A stretch of 61,645 bases of DNA, counting the filler, from Globobulimina sp. (lineage: Eukaryota): NCBI GenBank assembly GCA_003354225.1. It is 18 parts of 18 records of this genome, joined end to end, with 100 filler letters (N's around TTAATTAATTAA, not from the genome) between each part and the next. Parts side by side here need not be neighbours in the genome. Positions count along the whole stretch, not along the records: positions 54,888 to 58,216 come from PIVH01003070.1; 17 more parts are not named here. One strand, given 5' to 3'. Both the position numbers and the translations under genes were made by a program. Each line of letters starts with the position of its first letter. The first letter of the stretch is position 1. The notes under the pieces were generated by a model. It was not told the DNA's origin. It was given only the letters and a program-made list of their open reading frames with translations, and ran no database searches. Positions 1-61,645 of this stretch are shown here, one piece after another.

Positions 1-135
1 ATTATCCCTTGACAGGTCCACCATTTATTCAATATATTAGCAGTATAATATATATATTAGTACTAATATGCGTATCTCTTATCGGGAACACTACTGTATT
101 GAATTTGTTTGATTTATCAATATTCTTTATTTTGT

Positions 136-331
136 AAATATTATTAAGAATTTGTGCACATTATAAAACAAAGCAGCGCGCTGCGCGCGCTGCGCCGCAG
201 GGCGGCGCTGCTTTGTGATGGGGGGCTATATTTGATGTAAACTGATATTATTCCATCTGTTTTAATACCAAATACCTCATAAAATGATCTCTTTTCAGTT
301 TTATAATGTGCATAAATTCTTAATAATATTT
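136..331. repeat. Foldback element: 34-bp inverted arms with a GC-rich T-shaped core
   Basis: 136-169 and 298-331 are reverse complements with 1 mismatch. Core 168-216 is ACAAAGCA...TGCTTTGT enclosing two GC hairpins. Confidence 0.85.
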
Positions 332-740
332 TAATGCGAAATTGCGTACTAATTATCCTTGCACTTTGTCTAGAAACGTTTAAAAAGTCATTATTAAGAA
401 AAACAAGATGAGTCTATATATAATTTAATTAAATTAAAAAGAAAAAAAGAGAGAAAAAGCCATAATTCCATAATGAATCCATAAATATAAAAATAAAAAA
501 TAAAAATGAGAAATAATTACAGACATAAAAGGTTCAAATCGAGCAAAAAAGTCATCACAACACAGTCACACAAAAAACGAATATGAATTTACATAATACA
601 AAAAAAAATAGTAAAAATGAGAAAAAAATAATGATAGAAATGTGAAAAAATGCAAGACACCGATAGCCGTTCACAGATACAAAAAGTACCATTATTTTTT
701 TTGTAAATAATTTAAAAAAATTGAAATTCGCATATTTGAT

Positions 741-3332
741 CTAATTTTTATTTTTGACACCGCTATAACTTCCATCCTGTTCTGCCCATTGCCGACATGC
801 ACGTAATATCATCGCCGATATACTGTCATCGTCCAACTTTGCCTTCTCCATAAATTTCACGCGTTGCTGCAAAGTGCAACGTTCGCGCATCTTATCACTG
901 TTATTAATAATCCATGTAATCGAATCATATGCTTTTGGATCTTCCACATATTTCAATGAATGAGAAAATACCGATTCATCGAGTTTGCGATCAAACGTAT
1001 ATCCAATGCCCAAATCTAATAATAATAAATATTGCGGTGTTTCAAAATGCTTTCAAATGACAGCATTTTTATGGTTTGAAACTGCCAAAATGCGGCAGTT
1101 CAAAAGGCATTTAATGTCAAAATGGATTCAGTTTCTTTGTATTATAATATTTTAGTTTGAAACTGAAACTATAATCTCAGTTTCAAACTAAATATTTGCT
1201 TATAACACAAAGCGACGCCGCTTGCGGCGTGGCGAGCGCGCCGCTTTGTGGTATGATCATAGATTTTGTTTGCGCTGAGATTATAGATTCAGTTTCAAAC
1301 TAAAATATTATAATACAAAGAAACTGAATCCATTTTGACATTAAATACCTTTTGAACTGCCGCATTTTGGCAGTTTCAAACCATAAAAATGCTGTCATTT
1401 GAAAGCATTTTGAAACACTGCAATATTTATTATTATTTAATACTGCTACAAACCAATATCAATAACATTCGGGCGCCCAGTAAGATTTGCAATCTTTTCT
1501 TTCTCCACTTCCACATTCTTATTCTCCCTCATCAATTTCAACGTCTCCAATTCCACCGTTTGTCTCAATGTATCCACAGTGGCCGCCAAATTGCCATCCA
1601 TTTTGTTTCCTTTGTCATTTTTTTTTTGTAATTGGTTAATTTTCTTCGATGCCGCATTCATCGTAATGCGTGTAAAATCATCCGGCTGCGCTTTTGATGA
1701 TGATAATAATGTATTGATATTATTTTGCAATTTATTAAACAACACGTTTAAATGGTGGGTCTTATCCTCCTGGTGCCCACAGCCAGCTGCCAATTTCTTA
1801 AACACGCGTTCGGACATCATTTTGTTAATGGGATCATATGCAATGATATCCAATTTGTCGCGTAACACATTAAATATTTGCGCAATCCTTTGATGTACGG
1901 CTGCGCTGCGGAGTCCATCCGGAATAAACGATACTCTATATTCATGCGCCTGCTCAAATACTAACGACGCAGCGACCAACCAATGTATCAAAAACTGCAT
2001 TATCTCAGTGGGAATGCGGTAGGACACGATTTTCTCCTTCCCACCCTGCGCTTTCAACAAAGCCATTCTCTTTGCGTACCATTTTTCTAAGACGCGTTGC
2101 ATGCTATGCGGTTGCCTGACAATACGCACCAAATCTTCGATTCTGTCCCCGCCAGCGCCGCCTCCCAAAACTATCTCTTTCTCTTCATCGAACTCGCTCT
2201 CTGCTGCCTCATTAGGATCAAATACAAATGCTGCTTCGCGATGGGCGTCATATCGATGTTGCGCACGTGGACGAGATGGCTTGGATGAACCTGTATAGGA
2301 TAGTATATTATAGGATAGTATTAGTATAGGATTGTATAGGATAGGATTGGAGACATTATTACATTTTTTAGATTCATACGGCGCCAAAACGAGATGGGAT
2401 TTGGATGGATTTTAAATGGGATTATTCATTTTTATGAGATAGAAATCAGTTTCAAACTGGGCAAAGATTCTAGTTTCAAACTATGATAAAGACATAGTTT
2501 GAAACTGAAACAATAAAATCAGTTTAAACTAGAATCTTTGCCCAGTTTTAAACTGATTTCTATACCATAAAAATGAATAATTCCATTTAAAATCCATCCA
2601 AATCCCATCTCGTTTTGGCGCCGTATGAATCTAAAAAATGTAATAATGTCTTTATGTTTGGCGGTTTCAAACCTGGATTGCGAGTACGCGGCGCCCGAGA
2701 AACACCGCTAATAATTGATAAATTGCATAATTTCTCCACTTCTTCAATGCTTTTCCATCCATCAAAGGTTTGCTTCTTTAATATGTTCCATTTTATTTTC
2801 TTCTTCTTCAAATACGCGGTCACCACACCTTTCGCCGGATTCGTCATCTTTTCTCTCGAATAAATCATACGCGTATAAAAATTATCGTGTCGCACCTGCT
2901 TTTTGTACGCCAATAATATGTTAAATCGCTCGTCGTCGACATCGAGTTTAATTTCCTCGAAATCGGGCACCTTCGCCAGTTGATTTTTTGTGGCAATGCG
3001 CCGATACCCATACAACGCAAAATCTTGCTTAATACCGCGGGTTGGATCGATCTCCATTTCCCGTATTCTTCCGCCATGTCGGTCGCCGTGTTTTAAAGGC
3101 GGGATATTCCTGTTGTTGCTATTGGCGATATGCGAATTGTCGTCGCTCCAATTAAATCCATAAAATCGTTTCTTTTTTTTTCTTCGTTTTCTTTGCGGCA
3201 AACTGGGCCATGGCACAGTAATATCATTTAATACATCATCGTCGTCACTAAAATTCATATGATCCGCGGAAATGGATGGTTTCGGCGCAGGTTTCGGTGC
3301 TGTTGCTTTTGGGGATGGACTGGTTTGCTGCG
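741..3332 (-). CDS. Hypothetical protein, 5'-truncated, 3 exons (3332-2673, 2290-1454, 1015-741)
   Basis: Three ORF-track pieces join in frame through GT-AG introns 2672-2291 (CCAG/GTTTGA...TACAG/GT) and 1453-1016 (ATTG/GTTTGT...TTAG/AT), both phase 1. The frame is open to the contig end. Confidence 0.75.
1018..1437. repeat. Intronic long inverted repeat (about 163-bp arms) with GC-rich double-hairpin core
   Basis: 1018-1180 versus 1275-1437 are reverse complements with about 3 mismatches. Core at 1206-1250. Confidence 0.95.
2351..2651. repeat. Intronic long inverted repeat (about 130-bp arms)
   Basis: 2351-2481 versus 2521-2651 are reverse complements with a few mismatches. Nested AGTTTCAAACTATG/CATAGTTTGAAACT hairpin at the centre. 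Confidence 0.95.
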
Positions 3333-3432
3333 NNNNNNNNNNNNNNNNNNNNNNNNNNNNNNNNNNNNNNNNNNNNTTAATTAATTAANNNNNNNNNNNN
3401 NNNNNNNNNNNNNNNNNNNNNNNNNNNNNNNN
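3333..3432. other. Artificial 100-nt contig linker (first of 17)
   Basis: 44 N + TTAATTAATTAA (stops in all six frames) + 44 N. It recurs at 6765, 10197, 13628, 17059, 20490, 23920, 27350, 30780, 34210, 37640, 41070, 44500, 47930, 51359, 54788 and 58217. Contig lengths fall steadily from 3332 to 3329 nt. Confidence 0.99.
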
Positions 3433-3726
3433 TATTCAATATATATTTGAAATTTATGGAAATTTCCACTTGTATAAGGCGTATTATATACACACGAACG
3501 TGCTTTAATATTTGGTCCATCAGTGTGGTTTTTCCATGATCTACGTGTGCTACAATAGCTACGTTGCGTATATCATTGCGGTATTAGGTAAAGCAGCGAC
3601 GTGTCAGATCACTCGGCTTTGTTCCACAAAAAGAGAAACACTTTCGTACTATGTGAAGCTGATGATTTGGTAACATGATGTTTCTGTAAACTAGCTCAGA
3701 AAAAACAATCAACCTCACTCCTCACT

Positions 3727-5005
3727 ATGGCAAACATCTCAGACCAGCCGCAAATTGAGCCAATGTGGGTGATTGCGATGCTATTTTGTGGCGCTGTTGG
3801 TGTCGCCATACATTTATTAATTATTTTCAAAATGATTCCTCACTTGAGGTCGAATCCCGCAGTCAAAGGAAAAGGCATTGTATGGATAAGCGGTTGTATG
3901 ATAATTTTTGTATTAAATGGCTTAGCGTGTGCAATTTGGCTACTATTCCGGACCAATTTAGTAATAAATTTAACAATAGCTTCCTGTCAATTTATTTATG
4001 TTTCCAACTTCGTCTGTTATTTTGTAGCCAAATATGTTTTGCACTGCTTACTAATCGGTCGAATATATTTAACCTTCGTCAACACGCCGTATCGAATGCA
4101 TTTAATGACGTTTGCACTCTTCGTTTCTGTTCTATCGCTTCATTTTTTGGTATCAACATCAATTTGGGTCTATGAAGTCACTCCGCATATTTTGAAAGGT
4201 ATTTTTCCCATAAATATAAGCTACAAAAACTAAATACTTATCCTTGTCACCAGGCACCTGGATGCAATATGAAATTTGTACATTATTCAGTAATGAAGTA
4301 CGGCAAACTTCTCTCGTCAAAGCCTGCGCGATCTCGATTGGTGTGGAAGATTTTGTGGTTGGCTCTATGACAATGTATATCTTATTAAAGCGGTTGAGAG
4401 TGATTGTTGGCGGCACGCATGATTATGATTTGTCGTTGAAATCCATTCGTTATGGGATTGTGGGTGGCACTGCAATGATATCGACATTATTTCTTTTTAC
4501 TTTGGCCATACCATTCTGGCCAAATGTTACCTTTATTATAGCCATTGATGCAGTGGTTAATAGTTTATGCATATTTTGCGTATTAACCATTGGCCATCGC
4601 ACCTATTATTATTTATGCTTTCCCTTTCGGATTCTGTTCGAATCTGAGTATATTAAACAGAACGATACGCAAATCTCAAACTCCAATATTGTTATGATTA
4701 TACATAAACAGTTAACTCCGATTCCACCTGAAAAAAAGCACGAATCTACATTTGGACTCAACAATGCGACTGTTGCCACCGCAGTGGATACGAATATTAG
4801 TAAAGAGAATTTTGCTGCGGTCGCATCATTGTTATTTGCCACTGCACCAAAAACGGCAAAAACAAATAAATTGGCATTGAGAAAGAGTATGAGTGCAATG
4901 AAAAAGAGAGTCAATAAATATTCGCCTGTGCAAGACATGAACGCACCATCTAGCAATTTAAAATTAAGTGTTTCAAGTTCTGCACCTGTACCAAAGCGTA
5001 TATAA
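3727..5005 (+). CDS. Multi-pass (about 7TM) GPCR-like membrane protein, intron 4199-4253
   Basis: ORFs 3727-4233 and 4244-5005 join in phase 1 across a 55-nt GT-AG intron. About 7 hydrophobic segments, with IDAVVNSLCI in the last helix. Confidence 0.75.
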
Positions 5006-5209
5006 AGCATTTTAATCAAAATTTGTATAATAAAATAAATATTATTTTGTGTGTGGCATGTTTATTTTTGAATATATCAACTATTTTTATTTGTGTTTGT
5101 CATGTTTTTCAATTTGTATACTTTTAATTTTGTTTTCCAACTGTTTCTCAACTGTTTTCGCTTGTTTTTCAACTGTGAATAACAATAAAAAAAGCTCTAA
5201 CAATTAATC

Positions 5210-6294
5210 ATGGTGGATGTGATAGCAGTGTTTATTCACTTAATAACAGATATAATGGCAATATCGGTCCTATTGTTCATCATATATAACTGCAAAAAAA
5301 AATCAACTGATCCAAATGCGGCTTTCCACAAATCGATCATTCAATGTACAAACGCAACAATTACATTCTTCTCATTAAACCTTATAATCGCAGTGATAGC
5401 ATCCTTATTCGTGGTAATACACACTTACAAAGGAGAGACAGACCGAACACCGCCATTGCGTATCATAGCTGGCTTTCTTTGGTGTGTTGGACAAAGTATG
5501 TTGTACTGTATATTATTTTTGTTTATATTTGCAATATAATCAAGTAAACATTTTCAAATAATCCCAACTGTACATGTACAGTTTCGATGTTGATGGTATT
5601 TACAATGAGAGTGGAATTTGCCTTTAAAGGCACCATTTATTGTTATTCTAGCAAAACATTAAAAATATTAAAATATTGCATGGTTTACATTATTGTATCC
5701 TGCGTTTTTCTCAATATTGTTGTATTCGTTGTTGTTTTAGGAAAAGTAGAAAGTCTGATGAATGTTGCTTTTATTTTCGTTATGTTTTGGGGTTTCTCCG
5801 TGTTGCTGTTTTCAATAACATTGATGTTTCTGTTTTTGCGAAAATTGAACCAGGTTCAAAACGACATCCGTGTCATCGAAAGAGAAGATTCTAAATCGAC
5901 ATCATTTTCAAGTATGACTCGAGAAAACAGAAAGTTTGTGAAGGAATTGAATAAAGTTTCATTAAAATATACAATATTGTCAAGCACATCCATTGTTACA
6001 TCGTTTATAGCAATCGTACTATTTCTAATGTTGGGAGTTACGGGATTTACTCGATATATATTACTGTTTCCATCGATTGATAGTTTTATTAACATCATTT
6101 GTATGTATTTGACATTCAGTCATCATTACATTTATAATAAATTATGTATTCATTGTGAACAGTGTTGTTATTTTATATGTGCACGTTTTCAATGCTGTGT
6201 CATGACAGATGAGAATGAACAACAATTAGGGGAAACTATACAAAATGAGCAGGTAATTCAGGTTGAATTAGCAGAGGAAACACAAAATGTATAA
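5210..6294 (+). CDS. Multi-pass (about 7TM) GPCR-like membrane protein, intron 5508-5581
   Basis: In-frame joining across a 74-nt GT-AG intron. IDSFINIICMYL and Y..LC..C motifs are shared with neighbouring paralogues. Confidence 0.75.
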
Positions 6295-7163
6295 ATATGT
6301 AATATTATTTCGAGCATGGATTATTTCTTGTAATATAATAGTTGAATCACTGCGAATTAAAAGCTTAGAATTCGGAGTTTTATTTATTTGAGAATACTAT
6401 TTCTTTATTATTTCTATTTAATATTATCTGTTAATAATATTAACTTTTCCCGTTTGTTTATTTTGCTGTAACTGACCCTTAAATATTATTAAATTAAATT
6501 TACTTTCTTTCATATGTATTCCTTGCACCTTTTTCTGTTCTAATTATAACCAGACAAAACGTTTTTTGTTTACATCTGAGCTTTTAAATTCGCATAAAAA
6601 TATTTTGTGTTCATTTTTTCACACATCAGACTTTACTATTTTTAATGATGATATCATACGATTTTGTGATTTTTTTACGGACAGCTTATAAATAAATCTT
6701 TTTGTTCGCATAGGATTTGAAAATGCGGATAAGATAAATGAAACATGTTAAGATAGATTTATGTNNNNNNNNNNNNNNNNNNNNNNNNNNNNNNNNNNNN
6801 NNNNNNNNTTAATTAATTAANNNNNNNNNNNNNNNNNNNNNNNNNNNNNNNNNNNNNNNNNNNNTGTGATAACTATGGAAATTTATGTGTGTAATATAGA
6901 TTGGCCTTGGAAAAATATGAAATGGTGGAGTAGGAATAAGGGAGTCTTCACATTCCGAACAAAATTGCTCATTTTTGAAATATTCAGAAATTCTGGTTTT
7001 ATGAAAATAAATAAACCCTAATGTTTGTTACAGTTATATTAGTAACAAAAAATTCCAAAAGAATGCATCAAAAACGAATAAAAACGATCACATAGAAGTA
7101 TTTTGCGCAAATAAAAAACGCGATGTTTTATTATCATCATTAAATAAAGCAAGAAAGGAAAAA

Positions 7164-7943
7164 ATGAATCTTTCAATATATGATATTGTAATACATGAAC
7201 CAAAGAATTATGGCAATTCAGAGATTGTGGTTGCTAATACTTTACGTTCTGGAAATATTTTCAAAATTAAAGGAACATTGAAAACAATCGGATTTAAATG
7301 GAATGCAAAACATTATGAATGGACTATGAAAAAACAATGTTTTATTGGTGATTACGATATATATATTGGTGCGATGTTAAAACAAATCTGCCAAACAAAC
7401 AAATTGACGCTCTCTGTTTTTGATTTTAATTACACGCGAAACAAACAACGTATATTAACCGACGCAATTAACATATTCATTCATTACAATCCACAAATAA
7501 ATGAGATTTATGTTGAAACAAATATTGATGAAGAACAACTGATAAATCTTCTCGATAAGAATGGTTATGAATTGTTAGGTTATGGCTCGAATGGAATCAA
7601 TACTTATCATAAAAAAGGAACACTTTACAATGGACATATCGAGACATGGAGGGAATATGTTGTATTTATTAATAATGAGTGGATATTAGGTTATATTCCG
7701 GATAACATCGCATCTACACCGAATTGCATAAATTGTGATACAAAACTGACGTTGCATAAAGTTAAAAAACCCGGAAAGAATAAAGATCGTAGATTTTATA
7801 ATTGTGATCAATGTTATTATCATACAAAAAACAGAAATAAACGAAAGTACTCATTTATTTGGGCCGATGGAGACAATGAAAAACCAAGTGAACTTTTCAT
7901 CGATCAACAACTGACTCAACCACTCAGTCAAATGTTAATTTAA
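7164..7943 (+). CDS. GRF-type zinc-finger protein
   Basis: C-terminal CINC...VKKPGKNKDRRFYNCDQC...FIWAD matches the zf-GRF pattern. Small N-terminal domain NIFKIKGTLKTIGFKWN. Confidence 0.65.
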   Translation: MNLSIYDIVIHEPKNYGNSEIVVANTLRSGNIFKIKGTLKTIGFKWNAKHYEWTMKKQCFIGDYDIYIGAMLKQICQTNKLTLSVFDFNYTRNKQRILTDAINIFIHYNPQINEIYVETNIDEEQLINLLDKNGYELLGYGSNGINTYHKKGTLYNGHIETWREYVVFINNEWILGYIPDNIASTPNCINCDTKLTLHKVKKPGKNKDRRFYNCDQCYYHTKNRNKRKYSFIWADGDNEKPSELFIDQQLTQPLSQMLI

Positions 7944-9115
7944 TTATGCATAGACACTTTCAAATATCTATTTTCTGCAATTGTTGCAACATATTTTTCA
8001 TTTTCAACCGTCGCAATATATCCTACAACAACACCACTACCATTCCAGATTAATTGTATTGATGGTTGAGTTATTAAACATGTCCCATCGAGTGGTGTCG
8101 CAGTATATTGTTGAATAACATTCACATTATCACTATATACATTATTCGGATTTGCTTTCATATATGCTTTCTGTGCATAATATACACTCATTGCCATTTC
8201 ACGAATGGGCCACTCATCATAGTAAACAATATTTGTTGGAGCATTTGTTGGATCTGTTTCTGCGCTGAACTGGATAATCCCCCATCGATCAGGTTGATGC
8301 ATATCAATTACGCCTTGAGTCGACCAAACCCAATTATCCTCTGCAATTCCTTCAATTTTTTCATATCCATAACCATGTTTACTGTGACTTGCAGTTGAAT
8401 TATCATTGACTAATACATGCCATTCGACTCTCGAAAAATTAATGCGCCAAAATGTGCCATTTGTAGAGCCTGGAATTATTTGTGTTTGATTGTATAATAA
8501 ACCTGAAATTGGCATTTTTACTTCAACGCTCCAGTAAAAACCAGCATTGGTTGGATTATTTAACTCACCGTCAATATATGTGCCACATTGCAATGGTGGT
8601 ACCATTGTCCATCCATTTTTGCCAAATACCCGCGTGCTGTTTTCATAGCCACCATCAGAATATGGCGCATTCAGACAAAGATTCCATGTGTTGTTGTTTG
8701 CATTCATTTCATACTCTTTATAGTAATGATTACTGGCATCTGCGTCGACAAATATTTCAAAGTCGTTGTCATGAAATATCACAGTTTCATCTGCGGTCAG
8801 ATTTGCCCATATTTGGGGTTCATACATTTGCGCCCCAACATATAACCAATCTGCATCCCATCTCATCTTCATTTGTGTATTAAATCGAGGTATTGCCAGG
8901 TTTGCAATGTCAACAAACAAATCAGAAAAGGCAACGTCTGTCCAGGCTTTGTCTGTCAATCTACCATCACTTATGTCAGGTTGCTCATTTGCAGCTAATT
9001 TATATGCAACGTATTGTTTTGGATATGTCGCATTGAACCAACAATCAAAGTCTTTGAAATGAGGCTTTGATTCGACAATGATGGAGAAACTGATCCAAAT
9101 CAAACATAAGTCCAT
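7940..9115 (-). CDS. Secreted carbohydrate-binding family 9-like (DOMON-like) protein
   Basis: Signal peptide. Motifs DGRLTDKAW, MRWDADWLYVGA, IFHDNDFEIFVD, YYKEYEMNA, WRINFSRVEW and NWVWS.QG.IDMH.P.RWG. No intron. Confidence 0.8.
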   Translation of the reverse strand: MDLCLIWISFSIIVESKPHFKDFDCWFNATYPKQYVAYKLAANEQPDISDGRLTDKAWTDVAFSDLFVDIANLAIPRFNTQMKMRWDADWLYVGAQMYEPQIWANLTADETVIFHDNDFEIFVDADASNHYYKEYEMNANNNTWNLCLNAPYSDGGYENSTRVFGKNGWTMVPPLQCGTYIDGELNNPTNAGFYWSVEVKMPISGLLYNQTQIIPGSTNGTFWRINFSRVEWHVLVNDNSTASHSKHGYGYEKIEGIAEDNWVWSTQGVIDMHQPDRWGIIQFSAETDPTNAPTNIVYYDEWPIREMAMSVYYAQKAYMKANPNNVYSDNVNVIQQYTATPLDGTCLITQPSIQLIWNGSGVVVGYIATVENEKYVATIAENRYLKVSMHN

Positions 9116-9442
9116 AACCACGTTATGTCGTCATTGTAAATTAATGTTTTTAGAGTACAAGTTTTTTATCAAGAATTTCATAATTTCATTTTCTACCAAA
9201 CGATAATACATAAGACAGGATTTACAACTAATACTTTGTGACAACAAACAATAAATTTGACAAAAGTTGTTTCAAAATAATAAACCAAAACAAACTACAG
9301 TGCAGGCAACAAACAAACAAAAATATAAAAAGAGAACGAGTCAATAATAGTAATAAAAAAAAAGAATCAACAAAAAATCAGATCTAAATCTTGATATTTT
9401 GATTTGTTTACAGACAAAAATGTTTTTTAAAATATTTAAATT

Positions 9443-10196
9443 TCACCATCCGCCGCCAACATCGCCCACCGGTCCACCACCCATCGCCGCATTACCTCCT
9501 CCCGCCTTCGCCTCTTGTTCCAACTCCCACGCCGACTTCCATTTATTTGCGGTTGTATGAGTCGCCACATTCCCGCCACCTCCGCCCATCTCGACATTCG
9601 CATCCTGATTCATAGAAGGCGGTAAGGGCCGGTTATTCTGTCTGCGTTTATACCACACTGCGCCCAACACCCAATACACAATAAACACAATAACGATCAC
9701 CAATAACAATATAAACACAACTATACAAACAACAAAATGTGTACAGCGCACAGTGCAAGGATGTAATTAAAAACATACGTGAATTGCAAGCGACCCACGT
9801 GTCATAACAGTCGGGATTGCCTCCAAACGCATCGCTAAGTTTCTCCCCAAAGCTGCGTGACTGCGTAGGCGAATGCGTCGGCCGTGCCGTAGTGGGTTGC
9901 GGCGTCGGTCCGGGCAAAGGATCCATGGTAGGATCGGTCGTGGGAGACCTCGAAGGATGGTCAGTCGGTGCCCGCGTAGGCGATGCTGACGGCACCGGCG
10001 ATTTCGTAGGATTTAATACCGGTGATTTTGTCGGCGGAGAGGAGGGCATTTGGGTCGGCGCTGCAGTGGGTCTATGTGTATTAAGTGTGTATCTCACTGC
10101 ATATTGAATGGTATCGTATGCCTCTGTTGCAATACCGCCACCAGTCACTAATACAATGGTCCCTGCATCATCCAAATAGCCGTCATTCACAAATTC
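9443..10196 (-). CDS. Single-pass membrane protein with Pro/Thr repeats, 5'-truncated, intron 9778-9721
   Basis: PT-repeat stalk joins the TM-helix exon in phase 1 through a 58-nt GT-AG intron. Confidence 0.7.
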
Positions 10197-10562
10197 NNNN
10201 NNNNNNNNNNNNNNNNNNNNNNNNNNNNNNNNNNNNNNNNTTAATTAATTAANNNNNNNNNNNNNNNNNNNNNNNNNNNNNNNNNNNNNNNNNNNNTTTT
10301 GAGATGATCAAACGATCATTACTGTCCCAACCCCTAAAATAGACATAACACATTATACATTGGATTTCAATACCTTTGAATGCCTTTGATATTGGATATT
10401 GTGGGTTATATCTACAAAAAAACTTGAATTGCTTTGTGCGTCAGCGGAGTCGGCTGGTTTTGAGACCAGCCTAACGGCATACTTCAAATGTAAATGTAAC
10501 GGCATAATGATGTGATAATAATTACTGAATTATGATCTATATTATAAGTCAACCAATCTCAG

Positions 10563-10768
10563 TCAGTTATGGCTGGTCCAATCTGTACCGTAGTCTAAGG
10601 AAATGCTGAGTTTGCTCATTTGAAATCAGTTATGGCTACCATAGTCGAAAGAAATGTTGAGTTTGCTCATTTGAAATCAGTTATGGCTGGTCCAATATGT
10701 ACCGCAATCTAAGGAAATGTTGAGTTTTGCTCATTTCAAATCAGTTATGGGTGGTCCAATCTGTACCG
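10563..10768. repeat. Tandem repeat, about 63-bp unit, about 3.5 copies
   Basis: TCAGTTATGG... units start at 10563, 10626 (internally deleted), 10677 and 10741. Confidence 0.9.
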
Positions 10769-10838
10769 GTTTATTATTTATGTCTTGTCAAAACATATAT
10801 TTTTGGATAGCTTTTTTTTGGATTTTCAATTGAGGTCA

Positions 10839-10962
10839 TTCAAACTAAAATAAAATAAAAAATAAAAAAAGTGTGCCAATGGTAAATATGCATAAAATGT
10901 GCATGTTCAGTACAATGTTTACCATTGGCACACTTTTTTATTTTTTTTTATTTTAGTTTGAA
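10839..10962. repeat. Inverted repeat, about 50-bp arms (MITE-like)
   Basis: TTCAAACTAAAATAAAA...GTGTGCCAATGGTAAA paired with TTTACCATTGGCACAC...TTTTAGTTTGAA. Confidence 0.85.
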
Positions 10963-11269
10963 GATCATCAATTATAATGTGACAATAGATTATAATTATA
11001 AAGAATTAAAGTTTGATGTTAGGTAGAGAAGTGTGATGTTAGATTAAGAAATACTGACAAATGTCAGAGTCTCTCTAATCTGCAGTAATGGCACATCCAA
11101 TAAAACAACACGTCAACAGGATCCATGATGTCAAATGTTTTGAAGCAAGTTTTTTTTCAAATGAGAGGAAATTATATAAAACAACAAAATATTACACAAC
11201 GAATGCGATACGATAAATATAGACTTAATCGCACACAACATATCATATCAACACTCAATTATGCTGTTA

Positions 11270-11470
11270 AGTGTTGATATTTTGTGATTAATTGTGCTGA
11301 AATCAATGCAGTTTAATCACAATAATAGAATATGAATTATGGACCCTCATGCTCAGTGTTGATATTTTGTGATTTATTGTGTTGAAATCAATGCAGTTTA
11401 ATCACAGTAATAGAATATGTAATTATTTGCCCTGAGTTGCCGTGAGTGTGGATATTTTGTGATAAATTGT
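11270..11470. repeat. Tandem repeat, about 85-95-bp unit, about 2.3 copies
   Basis: GTGTTGATATTTTGTGAT..ATTGTG.TGAAATCAATGCAGTTTAATCACA repeated. Confidence 0.8.
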
Positions 11471-11881
11471 TTTGGATCCGAAGCAATTGAATATGGCAGT
11501 TTAAAGCGTGCCCTGAAAGTGTTAAAGAAAATAATTACAGTGCATTCAACCAGGTGGTTACACAGAATTGATGACAAACATTCGTTTAAGAAAGCTTTAG
11601 AAATTATTTCACTGTTGGAGGAAGCGACTCAAACCACAAGCATTGCCATCGGAAACATAGAAGACAAAAAAATATATTATTATTGGATGGATACAGATGA
11701 AGAACAATAAATGTGTAAATAATGTTAAATGTAGTGTTGTTCGTTTAACTAAAAATACAATGTCAAAACTAATATCCAAATCATATCTATGATATACTTA
11801 ATAACAATGGACAGACATTTGAATCAACATTGTGGACAATTATTTAAGTAATGAGAAATATGCAGTCATTTGTCAAAGATA

Positions 11882-12480
11882 TGTCCATACCTAAACCGTG
11901 TGGACATTCATATTCAATAAATGTATCGATGAATTTGGATTGAAATATTCATACGGATCCATTTTTATTAAATATCTGTCCATACCTAAATCATAGTTAT
12001 CATATATTCTATAATAATACGTTTAGTATTGCTTTAGGTGTGAACACTCGTATTCATTAAATATATGTCCATACCTAAATGACAGTTATCATATATTCTA
12101 TTATAATACATTTATTAAGGTTTTAGGTGTGGACATTCATATTCAATATTCATCAATTCTCAAACATCTGTCCATACCTAAAGTATAGTTATCATATATT
12201 CTATGCTAATACGTTTAGTAAGGTTTTAGGTGTGGACATGCATATTCAATATTCCTCAATTAATTCTCAAACATCTGTCCATACCTAAATCTTGTTTCCT
12301 TATATTATATAACAATTCCATTTAGCATTGGTTTAGGTATGGACAATGATGTTCACTATTTATTATATCTCTATGTACGTTAATTTGAATATATCCAGTC
12401 ATGTATTCAATCTGTTGTTAAACATCTGTCCCTACCTGATTCCTTTTTATTTATATTATATAACATAACATTTAGAATTA
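11882..12480. repeat. Array of 70-bp units bounded by 14-bp inverted repeats
   Basis: TGTCCATACCTAAA...TTTAGGTRTGGACA units at 11977-12046, 12066-12135, 12169-12238 and 12276-12345. Collapsed copy at 11882, degenerate copy at 12427. Confidence 0.9.
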
Positions 12481-13231
12481 ATTAAAATTTAATATTTTTT
12501 AATTTCAAATCATTATATGTCATTAGCTAGCGCCTTGCAAATCCCATTCGAATTTATGTCAGTTGGCCATGTACGTATTTCTGTTAAATATGAACAAATT
12601 TGAATTCCTATTTTACCAAATAAATGCTGCAATTTTTTGTCAGATATTTTACCAAATAAATGCTCTTATTACTTTTGGGACTATTTATCGATCAACTGTA
12701 TCAGCGCAATATTAGCAAAATGTAACATTATTTGGTGTTGCACGACATGTCTGTAGCTATGGAATGTTATTTTGTGAAGTATATTGGCATATATCGCATC
12801 AAAAGTGATGCGGCTACCTTTCATTCGTCTATCGGAAATAATGGAAAATATACGAAGACTCTTATGGTATATATCAAATGTTAATCATGAGTGATTTGGA
12901 GATGTCGATTTTTTTATGGACGGAAATTGAGGGATAAAGAATGCTGACATCTGAAAAGCGTTTTCAGACCGCTGTGATTGGGTTTGTACCTACAGTTGGA
13001 TAGGTTGTCAGCTCAATCGGTCTCAGGAAAGCGTATGGATCGCGCTCTCCTCAGTTCTTTGCTGTCCGTGAGCGTGGTGACGTGGACTTCTGTAGTTAGT
13101 CTGTGAGCGTGGTGACGTGGACCTATCGGACTCAGATATCATCCTTAGCCAGAACTGCCGGACGATGTACCTATTATTAGCGCCATTGAGGCACTTAGTT
13201 TTTGAGTAGTAATAGTGGGTTGTGAATACTA

Positions 13232-13627
13232 TAATACAATATATACTCAACATCCATTCCTAGCAGCAACTCAGTCGCTTTAGGACACAGACTGTCGTCA
13301 CGCGTGACGCAAATGCTAATAAATCTGTGAGATTGCAGAATTACCTATCAAGTGTATATATTTTTGAATAGCGCAGAATCTCAGCTTTCTGATATATACA
13401 ACATTTGCTATGATATCTGTCGATCTGATTGAGATACAGTTGAATGATTAAAATTTGATCACTAATTTTCAAGGCAAAATACTGTTTTTTCACTAAATTC
13501 CTGTGTCCTAAAGAGGGTCTGCGACTGAGTTGCAGAGAGTATCTGATGATCGTTGTAATGCTCAATCTATGAATGAGTGTATAAATATCTCTTTCTGCTA
13601 GGAATGGATGTTGAGTATATTGTATTA
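13232..13627. repeat. Foldback element running to the contig end
   Basis: ATACTCAACATCCATTCCTAGCAG (about 13243-13266) is inverted at about 13595-13620. GCAACTCAGTCGC and TTTAGGACACAG are inverted at about 13500-13533. Confidence 0.75.
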
Positions 13628-13728
13628 NNNNNNNNNNNNNNNNNNNNNNNNNNNNNNNNNNNNNNNNNNNNTTAATTAATTAANNNNNNNNNNNNNNNNN
13701 NNNNNNNNNNNNNNNNNNNNNNNNNNNT

Positions 13729-14700
13729 GAAATTAAACAACAAGAAAATAACAATTGCGACGATATCGAAGAAAAATATGATTATTATATTGATTATGAT
13801 GGACATATATCATATTATAACAGAAATGAACCAAATCAACCAATTGGTGGTGCTTATGGCCGTATTGACGTACTGATTCTATTGCGTGTTCATCGAAAAA
13901 ATAAAGATTATGATGATATACTGAAAGATGATAAATTTATTACATTTGAAGCAAGAGAAAGATATTCAGAAAGATATCCAGAAAGATATTATTCACCATT
14001 GGCTCCCTTAGAAAAATTCAGAAAATGGTGGAGTTACAGAAAAACAAATTGTAAAGATATACAATGCGAAATTGATTCAAAACTAGCAAAAATACGACAA
14101 TCAATTCAAGCATTTCAAAAAAAGGCAAACATTTTGAATGCATTAAATGCGTGGATTTATAATAAATATAAATTAATTATAACTGCGGCAAACCATCCAA
14201 ATTTAACAAGTTTAAAACAATGTTTATCCGAATATGAGAAAGCGAAATTGTTTGATGATACCTGTTATGCGCATCCATGTCCTCATTGTAATACTGGTTC
14301 AAATAGTCAGTGGATAAAAGTTCGAAAAACAATCGTATACTTACCACCAATCCTTTTGTTTCATTTGGATAGATTTGGCAAGAATATCCAGTCAAATTAT
14401 GGCCGACATAAAGGAGGACGGTATTCGAAATCAAATGGAAGAAATAAATTTGAACATGCAATTAATTATGAATTACAATCAGATTTTGAAAGAGCTACAA
14501 AACAAATGTATAATTTATTTGGTGTATCAAAACATTATGGTTCAACAGATGGTGGCCATTATACTGCGACCGTTAAATGTTTATCTGATGGCAATTGGTA
14601 TGAGATTAGTGATTCATATGTTTATACAGGATCAAAACAGCAAGCATTGCGCCATTCGGAAAGTGCCACGATATTGGCTTATGTTAGAGATATGCAATAA
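13729..14700 (+). CDS. Ubiquitin-specific protease (peptidase C19), C-terminal part
   Basis: CPHC zinc knuckle, LPPILLFHLDRF and His box YNLFGVSKHYGSTDGGHYTA...WYEISDS. Frame is open from the contig start. Confidence 0.9.
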   Translation, partial: EIKQQENNNCDDIEEKYDYYIDYDGHISYYNRNEPNQPIGGAYGRIDVLILLRVHRKNKDYDDILKDDKFITFEARERYSERYPERYYSPLAPLEKFRKWWSYRKTNCKDIQCEIDSKLAKIRQSIQAFQKKANILNALNAWIYNKYKLIITAANHPNLTSLKQCLSEYEKAKLFDDTCYAHPCPHCNTGSNSQWIKVRKTIVYLPPILLFHLDRFGKNIQSNYGRHKGGRYSKSNGRNKFEHAINYELQSDFERATKQMYNLFGVSKHYGSTDGGHYTATVKCLSDGNWYEISDSYVYTGSKQQALRHSESATILAYVRDMQ

Positions 14701-14943
14701 TTTGATGTTTGAGTTTGTGTTGTTATTTGTTTTGCTATATCTAAGAGTGAACGGCAATAATTCTGTATTTTATTTTTAATGCTAAAACTATTATCAAAGT
14801 TAGCCAACTCTCCCCGTGATGTTGCGAATGTTAAATTTCTCGGAAAGTCGGAATTCTCTGTTTAGTGTTTATAGTGCCATTGTAAAAGTTTTCTCATCAC
14901 TGGCAAAAAAAATAGAGTGTGACCCAGCTAATATGTTCCAAAG

Positions 14944-15735
14944 ATGATGGGCAATTGCTTTCCAACAGAGGACAAGGGCGACAGTCTAGCCGACAGTTGC
15001 TTTCCAACAAATGACAACAATCCAATAATAAAAACGAAATCTGATGAAAAAGAAGAAAAACAATCGAACATAAATGAACCAAAAACTGCCAATACAAACA
15101 CAGATAAAGCAGAAGAAAAATTTGACAAAGCGAACGATTCAAAAAAACCATTATCATTGCAAACTGATTTAGGAAAACTTGTATTATCATTGCCAATGGA
15201 AGGAGTCATTGAATATGAAAAAAAAAATACATATTGGTTCATTAAATTAGGAAAAGAATGGCAAACAAATAGAGCTAACTTTGCTCGATTAACTGCTAAA
15301 ATATATAGCAATGCAATTTGGTATAAACGAGGCATTGAAGTCGGTAAAAAATGGACAAAATTATTAAATGAAGCAAACACTGACATTGCCACAGTGCCAC
15401 CGACGTCTGTGTCCGGCGCACATCTCACCCTCGGCAGAGTGGGTATCGATGACAAAGAGTGTCCACAATGTTTTGTGCGAGGTCATACGGTCAAATTTAA
15501 AATACAGAGATTAGTTTGTTATCCCACGTTTGCACCGCAACCACGGAATGTTCCCGGACAAGAAATTGATGATAAAGGGTATAGATATTATGCCACACAT
15601 TGGATGTCAGTGGATATTGAGTTTGTTGGTTTTGATTATAATACACCGTTTTCACCACATATATCATTGTGTAATATTGCTGTTAAATTAAAAGCTGACC
15701 ATGTCGAGAAGTTAAATAATATGGATACAAAATAA
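14944..15735 (+). CDS. Putative N-myristoylated 2H phosphoesterase-like protein
   Basis: MGNCF N-terminus and two HxT/S motifs (AHLTLG, PHISL) about 80 aa apart. Confidence 0.55.
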   Translation: MMGNCFPTEDKGDSLADSCFPTNDNNPIIKTKSDEKEEKQSNINEPKTANTNTDKAEEKFDKANDSKKPLSLQTDLGKLVLSLPMEGVIEYEKKNTYWFIKLGKEWQTNRANFARLTAKIYSNAIWYKRGIEVGKKWTKLLNEANTDIATVPPTSVSGAHLTLGRVGIDDKECPQCFVRGHTVKFKIQRLVCYPTFAPQPRNVPGQEIDDKGYRYYATHWMSVDIEFVGFDYNTPFSPHISLCNIAVKLKADHVEKLNNMDTK

Positions 15736-16065
15736 TTTGGTCATATATGCATATATGTAAACTAATTTTGAGATTACTGTACTTAATGGTTATAAATCAC
15801 TGACATTCTTGTACACTAAATCGTTTTTCTTCGAATTCATCTTAAATCAATATTTGGTCCGCGTTGACGGAGAAAGTCCGACCGCCAAAATAACGGTCGT
15901 CTATGATCGGACTTTCCCCGTCAATGTTGGTTTTAATCTAAGTACAAAAATCAGCAAAAATGGAAAACTTAGTAAAATAATAACAATATAAATCAAAATA
16001 AGTGATATAGCAACAAATAAAATTAAGTAATTAATAACAATATTGGTTCAAACACCGAGATCACT

Positions 16066-17058
16066 CTACAACATATCTGTTTTTTCGCCATTCTCATTCA
16101 GCTCTGTCACAGTTACATCTGTTGTATATGTTGCATCTGTTTCGCATTCATCGCATTCCGATCTTTCGGGTTTTTTATTTGATATCATTTTAAATAAAAG
16201 CAATTTGCATTTTGCATCAAGACAACCGCAACAAACATCATATTGTTTACTAAACACTGAATAGGACAGAATGACAGTTATGAAATTTGTATAAATGTCC
16301 ATCAAAATAAAGGAAAAAGTGACCAATTCCGGCCAACCACCACTTTGGTTAATATTCAATTTGCTGTACATTGTTATTTCGCAAATCGGAACCAACACAG
16401 AAAATATTGTTGAGAATAATGTCAAAATGGTTGTTTTTATCATTGTAGACAAAATATTATCATTCGCGTCCATTTTATTGCCGTGGCCATGGCCATGATT
16501 TAAATGTATCGAAGCCTTATATATTTGAAATAATTTCTTAATAAATAAATACGACAATAACAATGAGAAAAATGCAAACAAAATAATTGGTATTAACATT
16601 GCGTTTGACTGTATGGCGGAAAATATGATCATAGACATTATCATTAAAATTGGTAACGATACAAATAAAGATATAAACATTTTAGTGGTAATAGGGGATA
16701 ATTTATAAACAGAATTCTTAAAAACACAGTATAATTTTGTAAACATTACTAACCATAATAAGTATATTTGAACTATAACATATAAAAAAAAGATTGCTAT
16801 GATTCGTGTGATTGCTCCTTCGATGGAATAACAAACACTTAAAAGTATATAGTGCCACGACAATAATAATAAACATGAAATTGCGAAGAATGTCAATCCC
16901 GAAAAAAATAATATTTTTGGAGTTGTTTGTTTTTGTCGGTGGATATTACTTTTGCTAGAATTGAGATTAACGGCTTTGTTGAACTCATGTTGCAGAAATT
17001 TTGCAACGAAATATATGGATGAAATGAACAAAATTACGTTGATAAAAGTCACTGTCCA
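16066..17058 (-). CDS. Multi-pass (about 7TM) GPCR-like membrane protein, probably 5'-truncated
   Basis: Seven hydrophobic segments. MDIYTNFITVILSY...YDVCCGC resembles the contig 2 paralogues. Confidence 0.7.
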   Translation of the reverse strand, partial: WTVTFINVILFISSIYFVAKFLQHEFNKAVNLNSSKSNIHRQKQTTPKILFFSGLTFFAISCLLLLSWHYILLSVCYSIEGAITRIIAIFFLYVIVQIYLLWLVMFTKLYCVFKNSVYKLSPITTKMFISLFVSLPILMIMSMIIFSAIQSNAMLIPIILFAFFSLLLSYLFIKKLFQIYKASIHLNHGHGHGNKMDANDNILSTMIKTTILTLFSTIFSVLVPICEITMYSKLNINQSGGWPELVTFSFILMDIYTNFITVILSYSVFSKQYDVCCGCLDAKCKLLLFKMISNKKPERSECDECETDATYTTDVTVTELNENGEKTDML

Positions 17059-17306
17059 NNNNNNNNNNNNNNNNNNNNNNNNNNNNNNNNNNNNNNNNNN
17101 NNTTAATTAATTAANNNNNNNNNNNNNNNNNNNNNNNNNNNNNNNNNNNNNNNNNNNNAACACATTGAGCCGTCAATAACGGAAATAAATGAATTCCAGA
17201 CAATAACAACAACAACAAAGCTGACATGATTAACTACACAGAATCTTTTTGCTAACGGAGAGTGCGAACACCAAATAAACTTTTTATTTAATGTTTAATG
17301 TTTAAT

Positions 17307-19583
17307 TTAATACATTTTAATTACCAAAGAAATCTTACCTTTACAAATAGCACATCTATTTGTAGTTTTTCTAAATTCATCAATACAAAACTCACAGAAA
17401 TGATGTCCACATTGTAAAATATGTGTTGTTTCTCTATCACAACACACATTACACTGACGATTATCTTGTTGTGTATTAGTATTCACATTTGCATATTTTC
17501 TTTTTAATCGAACAATTTCATTAAATACAACATCTAAATCTAATTCGTTGCTTATTCCAATTTTATCCAAAATATAACGATCAAAATATTCTAAATATTC
17601 ACCTTTAAATATTTGCAGTTCACTTTGTAATTCTATATCCTTTTCCTCTTCCAATTCAACTGCAACTCCGTCTGTTTCGCATTCATTATTTGATTTATTT
17701 CCATTATGTATCAATGGATACGATCGCGATGATCCTAAATTTAATCCATCTAAAAATTTACGACGTTTATTCGCAACCAACACTGACTGTGACTGTGACT
17801 GAATGCCATCTTTTCTTCTTGACTTTGATGGTGGTGATATAATCAGCGGTGGACTCATTTCATTACATTTAAAAAAAGATCCATTTTCATTTTCATTGCG
17901 ATTGACTATGCCGAATCTCTGCCGATTTAATTGCATATATTTTTCAATCTTATCCATACACTGTTTATCAGTGGGCCAATATCCATAAAATGATTTGACA
18001 TTTTTATATTTTATGCGTTTTAACCATTCAATGAATGATCCAATATCCCAATATTTCCATAACGACTCAAAATCATCCCACATTTTCAATTTATTTCGAT
18101 TATAATTTATTCTCTCTTTCTCTTTATTTCGCACCAATTGTAATTTAATTAACTTATCATATTCAATCGATAATTTATTCAGTAAATTACTTATATTCCC
18201 ATCAATTATTTTATACTCCGTCTCTATGTCCGAGCTCTCATTCACATCCAATATCTCACTCTATTCTCAAACCGTAAAAATGCAAAAAAAAAAACGATTA
18301 CAAAATTGAAACACAAAAAAAATACAAACTTTAGATTCAAACTCTTTTCTGTCATTATGAGAGGCAATTAATATTTTTTTTAATTGTTCTGGATTTGTTG
18401 GCAATGCCTCGAAATTGTTCGATATAATATTTTGCAATAAAGCAGGCGTCCTTTGATACGCAGTGGGTTTATACAATAACTTAACAATATCTTCAGAATT
18501 GGCAAACATAGCAATTTCAATGGCAGTTAACTGCGAATGTTTACATCGTATATTAACATCAGCGTTATATGACAATAATACCTGTACTGCATTATAATGG
18601 TTATGCTGAGTGTGATAAAACAACGCCGTTCCATGATATTTATTGTTATAATTTATATCGACAATATATCCGTTACTAAATAACCATACAAAGGATTGTT
18701 TTTGTGTGACATATCGCAATATATTATCATCTAAAAGTGCACCATTATCAATCATCATTTGTGGCAATTCAAAGTATGCTCTGTCTAATGCTGTGGCAAT
18801 GTAATTGATGTCGGCGCCATGTGTCGCTAAAAACTGTGCCAACGATACAATGTCAAAATAGGTCTCAGACTCCGATGCCACTGCCTTATTATGGATGTTA
18901 TTTATATTATAATGTCGGACTAAATAATAAATACAATCCTTTGGTACTTTACATCCGCAGCTCACTAAATGGTGGATGCAGGGAATTGTATTTAATTCGT
19001 CAATTTTATTATTGTATTGAAATAATAAGTTAATTATACGATGATTTGATTCATGCTTAACGTCACTGCCTTTGTTTAGCAATAATTTGATGCTATCAAA
19101 ATTCGACTGACAGCATGCGAATTGAAGGGGTGTGAAATTTCTGTATTTGTTTGCATTGCAATATGTGAATGGATTGTTGATATGAAAGGATTTAGTTTTT
19201 GATAAGATGTAGTTGAGTGATTCTAAATTATTTGTTCTGAGCAAGTCTTTTAAATACCATGAGCCTGAACATAATATATCGGATTCATTTTTAGCAAAAA
19301 AATCATTGATTTCATTGTTTCGTTTGGAGTGTACTATTTTGCTCCATGTTGGCTGTATTTCCTTGTATTTATAATAGGATTCAATGCGTTGATTGATATC
19401 TGTATGGAAACCAATGGGTAGATTGGTGATCGGATCTTGCTTATTTTGTGACTCAAACAGATGGGCCATGAGGTCATGCGTTGAGTAGTAGTTTTTCTTT
19501 TCAAATTTGAGTTTCCATTCTTCTCCAATCTCCACTGGGCACTGGCATGGCAGTTCCACAAATACTTGGCAAATGCGAGACAT
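17307..19583 (-). CDS. Ankyrin-repeat and C-terminal RING-finger protein (putative E3 ligase), intron 18329-18261
   Basis: Ankyrin motifs TPLQFAC..LLLNKGSDV and GTALFY..VLLSYNADVN. C3HC4 RING CNVC...CGHHFCEFC...CAICK. A phase-0 69-nt intron joins the two ORFs. Confidence 0.85.
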
Positions 19584-20589
19584 TACCAGGAGGTTTTGTG
19601 CTATTGTCTAAGTATCAAGAACAAGGCATTTACCATTTAGAAGAGTGGCACGAGACACATCAACAAAATATGATAACGGAATTGATTGAAACTGGTTTTT
19701 TAGACAGTGACTGTGACTGTGACTGTGAAACTAGTGATGATGAAACAAATGGAGAAGAACAATATATAGAAAAAAGTGACGAGGGTTTGTACCATACCTC
19801 ATATGTAAATTGTATATAAGACATGATATGATACAACAATAAGATGGCAGCAAATATGGAGAATATGGAGAATATGGAAACAACAAACTACAAAAACAAA
19901 AAAAAACACAGATTCGATCTCGATTTGGGTTATTGAGCAAAGTTTCTCTCACTACAACTTTATCATTGTTGTCATTTTCATATTTTATTAATTTCTCATT
20001 TTAGGAATTATTATGTATCTCATACACAGAAACTGTTATTCATATTGCTATTGTTGTCGTTGTCGTAAATATTAAACACTGACTGACCATGACTTATTTT
20101 TTTTTAGTTATGTGTTGGTGCTATTTTTATTTTATTACATTAACATTCGATGTTAGTAGTCTGTTTCTTCTTTTTTCATATAATACTATTATTTTATTAA
20201 ATTACCATTTATTTTGATGGTGCTGTTTTATTCATCACCACCATTTTTTTAGAAAAGTACACAGAATGCATAGCGGCAAGACCTAAAGCGTCACAGCTGA
20301 GTGTAACTTTGTTTTTGATACGTCATCATTTGGAAATATGACACGTCTCCCTTTTTGTATATATGTGACCATATCAAAATGTTTTTGGGTACCCCATGTT
20401 TTGCCTATCAAAAAAAGCAATATTCAACTCAACTGCACTGTGTTTACATAAAAAGCAGTGGCTAAACAGTAAATATACTGTTTGTCTATNNNNNNNNNNN
20501 NNNNNNNNNNNNNNNNNNNNNNNNNNNNNNNNNTTAATTAATTAANNNNNNNNNNNNNNNNNNNNNNNNNNNNNNNNNNNNNNNNNNNN

Positions 20590-21807
20590 CCCTTTTCAGC
20601 GTATGGTGACTCAAACACTGTGAAGAAAAAACATGGCACAGTGCAGTTCCAACCAAATCAGCCATTTCAAATTGAAACAATAATCCGATTATTTCCAAAC
20701 GCCGAACAGATATCAATCAACGCCGATAACTGGGATTTTTCACTATGTCATTTCATTGGATTTCTGCAGAAATTTGACATGGATTATGCCAATGTTAAAT
20801 TACAAGACATCTATATTAAATTTACCAGCTCCAAAAACATAGCGTATGAAATAGTAACTGACGATGAAAGAGCTCAGCAATTAATGAATAAAACATTGCA
20901 GGCCAGACAGCAGCTGTCTGTTTTGCGAAAATTGGGCTGGCAGTTTGTGACTTGCAGCCATTTACACCGTGTTGGCTTTGAACCAGCGCCCGAACTGCCA
21001 TTTGTTATGGTTTTTGTGAGACCGCGCAAAAATACAAAGTTTTATTATCAATCGTATTCGATGCGGTTTACAAAGCAGCAAATCCAAGCCATTGGAGATT
21101 TGGATGCCGATGGAAAAGAGGATTATGAACCAGGCACTCCGTCGTATGATAATGAGGTCGATGGGTTGGAACCGGGTCAAATGTCGTATCATAATTTTGA
21201 TACAGGTTCGGAGGAGAAATCGTTGGAGCAGGTAAACGATGAGATGATGGATGGTGGGAAATATGTGGTGGTGCAGCATAATCCGGCACATTGTATATTG
21301 AGTGCCAATATGTTTGATACATTGGAGTATAAGGATGAGTTGATTGCATTTTTGAAATTTAGAAAGGAAAATTATAAACATGGTTTTGAACGGTATCAGA
21401 AGAAAAATCGGAAAAAAGCTAAGTTTATTGAGTTATGCCAGAAAGTGGAGACATTGGTTTTGGATCCAATGCCGAAAGAGTTGCAAAGTATTTTTATGGA
21501 GTATCCGAATAATAATAAATATCGTGGACTTATATCGTTTGAGATGATTTATAAAATATTTCCGTGTGTCAAGGAATTGTTTTTGAGGAATACTGTGCTG
21601 AATTTACGGATATGTTATAATTTGGTGAAATTTGAAAAGGAATATGGTCATAAAGCTAAATTGGAACGTGTATTTTTTGAAAAAGCAAAAGGCAGCGAAA
21701 GCATGAAAGACAGACATACAATGCGATTTCAGTTAGTGTTGAATCCTCATTTATGGAGTGTTACTTATTCAGAATGTATGATACAAAAATATAATGTAAC
21801 TGATTGA
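20590..21807 (+). CDS. Hypothetical protein, 5'-truncated
   Basis: About 400-codon open frame with an internal repeat motif (ETIIRLFPNAEQISI / EMIYKIFPCVKELFL). Confidence 0.7.
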   Translation, partial: PFSAYGDSNTVKKKHGTVQFQPNQPFQIETIIRLFPNAEQISINADNWDFSLCHFIGFLQKFDMDYANVKLQDIYIKFTSSKNIAYEIVTDDERAQQLMNKTLQARQQLSVLRKLGWQFVTCSHLHRVGFEPAPELPFVMVFVRPRKNTKFYYQSYSMRFTKQQIQAIGDLDADGKEDYEPGTPSYDNEVDGLEPGQMSYHNFDTGSEEKSLEQVNDEMMDGGKYVVVQHNPAHCILSANMFDTLEYKDELIAFLKFRKENYKHGFERYQKKNRKKAKFIELCQKVETLVLDPMPKELQSIFMEYPNNNKYRGLISFEMIYKIFPCVKELFLRNTVLNLRICYNLVKFEKEYGHKAKLERVFFEKAKGSESMKDRHTMRFQLVLNPHLWSVTYSECMIQKYNVTD

Positions 21808-21937
21808 TAAATATTTCTGTTTCTAATGTGTTATGACTTATGACTGAGTTTCGAAAGATTTAATGCACTGATGAGGAAATAATGCTTGATTTTAAGGTTT
21901 TCTTGAAGTATTCTAGTCAACCAATGCATTATTCACA

Positions 21938-23600
21938 ATGAACGCGTTTTTAATATTACCAATCATTATTCCTTTGATCAATGCAGCATCATATACATGT
22001 GACACAGTGAATTGTAATAAAGAATTCATATTTGACGAACCTGCAGCAGACACTTCATTCTTTTGTAATCAAGCTGGAAAATGCAATAATTTAGTTATTT
22101 ATTATGCAGGATCTTCCACATTAGATTTATTTTGTTCTGTCCCTGATGCATGTGTTGGTACCCAAGTATATTGTGGTAATTGGCCACCGCAAATCACAAA
22201 TATTGCCGCCAATATAAATTGTAACATCAATTGTAATTCAGACACGCCAGTTGCTTGCCACAATGTTTTTTTTTCTTGTAAAGGTGAAGCAGGAGAAATT
22301 GGTGGATGTTGGATGGGATCCACAGGATCTGCTCGAACCATCAATGACTGCACAATGGAATGCAACACAGGTATACAAGTAATGTATATTTATAATATTA
22401 ATATTCCATTAATTGTTTAATAATAATGTAGGAAACAGTAATTGTGAATGGGATTGTTCGGGCACTGGTTGTTGTAACTACGGCCCTGGTGACTGCAGTG
22501 GACCCAATGAGATGTTATGTCATACACCTTCACCAAATGATAATTGTCACTGTACATCAGGTAATTGTGGCTCAGTGGATAGATATTATGATCAAACATA
22601 CCAACCAACATCGCCAACCACAAAGTCACCAACCACACCTTCACCCACACCTTCACCGACACCGTCACCCACACCGTCGCCGACACCTTCACCAACTACA
22701 CACTCACCGACCACAGCTTCACCGACAACTGACTCACCCACAGACTCACCAACTTTTCAACCAACCACTATACCAACGTTTATGCCAACCACTATACCAA
22801 CTTTTATGCCCACCACGTTTGCCCCAACAAGTGCTACTCCAACAACGTTTCCAACCAAAACACCTACAAATGAGCCTGTAACTAACAGTCCGACAATACT
22901 GCCCTCTGCGACTCCAACCAATGAACCAACAACAGGCACGCCCACAACTTCTGAACCGAGTGAATTCCAACGACTGGTGATAGGAACCAGTACTCCAACG
23001 ACTGTGAACCAAACCTATGCGGATGGAATTGTACGAGATATGACAACCAACAATGGGGAAAAGTCCGGAGATAATCATGTTGTAAATGACGTAATATTTG
23101 GTATGGACAGCACAATGTTTTTGTTTATTGTGGGAGGTTCGGTGATTGTGTTTTTAATTTGTGTCCTAATTTTGTTGATACATATTACGATTAAGAAGAG
23201 AAAAGAGTTCGCGACGGCAAATGTAAACGTAGTGCATAGTACATCTGAAGTTGAAATGGAAGGTAATAATTTTTCTCCGTCACAATTGCAAATTACTGCA
23301 ATAAATAGTACATCACAAATTATTGCAAAGAAGCAAAGTGTTTCAAAATCAGAGGACAGTGCAAATTCACTGTATATGGATGCAAATGATGTTATTAATA
23401 TTACATGCACCGCATCGCCAGGACCTGAAAGTGTGATAAATAATGTTGGAGAGGATTATTTGGAAGATAGTGATGGTGAACTGGACGAAATGTATACTCA
23501 AACTGAAGATCAACATTATGTTGGTAGCATGTCTGCGACTGTGGGTTTTACGCAGACCGCGGGGTTTAAGCAGACCTTAAAAAGTGTAGACAGTCACTGA
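21938..23600 (+). CDS. Type I membrane protein: signal peptide, Cys-rich region, PT repeats, TM; intron 22371-22431
   Basis: Phase-1 61-nt GT-AG intron, (PSPT)n and (PTTIPTFM) repeats, TM FLFIVGGSVIVFLICVLILLI. Confidence 0.85.
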
Positions 23601-24019
23601 CAGTGGCATTGAAACGAAATTTGAAACCACCTGATCTGTTAAATATTTTGTAGATAATACAATATTTATTCGCACATCCATGACTAGTATGTTAAATGTT
23701 AGTAGTCATAGATAATACTTTAGAACATGGCAATAATTTCAGACAGCAATGCGTTTGAATTATCATCGCACACACCGCAGATGGTGGTCTATCACTTTAA
23801 ACAGAGTCATGATCAAAGTTTAGATCTGACAGTACTGTGATCTGAAGAAGCAATAACTGCAAGGGCGACTACAGGAGAGTGATTTGCCCAGAACTGGCTG
23901 CAAGTCGTCAAATTATTTANNNNNNNNNNNNNNNNNNNNNNNNNNNNNNNNNNNNNNNNNNNNTTAATTAATTAANNNNNNNNNNNNNNNNNNNNNNNNN
24001 NNNNNNNNNNNNNNNNNNN

Positions 24020-25046
24020 ATATCTTGCACAAAGTACGCAGATAAATCACCATTGGCACTGAATGCTTCACACTGTGTACAAGTAATTGATTCACATAAA
24101 CAACAATCAAAATTAGACTCACATTCTACTTTATTCCTTGACCATTTGGACCCAATTGACATAGTGATAACGGGAATACACAAAACAATGTTAGCAGTAA
24201 ACTCAAACACTTCAAAACATGATGCTGCGTCACCGCCTTTACATTCACGATACCCAACCACAACACTTCCCAACTTATTATTATTTTTATTTCTAATAAA
24301 TGATGAAATTCCAACAGTTTTACCATCCACAGTCATCTTTTTAAAATTATCATCAATATCTGATGCCATTTCAAACTCAAACAATATTCCAAACAATTTC
24401 TTCTTTGTACGGTCAGTGGCATCGTCTTGAATTGCAAAATCATCATCTTTTGGTAACAGCATAATCAACAAAATATTTAATAATTGTGCCAAACGGTTAC
24501 AACCGAATCTAATAATGTTTTCCATTTTAGTCTGACAAAATAAAGAGTGTTTAATTAATTGATCATGTTTTGTGTCATTTGGATTGATGCGTTGTAATTT
24601 GAATGAATTATATATGGTATCATAAATATGTCGAATAGGAACCCTGCTGTCATAGATATTATTGATGATCATTTTATACTGAATCAATTGCATATTTTTT
24701 GTATCATGTAACAGATTCATTTTATATTTTAACTTCTCAATTTCTCTTTTGAAATGGAATAATTTTATATTCAGTTTCTCTTTTGAAATGGAATAATTAT
24801 AACGTGACATTTGTAGCGATCGCTGTGGTGTCACACGTTTCTTTTTATGTGATAACTTTCTGCGTTTTCTTTTTCGCATTAAACCTTTGTATATATTTTG
24901 CCATATAACATACAATAACTTGTATACATTTCAAAGTAAAATATACCTCGCATATTTGGTGGCAAATTACCATCTCTCTCTCTATCTGATTTATTTCCTT
25001 GATTCCTTCCACTTCCTCCATACGAGCTTCTTTTTCTTTTGGGCAT
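24020..25046 (-). mobile_element. Putative hAT-like DDE transposase, 3'-truncated (exon 1 25046-24971, intron 24970-24885)
   Basis: Exon 1 (MPKRKRSS..., NLS-like) splices in phase 1 to the long ORF. FAIQDDATD and VVGYRECKGGDAASCFEVF resemble the first catalytic-Asp strand and following elements of hAT transposases. Confidence 0.45.
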
Positions 25047-25159
25047 TATTAGGAATAAACAGTCAAAAACTTCAAGCTAGATCATGATATCGACGAAATT
25101 AAATAATATTATAATTAAAAATCCACAAAAACAAAAAAAACAAAAATCAAAAAGACACC

Positions 25160-25540
25160 ATTGATCGATGCAATTCCTTAATTCTTTTCTCAATTTATAA
25201 GCATCGATCGATGCGTTTTCTCATTCAACGTCATTAATGGCACATTCTCGTTCATTGCGTGCCTCATTGCTTGCGTTACCACCACATAGATGGCAAATTT
25301 CTGTCTCATTGCTTGCCCCAATCACAATATGTTTTTCTTTATTTGTTTGCGCACGAAATTTCGGGCGCAAACAACAAAACTAATTTGTTTACAATAAATC
25401 AATTTACAGTCACCAATAGATTCCATTTCTCATTCTCTCGATTTATAAGCATCGATCGATGCGTTTTCTCATTCTCTCAATTTATTGGCACCAATAGATG
25501 TCATTTCTCATTTGCACCAATAATTTATTGGCACCAATAA
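25160..25540. repeat. Cluster of short direct and palindromic repeats upstream of the transposase-like gene
   Basis: ATTTATAAGCATCGATCGATGCGTTTTCTCATTC twice and AATTTATTGGCACCAATA twice. Confidence 0.7.
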
Positions 25541-27449
25541 TGTTATTGGACAATTGCAGTGATTTGAAGATGAAAAGTTGCTCCAAATATATTCAAAATC
25601 ATTCCAAAATGACAAGCCAGCGCAAATCACATGAAATAACACTCAAAAAAAGCCATTCCACACATTTTAATGATACCAATGCATGCGATCATATATATAT
25701 AATTTTGCGTTTTTTTTTAATTGTTTTAACGCATTAAATCAAAATTCTGTTTATTAATTAAAAAATGGGCCAATTATGTTGATTGTTGTTGATGATTGCT
25801 ATCTATTTTATATTTACCATTATATCACAGTCATAATATGTGTGTAGCAGTTCCTTGTTACAATAATAATCTCTGCGGTTGTTGCGTAGCAGCTACTTGT
25901 TGGTGTATCGAAACGTTGTTTACATTGTCGAATTCAAAAGTTTTCATTACATTTAGTGTGACTTCAACAATCTAATGCTTCCTAAAAAAAAATCTAACGT
26001 GTCAAATCATTTGCATTTTTAGTATCTTGTAACTCTCATACTATATTTTGCTATTATGCAAAAAAATAGAAAAGTTGTGATGTTTACCAAATTGTAATTG
26101 TGTCATGACATGAAAAAACTTTAAAATCCAAAATGATAAATAATTGTGTGTTTTCTGGAGTTCTAATTTAATTAAGTTCAACCCACAAAATAAAAACAAA
26201 CTTAAAAAACAAAAGGTCCTGACAAAGCGACCGAATCACTCACTACACAAATAAAGTTATTAAAAATATGCACAAAAATCGGGTAAAAAAATTGTGTAAA
26301 AATTGCAAAACAGTTAAACTGTCTCGGAATAATTTAAATTAAATGCTTGATACAAGAAAGCTTCTCGACTCACATCTTGCACAAATAATCATATATTAAA
26401 AGTCATATGTCCTCGGCAATTTGAGCGATACACCAATACCCATGAAATAATTGCTATTCCATATTCCAGTACTTGAGGGAGGTGCCCTGATTCTCAACAT
26501 ACAATTTTACTGTAAATATCATAAAAGATACAATAAAATTTAACCAGGTAAAACAATCACCAATTCAGGAAACTCCTTGCACCTTATGATGACCAATCGA
26601 ATTAATATGATATACCTCAGCAAAATAATTCCGCAAAATAAAATGAAACAATGATATGATAAAAAGCCTAACCCCATCCAGCAGACATTAGTATCCGTAA
26701 ACGAATTAATATGACGAATAAATTCTAGCATCTTCAGATACACTTATTCAATGGATGATTAAATTATTGGAGAGATTGCTTCGGAATAAGCATCTTCCAT
26801 GGTGACTAAAGAGATTAAGGAGTGAAAAGGTGAAAGTTTAAATTAGGTGGTGAAGATTTTTTTGAAGCATAGTCCATCATGTCATATTCTCATGATCACG
26901 TTGTGAAACACTAAACAATAAAAACACAAGACATAGGTAGATGTAATTTTTGCAGCTGAACAAGAATATCGATACTAAAATTTCTTATCATCGCTATATT
27001 TTGTAGAAAAAATCAAGATATTATGGACATATATAATTTCAGATATTAATTGTAAAAAAAATCAATGAATAGTTCATTTTCGTCAAAAATAGGTTCCAGG
27101 AATGAATTCTACGCATTTTTTTACATAAGTTAGTCTTTTTTCCTGAGTTTTTTGAGCAATTTTAAGATTAATGATAAACCTTTTTATTAATAATAATTGA
27201 ATTAATCGTTGGTAATATGGCTGGTCTGAATTTGGCATGTTATCAATGTCAGCTCCCGAAGCTTGTAATATTATATATTTTTTGGCATACGATTGGCATC
27301 GACAACAATTATCCATATTTTCATGTACGTAGCATCCTGATTCCTCTGGNNNNNNNNNNNNNNNNNNNNNNNNNNNNNNNNNNNNNNNNNNNNTTAATTA
27401 ATTAANNNNNNNNNNNNNNNNNNNNNNNNNNNNNNNNNNNNNNNNNNNN

Positions 27450-27813
27450 GTTTTGATTTATTTGTTGGGTGACAAATAAATATATTAATTAGATTATAAT
27501 AATTTATAATTGCTTTTGTCCATATCGATAATCAGAAATAAAACTCTACGTTTGCTAAAACGGATGTTTCATTTTTGTTTTTGAGATTATTTAATTAATA
27601 AATGTTGTGTGTTTCTGAAGTGGTTTTTGAGTATCACTGACTTGCTAAAACTTTTCTTTTTTCCCACCCACCCTCCCTTTATTTATTATTGTGGATGTCA
27701 TCTTGTTTTGAGATGATTGGGTTTTGATTTATTTGTTGGGTGACAAATAAATATATTAATTAAATTATAATAATTTATAATTGCTTTTGTCCATATCGAT
27801 AATCAGAAATAAA
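27450..27813. repeat. About 95-bp direct repeat (271-bp period) at the contig edge
   Basis: 27450-27543 is nearly identical to 27721-27813. Confidence 0.85.
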
Positions 27814-28092
27814 ACCGGTAAATCAATGTTTTTATTATATTTGACTTGAAGCTGCATAATCCCAGAAAGGTTTTTAAGTTAACTTCTTTTCCATCATGTC
27901 GCTACAATCATAGTTTCAAAAAAGTCAAAGTCAAACTATTATTTACGTAGAAGCCATTTATTACACACACACGCACCTTATTCGCCAACCAACATTTTCA
28001 TCTACATACACCTTATACACATTGCAAATTTGCTGTTGTACCACAAAAGAGAATTACTCATTTTCCACTCTCTTTTTAGTTTGACGTCGATT

Positions 28093-28759
28093 ATGTCGCA
28101 TCCAGGGACTCAAGAAGAAGAAGAAGAGCATAAGAATGAACATCTCTTTCTTAAATCGTATACTTTTAAAATCTGCGGCATCAACAAAGAAGTCTCGTTG
28201 CAGTTATCGGGCGAAACCTCAATACAACAAATATTAAAACAATTGTCGACATTTTGCGCCATCAAATCTGAATCATTACAAATAAGAAATGGCAACGAAG
28301 CATTGTCTGATATCAGCAAAAAACTAAACCAATACACCATTGAAGACCCTACAAAGTTATGGATCCGCTCATTTCTATATTCTATATCCACAGTGACACA
28401 CACATCATTTATATAGTTTTTTGGTGCTACGCGATGATGTTTTGGATGACAAAGACAATGACAGCAAAGACTCATACGACGAGGAGGAGGATGAGGAGGA
28501 AGAGGACGACGACTCCGAGGTAGAAAAGGCGATGAAATTGCATTCAAACGACGGCAGCGTGGATTTTGTGCATAGCCAGTTACCGTTCATGAAATCGCCG
28601 ACGTTGCCCACTGTGCCAAACAATTCGTACGCCTCCAACCAAAATATCCCACATAAGCACACCTCGCAAGGCTTGTATTCTGCGTTGGAGGCGCTGGCAC
28701 TCTCAAATAGTAAAAACGAAAAAGAATTAAATTCCTTATCTCAATCCAAGAAAAATTAA
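28093..28759 (+). CDS. Ubiquitin-like domain protein with acidic tail, intron 28356-28416
   Basis: Ubl pattern TSIQQILKQLS...LQIRNGNEAL...KLNQYTIE. A phase-2 splice gives ...PTNFLVLR (compare ubiquitin LHLVLR), followed by a D/E tract. Confidence 0.7.
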
Positions 28760-29404
28760 CTTAGTGTGTTTTTGTATGGAATTATTGTTACTGTTGATCG
28801 ATGAGCAAATTGACACAAATTTCAAACCATTTTTTTTGTTATTTTTTCAGTTATACTATTTTTTCTGTCCATTTATATGAACTTGTTTTTGAATTCGTTT
28901 TCTTTTTTCTTAATTTTAATTTGCACACAAAAGAATGTTTCGTTTTGATCTCTGGTTTTTTTCTGTTTTTTTTCTGTTGGATTAGTTTGTTTTGTTTTGT
29001 TAAGTGTGATGGCTTTTTTTTTGTAAATTCAATCATTTCATTGGTTTGAGTTGAACATTTTGATTGTTTTATGTATTATAAATAGTTTAAGTTATAACAA
29101 TAATTTTATGCATTTAACCATCAAAGTGTATACTCACTATGCAATGCAAATTGTTCATACAGCAACATTCTAGAACTGCCACATTCAGATTTGCCACATT
29201 CAGTGTCAGAATTACATATTCTCAATTTGTGTGTACATTTATGATCCAGTACATTTATCTAAAACAATTTTCTTTTTTTTTTCGCTTCAGTTCCTTCGTT
29301 AATGGTACCATTCCTTTGACGATTTTACGCGAACTGCTGCTTACAAGTTCTATCTTACAACAAAAAATAAATCAACACAAATTACATACCGTCGTAAACG
29401 AACG

Positions 29405-30511
29405 ATGCCAGTCATAAACCAACAAAAAGAATATGACTCTAATAAAGTACCATCAGCATTAATTGGCGAACAACCGCACGACGCATGTTATTGTGGACCA
29501 TGTCCCACCACAAAAATCGGTGAAGCATCAGACAATGAATCAGAGCCAGAGCCAGCGCCACAATCACAATCCACTGAGACCTCATTTGCTGGGCAATATT
29601 ACCAAATTGTGATGCATAATATCGGTACCTATACCTCCTACAACTCGCTATATATCAAATCTGATGACATTATCGGTGTTGGCGCAGAATCGATTGTATA
29701 CCGAGGCACCTCCATCCACAGCAGCAACGCCGTAGCCATTCAAGAAACACTCTTCGACACAAAATCGCAATTAATTGCCTGGTTTGCAAAATATTTAACC
29801 ATCAAACAATGCAATTTCTATACGGTCTACGACGCATTTTCTGCACCGCGATCCGTATCAGATCCCGCTGGCAAATACAAAATCATCTTAGTCGTCGACT
29901 TATTACACCAAAACATCTCCGATATTATGACTGATAATGCTTTGCAGCGTCATGAGCCGAATCTGAGTGAAGCAGAAGTACAGAAAATGAGCTTTCAGAT
30001 CGTGAGCCAGCTATGCACTTTAACTGAGACTTATAATTACATGCATTGTGACATCAAACCAACGAATATAATGACCAATTCGCACGGCGATTATACCCTA
30101 ATTGATTTTGGATACTCCATAGAATGCGGAACTGCGTTTAATGGCTATTTAGGCACAAAAGAATACAGTGCGCCAGAAATAAAACCATATGAAAATGTGC
30201 AAAATTGCATGCACAAATCGGCCGATATGTGGTCCATTGCATTGGTCATTTTGTACTGTTTATACAATGGACGGCACCCATTTTGCAGCAAAAATGAGAG
30301 AAATTCTTTACGTGATATCCAGAGATGGTATAAGAAGAAAGTGGATCATAAGCAATGTTTCATTGAAGCATGGCTCGGCAAACAATTGATCGCAAATAAA
30401 ATCTCTTATCATTTATTCGATTTTCTATTTAAATGTCTCCGCTTTGATCCAACTAAGCGGTTAACGCCAAAACAAGCAATGGCACATAAATGGCTTCAAA
30501 CGGCATTCTGA
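29405..30511 (+). CDS. Ser/Thr protein kinase (atypical: VAIQ in place of VAIK)
   Basis: IGVGAESIVY, HCDIKPTN, DFG, GTKEYSAPE, DMWS and DPTKRLT motifs. Confidence 0.9.
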   Translation: MPVINQQKEYDSNKVPSALIGEQPHDACYCGPCPTTKIGEASDNESEPEPAPQSQSTETSFAGQYYQIVMHNIGTYTSYNSLYIKSDDIIGVGAESIVYRGTSIHSSNAVAIQETLFDTKSQLIAWFAKYLTIKQCNFYTVYDAFSAPRSVSDPAGKYKIILVVDLLHQNISDIMTDNALQRHEPNLSEAEVQKMSFQIVSQLCTLTETYNYMHCDIKPTNIMTNSHGDYTLIDFGYSIECGTAFNGYLGTKEYSAPEIKPYENVQNCMHKSADMWSIALVILYCLYNGRHPFCSKNERNSLRDIQRWYKKKVDHKQCFIEAWLGKQLIANKISYHLFDFLFKCLRFDPTKRLTPKQAMAHKWLQTAF

Positions 30512-30926
30512 TACTAATTATATCCGCGCATAATATGATATATTTATACATATTGTTTTTTCTCTATAATTTATATATTTTTATGTAATTATTTTGTAAA
30601 ATGGTTATTTTCCATTTATTTCCCTCTGTTTCTTTGCTTTGATTTCCAAGTTAGTTTTTTTTGAGTGCTTCAGATGTGTTTATTGCTTATATCTGTTCCA
30701 TGTTTATATTCGCCGTCATTTAGTTTGAAATTTCATTTTTTTTTGTTCTCGTTTTTTTTTATTCAAAATAAGTTTCTGTNNNNNNNNNNNNNNNNNNNNN
30801 NNNNNNNNNNNNNNNNNNNNNNNTTAATTAATTAANNNNNNNNNNNNNNNNNNNNNNNNNNNNNNNNNNNNNNNNNNNNTATGGAATGTCCCCAAAAAAG
30901 AACAATTAATCCAAGAAAAGATACCT

Positions 30927-31523
30927 TCAAATCATATCCTTGAGTTGATTCAGCATTCGATTTTCATCTAGCTTACTACCAAAAATCTTGATTGAGTGAA
31001 TTACCTCTTCTGCGCTTTTTTGAACTAATTGAGCAGCGGCGTCATAGTCGTCCACTCTAAGAATATTTTTATGGAGTTTTAAGTAATCTGACAAAAGCCT
31101 TATTACTTTATCCTCTTGAATGTCATTGATTTGCTTAACTTCCGGATCAGAGTAAATCATCGTTATCATCTCACGATGAAAATCCGGAGCAATATTGTGG
31201 GCAACGAACAACTGGTCGACTAAATCGTTAATCATTCGTTTTCCCTCTTCAATCGTTGTTAGGTCGCTAAGAGGCAGCTGAAGGACTTTTTCAGTGATCT
31301 CATTGTAATAAGAAAGAAAAACCTCCAAAAACAACGGTTTTTTGTCCTTAAAATACATATAAAACGTGCCCGTAGCTACGCCCGCCTCTTTTGCAATTTG
31401 CTTGGAATTGGTTTTGTAAAATCCCTTTTCCGAAAACAGTTTTTTTCCAGCAGCCAGTATTTTGTTCCGAGTTTCAATGCTTCGTTCCTGCCTTGGAACC
31501 CTTATCTCTTTTTTTATTGTCAT
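30927..31523 (-). CDS. Bacterial-type TetR/AcrR family transcriptional regulator
   Basis: TRNKILAAGKKLFSEKGFYKTNSKQIAKEAGVATGTFYMYFKDK is a canonical TetR helix-turn-helix. No intron. Confidence 0.95.
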   Translation of the reverse strand: MTIKKEIRVPRQERSIETRNKILAAGKKLFSEKGFYKTNSKQIAKEAGVATGTFYMYFKDKKPLFLEVFLSYYNEITEKVLQLPLSDLTTIEEGKRMINDLVDQLFVAHNIAPDFHREMITMIYSDPEVKQINDIQEDKVIRLLSDYLKLHKNILRVDDYDAAAQLVQKSAEEVIHSIKIFGSKLDENRMLNQLKDMI

Positions 31524-31609
31524 TGTTTTTTCTTTTTAAATTTCTTTAATTTCAAGCATAAGTCAGCATTTCAATTTGAACGCAAGTCGTCGACGCACAC
31601 TGACACTCC

Positions 31610-32255
31610 ATTCCTATTCGAAATCGATTTAAGTGTTCAAACAAATGATTGTTGGAATTCATTTCATCCACAAAAATTTGGCTTGAACAAAGCTGCAGAA
31701 ATAATGCATACAATACACCGAATATCCAAACATTCCAAAACTAAGCAAAAAAAGAAAAATAATGATTGGATGTCTGTTTTTGGAACACATATTATACGCA
31801 AAGGGGACTGCAAACAATGGAAATTAAAAATATATCCGAGAAACGATTCTATAAATCATATAATCGAACATCAAGCATTCCAAGTCTCTGACATCGTTGT
31901 TGGAATTGTTGATGCTCAAACCGTCAGAATTGATGCTAACAAAAATAAATCTGACAAATATAATAATTATGACGGCGGATTTTGGACTGTTCCATATTTC
32001 GGATATGGATATTATGGATTTAATGGCAAAAAATTCCATAATCAACGAAGAGGGAAGCAATATGGCAATAAGTTTAAAATTGGTGATACAGTCACTATCT
32101 ATTTGGATTTGCAATGCAATGAATTGAAGTTTTATGTCAATGGCATCGATAATGGATTAGCATTCAATGTGGATGGAAACAGAAATTATGTGTTAGCTCT
32201 CTCTTTGTCCGATGATAATTATGATGTTCAAATATGTTCCGGGAATCGTGAATAA
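31610..32255 (+). CDS. B30.2/SPRY-domain protein, N-terminus missing or uncertain
   Basis: WKLKI, IVVGIV, YGYY..NG and YGNKFKIGDTVTIYLDL...LKFYVNGIDNGLAF...YVLALSL. Confidence 0.8.
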
Positions 32256-32674
32256 TGCAATTAATTGTCTTCAAAAAGAAAAAATATTAAATTTTGGACC
32301 GAGATTTTTGGTGTCATCATGGTTCAAAATGATGTATATTTTTTGAGCCTTTTTTTTCGAGCTTTTTTTTGTGCGGTTTGTGCATTGTTTATTCATCAAT
32401 TTTTGTTGTTGTTTATATAGCGTATCGAGTATATTGCCTTTTTTCTATTCCATTTGTCTTTGATTTAAAGTATTTTTATGCCTTTTTGTGTGTATATTTT
32501 TTTTCGCTTGTTTTTCTGCTTTTTTTTTTGAAAATTTTTAATTGATTTCTTTGTGAATGATATTAAATCAAAATATATGCTCGTTTTGGAATCATTTATA
32601 ATTTGTTGTCAACGGAATCCCTGAATCATATTAGTACTGTCAGCTATGGATTTTTCACAAGAAACAGGATCCAA

Positions 32675-32764
32675 TTGACTTTTTAGGCTTAAACCATTCT
32701 AGCTAACCCAAAAACCTTGCCAATCACAAAAGAAGTGTTTAGAAGTTTAAGCCTAAAAAGTCAA
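32675..32764. repeat. Small MITE-like foldback (20-bp perfect arms)
   Basis: TTGACTTTTTAGGCTTAAAC paired with GTTTAAGCCTAAAAAGTCAA. The loop contains GCTAACCCAAAAACCTTGCCAATC. Confidence 0.8.
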
Positions 32765-33255
32765 ATGAAGGGGATTTGTCCGATTTGAAGGCATATTTTT
32801 CATCATAAAACGTCACATAAATTAATGGATGAATTTTAATTAAACTTTGATGTGTTCCCATGAATATCCACAAACATCACCAAAGCGTATTTGCTTACTC
32901 AACTTTGATTATTAGCAAATACTTTTTCGTTTTATAGAATGATTGTTTGAGTAATACGCCATAAAATAAGATACTACTCCAATCCGCACTGAATCATAGC
33001 ACTGCAGTCACACACTCGCTCACCACCAAAGACAAAATTATAACAAACCCAGTACAAATCCAAGACAAATCTATAGCGAACCGTTTCTCAGATAATTGAA
33101 AAAAATGTATATACAACTTTTTGAATATATCGTTCAAAGAAGATGGGGAAATTAATTTAAACACAAAATAAACGTTTAATATGAAAATATAAAAATATAT
33201 AATTCGAGAGGAGGATATAGATAAACATACAAATATAGATATAATGTCATATAAA

Positions 33256-33936
33256 TTATACATAATCTTCAACATATATATCAGAATTAGTAGACGCAGA
33301 TGGTACCATAACAAGTAATGTTGGCAATAAATTCTTAAAATTTATCGATTTCTTTGATTCATTAATATTATTACTGACAACATGTGTTAAATTATTCCGT
33401 TGTGATATCCATTGTGAATGAGACACTCCATTAATACTCATTAAATATGAATATTTCCTATGAACACACTCAATTTTCCATTTTAATGCATTACCTTCCA
33501 AAACAGTTTTAAATAGACAATCTTTTGATCGCGAAGAATACATTTTAATGGCATCAACATATAAAGTTCTTGATGACGGAAATGATGAATTTCGTTTCTG
33601 CGAATGAGTTAAAACTGCGATATGTTTTTCATTATTTATTACAAACAACCACTCGATTTTTACCCTTGTTTTCTCATATTCTTCACTTACAATTCTCATT
33701 GTTTTGCTCCATTTGCTTGAATGTGATGCCGTGGGTGGTTTTGGTGCCATTTTTGTTGGAGGTTTTGGTTTTGCCGCACTTAAATATCGATGTCTATAAC
33801 TTTTCCGTTTTTGTTTGCATTTCCGAAATGTCACATAATTAATATCAGAGTCATATAAATGTAACGCAAATGTTTCTTTTTGATGCATTGTTTGCGATAA
33901 TCTAAATCTTATATTCGTGATAATTTCATAAAACAT
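33256..33936 (-). CDS. Hypothetical protein, possible FAIM1-like beta domain
   Basis: IEWLFVINNEKHIAVLTHS...SSRTLYVD...YSYLMSING pattern. Confidence 0.45.
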   Translation of the reverse strand: MFYEIITNIRFRLSQTMHQKETFALHLYDSDINYVTFRKCKQKRKSYRHRYLSAAKPKPPTKMAPKPPTASHSSKWSKTMRIVSEEYEKTRVKIEWLFVINNEKHIAVLTHSQKRNSSFPSSRTLYVDAIKMYSSRSKDCLFKTVLEGNALKWKIECVHRKYSYLMSINGVSHSQWISQRNNLTHVVSNNINESKKSINFKNLLPTLLVMVPSASTNSDIYVEDYV

Positions 33937-34309
33937 TAATTTATTTTCATTTTTTTCGAATATTTGACAAAGATTCCATGCGATTTGGCCACAATGTATT
34001 GATGAATTGGAAGATAAAATGGATGAATAACTTAATTGTTTGCAATGTAAATTTTTAATATCGAAACCACGAAATCCATCAACAATAATAAATTTTGATA
34101 ACGTTTTGATGAGAAAAAAAACAGTTTTTTCGTTTCTCGCACACGAATTTTTGTATACATTTTGAGAGTTAAATTGATATTAATAGCAAATCTGTGACTT
34201 GATGCATCANNNNNNNNNNNNNNNNNNNNNNNNNNNNNNNNNNNNNNNNNNNNTTAATTAATTAANNNNNNNNNNNNNNNNNNNNNNNNNNNNNNNNNNN
34301 NNNNNNNNN

Positions 34310-35766
34310 TTTCTGTAACACTCACTTTGGACATCATCCCTTTATAAACATCACCATCTCCGCCAGCAGCCATCGCCAAAGTAACAGATCCAGGCAAATA
34401 CGTTCCAGACACAGTGACATGATCAAACACAGTGCCTCCCTCATCATCTTTCCTTTGCTCCGACGATGATAAACATCCTGAAGTCAAATAACATTTATAA
34501 AACGTACAAAACTCCTCATAATAATACACTGCGTTCCCATCCGCCACCACATAATATCCAGTGTCAGTGTACAAAAACCAATACTCTTTATTCACACTGT
34601 CCAACTTATTCACTTTGAAATCAACAGAACACGTAAAATTTCCACATTTAACCGAACCATTATAAGCCTTCCCAACCTCAATTTTATTGTATTGCCACTC
34701 CATTTTCTGCACACACATAGCACCCGGCGCTTTAGAAATATTTGCGTAGCCCGCAAACTGTGGCAAGTCCGTAGCTGGCCCGCCAACACTAGGAATGTCA
34801 GCCACCATTAATTTTTCCGTTTGCGAACGTTTTTGATTGTACCAAGAAGCCAGAATATTGCCAGAACTATAAATCCCACTGCCACTCGACCAGGTATACT
34901 CTGCGGTGGATGTCCACCACGTAGCAGACGCCAATAAGTTGATTTTCATTCTGCGAGAAATCGCTTGCCACCATGATGCAGCAGAAAACATTGCATATTG
35001 ATTGTTCCACCAATGTGACACTATGAAGTTGCTTATCTTTTCTTTGTTGATTAGCGGTAATAAAGGCGTTGCATACATAGAATCGAAACAGGTAATAATG
35101 CCAATTTTGGTGCCATCCATGGTAAAATATACATATTGTTCGGTTTTTGGTGTATCGAACTCTGTTGCAGCAAAGGTATGTATTTTATAATATTTTGCGA
35201 TAATTTGGCCAGTGGAGTCAAACACAATTTGAGTGTTGTATTGGTAATGACCGTCAGATGGACAGTTTTTGTCTGTGGCTGGAGAACATGGGACAATATC
35301 ACCCCAATTCACTGCTAAATGTACAGAGTTGTTCTTTGCTAAACACGATACGCGTTGTAATACAGGCCTGTTATCAAATAATTTGTTGCCGCATGCAGTT
35401 GAGTTTAAGCCTTGATTTGGTCCACCAACTTGATATAGAAATAAATACATTTCACTTCGGGACTTAATTAACGATGTTATTGCCATTTCTGATAAAAGAA
35501 TAATGTCTGCGCCTTGTTGTTTTGCTGCGCGTATATTTGGTTCAAGTTTATCTAAGTTTGCATTCATGCACTGTTTTGTCACAATATTTATTGAGTACGT
35601 TTTGTAACAATATATTTATACTAAGTATATAACACGCCTTTGCTGCATCTGCTGCAGAATGAACCGGTCCTGATGGAGTTACGGATTGATGTTCTATCAC
35701 TGCTCCTTTATAACCATAACACACGGATAACAACACAATATAAAGGAACGTAAAAACAGAAGCCAT
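34310..35766 (-). CDS. Vanin/biotinidase-like (nitrilase superfamily) secreted amidohydrolase, GC-AG intron 35637-35571, 3'-truncated
   Basis: Signal peptide, YKGAVIEH and GADIILLSE. Catalytic E, K (YYKIH) and C (ITCFD) are present, plus CP.DGHYQYNT. Confidence 0.9.
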
Positions 35767-35836
35767 CTCACTTTGAGCTGTTTGATATATATAGCTAAAA
35801 AAAAAACATTCAGTAGCATGATTATTTACTAAGACA

Positions 35837-37593
35837 ATGTCGTTGTTACTGCTTATTGTGTTGTTAACATCTTCAACAAGCGCATTTTATCATGTTTTCC
35901 AAGATTCATCTACAACATTATCGTATATGGCTCAAATATCTACAACAGTAACTGACTCATTTGATTTAGTTATATACCAACAATCACCATATTCCTCATC
36001 ACCAATTTGTGCAGATTGTATCATATTTAATGGTACATTAAAAACATACAAAATCTCATTGTCAAAGGACACCATTTCATTCCATATTAAATCAAATAAT
36101 ATCTATATATTTATACAATGTCCACTATTATTAACAATTTCAATTGCTTTGCCATCCTATCACATTCAATACATTCCAACCACTCCAAACATACCAAATA
36201 ATCAGCAGATCGATGTTAAATTCCGTTGTGTTTTCCAACAACAATCAGACGAATCTTTGAATAGCATTAATTACATAATGTACGATCAAAATTCAATATC
36301 ATTGTTTCAATATCACTTTCCATTGAAATTAAATCAATTCATACAGCATATACCCACACCACACAACAGATCCACAACCAATCCATACCTCACCTATAAC
36401 GACAATATATTATATTTTATTTCACTTTCAAACACTTTAAACCTTGCTTCCTACAGTTTTCTCCACCACACATGGCACAGAAACGATGCTATATTCTCGG
36501 AGATAGCATTCAGTGATCCAACACTTTCCATACAATATGCCGGCACCCATCTCACTGAAAACACTGCCAATCCAATACTAAATATATTCTTTCATTCCAA
36601 CAGCAAATATGAAATATTATCTTGGCTCATAGACACAGACATTTATTCCATTCATGAGTATAAATACAACGCATTGGACACCAATCCGATCATAATTAAT
36701 GATTATAGCACCCATATTGTATTATCACCTCTAACTGATCATAATTTCATATACTATGACAGTATGAACACATTTCTCAAACAAACACCATACAGCGCAC
36801 AATATATGCAAATATCGCATACAAAACGACGCAGATTACAGCGAAATGACCCTGAATGCACAGATGCATCGGAAAGTTGCGACTTGGTGTCAGAAGATTG
36901 TGGTGACGAAGTTACCAAAGAGTGGTGCCATTTAACCTGTGATTTGTGTCCACAACGTTTGTTTTGTTACTGTTGCAAATATGCTGTTTCTGGTAACGTT
37001 TTAACATTTACCTTTTAGGAACGTTTAATTGCAGTGATTATAAGTCATCTGCCTCTGCTGTAGATGTTTGTCAATATCCCAGGGAAATGCCATCATTTTG
37101 CGGCGATCCATCTGGATGGTACTTGTTTTTCTGTCCCATCTCATGCCATCATCCAAATTGCTCAGATATATGGATGCCGTCAATGAACCCAACACCGGCG
37201 CCAACAATTATGACCACAGTGTATGAATCGACAGGAGTTACAATGGAAACAATATCACAGACAGTCACTGTCATACCGACGGATATGCCAACAACTGACG
37301 AGAAAACAACTCAATTTCAAACGGATAGAGGACCTGTGATTGATAAGGATGGTAAGGAGGATAATGATATGACGTTGATATTGCTGTTGCTCGCTGTGTT
37401 GTTGATATGTGTGTTTATGGCTGGCATATTGCTATGGATGTGCATCAACATAGTGAGACTACAGAGGGACAGGAATGCAGTGGCTGCACTGTCAAGTAGA
37501 ACGCCTGACTTTTTTACACATCCACCATCTACGCCGGATTATTTTAGGACTATGTTTCATCGGCACACACATGCGGATCCAGTGAGAGGGTAA
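35837..37593 (+). CDS. Secreted/type I membrane protein with ShKT-like Cys modules, intron 36957-37018
   Basis: Signal peptide, RRRLQ, two six-Cys modules (CTD...CHLTCDLC and CSD...CPISC..C), TM LILLLLAVLLICVFMAGILLW. Phase-1 splice. Confidence 0.7.
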
Positions 37594-37739
37594 CTTCGCA
37601 ATCGCATATGTGTATTAACTATATACTTCTACTCCGAATNNNNNNNNNNNNNNNNNNNNNNNNNNNNNNNNNNNNNNNNNNNNTTAATTAATTAANNNNN
37701 NNNNNNNNNNNNNNNNNNNNNNNNNNNNNNNNNNNNNNN

Positions 37740-38500
37740 GTGACTCCAAATGCAATTTAAATGTGATTGAGCCATTATGGTTTTTAGCCAACGATGCTAT
37801 TTATGATGATGCACCAAACCGATTCCATCGCAAAAATAAAATATTGAAAGCGAAACAATGTAAATGTGAATTATTTTATGCACAACAAAAATACGAAAAC
37901 GCTTTGGCTGAAATACAAGATATTTTTATGCAATTTGATATTGGTTACAATGATCGATATGGCAACCAATTATTGGACATTTTAATTCGATGTTTGTGTA
38001 AATGTAATCGCTTTGATATTGCTATGAAACACATTGCAAAGTTATTGGTCAGAGATGTTTCATTTGGTTCCTTGCGATTAATTACAAGCATTTACACCAA
38101 AACTGAGCAATATGAAAAGTCATTTAATTATTCATTGGATTTGACAAAAAAAGAGGCGGCAAATCCAATGGCTTGGTATCAATTGTCATTATGTTCCAAA
38201 AATATAGAAAATTATGAGTTTTGTTTTGTGTGTTTAAGATTATTGGCATCAAATATTAAACACTTTTCATCCATTCATCGATATTCAAATTCAAAGTGTT
38301 ATCATCAAAAGTTATTAAATTTTGCACGAAATGAAAAGAAATCAATTAAAAAACATCTCCATAATTTTGAGACATTGGAAAAATATCAATTACAAAAAAT
38401 CTCTGAAATATTTATTCATAATCATCAACTTTTTCATTTTTTGCAACACGTTTTAAAAAGATTTCGTTTTCGTTTATCGTCGGTGTCTGATCATGAATGA
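37740..38500 (+). CDS. TPR-like helical protein (C8orf76-like), probably 5'-truncated
   Basis: EPLWF...KCELFYAQQKYENAL...LIRCLCK and NPMAWYQLS TPR-type helices. Confidence 0.55.
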
Positions 38501-38639
38501 AATGATGAGATTGACTTATTATTGCACAACAAAAATAGCAAGAAATGCACAAAGATGCACATAACTTTTTTTGCAGATAAAATTTTGAAAATCTTGTAAA
38601 CGACAATGAGAAGAGACACATCATAAAACAGAGCGCCTA

Positions 38640-39878
38640 TTAAAATATGAAACAATACGCCAATATTGCTTCAATCACTATTTCCAATGCTTGTAAAACA
38701 CTCCAGGATAATACTACATTGTTACATATGTTGTTGCTATCATTTACCATTTCAGAATACAACAAAAGCCCGATAACCATCCAAGCAATGCCAAAACAGC
38801 CACCACAACAAATACAAGTTGGACCCAAAACTATATAATAAATTGACTCCACATATTCTTCAAAACCTAACGGGTGACCAGCAAATCCAATGCCTACCCA
38901 AAGCAGTGGCAATGTCCATATAATTAAATGAGAAACCGCTCCGTAAAAAATCCACGCATTCCATCCAAATGATACATATTTATTCTTTTCATTCAAATCA
39001 CAGTCATTCTGACTAACAATAATCAACGAAGCGATATCTTTGCCATATATTGATACATATAATAACAAGATCGCACAAATAAAGATACGTTGATTCATAT
39101 CCAAATTGTTTATTTCCATCACAGTGAACATAACACAAACAGCCACAACAAACAGCTCTATTCCTTGCAGTACACACCATGATAATACACTATCTATGCA
39201 TTGTTCATATGCATTGATATCCATTTTTGCATCATACAGCATCTCTGAATACAATACAAATCCAATAATCATCCATGAAATACTAAAACACCATGCAATT
39301 ACTATCAATATAAAGGTGGATGCTTTAGAACGTAGCGTATATTTATCACACATATTAATATAAATAATTAACGATAATATAATACAGCAAATAGTTGAAT
39401 GAGAAAGTGGTCCAAAAAACATCCATTGATTGACAGTAAATGAAAAATATTTTGATCCATTCGAGAGAGAGCAATCATGCGTAACACCCATAAGAAAAGT
39501 AACAATATCTTTGCTGTATATACACAACGCAATCAATGATAAGATAATAAGTTGTAAAGCTTTTGCTCCATATCCACAACAACAGCAATAGCTTAATAAA
39601 CATTGGGATGTTTTGGATGCATAGCACCATTGACAATTTTTTGTTACATCGCGCAGAATTTTGTCTTGCTCGATTCTGCGTTTTTCGATTGTAGTTTGTA
39701 ATAATTCCACTCCGAATTTTTGCGGAGAACCAAGGAAGTTGGCACATATTTTTACAACATCTGATGGAATTTCAGGCCCTATATTTTGTCGGCTATATCC
39801 AGTGCTCAGAAAAAACAACCTTTCTTCATTGGATAGTGTTGATACAGGGTCAACTTCCAAGCAGCTGCACATGGACAA
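38640..39878 (-). CDS. Multi-pass membrane protein with an internal tandem duplication
   Basis: Two homologous halves: Y.KDI...DC.L...KY.SF....W.F.G...WM.IG..LYSEM...C...VLSW.VLQ..E. N-terminal GY.RQ...IPSDVVKIC motif. Confidence 0.75.
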   Translation of the reverse strand: MSMCSCLEVDPVSTLSNEERLFFLSTGYSRQNIGPEIPSDVVKICANFLGSPQKFGVELLQTTIEKRRIEQDKILRDVTKNCQWCYASKTSQCLLSYCCCCGYGAKALQLIILSLIALCIYSKDIVTFLMGVTHDCSLSNGSKYFSFTVNQWMFFGPLSHSTICCIILSLIIYINMCDKYTLRSKASTFILIVIAWCFSISWMIIGFVLYSEMLYDAKMDINAYEQCIDSVLSWCVLQGIELFVVAVCVMFTVMEINNLDMNQRIFICAILLLYVSIYGKDIASLIIVSQNDCDLNEKNKYVSFGWNAWIFYGAVSHLIIWTLPLLWVGIGFAGHPLGFEEYVESIYYIVLGPTCICCGGCFGIAWMVIGLLLYSEMVNDSNNICNNVVLSWSVLQALEIVIEAILAYCFIF

Positions 39879-39932
39879 CGCAAAGATGTTTTAAGGATAT
39901 AGCCCAGTCCCAGCCAAGTAGCAACTGAACGA

Positions 39933-40873
39933 ATGGAAGACTTGACAGAAAAACCAATACTGAGAGAAGAAGAAAGTCTGACAAAGCACGCAATGCAGAT
40001 CAATAAGATGGTATATAGTGGTAATAACCTATTATATGCAGACAATGATGAGCCTGTACATAACTTATCTGATTTAGAGGATCCAATATATTTTTCATTT
40101 TTCCATGGTTATGATCGAGAAACTACAGAGGGAACAATTGGAATTATTAAACACTGGGCAGGAGAAGCCGAAAATTTTGATATATATCAAATATGCGCAT
40201 TTGACGCAAAAAACTGCAGAGTAAATTACAAATATTCTGTTTTAAGAGCAATCATTTGTTTACTTATGCAATTGCCATCCATTATATTTATTGTATACCA
40301 AATGATAACAGAAACAGAGAAGGAATGGTGTAACATTGATGGTGTTGATGCGGAACATGGCATTATGAAATTCTTTGCCTTTGGGTTTAGTGCGTATTTA
40401 TCTGTATTTATTACTAAAAGTATGGCAGAGACTGGTTATAAGGGAATGTATTCAGTGATGGTAGCATCATTGCATAATTTGCCACCTTTTTTAGATGGAA
40501 ATTGGTTACGAATTGGTGCTTATTATACAATTGTCTAGTTTTACAATTTGCTATTTACGGATCATTTGTTGTATTATTTTTTGCCGAAAATGGTATCGAT
40601 TTGGTGCTCAATTCTATTGCGTTATTTTTTGTGACAGAATTAGATGATTATTTGGTGAGTAGTTTTGATTATATTCGAATTGAAGATTTTTTGGCACCTT
40701 TTGAATTTGAGGAAAATAGGAATCCATTGTTTCAAATTGAATGGGAAAATAAACAAATAAAATGCGAAAATGCATGGTTTTGTTTGGAATGTATTTTAAA
40801 TATTTTCGAGGCCTTATAATTAATAAAAGTGTCATCTGTTATTGCTCCCATATACATTGGAATTTGTTCATGA
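39933..40873 (+). pseudogene. Disrupted membrane-protein gene (frameshift near 40525, in-frame TAA at 40817)
   Basis: ORF1 ...IGAYY continues as NCLVLQFAIYGSF...DLVLNSIALFFVTELDD in another frame. After the TAA the frame continues LIKVSSVIAPIYIGICS*. Confidence 0.6.
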
Positions 40874-41169
40874 AATTAATATACATATTTTTATTGTTAT
40901 AAGGATTAGACGAACATTAATATACATACGTACTGTATTATAAATAAGGATTAGACGAACATTTACTTAAGCTTTTTCTCTAACAATTCGCAAATGATTA
41001 AAAAAAGTTTATCATGAGCAAAATCAAGGTCAAATAGGAAAACTCTAATTACACAACATTGCACTGTTTNNNNNNNNNNNNNNNNNNNNNNNNNNNNNNN
41101 NNNNNNNNNNNNNTTAATTAATTAANNNNNNNNNNNNNNNNNNNNNNNNNNNNNNNNNNNNNNNNNNNN

Positions 41170-41884
41170 GACTGATATTTTTCGATCAGCGGTTTTAGCA
41201 GAATTCGGTTATGAAATGTATGATTTAACCAGCGTTTATATTGAATATTTTTTTTCCAATGCTCCAAAAACAGAGAAAGAAAAAAAAAATATGATGTTAG
41301 CATTGAAAGTAATAACTTTTCATCATTTACCAGGTATTACAGTAATTATTCCAGCCGTTAATGCATTTGGAAATGACATATATTTTCAAAATGTTGTGTG
41401 GTCCTTGTTGTCATATACGCCAATTTGGGTTGCTTTAATTGCATTATATAAATGTGTCGATATCAACGATTTAAACGGACGCACTCAATTCACTGTTTAT
41501 TATTTTCTGAGTTTAATTATTATAATATATGGTCGATTTATATGGAGTCCGATTGAAATTTATCGTTTCTTGACCCATACTTTTACGGAACAAGGTTTTG
41601 CAATGAAATGTGGATTAATATTTTATGCAATATTAATTTATGCATTTAATTGTTTGGTTACCATGGTTTCTGTTGAAAGATTGTATAAATATATGTTTGT
41701 TGCCAGGAAAAATGAACCGGAACAAGTGAAGGCTGCACAAATATTAAGGAAAACTTCATCCAATGATATTTTTACGGATTTTGTGGCAAACGGATTGGAT
41801 TTTGAATTTTTTGGAGATCAGAAAACCGTTAAAAAACCGAAATTTAAGCGTCATCATACAGAACCTATTCATGCGTTAAAGTGA
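41170..41884 (+). CDS. TLC (TRAM/LAG1/CLN8)-like membrane protein, 5'-truncated
   Basis: YDL...ITFHH motif, GRFIW and several TM segments. Confidence 0.55.
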
Positions 41885-42035
41885 TAAACTATTTGATATT
41901 TATATTTACTAAAACAATTTACTAAACAGATTTGGAATATTCCATAACAAACACAGAACAAACACAACACAAAGCTATAGCAAACCGTTTCAGTATAAAA
42001 AGTATAACAGTTCTATCCGTAAGACTATATTTAAC

Positions 42036-42164
42036 TTTTTTGGCTTAGTTTCGTTTCATTTCATTTCAACGAATACTGGTTGAAAACCACTCTGCTAACC
42101 CAAAAACATTGCCAATCGTTGAAATGAAACGAAACGAAACGAAACGAAACTAAGCCAGAAAAAA
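42036..42164. repeat. MITE-like foldback with (GAAAC)n-expanded arms
   Basis: TGGCTTAGTTTCGTTTCATTTCATTTCAACGA paired with TCGTTGAAATGAAACGAAACG...AAACTAAGCCA. The loop contains GCTAACCCAAAAACATTGCCAATC. Confidence 0.8.
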
Positions 42165-42412
42165 ACTGAGACACCGTTGTTGAGACTTGAGACGGATAAA
42201 ATTGTACTTGAATTAGTGACTCTGCTTTGAATTCAATTATTCAAATGCATTATTAAATTCTAATCACTTACTTACATAAGTTACATTATCCAAAAGTTAA
42301 ATACCCAATCCGTCTCATCGTGAGTCATCCAAAAGTGTAACTTTGTTGTATACATATTAATAATTTATCATACACAAACTTACAAAAATAAATATTTAAT
42401 AATAAATAATAG

Positions 42413-43351
42413 TTAGTATAACGTAATATTGATATTATCCATTGCTTGAAGCAGCCTTTCATACATCAAAAATAAGCAAGAATGAAAGATTGCAGCTCTA
42501 TACATTGCAGGTATTAGACCGCAATATGAGTGCGGAAGATGTCTCTTTAACAGTGAAATGGTGATCGGTTCATTATAAAATCCGCTCTGTATCCTTGATT
42601 TTAATGTGTCGATTGGATATGCGACAATCCATGAAATAACACCCGATGCTCCACCCGACAAAAATATATGTGCCGATGACACGTTTTGTTTGTTGTTGTT
42701 TGAAATATCTCCAATCTTATAATCACTGTACCATTGTTTGCTCGTTTTGTCTCGTTTTAATGTCAATACTTTGAGTGAAAGCTCATAAACAGGGAAATAA
42801 ACGGCGCAGGCCATCACTTGAAAAACCATAACACATTTAATGCCACAAAAATATGCACTAAAAAAACCCAGATCTTTGTATAACAATTTTGTAGACTCAA
42901 TTGAATATGTTTGGTGTGCTTGACTCCAGGTTTTGATTCTTTCGATTGGTGTCATCAAAAATGCATTAAAAAAGCCGGTAATCCCACCACAAATTACAAT
43001 GTCGGATAATGAGAGGCTGTGGTGAGATTTGACATTCTTACGCCAAATATGTTTGGCAATGTTATTTACTCCGAACACTAAGCACGAACTTATTCCATAT
43101 CCAAAAAATGGAGCTGCTATTCCCTTATAAACATGAAAAATACCATCTGTCACTGCAATGCGACGCAAAGTAGTAAATGCATTGTGCGTGTAGCGTATGT
43201 CGGTATTGGCCATTTGAATTTGCATGCGTGTTTTCACTGTGTCCATTGGATGGGAAAACATCACACCAAACATCCCTCCAATTTCTCCCGCGATAAAGTG
43301 ATTTACATGATTGGCGTCATGGTGTTGAGTACTCATATGACAGCAAGTCAA
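42413..43351 (-). CDS. Mitochondrial carrier (SLC25) family protein
   Basis: Three PX[DE]XXK signature motifs: HPMDTVKTR, TPIERIKTW and YPIDTLKSR. Confidence 0.93.
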   Translation of the reverse strand: MTCCHMSTQHHDANHVNHFIAGEIGGMFGVMFSHPMDTVKTRMQIQMANTDIRYTHNAFTTLRRIAVTDGIFHVYKGIAAPFFGYGISSCLVFGVNNIAKHIWRKNVKSHHSLSLSDIVICGGITGFFNAFLMTPIERIKTWSQAHQTYSIESTKLLYKDLGFFSAYFCGIKCVMVFQVMACAVYFPVYELSLKVLTLKRDKTSKQWYSDYKIGDISNNNKQNVSSAHIFLSGGASGVISWIVAYPIDTLKSRIQSGFYNEPITISLLKRHLPHSYCGLIPAMYRAAIFHSCLFLMYERLLQAMDNINITLY

Positions 43352-43601
43352 CTAAAGCGATTTGTAGTTCATATCCTCGCACTCAAACAATATTTGTACA
43401 ATTTTACATATAACAGTTATTAAAAAAAAAAAGTCATGAAATGTTTGTCAAAAAAAACCACAAAACAAAAGAAGCACTACATAAAAAAAACAAAAACAAA
43501 AACGGGAAAATAGCAAAACCAAAAAAATCAACAGAAACAGGTAATAAATACTGGCAAGCGCAGAAAAAAAAAATTAAACTAATTATACTAAAAAAAGAAA
43601 A

Positions 43602-44499
43602 TTAAAAATGATTTTCAAACAGCTTAAAGTTGTCATCATGAGCCGATGTAAAAGAATTTGTCACAACAGATTCTGTATCATTTGCTGCAACAAACTCGTT
43701 TATATTACTTAAATCAAATAAGACCGGTGCCATTTTTGGCGAATCATTTCTATTTTTAATGTTCCTCATTCCAGCATAATATTTATAATGCGATGTGATG
43801 ATATTATCATCTTTGCTGAATTTCCGATCCATGTCCTCTTTTTTGGCATGGATTTGTGTGTTGGATGACATTGACACCGACTCTGACGATGAAGCTCTTT
43901 GCCTCTGTGTCGCAGCAAAAAACTAGTTTGTATTTTTTATTTTCTTGTACGACGAGATTGACACTGCATCACTTTGCCTTTGGTTATGAGGCTGCTTTGG
44001 GTCTGAATGCAGCGACGCTCTCTGTCTCTGTCTCTGTTGGTATTGAAAATAGACAAAATTCTGATGATTAATAGTCTCAGTTTCATCAAAAGAATGTGCC
44101 CCACCATTATTACCATGATGTTTCCGTTTAATTCGGTTGTGTTTGTTGGCTATTTTTGTTTTTGTTGAATGTCGATAATCGGCGCTCTTCGTAATGCCGT
44201 TTCTTTGTTTGTGGAATAGGTCACTTTTATTGTGATATCGGTGATATTTATGAATATTAAAATTAATATTTGGGGCTAATCCGCCACCCAAACCCATAGA
44301 CATTGAAGAAGTGAAAACATTGGGGCTTGAATGGTCAAATATATCGCTTTTGCTTGCTGAGAGCTTAACTTTCTTAGATCTCTGACTCGCATTCTCGCTC
44401 AGTGCCGGCTTGTCATTTGGGCCTTGCATCGATTTCAAGCTCGAGTTTTGTTCTGGCGAACTCGCAAAATCTTTCACACACAAAAAAAACTTTTAGTTT
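43602..44499 (-). CDS. Low-complexity hypothetical protein, C-terminal exons
   Basis: Two same-strand ORFs (44483-43923 and 43877-43602) probably joined by a short intron. The exact splice sites are uncertain. Confidence 0.4.
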
Positions 44500-44600
44500 N
44501 NNNNNNNNNNNNNNNNNNNNNNNNNNNNNNNNNNNNNNNNNNNTTAATTAATTAANNNNNNNNNNNNNNNNNNNNNNNNNNNNNNNNNNNNNNNNNNNNT

Positions 44601-47600
44601 AACAATATCAATTCAATCATAACCGAGATTGATACATTTGTAACAAATTACGGCAACAATGAAATTATTGTTTTATATTTTAACAGTTTTCAAGTAAATA
44701 GTTTACAAAACTTTTACAATGCATTTTCAAATTCAAATTTAAACACAAAAATGGTACCAAATACCATCGATTTAAAAACAGAAACGTTACAAAATATGAT
44801 TGCCAGCGGCTATAATATTATTGCATTTAGCGATGATTTACTAAATGCGCCAAATACATTTTTTGATTCGCAGCAATATTTATATATTGCAGATACGACA
44901 TCGAATACCAATACAAATATAACCCGTGGCTATATTTCAGATATCAATGAGCTTCGAACATTTATAACTTCGAACTTAAGATACGGCTCGCCTTCAAATC
45001 ATTTAAATTTAATATATTGGACATTAGATATTGCGCCAATCGGTGCCTTCACCCAAGTTACTGATTATAACTCATTTTACGAATATAATATGGCTGCGGC
45101 ATTTGAGCTACACAAAATAATAAAAACCTATTCCAAACTGCGATTTGGTAATGTAATATTGGTAGATTTTATGCAGGCTTCAGATGTGGTGCAGCAAGCA
45201 ATTATTTTAAATCTGGAATATTTTTCCTGTTTTGATAGGCTCGCAATGAATAATAATATCAGTGGTTGTCCTTCGCAAACCGCATTACATATTAATTTTA
45301 AATATAACACTCTCTCATCTGTGTGTACTACGAATAATAATTTAAATGCAGATTGTAGACGTTCCTGTGGTTCGTGTCCTTTTTCAACAAATGTTCCTGG
45401 CGCAAACTGTAGCAGTTCAAGTGAATGTAATTCCGTATTATATGCCTCATACGGTAGTGGTACAGGAACATGTTTCATTACAGACAGTGAATCTCGATAT
45501 ATTGAAGAACCGTCATTTTGTTTAAGTTTAAGTGGTGGATATGTATCGTGTGATAATTTTGATGGCTATGATATTTGTCAAAATAACGACAATGATTATT
45601 CTAATAACTGCGACGGTTTTTGCAGCGCAAATTATGAATGTATGGAGGGATATTGTAACAGTAAATATTCAATTTGCATGTCATTAGATGATAATACTAC
45701 CATTGCATCAGATACAACCACCACAGAAACGGTGATGGATGAGGAATATTCAGGCATTGTATCAGAACGAGCAGCTTTATATCGTGATGAAGTGAGTGTG
45801 TTCCGTCCAGGTAATGCAGATGCGTTATATCCAACGGGTGAAAACGCTTTGCAGTGCTCTGAATATTCGACACAATGCTTTTTTGATAATTTAGATGCGA
45901 ATCCATATGTTTCTTCAGTTTTAGGTCTATTATTGGTAGTTATTATTTTATGCATTTTATTTTGCGTTTGTTTTTCAATTTGTTGTCCGTTTTGGTGTTT
46001 TTGTGATAAATGTTGTAAACGGTGTTGTTGTACACCGATTTATGGGAAAACAGCGAAAGAAGAATGGCCATTGGTTAAAGAATGGTGTCCTTGTATATCA
46101 TTATTGGTTATTATGATTATTGTGTTAGCCTTTACCATTGAAGGTATTGTCAATAATACAGCATTACATTCACATATATTTGATAACGATGACGAGAATT
46201 CGTTTATGCATGTTTCGAATCAATTATTTGATGATGTTGAAAGCAAATTTGGTTCGGCAAATAATTTGACTGATTTTATTCTTCAAAACATTGAAAACAT
46301 ATTAAATTCAGTTGATAATATTATTGCGGATGGGAATGATATTAAAAATATTAAAGATAACATCAATGAAATGCATCAGGAATTGAATGTAATGTATAAC
46401 AATTATTCAGACGGTATTTCATTATCCGGTGAAGTGAGCAGTCCCTTTAATGCCAGTATTGTACAGAATTTTACTTTAATATGTTCCTATTGTGATACTG
46501 TTCCATCACGAATATTATCTGTAAATGACACGCTTTCCTCCTCATCATCATCAACATTGAATGACCTGTCAACCACATTGAACTCAACCGCAATATTTGT
46601 CGATTATCGTGATACCATCAACGATGCAACGGAGCAATTTCGCGATTCAATTGCGGAGATATTAGATATTAGCAATTCAACTCAAATCCGATATAATGAG
46701 TATATGGATTTAGCAGAACAATATGATACAGAGAGACAAACGTATGTCACCTTATTTTTCTGTTTAATGTTTTTATTTATAATATTTCCATTGGTTGGTA
46801 TATTGATGAAATCCAAATGGTGTTTCAAGATAAATTGGTGTTTAGCTATGATTTGTGTCATATTATTGTTGCTTATTTCGCTGCCATTCGTATTTATTAT
46901 CACCTTATCCGCCGATTTCTGCGTAAGATTGGATGAGTTTGAAGCGGCGTTGCCATATGCAATGGATACAAAATTAGGTGTTGCAGTATTTAATACTTCT
47001 GCAGCGGTGTTAGATGATACTTCTACATATGATATAAATGACACATTACAACTTATTGATACTTGTTTTGATGGCGGTTCATTATTACGTTTGTTTAATT
47101 TATCAGAAGTCCTCGATTGGAGCTCGTATAAACAACAACTTTATGATGCATTAGATTTTGATGTCCAGCAATTTCTGACCATTGATGAGTTGCAATCGTT
47201 TGAAACCGAAATTAATACATTATCTGTGAGTGAATATTCAAGCAACGTGGACTCAACCATCGCAGCGGTAAATTCAATCCCCGGCTGTCATTGCATTGAG
47301 GCGAATAATATATTTACGCGCGACAATTTAAACCCAGGCACACAATGCACTCCATTTGCTCCTTACACTGGCAATGCATCTCAAGCACGCAATTATTGGT
47401 TGAATATTAATGCGACTCTAAGAAGAAAATGTGTAAAGGCATTTGAAAATGCATCATATGCTGTACAGATATGGAATTCGTCGGCGTTGCAAGCACAAAT
47501 AAAGATTGATACTTTAAAAAGAGAGGCGTCGAAATTATTTGATATATATGATATTATTTATGGCCAAGTGAGTGGACTAATGTTTAAATTACAAAATATT

Positions 47601-47929
47601 ACATGTTTAATCAATCCATTGTTTGATGATTTTGATAAAATATTGAATGAGTTTACAAATTGTGGCTTTTTAGGGGAAAGGTATGGAGATTTTAAAAACG
47701 TGTCATGTGTGGTAATATTTACAGATTTTTATAAAATTGGACGAGCCATTGTCATTATTGCATTTATGTGTTTATTAATTGTTTTATTTAGTTTATGTTT
47801 AGATTATGTTTATGCGCCTTGGAAAGCAAAATATATTGTTGATCATGATGGTGATGGCATTGATGATGAACAAGAACCATATATTGTACCGGATGTGGAC
47901 GATGGTAATGACGATCCATGCGGAGATTT
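44601..47929 (+). CDS. Large membrane protein: PI-PLC X-domain-like C-terminus, Cys-rich region and prominin-like 5TM module; truncated at both ends
   Basis: One open frame across the contig. IDTFVTNYGNNEIIVLYF and GNVILVDF...VVQQAIILN (PLCXD-like); CRRSCGSC; TM followed by CFCDKCCKRCCC, two long helical loops, ADFCV and a final TM (prominin/tweety-like). Confidence 0.65.
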
Positions 47930-48837
47930 NNNNNNNNNNNNNNNNNNNNNNNNNNNNNNNNNNNNNNNNNNNNTTAATTAATTAANNNNNNNNNNNNNNN
48001 NNNNNNNNNNNNNNNNNNNNNNNNNNNNNCTTCGTGTGTGCGAGGATAATGTATACAGTTTCAAACGTGGTGAACCAATTGGGCCTCCATAGATGTGCAT
48101 ATTCATAACTATTTTTTTATTTTTGTTTTAAAGGCCTCAATTAGAATGTTTAGAAAAATTGCATAATTCACAAAGGAGACGAAACTGTCAATCGAAAAAT
48201 GTTGCTAATAACTATAATTTAAGGCTGGTTTATCTAATTGTAAATGTACAATATTAAAATCAGAAACAATACGAAATTCTCCAAAAGATGACAAAAACAA
48301 ACAAAAAAATTAAAATATAATTATAAACTATTCAACTAAAAATTGCTAAACCTTTTTTTTTATTATTTTTAATATCTGGAGCACAAACACAAAAGAAAAA
48401 ATTAATATTTATTAATATAATAATAGCTAGAATATAATTGTTCAAAAAATGGGGAAATACAGCAACATTATAAATTGATACAATAATCAAAAACAAAACA
48501 AAACAAAACAGAAAAATCAAAAAGCAAAAAGCAAAAAAATAACAAATTTAAACACACATAAAAAAAATCTACACAGATTTGCTTTTTTATTTAGATGTCA
48601 ACGATATTTAATTCCATATTTTAGGAAACTAAAAAAAACAAAAAGTAAAAATGTAACTAATACATAATATACAAAAGCATTCACAAAAAAAAAAAGAAAT
48701 AAGGAGCGCGAAACAAAAAAACAACACCAAGTTCAAACATGTCCTTTTTTTTCAACTTCATCTGCAAAACAAAAAAAAATGGCTAATAAGTTATTATAAA
48801 AAAACTATTATATTATATTTACATTTAAACGAGTTGG

Positions 48838-51358
48838 TTACCCCATTTTGCCCAATTCCTGACCATATTCCTGGCGAAACACTTGTTTCTCCACATTCGG
48901 CTTCACAAAATTACCGGCACCTCCCTGCCCACCCGGCGGTGCATTGGGCCCCACGGCGCCCGCCGCCGCATTGGGATTAAAGCCCGTCGCCAACGGATTG
49001 AACCCGACCTGATTGCCACTGATCCCCGCTCCAAACCCGTCCTCTTGCTCCATCACCGCCGCATCCAAGTCGTCCTGCACTCCGCTCAACGCCGCGCCCA
49101 CTTTCTTGTTCTTCCACCAATACCGATACAACAGAAAGGCCAACATGCCCAAAAACACCACCAGCGCCGCAATCAACCACCATAACCACGACGGGATCTC
49201 CGTCTCCTGCGACGGCGCCACAGTCAGCGCATCGTCGTAATTGTACCACACCGGGATGCGCATCGGAAACATGCGCCCGTCCTCACAATCCGCGTCGCAG
49301 CGACTCGTCGCGTTCACGATCAGCAAATTGCCCAACAACGTCAAGCTCTGAAACGACTCGCAGCCGTTGGTGCAATCCGAGCGCGACACTGTAAACTCAA
49401 TGGTGGTGTTCAACAAATCCGCCGCGGTCCACACCACCAAATGCCCGCTCAACACATCAATCTCCAGCCCCGCCGCCTCCACCGTGGCCGCCTCGCTCCC
49501 ATCGCATTCCTCGCTATTCCCGCCGCTGCAGATAATATCATCGAACTCCAAGCTCCAAAAAATGTCCATCACACACGGATAGCCCTCGGGGATGATGCCC
49601 ACGGCGAAGTTGTGCGTCTGCGTCGTCAATAAGTAGCCATTACTGATCCCGGCCTTGTCTTCCCCCTCACTGCGGTCCTGCGGCTCCGCCAACTCCACAT
49701 CCAACCTACAGTCGAACGTATCCTTATGCTGCCTCTCCGCGTCGTACACCACGTTAAAGTCAGGGAACAGTAAACAGCATTGCTGCCCCGCCATGTAACA
49801 CGAGCACCGCGGACACTGTCCGTCCGTTATGGTGTCGTCGTCGTAGCACCGCTGGTTGTTGTCGTAGTTGCAGATCTCTTCGCTGGTGCCGCCGATCCAG
49901 TAATAATTGGGACAGCCCCACGTCGGCGCGCGGGTCGGCTCGCTCGTGGGCGCCGGGGTGGGCGCGTCGGACGGCGAGAAGGTGGGCGCCAAGGTGGGCG
50001 CGCTGGTCGTGATCAAGCAGTCGGTCTTGGTCGAATAGTACGTGGTGCAGAACGTCGTGTTGACGCACACCTCGATCTCGGTCTGCACGTAGCCGCCCCA
50101 GACCCAGTCGTCCGGGTTGAAATCCGCGGTGCTGTACGAGAGCTCGCCCGAAGTGAAGGCCTCTTGCGTGGCGTCGCTCGCATCGTAGTTGTAATTCAGG
50201 CGGTAACGGAGATGCCCGTCGTAGCCGCTGTCCGTCCAGGAATAGACGGCGTATTTGCGGTTGAGAGGATGCGAGTTGTTCTTCAACCACTCCACGGTGC
50301 AAAACTCGATGCTGGGCACCTCGGCGCACGTATGGCAGTACGACAGACTGCAAATCGGGTAATAGCCGAGCGTCAGGTTGCAAAGACAGTTCTGGCCGAC
50401 GCACTGCCCGATGCCGCCGCAGCCGCCTTGCGTCACGCACGTCTTGTCGCAGGTGGCAGAGGGCGGCGCGCCCGGAGTGCCGAACTCGTTGCACGACCAG
50501 GCCCAATTGTTGCCATTGTCGTTGTCGTAGCCGCGAGAGATCAGTTCGTACGAGAACTTGTCCGGTAAGACCTGCCAGAAACCTTCCGCACCGTAAACGA
50601 CGGTGTCAATGGGAGTCGGCTGGTCGATATCCGAGATGGTCACCTCCCAATTGCTTCCATCCTGCGTATTTGTACGCAAATTCGCATCTGTTGTGTACAT
50701 GTTAGGTATACGTAGTACATACCATGGCGTTGTTGATGGTGCAGTAAGCGCAGAGATTGACGGCAGTGACGCCATTGGCAGAGGTTAAGCCGCCGGGAAG
50801 AGGACAAGAGGCATCGGCTCCGGGGGCACTGCCACAGCCGATATAGACGGAGTTTTCACAGAAACAATTGTCTGTGGTGGCTGTGTTGGCATTGGCACAG
50901 TTGGTTAAGTCGCAATCGTCGCAGGAATGGCAGGTGGGCGCGGAGGGGAAGGTGGCGTCGCCCGGCAAATCAGATGCATCATAGAAAACGACGTACGAAG
51001 ATTGAGGGATATTAACGTCCGGCACGCCGTTCTCCGCACCATCAAAATTCACGAAACCTTCCAACTTTAAGGTCTGTAGACTGAAATCAATGCCGTCGTT
51101 CCAGATTTCGATATAACGCGTCAACCGCCCATCGCCATCCTGGTCCCAGCCCGCTGGCTTCCGCATCGGTTTAATCTCCGTCAACTTGCAACGCTTGGTG
51201 ATGGGACACAAGACGCCGGACAAGGAATACATGATCGACTCGAAGGCCGCCTGCGTGAAACCATCCACTTCCAACCAATCTGCGACAGGGTCTTCGAGCA
51301 GACAGTCCAGCAAACCCTTTTTGATATTGGTGCCCACCGCGATGATCATGACCCGGAT
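48838..51358 (-). CDS. Type I adhesion-receptor-like protein (vWA end, lamin-tail-like, EGF-like, PT repeat, TM), intron 50722-50662, 5'-truncated
   Basis: IRVMIIAVG...LLDCL, RYIEIWN, CGGIGQCVGQNCLC, TM WLWWLIAALVVFLGMLAFLLY and tail FNPLA. Phase-0 61-nt intron ATG/GTATGT...GCAG/GAT. Confidence 0.65.
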
Positions 51359-51458
51359 NNNNNNNNNNNNNNNNNNNNNNNNNNNNNNNNNNNNNNNNNN
51401 NNTTAATTAATTAANNNNNNNNNNNNNNNNNNNNNNNNNNNNNNNNNNNNNNNNNNNN

Positions 51459-54400
51459 CGTGGCTTTTATGACAGAGAGAAGTGGTTTTTCAAAGAGATT
51501 GTGGATGCGACCATATGTTGTTCAGCTGCCCCACCCGGTGGCGGCCGGTCGGAATTAACCGAAAGATTTACGCGACATTTTAATGTTTTATGCGTACCGA
51601 AGCCATCGATGAAAGTGCTAACATTGATATTTCAATCGGTATTGAATGGATATTTGCAAGGTAATAATTTTAAGGCAGACATACAATTATTATGTAAACC
51701 CATCGTGCAATCCACCATTGACTTATTTTTTGATATTACACAAAGTTTGTTACCCATTCCTGCAAAGTCTCATTACACCTTCAATTTGCGTGACATTTCC
51801 AAAGTATTTCAAGGCATTTTAATGTGCAATGCCAGCACAGCGAAAAAGAAAGAAACATTTATTAGATTATGGATCCACGAATCAATGCGATGTTTTCATG
51901 ATCGATTAATTAATGACGAGGACAGGAATTGGTTTTGTGACGCCATCATACATTATCTACAGAAGAATTTTAAGATCCATTCCATGCAAAAAGAGCAAAT
52001 ATTTGATGTAAATCCGATAATTTGGGGCGACTTCTTTAAAGGTGGTGGCGATAAAATGTATCAAGAATTGGATAGAAGTACAGACAGCGGCGGATTTAGC
52101 GCATTAAGCAAAATATTATGTGGATATTTAGATGATTATAATATGGAATCTTCCTCGCCAATGAATTTAGTATTTTTCAATGATGCGATGAAACATTTAG
52201 TTCGCATATCACGTATTTTACGGCAGCCGCGAGGCAATGCGATGTTAGTTGGTGTTGGTGGTTCGGGGCGGCAATCTTTGACCAAATTGGCATGTTTTAT
52301 TTTAGAATATAATTGTTTCCAAATTGAATTGCGTCGCGGTTACGATTATATTATGTTTCGTGATGAATTAAAAGAACTAATGATGTGTTCCGGCGGTGAA
52401 GGCAAACAAACTGTGTTTTTATTCAACGACACACAGATTATCGATGAGCGCTTTTTGGAGGATATTAACAATATATTGAATTCTGGTGAAGTGCCAAACT
52501 TATTTACGGAAAATGACGAATTCCAACGCATTGATGATTTGCTACATCCATTTATGAAAGAAAATGACATTGCAATCACGCCCGATAATACATGGAATAC
52601 ATTCGTCCAACGAATACGCGATAATTTGCATTTAGTTCTGTGTTTCTCGCCCGTTGGCCATTTATTTCGAACCAGATGTCGCATGTTTCCGTCCTTAATA
52701 AATTGTTGTACCATCGATTGGTATTCAAAATGGCCGAAACAAGCACTGTTATCCGTATCCAACAAGTTTTTATCCGATTTGCACTTGCCTGTCAACTGCG
52801 CAATAAAAGAGAACTTATCGTTAATGTGCGAGAAGGTACATTCTTCGGTACAATTAGTATCGGATCAATTTTTTAATCAATTACGCCGCAAAGTATATGC
52901 CACACCCAAGTCATACCTGGATATGATCAAATTATATCTAAAAATGCTGGAAACTAAACGCAAAGAATTGGGGCAAAGAAGGAAAACATTATACAATGGA
53001 TTGACCAAATTAGAGGAAGCAAACAGTGTTGTTGGCACTTTGCAGGAAGAATTAACTAAATTAGCACCACAATTAGTGGTAAAACAGAAAGAAGCGGCTG
53101 AATTATTGGATAAAATTGCTGTGGACCAAGGCGAAGCAGATAAGGTGAAAGAAAAAGTGGGAGCAGAAGCAAAAATTGTTGGCAAACAAGCTGCGGAAAC
53201 CAAAGAAGTCCAACAAGACGCACAGGCAGATTTAGATAAAGCATTACCAGCATTGGAAGCTGCGTCCACGGCTTTAAAATCATTAAATAAATCGGATATC
53301 ACTGAGATAAAATCAATGGCCAAGCCGCCCGCCGGTGTGGTTATGGTGTTGGAGGCAGTCATGATTCTATTAAATGAGAAGACGGCATGGGACAATGCAA
53401 AGAAAGTGATGGCTGGAGCTGGGTTTTTGAAAACTTTGCAAGAATTTGATAAGGATAACATCCCAGATAAAAAAGTGCAAATATTAAAGAAAAAGTATAC
53501 CTCCGATGAGGAGAATTTCAGTGTGGAAAGAATGCAGAAAGTGTCGATTGCTGCCACTGCGTTATGCAAATGGGTGCATGCAATGGTATTATACTCGGAA
53601 GTGGCCAAAACTGTGGAACCCAAAAGACAAAGATTGGCGGAAATGAACCACGCACTGAATGCCGCCAATGCGGAATTAAAAACAAAACAAGACGCATTGC
53701 AAGAGATTATTGACAAAGTGACCGCATTGAAAAAACAATGTGATACCACTTTATCAGAGAAAAAGAAATTGGAATTCGAGTCTGATCAATGTAAGCAACG
53801 CTTAGTGCGCGCTGAAAAATTGACGGTTGGCTTAGCGGAGGAACAGATTCGATGGAAAGAACAGGAACAAATATTACGGCACGAAATTGAGGACTTGGTC
53901 GGCGATGTATTTATATCGTCAGCATTCGTGTCATATGCATCGCCATTTACTGGCGTATTTCGAGATAACTTAATAAAGATTTGGATGAATAATAAGATAT
54001 TTGCTGAAATACCACATACGGATATTAATAAGTTTTCATTTACCAAAATCTTAGGAAATCCATTAGAAATTCGGCAATGGAATGGTCACAGTTTACCGAC
54101 TGATGAAGTTTCCATCCAATCGGCGATCATTGCAACCAAAGCGGAGCGGTGGCCGTTGATGATTGACCCCCAAAACCAGGCAAAAACGTGGATAAAAAAT
54201 ATGGAGAAATCTGTTGGTAATTTGCATATCGTCAAATTGGACGATCCCAATTTGTTACGTGTTTTGGAAATTGGTATTCGAAATGGCGAACCTGTGCTGA
54301 TTGAAGATATTGGAGAGACATTGGATCCGTCCATCGATCCTATTTTAAATAAAGCGACCTTCAAAAATGGTGGGCGTACACTGATTCATTTGGGTGACAG

Positions 54401-54787
54401 TGATATTGATTATGATGAAAACTTTCGATTTTATATTTCTACAAAATTGTCCAATCCGCACTATTTGCCGGAGATCAGCATTAAAGTGACTTTGATCAAT
54501 TTTACTGTGACCAAAGGCGGTTTAACTGAACAGTTATTAGGCGATGTGGTTAAAAAAGAGAGGCCGGAAATCGATCAAAAGCGATCGTTATTAATCAAAC
54601 AAATGGCTGCGGATAAACAGGAATTGAAAAATATTGAAAATACCATTTTGAAGTTATTATCGGAGTCGAAAGGCAATATTTTAGATGATGTGGTGTTGAT
54701 TGATACGTTGACAAAATCTAAAAAAACCTCTGCTATTATTAATCAGCGAGTGTTCGAATCTGAAAAAACTGAAAAAATGATTGAAGA
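51459..54787 (+). CDS. Axonemal dynein heavy chain, internal fragment (end of AAA3, AAA4, stalk/MTBD, AAA5)
   Basis: PPGGGR, HYTFNLRDISKVFQG, GNAMLVGVGGSGRQSL, FPSLINCCTIDW, RWPLMIDPQ and NPHYLPE. Confidence 0.98.
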
Positions 54788-54889
54788 NNNNNNNNNNNNN
54801 NNNNNNNNNNNNNNNNNNNNNNNNNNNNNNNTTAATTAATTAANNNNNNNNNNNNNNNNNNNNNNNNNNNNNNNNNNNNNNNNNNNNTG

Positions 54890-54961
54890 AATGAATATAA
54901 AAGCTTGATAATTAGACCAAATAGCACTGCTTCTGTTGTAGTACCTGGTGATACACTATAA
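54890..54961 (+). CDS. C-terminus of an upstream gene (possibly the major capsid protein)
   Basis: Open frame NEYKSLIIRPNSTASVVVPGDTL* ends 2 nt before the protease ATG. The identity is inferred only from typical Maverick gene order. Confidence 0.3.
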   Translation, partial: NEYKSLIIRPNSTASVVVPGDTL

Positions 54962-54963
54962 TT

Positions 54964-55554
54964 ATGTTACGTTATTATCAACTCGTAGAATTGTGTTCTA
55001 GAATAGATTCTGATATAAAACCCAATTTTCGTGGTGTATTTTCCTTTGATAATGTTCCAGATTCCTTATCTATGATTGACCCAAATAAACCCAATTTTCT
55101 AATTTTCAATACAGACCCAAGCACTAAACCTGGCAGTCATTGGGTTGGGACATTCATTGATTTGCAATCTGATACTGTATTCATAGATTCGTATGATCAA
55201 TCACCTCACTATTATGATTTGGAAGATTTCTTTCTGGAAGCAACAGGAGGCGATTACATAACTATTGGAAAGAAGCTACAATCTGATTTTACAAATGTAT
55301 GTTCATTATACGTGCTATTCTTCGGTCACTATCTATCAAAAGGTTATGATTTAAAGAAAATTATGGGCTTAATTCCAGATCATACCAATGTACTCAGAGA
55401 TAAGCATATGGTGGAATGGTTTAACAAAAATTATGGAAAATCGATCAAACTTAATACTCCATTTATTGATTGTAATAAATTTAAACAATATTCAGGTTAT
55501 ACACAATCTTGTAAATCATATGAAAAAATGATATTAGACAGAAAATCTATATAA
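54964..55554 (+). CDS. Adenain-like (Polinton-type) cysteine maturation protease
   Basis: FRGVFS.D, NTDPSTKPGSHWV, FIDSY and LQSDFTNVC. The His, Asp, Gln and Cys catalytic set is retained. Confidence 0.88.
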   Translation: MLRYYQLVELCSRIDSDIKPNFRGVFSFDNVPDSLSMIDPNKPNFLIFNTDPSTKPGSHWVGTFIDLQSDTVFIDSYDQSPHYYDLEDFFLEATGGDYITIGKKLQSDFTNVCSLYVLFFGHYLSKGYDLKKIMGLIPDHTNVLRDKHMVEWFNKNYGKSIKLNTPFIDCNKFKQYSGYTQSCKSYEKMILDRKSI

Positions 55555-55737
55555 AATATTATACAAAAATAAAATAATTATTATAATATATATGTCACAG
55601 AATACGAGTGTACATTGTGCAGCACAATATACTACAACGAATAAACATATAATACATATAATTAGCAGTCACTTCCCAAGACTGTACATTGTACAGTACA
55701 TTAGAACAGCAACAGACAGTCAGTTAACATCTCAATT

Positions 55738-56972
55738 TTAATTGTCCTTTGGCAAAGACAAATCGATACGTTTCACAATACCAGTAAAAGCACGTCCTAC
55801 ATTAATGATTGTTTTTACACTTCCTTTCTTAGCACTCGAATAAACTGCCTGTCTCACTTTTGGTAAAGGCAAACCCAAAATAACGGCTTCACTTTTCTGC
55901 GTATCCTCAGCTATTACAAAAACAACTTTCTCACTAACCCCATACAAAGCAAAATTTGTCAAATTCTTATTAATTTCTATTTCTGATATAAATGAAAGTT
56001 TATAAGATGGCTTAGGGTTGTCGGTTGGTGGAAAAGTAATCGAAATCAGTTGTAGATATCTATTTCTAATACAATATTTTGTTACAGTTCTTATTACTAA
56101 AATTTCATTTGGTCTAGATACAATAAGATCATTTACTAATACTTGATTTCTGATTAATCGATCTTGGGAATCTAATTCCGTCCAAGCTGATGAATTTTCT
56201 TGAAAATGCATTCGCTCGGTAGTTAGCAAGAATGCATTGGTGGAGCGCAATGGCCTGATGTTAAATGCGCTGACTGGCATTTCCATAAAATTGAATTTTT
56301 CCAAGAAAGCTCCTTCACCTAGAATAAAAACACTCATCATCATCATTATCACGTGCATGTCACATGCTTTTCGTCTTCTTTAGAATACCTGTATCACTGA
56401 ATCCGATGCAAGACGACCATGGGTCGACAGTATTGATAGTGAATGAATCAACAATTTGACGACTGTCTTCGCTAACTATGGCCAACTTCCAAAAATGGCA
56501 ACCTTTTTCTTTGCACATCATGAGCCAACCATAGTCATGACCTCTTATTTGATGTACCCGTTCAACTTGATCACCCAATGACACAGCTGACATGAATCTT
56601 TCACTCATATTTGGGAGAGAAAGGACAACAACCAAAATGCGAGCTTGTGACACAAAAGCGATCATGCTGACTGAAAATGACAGATGTGATGATGATGAAA
56701 AATGATAATAAAAAACCTTTTTTATTAAAACTTGAGAATCCGTTTTCGATGTCATGAGAGCGTGATATTTCCATTTGAGAGAATGACAAGATAGGGGTTT
56801 TGTCTCTTTTCAATAATGCTGTGTTTTGCCAAAATGGCATTCCTTCTGTTGTTGGATATGCTCTTTTATTGATAACCCAAACAAAAACATTGTCAAATTC
56901 CAATTTTGCCATGGACTGGTTTGCAACAGGTATTAATTTGTGATGAGGCATGTTGCCATAAGTGGTAGTCAT
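55738..56972 (-). CDS. Three-exon hypothetical protein (372 aa): exons 56972-56717, 56670-56389, 56318-55738
   Basis: Three ORFs join in frame through phase-1 GT-AG introns 56716-56671 (46 nt) and 56388-56319 (70 nt). Spliced length is 1119 nt. Confidence 0.65.
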
Positions 56973-57151
56973 GATGATGATGATGAATAACTTAAAGTAA
57001 AATGATAGCACACAAAACAAAAATAGAGAGAGAGATAGTTTTCATGGAGAATCAACTCCTTGTTGAATAAACAGAAAATGAAGAACATTCAAATAGAAGG
57101 TTTATTCGTTTCCTACCATTTCTAACTAATGAAAATCACCGCTACATTTTC

Positions 57152-57190
57152 ATATAAAAGAGGAATCAAGTCCTTGGGCTATGACCAGTT
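57152..57190 (+). promoter_or_regulatory. TATA box with downstream initiator-like CAGT before the ATPase gene
   Basis: ATATAAAAG about 60 nt upstream of the ATG, and CCAGTT about 30 nt after the TATA. Confidence 0.45.
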
Positions 57191-57212
57191 GTAACATTGA
57201 TGCGCTAAAAAA

Positions 57213-57902
57213 ATGTATGAGTCAATTCAAGATTGGGGGTTTGAATATACAGCTACTGTGCTGCTTCTAGGACCTACGAGGAGTGGAAAAACTACTTTTA
57301 TAGCTAAATGTTTATCAGAATGGTCTAGGATATGTCCGAGTAATCCTAAATTAAAGAAAGTATTGATTTATTATGATCATTTCCAGCCCCTTTTTCGAAA
57401 ACTAAGAGATGAACTACCAGAAACATGTGAAAAGGTGTTCATACAAGACGTGCCTAATGACAAAAATATAAAACTCGAAAAACTTGAGCCAGATGAGGCG
57501 CAAGTGATTGTTATAGATGACTTAGCTGATCGTTTGTCCAAAAGGAATCACATACAAAAACTATTCACAGTAATTAGTCATCATGAAAATGTAACAGTAT
57601 TTTTCAGTAGCCAAGACTTAATGCAAGGAAATGACATAATGAGATGTCTAAGAAAAAATGCTAGCTACATAGTATTACTGCCGGCTTTACGAGCTAATGG
57701 TAATACTGTAGATACTCTGCAGAGAAATTATTTCGCAAAACACAAGAATTTTCTCGAAGCTGTTTTTGATCACGTGATTAGCACTCGGAAATCGGACTAT
57801 ATAATCATAGTGAACACACCTTCAACTCTCATAACTGATCGCTTTCGACTGAAAACAGGTGTGTTCCATGGAGAAACTCTCTACCTGTACAACCCGAAAT
57901 AA
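57213..57902 (+). CDS. A32-like (FtsK-HerA superfamily) viral DNA-packaging ATPase
   Basis: Walker A LLLGPTRSGKTT, Walker B VIVIDDL, LFTVISHHENVTVFFSSQ and RKNASYIVL. Confidence 0.9.
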   Translation: MYESIQDWGFEYTATVLLLGPTRSGKTTFIAKCLSEWSRICPSNPKLKKVLIYYDHFQPLFRKLRDELPETCEKVFIQDVPNDKNIKLEKLEPDEAQVIVIDDLADRLSKRNHIQKLFTVISHHENVTVFFSSQDLMQGNDIMRCLRKNASYIVLLPALRANGNTVDTLQRNYFAKHKNFLEAVFDHVISTRKSDYIIIVNTPSTLITDRFRLKTGVFHGETLYLYNPK

Positions 57903-58201
57903 TGAAGCCTATTTCTAGTGCGATTGTGCGAATTTTAATATCTGATACTGATCCAAAATTGTCAAAAATTCGAAAGTATATACTGAGAGATAAAAGCTAT
58001 AAGGATTGGATTCAATTTTTACAATTTGGTTTGGAAAAATTGTTAACCAACGATCAAATAACTAAAGAAGAACAAATAAGTGTGGTCAAAAATCGAAAAT
58101 TAATTCGGCGATTCAAGAAAGTCAAAAGACCAGCTAATTATTTGCGAATTCATTTGAAAGAACTTAAACCATTGATAGAAATTTTGCTAAATTATGAATA
58201 A
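57902..58201 (+). CDS. Small basic protein downstream of the ATPase
   Basis: 99-aa Lys/Arg-rich ORF with a TAATG stop-start overlap with the ATPase. Confidence 0.6.
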   Translation: MKPISSAIVRILISDTDPKLSKIRKYILRDKSYKDWIQFLQFGLEKLLTNDQITKEEQISVVKNRKLIRRFKKVKRPANYLRIHLKELKPLIEILLNYE

Positions 58202-58316
58202 TTTTTCTGAACATGTNNNNNNNNNNNNNNNNNNNNNNNNNNNNNNNNNNNNNNNNNNNNTTAATTAATTAANNNNNNNNNNNNNNNNNNNNNNNNNNNN
58301 NNNNNNNNNNNNNNNN

Positions 58317-59129
58317 AGTGATGGCATTGAGAGAACACACATTGTTAAAGAATGGAGAAAGGAATTGAATGATCTATTTGCTGATATTGAGATTGGTCCA
58401 TATAAGCAGGAGAAAATAAAAAAAACAGTATTACAGAAAATAAAACTTTTTATGACATTGAATAAGACCGAAGAAGAATATACAAACCCCGTCACCACAT
58501 TGAATAACTTAACATTAAATGAGGTTGTTGATAAATTTAAGATTCCGCAGCAAAGTCGTCATAGAGTGCCATCATTGGTCGGTCAACATGCTATTAGGGC
58601 AAAAATGGAGCTTCCCAAAGATACTGTGTTATGTAGGTATATAGGCTTCGAAATGAGCAATAAAGAATGGAATGAAGTGTTTGATTATTCGAATAGGGAT
58701 GGGATTAATGGAATGTATTTATATAGTTTTGATTTGGATGGCTTAGGAAAGGAAGGAGATATTCCGTGCGTTACTATTGATCCAATTGAAGGTGGCAAAC
58801 AGAAATTGGCTGCCTTGTATATAAACGATTGCAGAAAGGATATTTATGTGGAGAAATTGACAAAAGATGATATGAAGCATCAGAATTGTAAGTTCATTGT
58901 GGTTCTTCTTAAAGGATGGCCAACAGTGTTCGTTATGACTACGAGGAAGGTGCGTGAAGGAGAGGAACTGTTAATAGATTATGGGACTGAATTTTGGATC
59001 TCTGCCAAACAAAACACGCGATGGAATATTATTATCAAAGAAGTGAGAAACTTGTCAGAGCGATATATTGTTAAAGATGTGCAAATTCATAACGTGCACA
59101 AAGGTTTGGAGTGTCATGATTTAACGTAA
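58317..59129 (+). CDS. SET-domain protein, 5'-truncated
   Basis: A..ELPKDTVLCRYIG, ALYINDCR, NCKF and VFVMTTRKVREGEELLIDYG..FW. Confidence 0.88.
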   Translation, partial: SDGIERTHIVKEWRKELNDLFADIEIGPYKQEKIKKTVLQKIKLFMTLNKTEEEYTNPVTTLNNLTLNEVVDKFKIPQQSRHRVPSLVGQHAIRAKMELPKDTVLCRYIGFEMSNKEWNEVFDYSNRDGINGMYLYSFDLDGLGKEGDIPCVTIDPIEGGKQKLAALYINDCRKDIYVEKLTKDDMKHQNCKFIVVLLKGWPTVFVMTTRKVREGEELLIDYGTEFWISAKQNTRWNIIIKEVRNLSERYIVKDVQIHNVHKGLECHDLT

Positions 59130-59329
59130 TTCTTGCAACAAAATTTAAACCTAGTCACTTCAAAAATGTTTGATTAACAACACTCTACAATTGAGTTCTT
59201 ACAACAGATCATATATTGGCCCGTTGGCGGCTGACCTCACGGAACTGATGATTATGATTCAAATTAAACTGACGATCTATTAATATTCAACTAAAAACCG
59301 AACACTTTCAAATATTAAACAAATTCGAT

Positions 59330-61645
59330 ATGTATTTTTTTGTTTATTGTCTGTTGAACAGTTACATTGTATTTGGTGAAGAAAACGAATTTGACAAATC
59401 ATCGATTTACTTCAATGAAGGATATGCAACCAATTGGGACACTTTTCAATGTTTTAACGAGTCACAGATTGAATATTACAGAAAGAAGTATGGAATAAAT
59501 GATGAGAAATTATTAAACACAAACAATAAAATCTCACTTGGCGGAGAAGAATGGTCATTTTATAATTTCATCGCAAACATAATCTTACGAGAAATATTTA
59601 ATTATAATGTATCTGTTTATGATTTTTATTACGATGCGATTGAAGCCATCAGTCATAATCAAGAAGTTGTGGACAATGTCGGTTTGTATCATTTAATGTT
59701 ATGGTCCACAGATTTCCCGCATTATAATTTATTCACTTATTACAATCCAGCAATCAACGTGGCATTTAATGGGATTTTATGGTCGTATTTCTTAGCAATG
59801 CAAACCGAGGCATTACAAAGTATGGAGTCGGAATTGCTGACAGCAAATATTAGCAAACATTTGGATTTTTGGAGATCTTTCAATGAATCGGAAATAATCA
59901 ATGCAATGACTCCAACCTCGCAAGTTGAAAATGGTGGAATGTGTTATGACGAAACTGATGCATGGCTCGATTGGTCCAATGGATGTTTGAATGATACACA
60001 AAACAATATTTATAATGGTACATTTTATCCATATCAATGCGGTGCTGAATCACAATCAGAATGTTTGTCTATTTTGACATTAATACCGCAATATAGTTAT
60101 CATTTGCATTCAGAATTAATTAATGAACATAATGTAAAATGGAATGTAAAATATCTCGGTGCAAATTGGAATATGTTAGCAACCGATTTATGGCAAAAGC
60201 ATTTAAAAAACCAAACCCGCGCACTTTATGAGATTTGGACGCCATCAATTTTCGAAGTCTCTGCAAATTGGACACAAATCTCAATCCCAATGGATTCCGC
60301 ATTAAACAAAGCTGAGTATGTATTTAAAGCAATTAATAATAACATTCGATATCTATCCAAATTTGCCTATGATTTTCTGATTTCAACTGAAATGTCGGGA
60401 GATGATTATAATTCGATTTATAATGAAATATACAAAGATCGTGGCATAAATGTTGAAAATGCACAACAAAATCTCAATTATTCGTGCAAATGGCTGCATC
60501 AATTTGAATCAAAATGGGATGTCTGGATCACAAATGCAATGAGTTTGAAAGGTTATGATTTGAAGCATTTTTGCGACCATATCTCTGATCATACCATATT
60601 ACAATTACTCACTGAAACCACTGATTCCAATGATCGAATTCGAGCAATTTTGAGAGATAAAAATAAATTTTTTGCTGATATTATTGATGCAGAATCGAGT
60701 GATGCAATCATTGATCAATTTGGGATGGAGTATGCGTTGGAATATTGTACAAAATCTAAAGATGAATTTGTTGAAAAGACAGACTATCGAATATGTGCTA
60801 TATTATCTGGAGTTGGAATTGCATTTTCTTTTATATTTATGATGGAGGTTTTGATGAAACGCTCAGAAAAGGTATTTCAAGCTACATCATATGAAATATT
60901 ATTAGTAATTTTATTTGGCTCTTTGATTGGTTTCATAATTCCGTTTTTATCAGACACATCCAATAAAATTCATTCTTATTCGCGGCCAATTTTATTCCAA
61001 ATTTCATTCATCATCATATTCGGTTCATTATTATTGAAAATGTGGCGACGAAATTATTATATAAATGCAGCAGAAAAGGCCAAAAAACCAAAGAAAATCA
61101 CAAATATATCATTGTTTATCAGATTATTAACTGCATTATTTGTGGTATTAATGTATTTGTGTATTTTACTATTTTTGTATCCGATGCGAATGGAAACCAT
61201 TGTGTTTGAAAGAGTCAATTTTCCGAAAGTCTTTGTATGGAATGAAATATTTATGGATTGGTACAAAGCATTATTAGTAATGGAGTTAATCGGTTTCTTA
61301 TACCTCGCCAAAATATCATGGAATATGCGTCATTTAAGTGACAAATACAATGAATTCATAATGATTTCAATTATAACCATAACTGGAATGTCTTTTTTAT
61401 TATTCCACGAGGCATTGTTTCCGTTGTTATCATCCGATCCCGTTACAATATATTTTTATCAAAATATCAAGATTATAATAATGATTTATGTGGTTGTTAT
61501 CTCAGTAGTTTTGCCCAAATTCATAGCAATCCGCAACGGCATTGAATATTCGCCCGCGATCAGTGAAGAAAGAATGATTATCAAAGTATCTACAATGACG
61601 AAAGACAACTTGTGCACAATTAAGAGATATCTGAAAAAATATGGT
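59330..61645 (+). CDS. Class C-like GPCR with an OpuAC/ProX-like periplasmic-binding ectodomain, 3'-truncated (absent from the ORF track)
   Basis: Manual translation gives 772 uninterrupted codons: signal peptide; IWTPS, AYDFL and CKWLHQFESKWDVW; then 7TM with FGSLLLKMWR, WNMRHLSDKYNE and VLPKF. Confidence 0.8.
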   Translation, partial: MYFFVYCLLNSYIVFGEENEFDKSSIYFNEGYATNWDTFQCFNESQIEYYRKKYGINDEKLLNTNNKISLGGEEWSFYNFIANIILREIFNYNVSVYDFYYDAIEAISHNQEVVDNVGLYHLMLWSTDFPHYNLFTYYNPAINVAFNGILWSYFLAMQTEALQSMESELLTANISKHLDFWRSFNESEIINAMTPTSQVENGGMCYDETDAWLDWSNGCLNDTQNNIYNGTFYPYQCGAESQSECLSILTLIPQYSYHLHSELINEHNVKWNVKYLGANWNMLATDLWQKHLKNQTRALYEIWTPSIFEVSANWTQISIPMDSALNKAEYVFKAINNNIRYLSKFAYDFLISTEMSGDDYNSIYNEIYKDRGINVENAQQNLNYSCKWLHQFESKWDVWITNAMSLKGYDLKHFCDHISDHTILQLLTETTDSNDRIRAILRDKNKFFADIIDAESSDAIIDQFGMEYALEYCTKSKDEFVEKTDYRICAILSGVGIAFSFIFMMEVLMKRSEKVFQATSYEILLVILFGSLIGFIIPFLSDTSNKIHSYSRPILFQISFIIIFGSLLLKMWRRNYYINAAEKAKKPKKITNISLFIRLLTALFVVLMYLCILLFLYPMRMETIVFERVNFPKVFVWNEIFMDWYKALLVMELIGFLYLAKISWNMRHLSDKYNEFIMISIITITGMSFLLFHEALFPLLSSDPVTIYFYQNIKIIIMIYVVVISVVLPKFIAIRNGIEYSPAISEERMIIKVSTMTKDNLCTIKRYLKKYG

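Follow-up and report, generated by a model that had tools for sequence, protein, structure and literature searches.

Foldback repeats filling two introns of one Globobulimina gene: a putatively inflated old intron and a candidate new one

MITEs and Foldback-type DNA elements, such as FB of Drosophila, sit in introns. The fungal introner-like elements that van der Burgt et al. described in 2012 are reportedly multi-copy and longer than regular introns, with an unusually stable predicted structure, and are said to lack terminal inverted repeats (TIRs) and target-site duplications (TSDs). Introners proper are near-identical introns present in many copies per genome, from 5 to over 2000, in hosts that include Micromonas, Aureococcus and dinoflagellates; family median lengths of 30-654 nt are given, and some families have TIRs but no TSDs, in the excerpts of the two sources used here (Gozashti et al. 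2022, PMC9860276; review PMC11282704). The words 'Rhizaria' and 'foraminifer' are absent from the main text of PMC9860276. The unconventional introns of Fritillaria borealis and of euglenids bear TIRs and are thought to be MITE-derived; their inverted ends pair and join the intron ends, and their borders are non-canonical, AG-AC, AG-AT and others (excerpt of PMC11282704). In yeast, zipper stems are defined by a window of 42-85 nt (excerpt of Nat Struct Mol Biol 2025, PMC12350175). The locus described here adds to this known kind, that of introns derived from or colonised by transposons, and it comes from a lineage that is genomically almost unexplored and in which introns are short and few.

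The DNA analysed (the window, 61,645 nt, from Globobulimina sp., GCA_003354225.1) consists of 18 pieces of about 3332 nt each joined by N-linkers, and is thus a sample of the genome and not one locus. For a dynein fragment, the nearest atlas cluster is DNAH12-like and made up mostly of arthropod records, which gives no placement of the organism. The gene lies on the piece at positions 1-3332 (PIVH01003054.1). As an earlier note on this DNA had claimed, the minus strand has two GT..AG intervals, one of 382 nt (2291-2672) and one of 438 nt (1016-1453), whose excision joins three open coding segments in frame:

2673..3332, minus strand: exon A, an open frame whose 5' part is cut by the end of the piece; conserved N-terminal domain
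2291..2672, minus strand: intron 1 (predicted), 382 nt, GT..AG, phase 1, CAG^GTT at both junctions
1454..2290, minus strand: exon B, 279 codons, conserved central domain (phmmer, blastp)
1016..1453, minus strand: intron 2 (predicted), 438 nt, GTTTGT..TTAG, phase 1, splitting an Asp codon as G^AT
744..1015, minus strand: exon C, 90 codons and the split codon, conserved C-terminal domain; stop codon TAG at 741-743

Read from the sequence, retention of intron 1 would lead to a stop after 28 codons and that of intron 2 after 3. The GTTTGT donor of intron 2 is also that of the ORF-joining introns found at 36957 and 18329. The earlier figure of 46-86 nt for all other introns was roughly reproduced, convincing ORF-joining introns elsewhere in the window being 47-86 nt long, a range inferred from ORFs that does not systematically exclude long introns. 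We infer that splicing at both predicted introns is very probable.

Exon A matches residues 89-279 of the homologue P0001 (blastp, E 3e-23) and is also matched in the contigs L004 and L005 (tblastn). Exon B matches P0001 (phmmer, E 6e-51; blastp, E 4e-60), P0002 (blastp, E 7e-35) and P0003 (blastp, E 2e-20), while exon C matches residues 506-581 of P0002 (blastp, E 1e-17), P0003 (E 0.003) and L004 (tblastn, 52.5% identity, E 4e-26). Since exons A and B are colinear along P0001, and exons B and C along P0002, the three segments read as one gene; these colinear matches confirm that, at the level of sequence, exons A, B and C belong together, and we take them for a real, lineage-restricted protein gene.

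The earlier note had proposed comparing the presence of the introns between paralogues or alleles. L004, a homologous metagenome contig that encodes P0001 (99.85% identity, 666 aa), is the sole informative comparator for intron 1, and with it loss in L004 is indistinguishable from gain here; L005 is a degraded partial copy without both intron sites and is thus uninformative. The exon A/B region of L004 is one uninterrupted ORF (652-2649) with no intron at the intron-1 site. Before its exon-C homologue it needs a 56-nt intron (2603-2658), GTTTGT..TTTTAG, of phase 1 and splitting G^AT. This intron has the phase, the split Asp codon and the GTTTGT donor of intron 2 and is placed 4-5 codons apart from it in a variable linker; the sequence similarity between the two is not above that of shuffles (p 0.06-0.3). 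Because the homologue has this 56-nt intron, intron 2 can with good confidence be taken for an ancestral short intron, probably one that was colonised and inflated about 8-fold. A nucleotide-level 'empty site' for intron 1 was looked for in L004 and none was visible. The reverse complement of the 56-nt intron gave a weak match to the core of intron 1 (31, shuffle maximum 28), which is not relied on.

The repeats in and near the two introns are as follows:

2652..2672, minus strand: GTTTGAAACCGCCAAACATAA, the donor segment, which is a family box and would contribute the 5' splice site to intron 1
2351..2651, minus strand: foldback 1, arms 2523-2651 and 2351-2479, loop 2480-2522
2293..2350, minus strand: satellite of about 55 nt, with a period of 15 nt, that forms the 3' tail of intron 1 and is pyrimidine-rich on the transcript
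1018..1437, minus strand: foldback 2, 420 nt, arms 1275-1437 and 1018-1180, with a centre (1181-1274) that extends the stem
1206..1250, no strand assigned: GC-rich mini-hairpin (CACAAAGCG..CGCTTTGTG) that caps foldback 2 and is found also in the 3'-flank element
136..331, no strand assigned: a smaller, third foldback on the 3' side of the gene, some 410 nt beyond the stop, with 34-nt arms and 1 mismatch

Each intron is mostly inverted repeat, as had been noticed before: the arms measure 129 nt in foldback 1 (5 mismatches, 96% identity) and 163 nt in foldback 2 (3 mismatches, 98% identity), and foldback 2 occupies intron 2 apart from 16 nt at its 5' end and 2 nt at its 3' end. The predicted RNA folds reach -210.9 kcal/mol for intron 1 (z = -31.2) and -287.7 kcal/mol for intron 2 (z = -39.9), with 0 of 100 shuffles as stable in either case. 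The centre of foldback 1 is made of five 24-nt units, each opening with the palindromic box AGTTTSAAACT, and the third foldback has between its arms a 128-nt centre that contains the GC-rich hairpin.

Foldbacks 1 and 2 share a 77-nt core (local alignment score 63, shuffle maximum 35), and the motif TAGTTTGAAACTGAAAC..TCAGTTT(C)AAACTA, pointed out earlier as shared, is found in both introns. The same is true of the many short motifs then listed: AGTTTGAAACTG with at most 1 mismatch has 12 matches in the window, 11 of them within the two introns, where 0.63 are expected by chance. The four matches of the GC-rich hairpin in the window (0.27 expected) all fall in foldback 2 and the 3' element, and the two versions align with a score of 44 (shuffle maximum 28). 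That the arms otherwise differ is correct in so far as the outer arms of the two foldbacks align only weakly (39-42), but they are not wholly unrelated (shuffle mean 23-25, sd about 4). Between copies, then, the centre is conserved and the ends differ.

The copies in intron 1, intron 2 and the 3' flank all lie within 2.5 kb, and a search of the other 17 pieces for the box array found none and 1 weak match. A search of sequencing runs listed one that contains the stretch, the DNA run X1, and no RNA run. The read depth of the arms in X1 is about 1-5 times that of the exons, which points to few copies. The segment 2447-2529 is also matched, with 9 differences, by a separate Logan contig of 222 nt, which points to at least one further copy elsewhere. 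Scans with the core gave 3 matches to a 17-mer in viral contigs, about the chance level and without box arrays, and 0 matches in metagenome contigs, in prokaryote genome contigs and in relatives of the host gene in genome contigs. At 10828-10973, in an unrelated intergenic piece, there is also a small foldback whose ATTTTAGTTTGAA end is similar.

Intron 1 is repeat DNA throughout, namely the donor family box, then the 301-nt hairpin, then the satellite tail. The first 16 nt of the donor segment match 1074-1089 and 1366-1381, both within the foldback of intron 2, at 15 of 16 positions. The tail (TRF: period 15, 3.6 copies), which matches a repeat of extreme abundance in runs X1-X3, includes the branch-like sequence TACTAAT at a distance of 30 nt from the AG. 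The CAGGTT described earlier as resembling a TSD is indeed present at both junctions of this 382-nt intron, although it is partly expected from the splice-site consensus. Moreover, this direct repeat sits at the intron borders only and not at those of the inverted repeat, and no TSD was found at the inverted-repeat borders of intron 2 or of the 3' element. As intron 1 is absent from L004 and consists entirely of repeat-family DNA, donor included, it was probably created, and we moderately favour a new, insertion-made intron. The proposal that a palindromic family creates or colonises introns is therefore the better supported of the two made in the earlier note, and the comparison suggests creation as well as colonisation, the former for intron 1 and the latter for intron 2.

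The other proposal, that the foldback collapses long introns to a short effective length, fits intron 1 and does not fit intron 2, as judged from predicted folds. In intron 1 the fold consists of 21 nt, the stem and a 60-nt tail, in which the satellite is unpaired and 29 nt separate the stem from the A of TACTAAT; with the hairpin excluded, the effective length would be about 81 nt and the gap from donor to branch about 50 nt. Intron 2 is predicted to fold as 16 nt, the stem and 2 nt, so that the stem takes in both the branch region and the U-rich tract. As this stem ends just 2 nt short of the AG, these two signals would be engaged in base pairs, and poor splicing is predicted unless the stem is unwound.

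Like introners, intron 1 is missing in the homologue, is built of repeats and has a CAG/CAGGTT repeat at both junctions; one of its splice sites, the donor in the family box, lies in element sequence, and its 382 nt fall within the family medians in the excerpts quoted above. With the one comparator available, the intron position is absent from the homologue for intron 1 and not for intron 2. Unlike introners, the related introns in 61.6 kb are just two, both in one gene, which share a 77-nt core, have arms of weak similarity and show a low read depth, and the inverted repeat covers nearly the whole element and not short termini. In common with MITEs and Foldback elements, the copies are short, AT-rich and non-coding, have long inverted arms (129, 163 and 34 nt as terminal inverted repeats) and internal 24-nt periodic units, and sit in introns, in the 3' flank and possibly in intergenic DNA. 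They differ from those elements in that no consistent TSD, and none of fixed length flanking every copy, was found, that the centre and not the ends is conserved, and that copy number is apparently low, no high-copy set with conserved ends being present within the 61.6-kb sample. These comparisons stop short of establishing the family as classical MITEs or introners. In its predicted fold intron 1 comes within the window for yeast zipper stems as given in the excerpt, and a splicing aid of that type would suit intron 1 and not intron 2, whose branch region is inside the stem; the stem here, of about 130-150 bp, is moreover repeat-derived and known from prediction, and is not a short evolved stem. 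Both introns differ from those of Fritillaria borealis and the euglenids by their canonical GT-AG borders and host-typical GTTTG donors. They resemble the fungal introner-like elements in being long and strongly structured; we know of no sequence or taxonomic relation between those elements and these foldbacks.

We regard the palindromes as real DNA with high confidence. An assembly or whole-genome-amplification fold-back artefact might be suspected from an assembly that looks short-contig and low-depth (about 10x), from a part of exon A that is uncovered and from one odd contig join, but it is highly improbable, since the arms carry 3 and 5 mismatches and the junctions are crossed by contigs that were assembled independently from run X1. 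These Logan contigs, which are of full depth, span arm-loop-arm (2390-2529), arm to exon A (2583-3017), exon C to arm (581-1046) and arm to exon B (1389-1781); those listed do not bridge the satellite (2285-2390), and 3025-3136 is uncovered. In addition the loops are non-palindromic, and unique coding flanks lie on both sides, in frame and colinear with the homologues. The odd join, in one X1 contig, links 3017 to a 53-mer resembling the intron-2 arm (at 1086) and is unexplained. A ciliate-style DNA-eliminated sequence was also considered and rejected, given long ORFs open in the standard code, canonical GT-AG borders and host-typical donors.

The account that we put forward, and on which we are evenly divided, is that of a gene with three members of a foldback family, in which intron 2 is an inflated old intron and intron 1 a new one made by insertion. 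The three belong to a small family of long-hairpin repeats, with one member in each intron and one in the 3' flank of the gene. At intron 2 a foldback would now fill an ancestral short intron, whereas at intron 1 repeat DNA would have inserted into the exon at CAG^GTT and be removed as a new intron, much as introners are. The donor GT would lie within a copy of the family GTTTGAAAC box, and the satellite tail would provide the branch-like TACTAAT, the pyrimidine-rich tract and the AG. The hairpin would reduce intron 1 to an effective 81 nt, within the 47-86 nt of the host, and bury internal cryptic GTTTGA donors; that of intron 2 would give no comparable help. As to mobility, we lean slightly towards a family that is or was mobile. 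It is rather unlikely that both introns are old, with foldbacks landing in them later, an element that created no intron and loss of intron 1 in the lineage of L004: intron 2 demonstrably occupies the site of an old intron, intron 1 without its 301-nt hairpin has a normal size for this genome (81 nt) and its absence is seen in one comparator only, yet these residual 81 nt are not unique, their 5' 21 nt being the family box (15/16 match to the interior of intron 2) and their 3' 55 nt a copy of the very abundant satellite.

Formation of the palindromes in place, by template switching or inverted duplication seeded by GTTTSAAAC boxes with the arms kept alike by conversion within the palindrome, would suit an arm identity of 96-98% within a copy that is barely detectable between copies, the conservation of the centre and not the termini, the lack of a TSD in two of the three copies and their clustering within 2.5 kb with none in the other 17 pieces. 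We nevertheless judge it improbable, because the intron-1 site offers no ancestral sequence to duplicate, the reads point to one more, diverged copy elsewhere, and the small foldback at 10828-10973, with its similar ATTTTAGTTTGAA end, is in an unrelated intergenic piece. The hairpins could also be selected RNA elements (small-RNA substrates or splicing regulators) whose arm complementarity is kept by function and not by recency, and the extremely stable stems and sub-threshold matches to microRNA-precursor models (best 43.3 bits, gathering score 95) agree with this. It is very unlikely all the same: such matches are far under the gathering score and reflect hairpin shape alone, Rfam 15 at gathering score gave 0 matches in the whole window, only two of the eight arm mismatches would be G-U on the sense transcript, which gives no sign of RNA-level compensation, and the third copy lies beyond the coding part.

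A broader form of the insertion account, which we consider doubtful, is that a foraminifer-like (rhizarian) foldback family makes new spliceosomal introns, its palindromic, binding-site-like GTTTGAAAC box doubling as the GTTTG-type donor of the host and its whole-length hairpin folding the insert to the length of about 80 nt that the host prefers and hiding internal cryptic donors. As the arms are 96-98% self-complementary and the copies have yet diverged beyond easy alignment, hairpin-templated copying or continual conversion of the arms would be implied. If true, Foraminifera would have their first introner-like system, and its architecture would be unusual, with a conserved centre, free ends and no TSD. 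If the account put forward above is confirmed, a single gene would display, side by side, the two ways in which repeats act on introns, inflation of an old one and birth of a new one. It would also be a natural test, at a single locus, of whether a short-intron spliceosome can cope with an intron 5- to 9-fold oversized thanks to a long hairpin, to which intron 1 would answer yes and intron 2 would be the counter-case.

With regard to the protein, no Pfam family was found above cut-off for the exons or the homologues, and a word-indexed protein search with exon B, at near and longer lengths, gave no match and no spliced protein. Structure prediction for exon B from a 4-sequence alignment is all helical, with a poor mean pLDDT of 55.8.

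The two intervals that interrupt the gene in the first piece of the window (1-3332) both start with GT and end with AG on the minus strand and are both of phase 1, and their excision unites three open segments, as the earlier note had claimed. Left unspliced, intron 1 leads to a stop after 28 codons and intron 2 to a stop after 3. The giant foldbacks described for both intervals are real and are the only large ones in the whole window, the other non-linker inverted repeats being small. The features are as follows:

2673-3332, minus strand, exon A
2291-2672, minus strand, intron 1
2351-2479/2523-2651, inverted repeat of intron 1, 129-nt arms, 96% complementary, 5/129 mismatches
1454-2290, minus strand, exon B
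1016-1453, minus strand, intron 2
1018-1180/1275-1437, inverted repeat of intron 2, 163-nt arms, 98% complementary, 3/163 mismatches
744-1015, minus strand, exon C
136-331, third foldback, 34-nt arms, about 410 nt 3' of the TAG stop (741-743), with a GC-rich hairpin as in intron 2
10828-10973, small inverted repeat
42039-42149, small inverted repeat

Folded as RNA of the gene strand, the two introns gave -210.9 and -287.7 kcal/mol (z -31.2 and -39.9), and none of 100 shuffles folded as well as either.

An exhaustive phmmer search of 1.84 billion representatives, with exon B as query, returned four relatives. One of these, P0001, is colinear with exon A (residues 89-279, E 3e-23) and exon B (383-636, E 4e-60), while P0002 is colinear with exon B (223-493, E 7e-35) and exon C (506-581, E 1e-17); for P0003 the match to exon B is accompanied by a weak one to exon C (E 0.003). 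Since these proteins span them colinearly, the three exons belong to one conserved, lineage-restricted protein, for which no Pfam family was found. Both exon junctions sit in variable linkers separating conserved blocks. One contig of sequencing run X1 (depth 8.1) omits 129 nt in frame within exon B (1733-1863), with ends that are not GT-AG on the gene strand; it probably represents an allele or close paralogue shorter by 43 codons. What is left at 1369-1919 of metagenome contig L005 is a piece, internally deleted and frameshifted, of a gene more closely related to this one (60-74% protein identity), and the database protein P0004 results from naive ORF calling on that piece.

Fold-back chimeras are expected to have perfect arms. 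Here the arms are mismatched at 3 and 5 positions, the centres are non-palindromic and the flanks are coding, in frame and colinear with homologues, all of which argues against an artefact of assembly or amplification. Moreover, independently built Logan contigs from run X1 (about 10x) span four junctions:

581-1046, exon C into arm
1389-1781, arm into exon B
2390-2529, arm-loop-arm
2583-3017, arm into exon A

The stretch 2285-2390, where a satellite of enormous depth intervenes, is bridged by none of the X1 contigs listed. An artefact is nevertheless considered very improbable. Positions 3025-3136 are uncovered in runs X1-X3, though the window sequence there is coherent coding sequence matching L005 and a second metagenome contig, L004. 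One X1 contig connects exon A at 3017, through a 6-nt overlap, with 53 nt similar to the intron-2 arm around 1086; the join and the uncovered stretch might reflect another, polymorphic insertion, a paralogue or a chimera.

In gene orientation intron 1 consists of 21 nt (GTTTGAAACCGCCAAACATAA), a 301-nt hairpin and a 60-nt unpaired tail. This tail is a satellite with a period of 15 nt; it is rich in pyrimidines on the transcript and carries TACTAAT 30 nt upstream of the AG. The centre of the hairpin holds five 24-nt units, each opened by the palindromic box AGTTTSAAACT. Intron 2 has 16 nt, a 420-nt hairpin tipped by a GC-rich mini-hairpin, and 2 nt. The motif that the two introns had been said to share was borne out: a 77-nt core common to both scores 63 against a shuffle maximum of 35, and 11 of the 12 matches to the box AGTTTGAAACTG (at most one mismatch) in the window fall in them (expected 0.63). 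Their outer arms show a weak but significant likeness (39-42 vs 23-25, sd about 4). Intron 2 and the third foldback align with a score of 44 (shuffle maximum 28) and hold all four window matches to CACAAAGCRGCG (expected 0.27). In addition, the first 16 nt of intron 1, donor GT included, agree at 15/16 with a segment inside the intron-2 foldback. Judged from the sequence, all parts of intron 1 are repeat-derived and its donor is element sequence, since the tail is satellite and the donor segment and core match the intron-2 foldback. The tail repeat (2293-2347, (GTATAGGATAGTATA)n) matches at 90% or more a hugely abundant, variable repeat in all three runs, whose summed contig depth is about 0.5-2.3 million vs about 10 for exons; this repeat is likely to be one of the main satellites in the organism or the sample. 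The GC-rich tip of the third foldback is a (GCGCGCTGC)x4 tandem array (176-211) in AT-rich surroundings.

The palindromic mobile family proposed in the earlier note is favoured by three related copies in three settings (one in a new intron, one in an old intron, one in the 3' flank), by a further diverged copy in the reads (222-nt contig, 9 differences over 2447-2529), by a small foldback, intergenic at 10828-10973, whose ATTTTAGTTTGAA end is similar, and by the presence of DNA at the intron-1 site where the homologue has none. A classical MITE or introner is disfavoured, as no target-site duplication was found at the inverted-repeat borders and no box array in the other 17 pieces, the conserved part is the centre and not the ends, and arm depth is only about 1-5x. 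Formation of the palindromes in place, and not by transposition, is a live rival, for arm identity within a copy (96-98%) far exceeds similarity between copies. This indicates either recent insertions from diverged masters or a palindrome continually regenerated, which might proceed by hairpin-templated synthesis or arm conversion. The foldback at 10828-10973 (about 146 nt, nested 40-nt and 38-nt arms, ends TCAAACTAAAAT..ATTTTAGTTTGA) resembles at its ends part of the intron-2 element (20 nt at 90%) and may be a distant relative of the family; it is adjoined by tandem repeats of about 60 nt with CATTTGAAATCAG (10600-10760).

A metagenome scan with the host-family alignment yielded L004 and L005. 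According to the sole paper citing their WGS prefix, the project comprises unassigned contigs from a metagenome of the benthic foraminifer Globobulimina, with a draft genome of 34.25% GC and N50 1797 nt. This hints at a foraminifer or one of its associates as the type of organism concerned. L004 (3719 nt) encodes P0001 at 99.85% identity in one uninterrupted ORF (652-2649), and therefore needs no intron between exons A and B. The homologue of exon C (52.5% identity, E 4e-26) is in a different frame and is reached by removing a 56-nt phase-1 intron (2603-2658, GTTTGTTG...TTTTAG) that splits G|AT (Asp), the only intron needed in about 740 codons. Window intron 2 likewise is of phase 1, splits G|AT (Asp) and starts with GTTTGT; in global alignment the two lie 4-5 codons apart within an unconserved linker. 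By our own estimate, not a tool output, the same phase within 5 codons would arise by chance in about 0.5% of cases. Most probably, intron 2 is of old date and usually measures about 56 nt, against 438 nt here, since the L004 intron agrees in phase, split Asp codon, donor and near position. Intron 1 is absent from L004, the single informative comparator, L005 being a degraded partial copy with neither intron site. The suggestion of an element family creating or colonising introns thus divides by site: that of intron 2 already has an intron in L004, that of intron 1 has none. No inverted repeats of at least 25 nt were found in L004 or L005. The reverse complement of L004 2603-2658 scores 31 against the intron-1 core (TAAACTGATTT..TTTCAGTTTCAAAC; shuffle maximum 28), which could be a leftover of the same box or a chance match in AT-rich sequence.

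Repeats within introns are commonplace. Transposon-derived introns are well documented, some families having TIRs without TSDs and in some the element bringing one splice site (PMC9860276, PMC11282704). Against this background, the present case stands out by a palindrome that runs nearly the whole length, by conservation of its centre, by low copy number and by the taxon. The main text of the 2022 survey (PMC9860276) contains neither 'Rhizaria' nor 'foraminifer', and our literature search yielded no account of introns of this kind from foraminifera. The case is valuable mainly for setting an old against a new intron inside one gene, and for a testable prediction on hairpins and splicing.

The window is a genome sample and not a single locus, its 18 pieces of about 3332 nt being joined by N44-TTAATTAATTAA-N44 linkers with stops in six frames, so that ORFs ending in linkers (e.g. 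44751-47981 and 51501-54839) are cut by sampling and not biology. It is AT-rich (GC 27-48% per 2 kb) and encodes eukaryotic proteins in long, uninterrupted exons (axonemal dynein heavy chain, kinase, ankyrin repeats, class-C GPCR). Joining ORFs of at least 100 codons in frame via GT..AG intervals of 35-130 nt gave 21 pairs, some certainly spurious. The convincing introns have GTAT.. or GTTTGT donors and Y-rich acceptors:

4199-4253, 55 nt
5496-5581, 86 nt
9721-9778, 58 nt
18261-18329, 69 nt, GTTTGT donor
36957-37018, 62 nt, GTTTGT donor
40448-40494, 47 nt
50662-50722, 61 nt
56319-56388, 70 nt

The range of 46-86 nt given in the earlier note for other introns roughly agrees with the 47-86 nt of the convincing ones, within a scan limited to 35-130 nt. 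The figures also agree with those of the foraminifer Reticulomyxa, for which a table gives 2 introns per gene on average and a mean intron length of 87 nt (PMC13746701). By ORF logic the foldback introns would be 4.5-9 times the usual length, yet their donor class appears host-typical.

That a hairpin collapses a long intron is plausible for intron 1 and not for intron 2. In intron 1 the modelled stem would leave 21 + 29 = 50 nt from donor to branch-like A and an effective intron of 81 nt, which is within the host range; the 50 nt also fall within the 42-85 nt geometry that defines yeast zipper stems (PMC12350175). The stem would in addition hide the internal GTTTGA boxes, possible cryptic donors. 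The intron-2 stem stops 2 nt before the AG, with the branch region and U-rich tract paired in the predicted fold, and because of this pairing it could not help and should hinder splicing unless unwound. Splicing of intron 2 is still expected, since exon C encodes a C-terminal domain that has stayed intact and conserved.

Follow-up and report, generated by a model that had tools for sequence, protein, structure and literature searches.

The interval 54888..58216 is an entire contig (C3070, 3,329 bp) of the assembly analysed (G000). The window, 61,645 nucleotides in total, is made of 18 unrelated contigs of ~3.33 kb with 17 artificial 100-nt spacers in between. The dynein and SET genes of the window were considered as flanks of C3070 and rejected because they belong to separate contigs. 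C3070 and the two spacers beside it comprise the following features.

54788..54887, no strand: artificial spacer, N run with TTAATTAATTAA, non-biological
54888..54961, plus strand: final 23 codons plus stop codon of a double-jelly-roll (DJR) major capsid protein gene; same last 23 residues as the 450-codon open reading frame (ORF) of contig C151
54964..55554, plus strand: adenain/C5-type cysteine (maturation) protease, 196 aa, named from catalytic motif, relatives and gene order
55738..56318, minus strand: exon 3 of a predicted antisense gene, all-beta with propeller-like blades in the model; 80% aa identity to C33178, dN/dS 0.17
56319..56388, minus strand: predicted intron 2, 70 nt, GT...TTCTAG, phase 1; a 55-nt GT-AG intron lies at the equivalent place in paralogue C32757
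56389..56670, minus strand: exon 2; 77% aa identity to C32757, dN/dS 0.16, no indels
56671..56716, minus strand: predicted intron 1, 46 nt, GT...TTTTCAG, phase 1; a 50-nt GT-AG intron lies at the equivalent place in the paralogue
56717..56972, minus strand: exon 1, ATG at 56972; 76% aa identity, dN/dS 0.11
56973..57212, no strand: head-to-head intergenic stretch, 240 nt, putative shared promoter region judging by gene orientation
57213..57902, plus strand: packaging ATPase of A32/FtsK-HerA type, 229 aa, named from motifs and relatives
57902..58201, plus strand: conserved basic ORF, 99 aa, TAATG-coupled to the ATPase at 57900-57904
58194..58216, plus strand: first codons of a conserved ORF of ~170 aa, the remainder of which is on overlapping contig C275
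58217..58316, no strand: artificial spacer, non-biological

An earlier note, made from the sequence alone, had described an adenain-like protease with intact catalytic residues, an A32-like packaging ATPase, a small basic ORF with a TAATG overlap and an ORF ending 2 nt before the protease. All four are in place, and the last is the 3' end of the capsid gene, whose stop at 54961 lies 2 nt before the protease ATG. The protease residues H59, D75, Q106 and C113 are invariant in 9/9 aligned relatives from G000. PF00770 matches six of the nine protease family members, and the protease profile matches ASFV S273R (E 1e-6), adenain (E 1e-5) and SENP8 (E 1e-5). The ATPase has a Walker A motif at G20-T27 (GPTRSGKT), a Walker B at D102-D103, conserved H123/H124 and N149 and, in the alignment, a conserved Q-D motif. 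A search of G000 with the ATPase gave 28 matches among 37 candidates; Pox_A32 was detected in 1 of 12 aligned members, which is not the C3070 member. On their own the C3070 protease (Peptidase_C5, E 0.0046) and ATPase (generic AAA, E 5.5e-4) score below the Pfam cut-offs, so that both were named by their motifs, their relatives and the order of the genes.

The 99-aa ORF is rich in basic residues (23 K+R, 11 D+E) and has no Pfam match. Its homologues (38-86% identity) directly follow the ATPase in seven other contigs, and homologues of the ~170-aa ORF occupy the equivalent position on five. A PHROGs search with six proteins gave no match at E<0.04. Scans of IMG/VR with the ATPase and with the ATPase alignment gave 6 and 74 pattern matches, respectively, none of which was confirmed.

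Linked genes and element ends

C3070 overlaps the end of C151 over 322 nt with 6 differences (98%) and the end of C275 over 102 nt with 1 difference (99%). Because these overlaps are imperfect, the three contigs may stem from different copies of one family. No Logan contig across the whole stretch was found. C151 and C275 add the DJR major capsid protein, an rve integrase, a Bcl-2 gene, a penton candidate and an intron-cut pPolB-like gene. The resulting order is integrase, penton candidate, basic core-like ORF, DJR capsid, protease, antisense spliced gene, ATPase, 99-aa ORF, 170-aa ORF and a convergent pPolB-like gene. The earlier note had proposed a Polinton/Maverick-type module, to be abandoned if protease and ATPase grouped with cellular Ulp1 or FtsK families and no capsid or pPolB gene were linked, and had suggested extending the contig to pPolB, integrase, capsid and terminal repeats. 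Capsid, integrase and pPolB-like genes were reached, and the proposal stands. The capsid-protease-ATPase order is found in G000 and in public metagenome contigs, with at least nine other contigs repeating it. Five metagenome loci are 89-98% identical to sister families in G000; all belong to a single public assembly and are possibly not independent of each other.

The model of the C151 capsid protein (pLDDT 93) matches DJR capsids, with a Foldseek E of 7e-18 and TM ~0.6 to the capsids of iridovirus, PBCV-1, mavirus and Sputnik. Identity to mavirus and Sputnik is 10-11%, and the fold fits these two no better than other DJR capsids. It also matches an Adintovirus protein structurally at 9% identity. 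Relatives number 661 at E<=0.001, most of them only 20-29% identical, and a word-based search gave no match among 4,242 candidates. The integrase has an rve domain (PF00665, E 5.5e-11), the only Pfam match at E<=0.05 on its 351-codon frame, and the Bcl-2 match has E 4.2e-16. The candidate for the penton, the single-jelly-roll minor capsid protein, is a 295-aa ORF between integrase and capsid that matches just one of three other candidates (E 5e-4).

Positions 1765-5793 of C275 give tblastn matches in changing frames to intronless, PF03175-positive pPolBs of G000 (18-44% identity, best E 1e-11); the pieces themselves matched no polymerase family in Pfam. Four GT-AG introns of 51-61 nt are predicted in this gene, common to paralogues whose introns differ in length. 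Identity is 77-95% within the introns versus 85-92% outside, which is not clearly lower, and the introns are thus marked by length changes only. The genes for capsid, protease, ATPase and integrase each consist of one uninterrupted ORF. A blastn self-search found no copying of one intron sequence within C275, the introns being short and AT-rich. A G+C-rich 171-nt intron candidate in C275 has a fold z of only -1.76, and Rfam gave a single match on C151, C275 and C3070, far under the gathering score, on a terminal hairpin.

Four ends of sister elements start with AGTAGT and each adjoins an unrelated flank (4 pattern matches versus 0 for the control), which indicates that the clade integrates. 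C151:81-139 matches the inner part of a sister-element terminal repeat (81% over 59 nt); C151 thus starts inside a related repeat, and no repeat is common to C151 and C275. The earlier note had allowed for either an endogenous or a free element. For the clade the endogenous state is favoured; for the C3070 copy, the outer end and the target-site duplication are unassembled. Polintons typically have inverted repeats ending in (AGT)2 or (AG)3 and a target-site duplication of 5-8 bp, but no contig carries both ends of a single insertion.

It is improbable, though the strongest of the alternatives, that there are no integrated copies and that the element is limited to free virions or extrachromosomal DNA from an animal in sediment or food. 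The core ORFs of C3070 are intact, none of the ends of its element is seen attached to host DNA, searches for mitochondrial or single-copy genes of an animal came back negative, and pieces of 78-166 nt with 0-5 differences occur in a separate marine metagenome run (6/30 bins). On the other side are the four different flanks of the sister ends, one unique in G000 and one a small dispersed repeat family on contigs without recognisable genes. The copies of the family range from <90% to >99% alike, one paralogue has a stop codon, and the BEL/Pao retrotransposons suggest that the assembly contains genomic DNA of an animal.

The host of the element

Our preferred reading, with a probability of about 0.72, is that C3070 carries the morphogenesis block of an integrating, multi-copy family of eupolintovirus-type Polintons/Mavericks, whose host is a small animal that was sequenced, at low depth, alongside the protist. 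Bcl-2 gave 35 matches among 37 candidates in G000, several beside integrase, penton-like or ATPase genes, and Peptidase_A17 (BEL/Pao) gave 19 of 20. BEL/Pao is an animal family. Among the 120 matches listed for one BEL/Pao protein, 24 of the 26 organism-named rows are animals. The literature places the origin of Bcl-2 in basal metazoans (PMC8998228), lists Bcl-2 among the accessory genes of adintoviruses (PMC8502044) and gives classical Maverick-Polinton capsids as almost only metazoan (PMC10120064).

Cellular animal markers were also sought in G000. There was no animal cox1: PF00115 gave 10 matches, nine nitric-oxide-reductase copies and one non-animal cox1. The sole cytochrome b match is presumably not of animal type. 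The nuclear receptor domain zf-C4 had no match, the one homeodomain names no animal, and SSU rRNA was absent from the matches listed. The 35 Bcl-2 and 19 BEL/Pao matches favour an animal host; with neither an animal cox1 nor a nuclear receptor found, that host is inferred. Of the two hosts the earlier note had entertained, a co-sampled eukaryote, here an animal, fits better and is more likely than the foraminiferan-like main organism. Sequencing run X1 holds 0.79 of the words, but may be the source sample and hence not independent support. Runs X3 and X4, filed under X1's sample, hold next to none (2/30 bins each, matches of 18-35 nt, no host-gene control); this near-absence fits a passenger organism and is no proof of absence.

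Rather unlikely is an element integrated in the foraminiferan-like main organism, an animal-type Polinton clade having been taken up together with its Bcl-2 genes. The G+C content of C3070 (0.335) resembles that of most contigs (0.31-0.38 for 16 of the 17 others in the window), and the missing animal markers would fit. Rhizarians can also hold thousands of endogenous polinton-like capsid genes, for example Paulinella (PMC10120064). Against this stand the animal families Bcl-2 and BEL/Pao, and flanks of sister elements that show no junction with a protist gene and name no host. The CpG ratio, in a small sample, is 0.57-0.94 in five element genes versus 1.07-1.21 in three of four other window ORFs (the SET ORF has 0.83). 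Searches of the literature gave nothing on topic by listing for foraminifera and Polintons, and no paper for BEL/Pao. It is similarly doubtful that a foraminiferan genome houses an active animal-type clade, acquired from prey or neighbouring animals and equipped with Bcl-2, histone H3 and spliced accessory genes. Foraminiferan carriage, if true, would be a cross-kingdom jump of a nuclear DNA virus bringing animal apoptosis regulators into a rhizarian.

A predicted spliced antisense gene between protease and ATPase

The gap between protease and ATPase is 1,658 nt in C3070 versus 41-58 nt in 9/9 close relatives. It holds an antisense gene (56972-55738) with three exons, 372 codons, predicted splicing and dN/dS of 0.11-0.17. 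The gene fills half of C3070 and was missed in the earlier note. Intron 2 is 56% identical to that of C32757 versus 77-83% in the exons. An exon 2 search of G000 returned one paralogue only, and homologues of exon 3 occur in C38114 and in three ENA proteins. In C38114 a homologue of the antisense gene (33% identity) has the equivalent position after the protease and the same orientation.

Exon 3 alone was modelled with pLDDT 61; its best VIA match has Z 7.5, rmsd 3.3 and 107 aligned. In both structure searches most of the top 50 rows are propeller-containing chains by title (best E 0.025), and Foldseek gave nothing at E<=0.001. The protein has no Pfam family over the cut-off, no PDB sequence match and no usable Atlas match, and exon 1 has no hydrophobic signal peptide by eye. 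The gene appears to be a maintained accessory gene whose model gives a weak beta-propeller signal. Our best guess, slightly better than even, is that its product acts inside the cell as a beta-propeller scaffold and binds a protein of the host. A role on the virion surface or in receptor binding seems about half as probable.

It is very unlikely that the antisense ORFs, instead of forming one spliced gene, are remnants of decay or host DNA that was recently inserted by chance. No RNA run is among the sequencing runs listed with this region; a paralogue carries one in-frame stop in exon 1, and 68 nt of exon 2 are missing from one low-depth contig. However, both breaks are GT-AG with phase 1 kept and are common to a paralogue, indels are confined to introns, all three exons have low dN/dS, and the C38114 homologue keeps place and orientation. 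The idea that protease and ATPase belong to the cellular Ulp1/SENP and FtsK/AAA families and are clustered by chance fails on the fold of the capsid and on the conservation of the gene order: the protease profile does score SENP8 about as well as adenain and the ATPase alone gives generic AAA matches only, but a capsid gene ends on C3070 itself, the order recurs in the other contigs, and integrase and pPolB are linked.

Relation to known elements and significance

Animal Polintons/Mavericks (eupolintoviruses; vertebrate set, PMC8097293) share with these elements pPolB, rve integrase, DJR capsid, protease and ATPase, as well as compact core-gene blocks and the AGTAGT end motif, here seen in sister elements. 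Intact vertebrate Mavericks are described there as intronless, whereas here several GT-AG introns are predicted in the pPolB-like gene and the morphogenesis block is interrupted by a spliced gene. The low capsid identity to most relatives also differs from that set. Adintoviruses (PMC8502044, PMC11071296) have in common adenain, FtsK-like ATPase, rve integrase, PolB, Bcl-2 accessory genes and animal hosts. Their definition (Starrett/Buck) includes an OTU-like PolB N-terminus, a BLAST-reciprocal hexon and a C-terminal integrase chromodomain (PMC8502044, PMC11071296); the present integrase shows rve as its one Pfam match at E<=0.05, and the capsid has no word-search match. Term searches found no passage on spliced genes in these two papers, and the papers listed for adintoviruses, introns and propellers include nothing on a propeller gene; supplements may list spliced or propeller genes of adintoviruses.

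Nematode Mavericks also hold a spliced accessory gene (bioRxiv 10.1101/2022.07.12.499685). Their cargo, a protease or kinase, lies between left inverted repeat and integrase and their core genes are intronless; here the cargo looks propeller-like and lies between protease and ATPase. The VSR-bearing pPolB2 Polintons, described from molluscs and one marine nematode (bioRxiv 10.1101/2023.08.22.554363), likewise combine divergent polymerases with shared ends; a term search of that text found no spliceosomal introns. The pPolB types of G000 elements are ~22% identical to one another, and divergent polymerases within elements with common ends suggest polymerase exchange. Polinton-like viruses of dinoflagellates, thus of protists, carry spliceosomal introns that represent copies of active introner transposons (PMC12166617), unlike the short, AT-rich introns described here.

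By analogy with known Polinton biology, pPolB would copy the linear genome from its inverted ends and the integrase would insert it into host DNA. Capsid and penton would build an icosahedral shell, which the ATPase would fill and the protease mature. The GT-AG introns imply that the genes are transcribed in the nucleus and spliced by the host machinery. The likeliest role of Bcl-2 is to keep the infected cell from undergoing apoptosis, and one sub-lineage has probably gained or lost the antisense accessory gene at its site next to the protease.

The morphogenesis module itself is textbook knowledge. What is unusual is the spliced extra gene between protease and packaging genes and the intron-rich DNA polymerase next door. 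Polinton core genes have been treated as intronless and mined with prokaryotic gene callers (PMC10120064), so that a clade whose polymerase is rich in introns and whose spliced accessory genes are under purifying selection, as predicted here, would be under-counted; such a clade shows dependence on the host spliceosome. For protist virology the assembly calls for caution: dozens of Polinton, Bcl-2 and BEL/Pao contigs probably derive from the co-sequenced animal, and foraminifera would wrongly be credited with them. The antisense gene represents an unnamed conserved protein family inside a virion-assembly block.

Gene content of contig C3070 and its overlapping neighbours

The interval described in the earlier note is one complete contig, C3070 (3,329 bp), of the Globobulimina sp. 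assembly (70.2 Mb in 48,370 contigs). No window sequence flanking C3070 is a true neighbour; 100-nt artificial spacers separate the 18 short contigs. Two other contigs overlap it: C151 at the left end by 322 nt with 6 differences, and C275 at the right end by 102 nt with 1 difference.

Features (window positions for C3070)
54888-58216: contig C3070
54964-55554: adenain-like protease
56972-55738, minus strand: predicted spliced gene
57213-57902: A32-like packaging ATPase
directly after the ATPase: basic ORF, 99 aa
C151: 112-nt hairpin, four unnamed ORFs, Bcl-2 (E 4e-16), rve integrase (E 5.5e-11), 295-aa penton candidate, 103-aa basic protein (36 K+R), 450-codon ORF
C275: 170-aa ORF; on the opposite strand, a polymerase-like gene split into many segments

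All four coding features described in the earlier note are present. The protease has intact catalytic residues, and H59, D75, Q106 and C113 are kept in 9/9 aligned relatives. The profile of its relatives matches ASFV S273R (E 1e-6), adenain (E 1e-5) and SENP8 (E 1e-5). Because SENP8 scores like adenain, it is the context that separates this protease from cellular Ulp1-like proteases, which the sequence alone cannot do. The ATPase has Walker A and B motifs and conserved HH, Q-D and N positions, and Pfam calls Pox_A32 in only 1 of 12 relatives. The small basic ORF with the TAATG overlap has homologues at the corresponding position in 7 other contigs. The ORF ending 2 nt before the protease is the last 23 residues of the 450-codon ORF of C151. 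The product of that ORF has 661 relatives at E<=0.001. Its model, built with 98 of them (pLDDT 93), matches the capsids of iridovirus, PBCV-1, mavirus and Sputnik, which have the double-jelly-roll fold, at a TM of about 0.6 and a best E of 7e-18.

None of the polymerase-like pieces of C275 matches a polymerase family in Pfam. With the intronless pPolBs of the assembly as tblastn queries, the matches (best E 1e-11) lay at 1765-5793 and moved from one frame to another. All four breaks comparable with paralogues are GT-AG intervals of 51-61 nt, and their counterparts differ in length (54, 68, 54 and 57 nt); base identity is 77-95% inside the intervals, not clearly below the 85-92% outside. The longest intron candidate (C275 2835-3005) is G+C-rich and contains a fully paired 12-bp hairpin; Rfam gave no match, and the folding z is -1.76.

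The Polinton-type reading was open to refutation if no capsid or pPolB gene were linked; it survives, since end overlaps join both a capsid and a pPolB-like gene to C3070. Judged from its genes, the element is a Polinton/Maverick with five core features, the penton as a candidate only. It is placed at this level, adintovirus being a more narrowly defined class (PMC11071296).

The four unnamed ORFs of C151 (328-3023, towards the left end) had no match in a Pfam search. Two, of ~300 codons, lie back to back and look distantly alike; a small Cys/His ORF there (motif CPGC...LSQRDHDLC) also occurs in other elements. The Bcl-2 gene (C151 3024-3527, minus strand) has TWGR at BH1, where NWGR is usual. 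Its product matches Bcl-xL/Bcl-2 best in the PDB (E 2e-12). No hydrophobic tail is present; the protein terminates in CTIM, the sister copies (C3566 and locus L062) in CCIII. A CaaX-type lipid anchor is likely.

Elsewhere in the window, contigs unrelated to C3070 carry a dynein heavy chain fragment (51501-54787, by eye), a SET-domain ORF (58365-59129, E 1.3e-8) and a multi-pass membrane protein (59330-61645, 772 codons). The contig at 48030-51358 encodes a 645-aa Cys-rich membrane protein, has a G+C of 0.49 against 0.31-0.38 in the others, and is possibly another organism's DNA.

A conserved, predicted spliced gene between protease and ATPase

The minus-strand gene, absent from the earlier note, is predicted to have 372 codons in three exons of 256, 282 and 581 nt, separated by two GT-AG introns of 46 and 70 nt, both in phase 1. 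Protease and ATPase were looked for together at 20 loci and both seen at 13, C3070 included. The gap between them is 1,658 nt in C3070 versus 41-58 nt in 9/9 close relatives (7 from this assembly, 2 from a public metagenome); in 3 distant relatives it is 86-157 nt, measured between partial matches. Paralogues on C32757 and C33178 have both intron positions in common with C3070 (lengths 50 and 55 nt). Indels fall in introns only, and dN/dS is 0.11, 0.16 and 0.17 for exons 1, 2 and 3. The gene is under purifying selection. Exon 1 of C32757 has one in-frame stop. C38114 carries a 33% homologue, also antisense, immediately after its protease, and ENA holds three unnamed proteins 48-60% identical to the product (3/6,220 candidates).

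Family database searches put no name on the protein. Exon 3 alone, modelled from 6 sequences (pLDDT 61), is nearly all beta; its top structural matches are mostly propeller-containing chains, but all fall short of significance, with an E of 0.025 and a Z of 7.5 (rmsd 3.3 across 107 residues). A propeller of six or seven blades would agree with the protein's length. With a signal peptide absent by eye, an intracellular host-binding scaffold is favoured, as a little more likely than not, over a virion surface protein, a role that seems rather unlikely.

Ends, copies and sister elements

Four contigs (C23717, C36228, C38428 and C239) have a common sequence beginning exactly at AGTAGT, each behind a different unrelated flank. 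A 17-nt end pattern has 4 matches in the assembly versus 0 for the control, and (AGT)2 is given as the commonest Maverick end motif (PMC8097293). These ends indicate that the clade integrates. Of the 'endogenous or free' virus proposed earlier, the endogenous option is favoured for the clade, by its sister ends; the outer ends of C3070's own copy, and any target-site duplication, lie beyond assembled sequence. C151:81-139 matches the inner part of the AGTAGT-starting repeat at 81%. C151 and the sister contig C3566 start at the identical base. Both open with one imperfect hairpin of 112 nt (1-112), and they are alike over 139 nt at 96% and divergent beyond; this is probably the inner part of a terminal inverted repeat where assembly broke.

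The family is multi-copy: in sequencing run X1, 39 contigs align to the C3070 stretch, of which 15 are at least 99% identical, 5 are at 95-99%, 9 at 90-95% and 10 below 90%. Across the assembly, 28/37 ATPase, 31/35 protease and 34/40 pPolB candidates matched.

On C239 and C36228 the repeat-family ends run directly into a pPolB of 1,453 codons that has no introns. Its identity to the C275 polymerase, which is rich in predicted introns, is just 22-25% or so; polymerase exchange inside the clade is possible. In other Polinton families of the assembly (loci L043, L047, L113 and L115) capsid or ATPase frames are broken intron-like, and C806 has an intronless pPolB of 1,099 codons, so intron load differs by family and gene. 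Sister elements C3566 and C940 also carry a dUTPase (E 2.5e-14), two nucleoside-kinase-like ORFs and membrane proteins; at its far end, C940 runs into genes of bacterial appearance. On C3830, Bcl-2 and a divergent histone H3 (PF00125 E 5e-19) sit next to the ATPase and protease genes of a Polinton, and on C1973 a NADAR-like ORF lies beside such genes. Contig C6889, which is similar and carries H3, NADAR and Bcl-2, is on these grounds probably viral.

Host, proposed working and known relatives

With its many NorB copies, the assembly appears to come mainly from a denitrifying foraminiferan, a group known for such NorB-type nitric oxide reductases. The copies (loci L068-L076; PF22085 E 3e-44) are intact and frameshifted, and a single cox1 (L069) has a long insertion and looks ciliate-like.

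The earlier note named a foraminiferan host or a co-sampled eukaryote. The second option is favoured here, as an animal: we put integration in an animal genome at about 0.7. Bcl-2 matched at 35/37 candidates, several beside Polinton genes and one on C151. It is described as a metazoan family (PMC8998228) and as an accessory gene of adintoviruses (PMC8502044). BEL/Pao matched at 19/20, and 24/26 of its relatives with an organism name are animals, the other 2 bearing bacterial MAG labels (among 120 listed of 560). Capsids of the classical Maverick-Polinton type come almost entirely from metazoans, and those in protist data are flagged as possible host contamination (PMC10120064). Against an animal host, searches of the assembly for cox1, cytb, nuclear receptors and rRNA gave none of animal type, and one homeodomain only was seen. 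This pattern would fit an animal at low depth, of which only repeats assemble, or alternatively an assembly filtered for recognisable contaminants. A free virus of an animal is improbable, given the integrated sister ends, although C3070's own copy lacks assembled ends. Despite the foraminiferan look of the assembly, a foraminiferan host is less probable still beside the Bcl-2 and BEL/Pao evidence.

The reading frames of protease, ATPase, capsid and integrase are intact; these, together with gene content and order, breaks shaped like introns and the integrated sister ends, are read directly. By analogy with Polinton biology, replication would be protein-primed from inverted ends and the integrase would insert the element into host DNA. 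Transcription would be nuclear, with predicted introns removed by host splicing. The ATPase would fill an icosahedral capsid matured by the protease, giving a putative virion, and Bcl-2 may act as a brake on apoptosis.

Intact vertebrate Mavericks are described as intronless (PMC8097293), whereas the C3070-linked polymerase-like gene is intron-rich. Nematode Mavericks have spliced cargo near the left end and intronless core genes (10.1101/2022.07.12.499685), and dinoflagellate polinton-like viruses carry introners (PMC12166617). Literature searches, supplements aside, gave no example of a polymerase rich in introns combined with a conserved spliced gene within the morphogenesis block. C3070 adds a physical link between an intron-bearing polymerase-like gene, Bcl-2 and a new accessory gene family.
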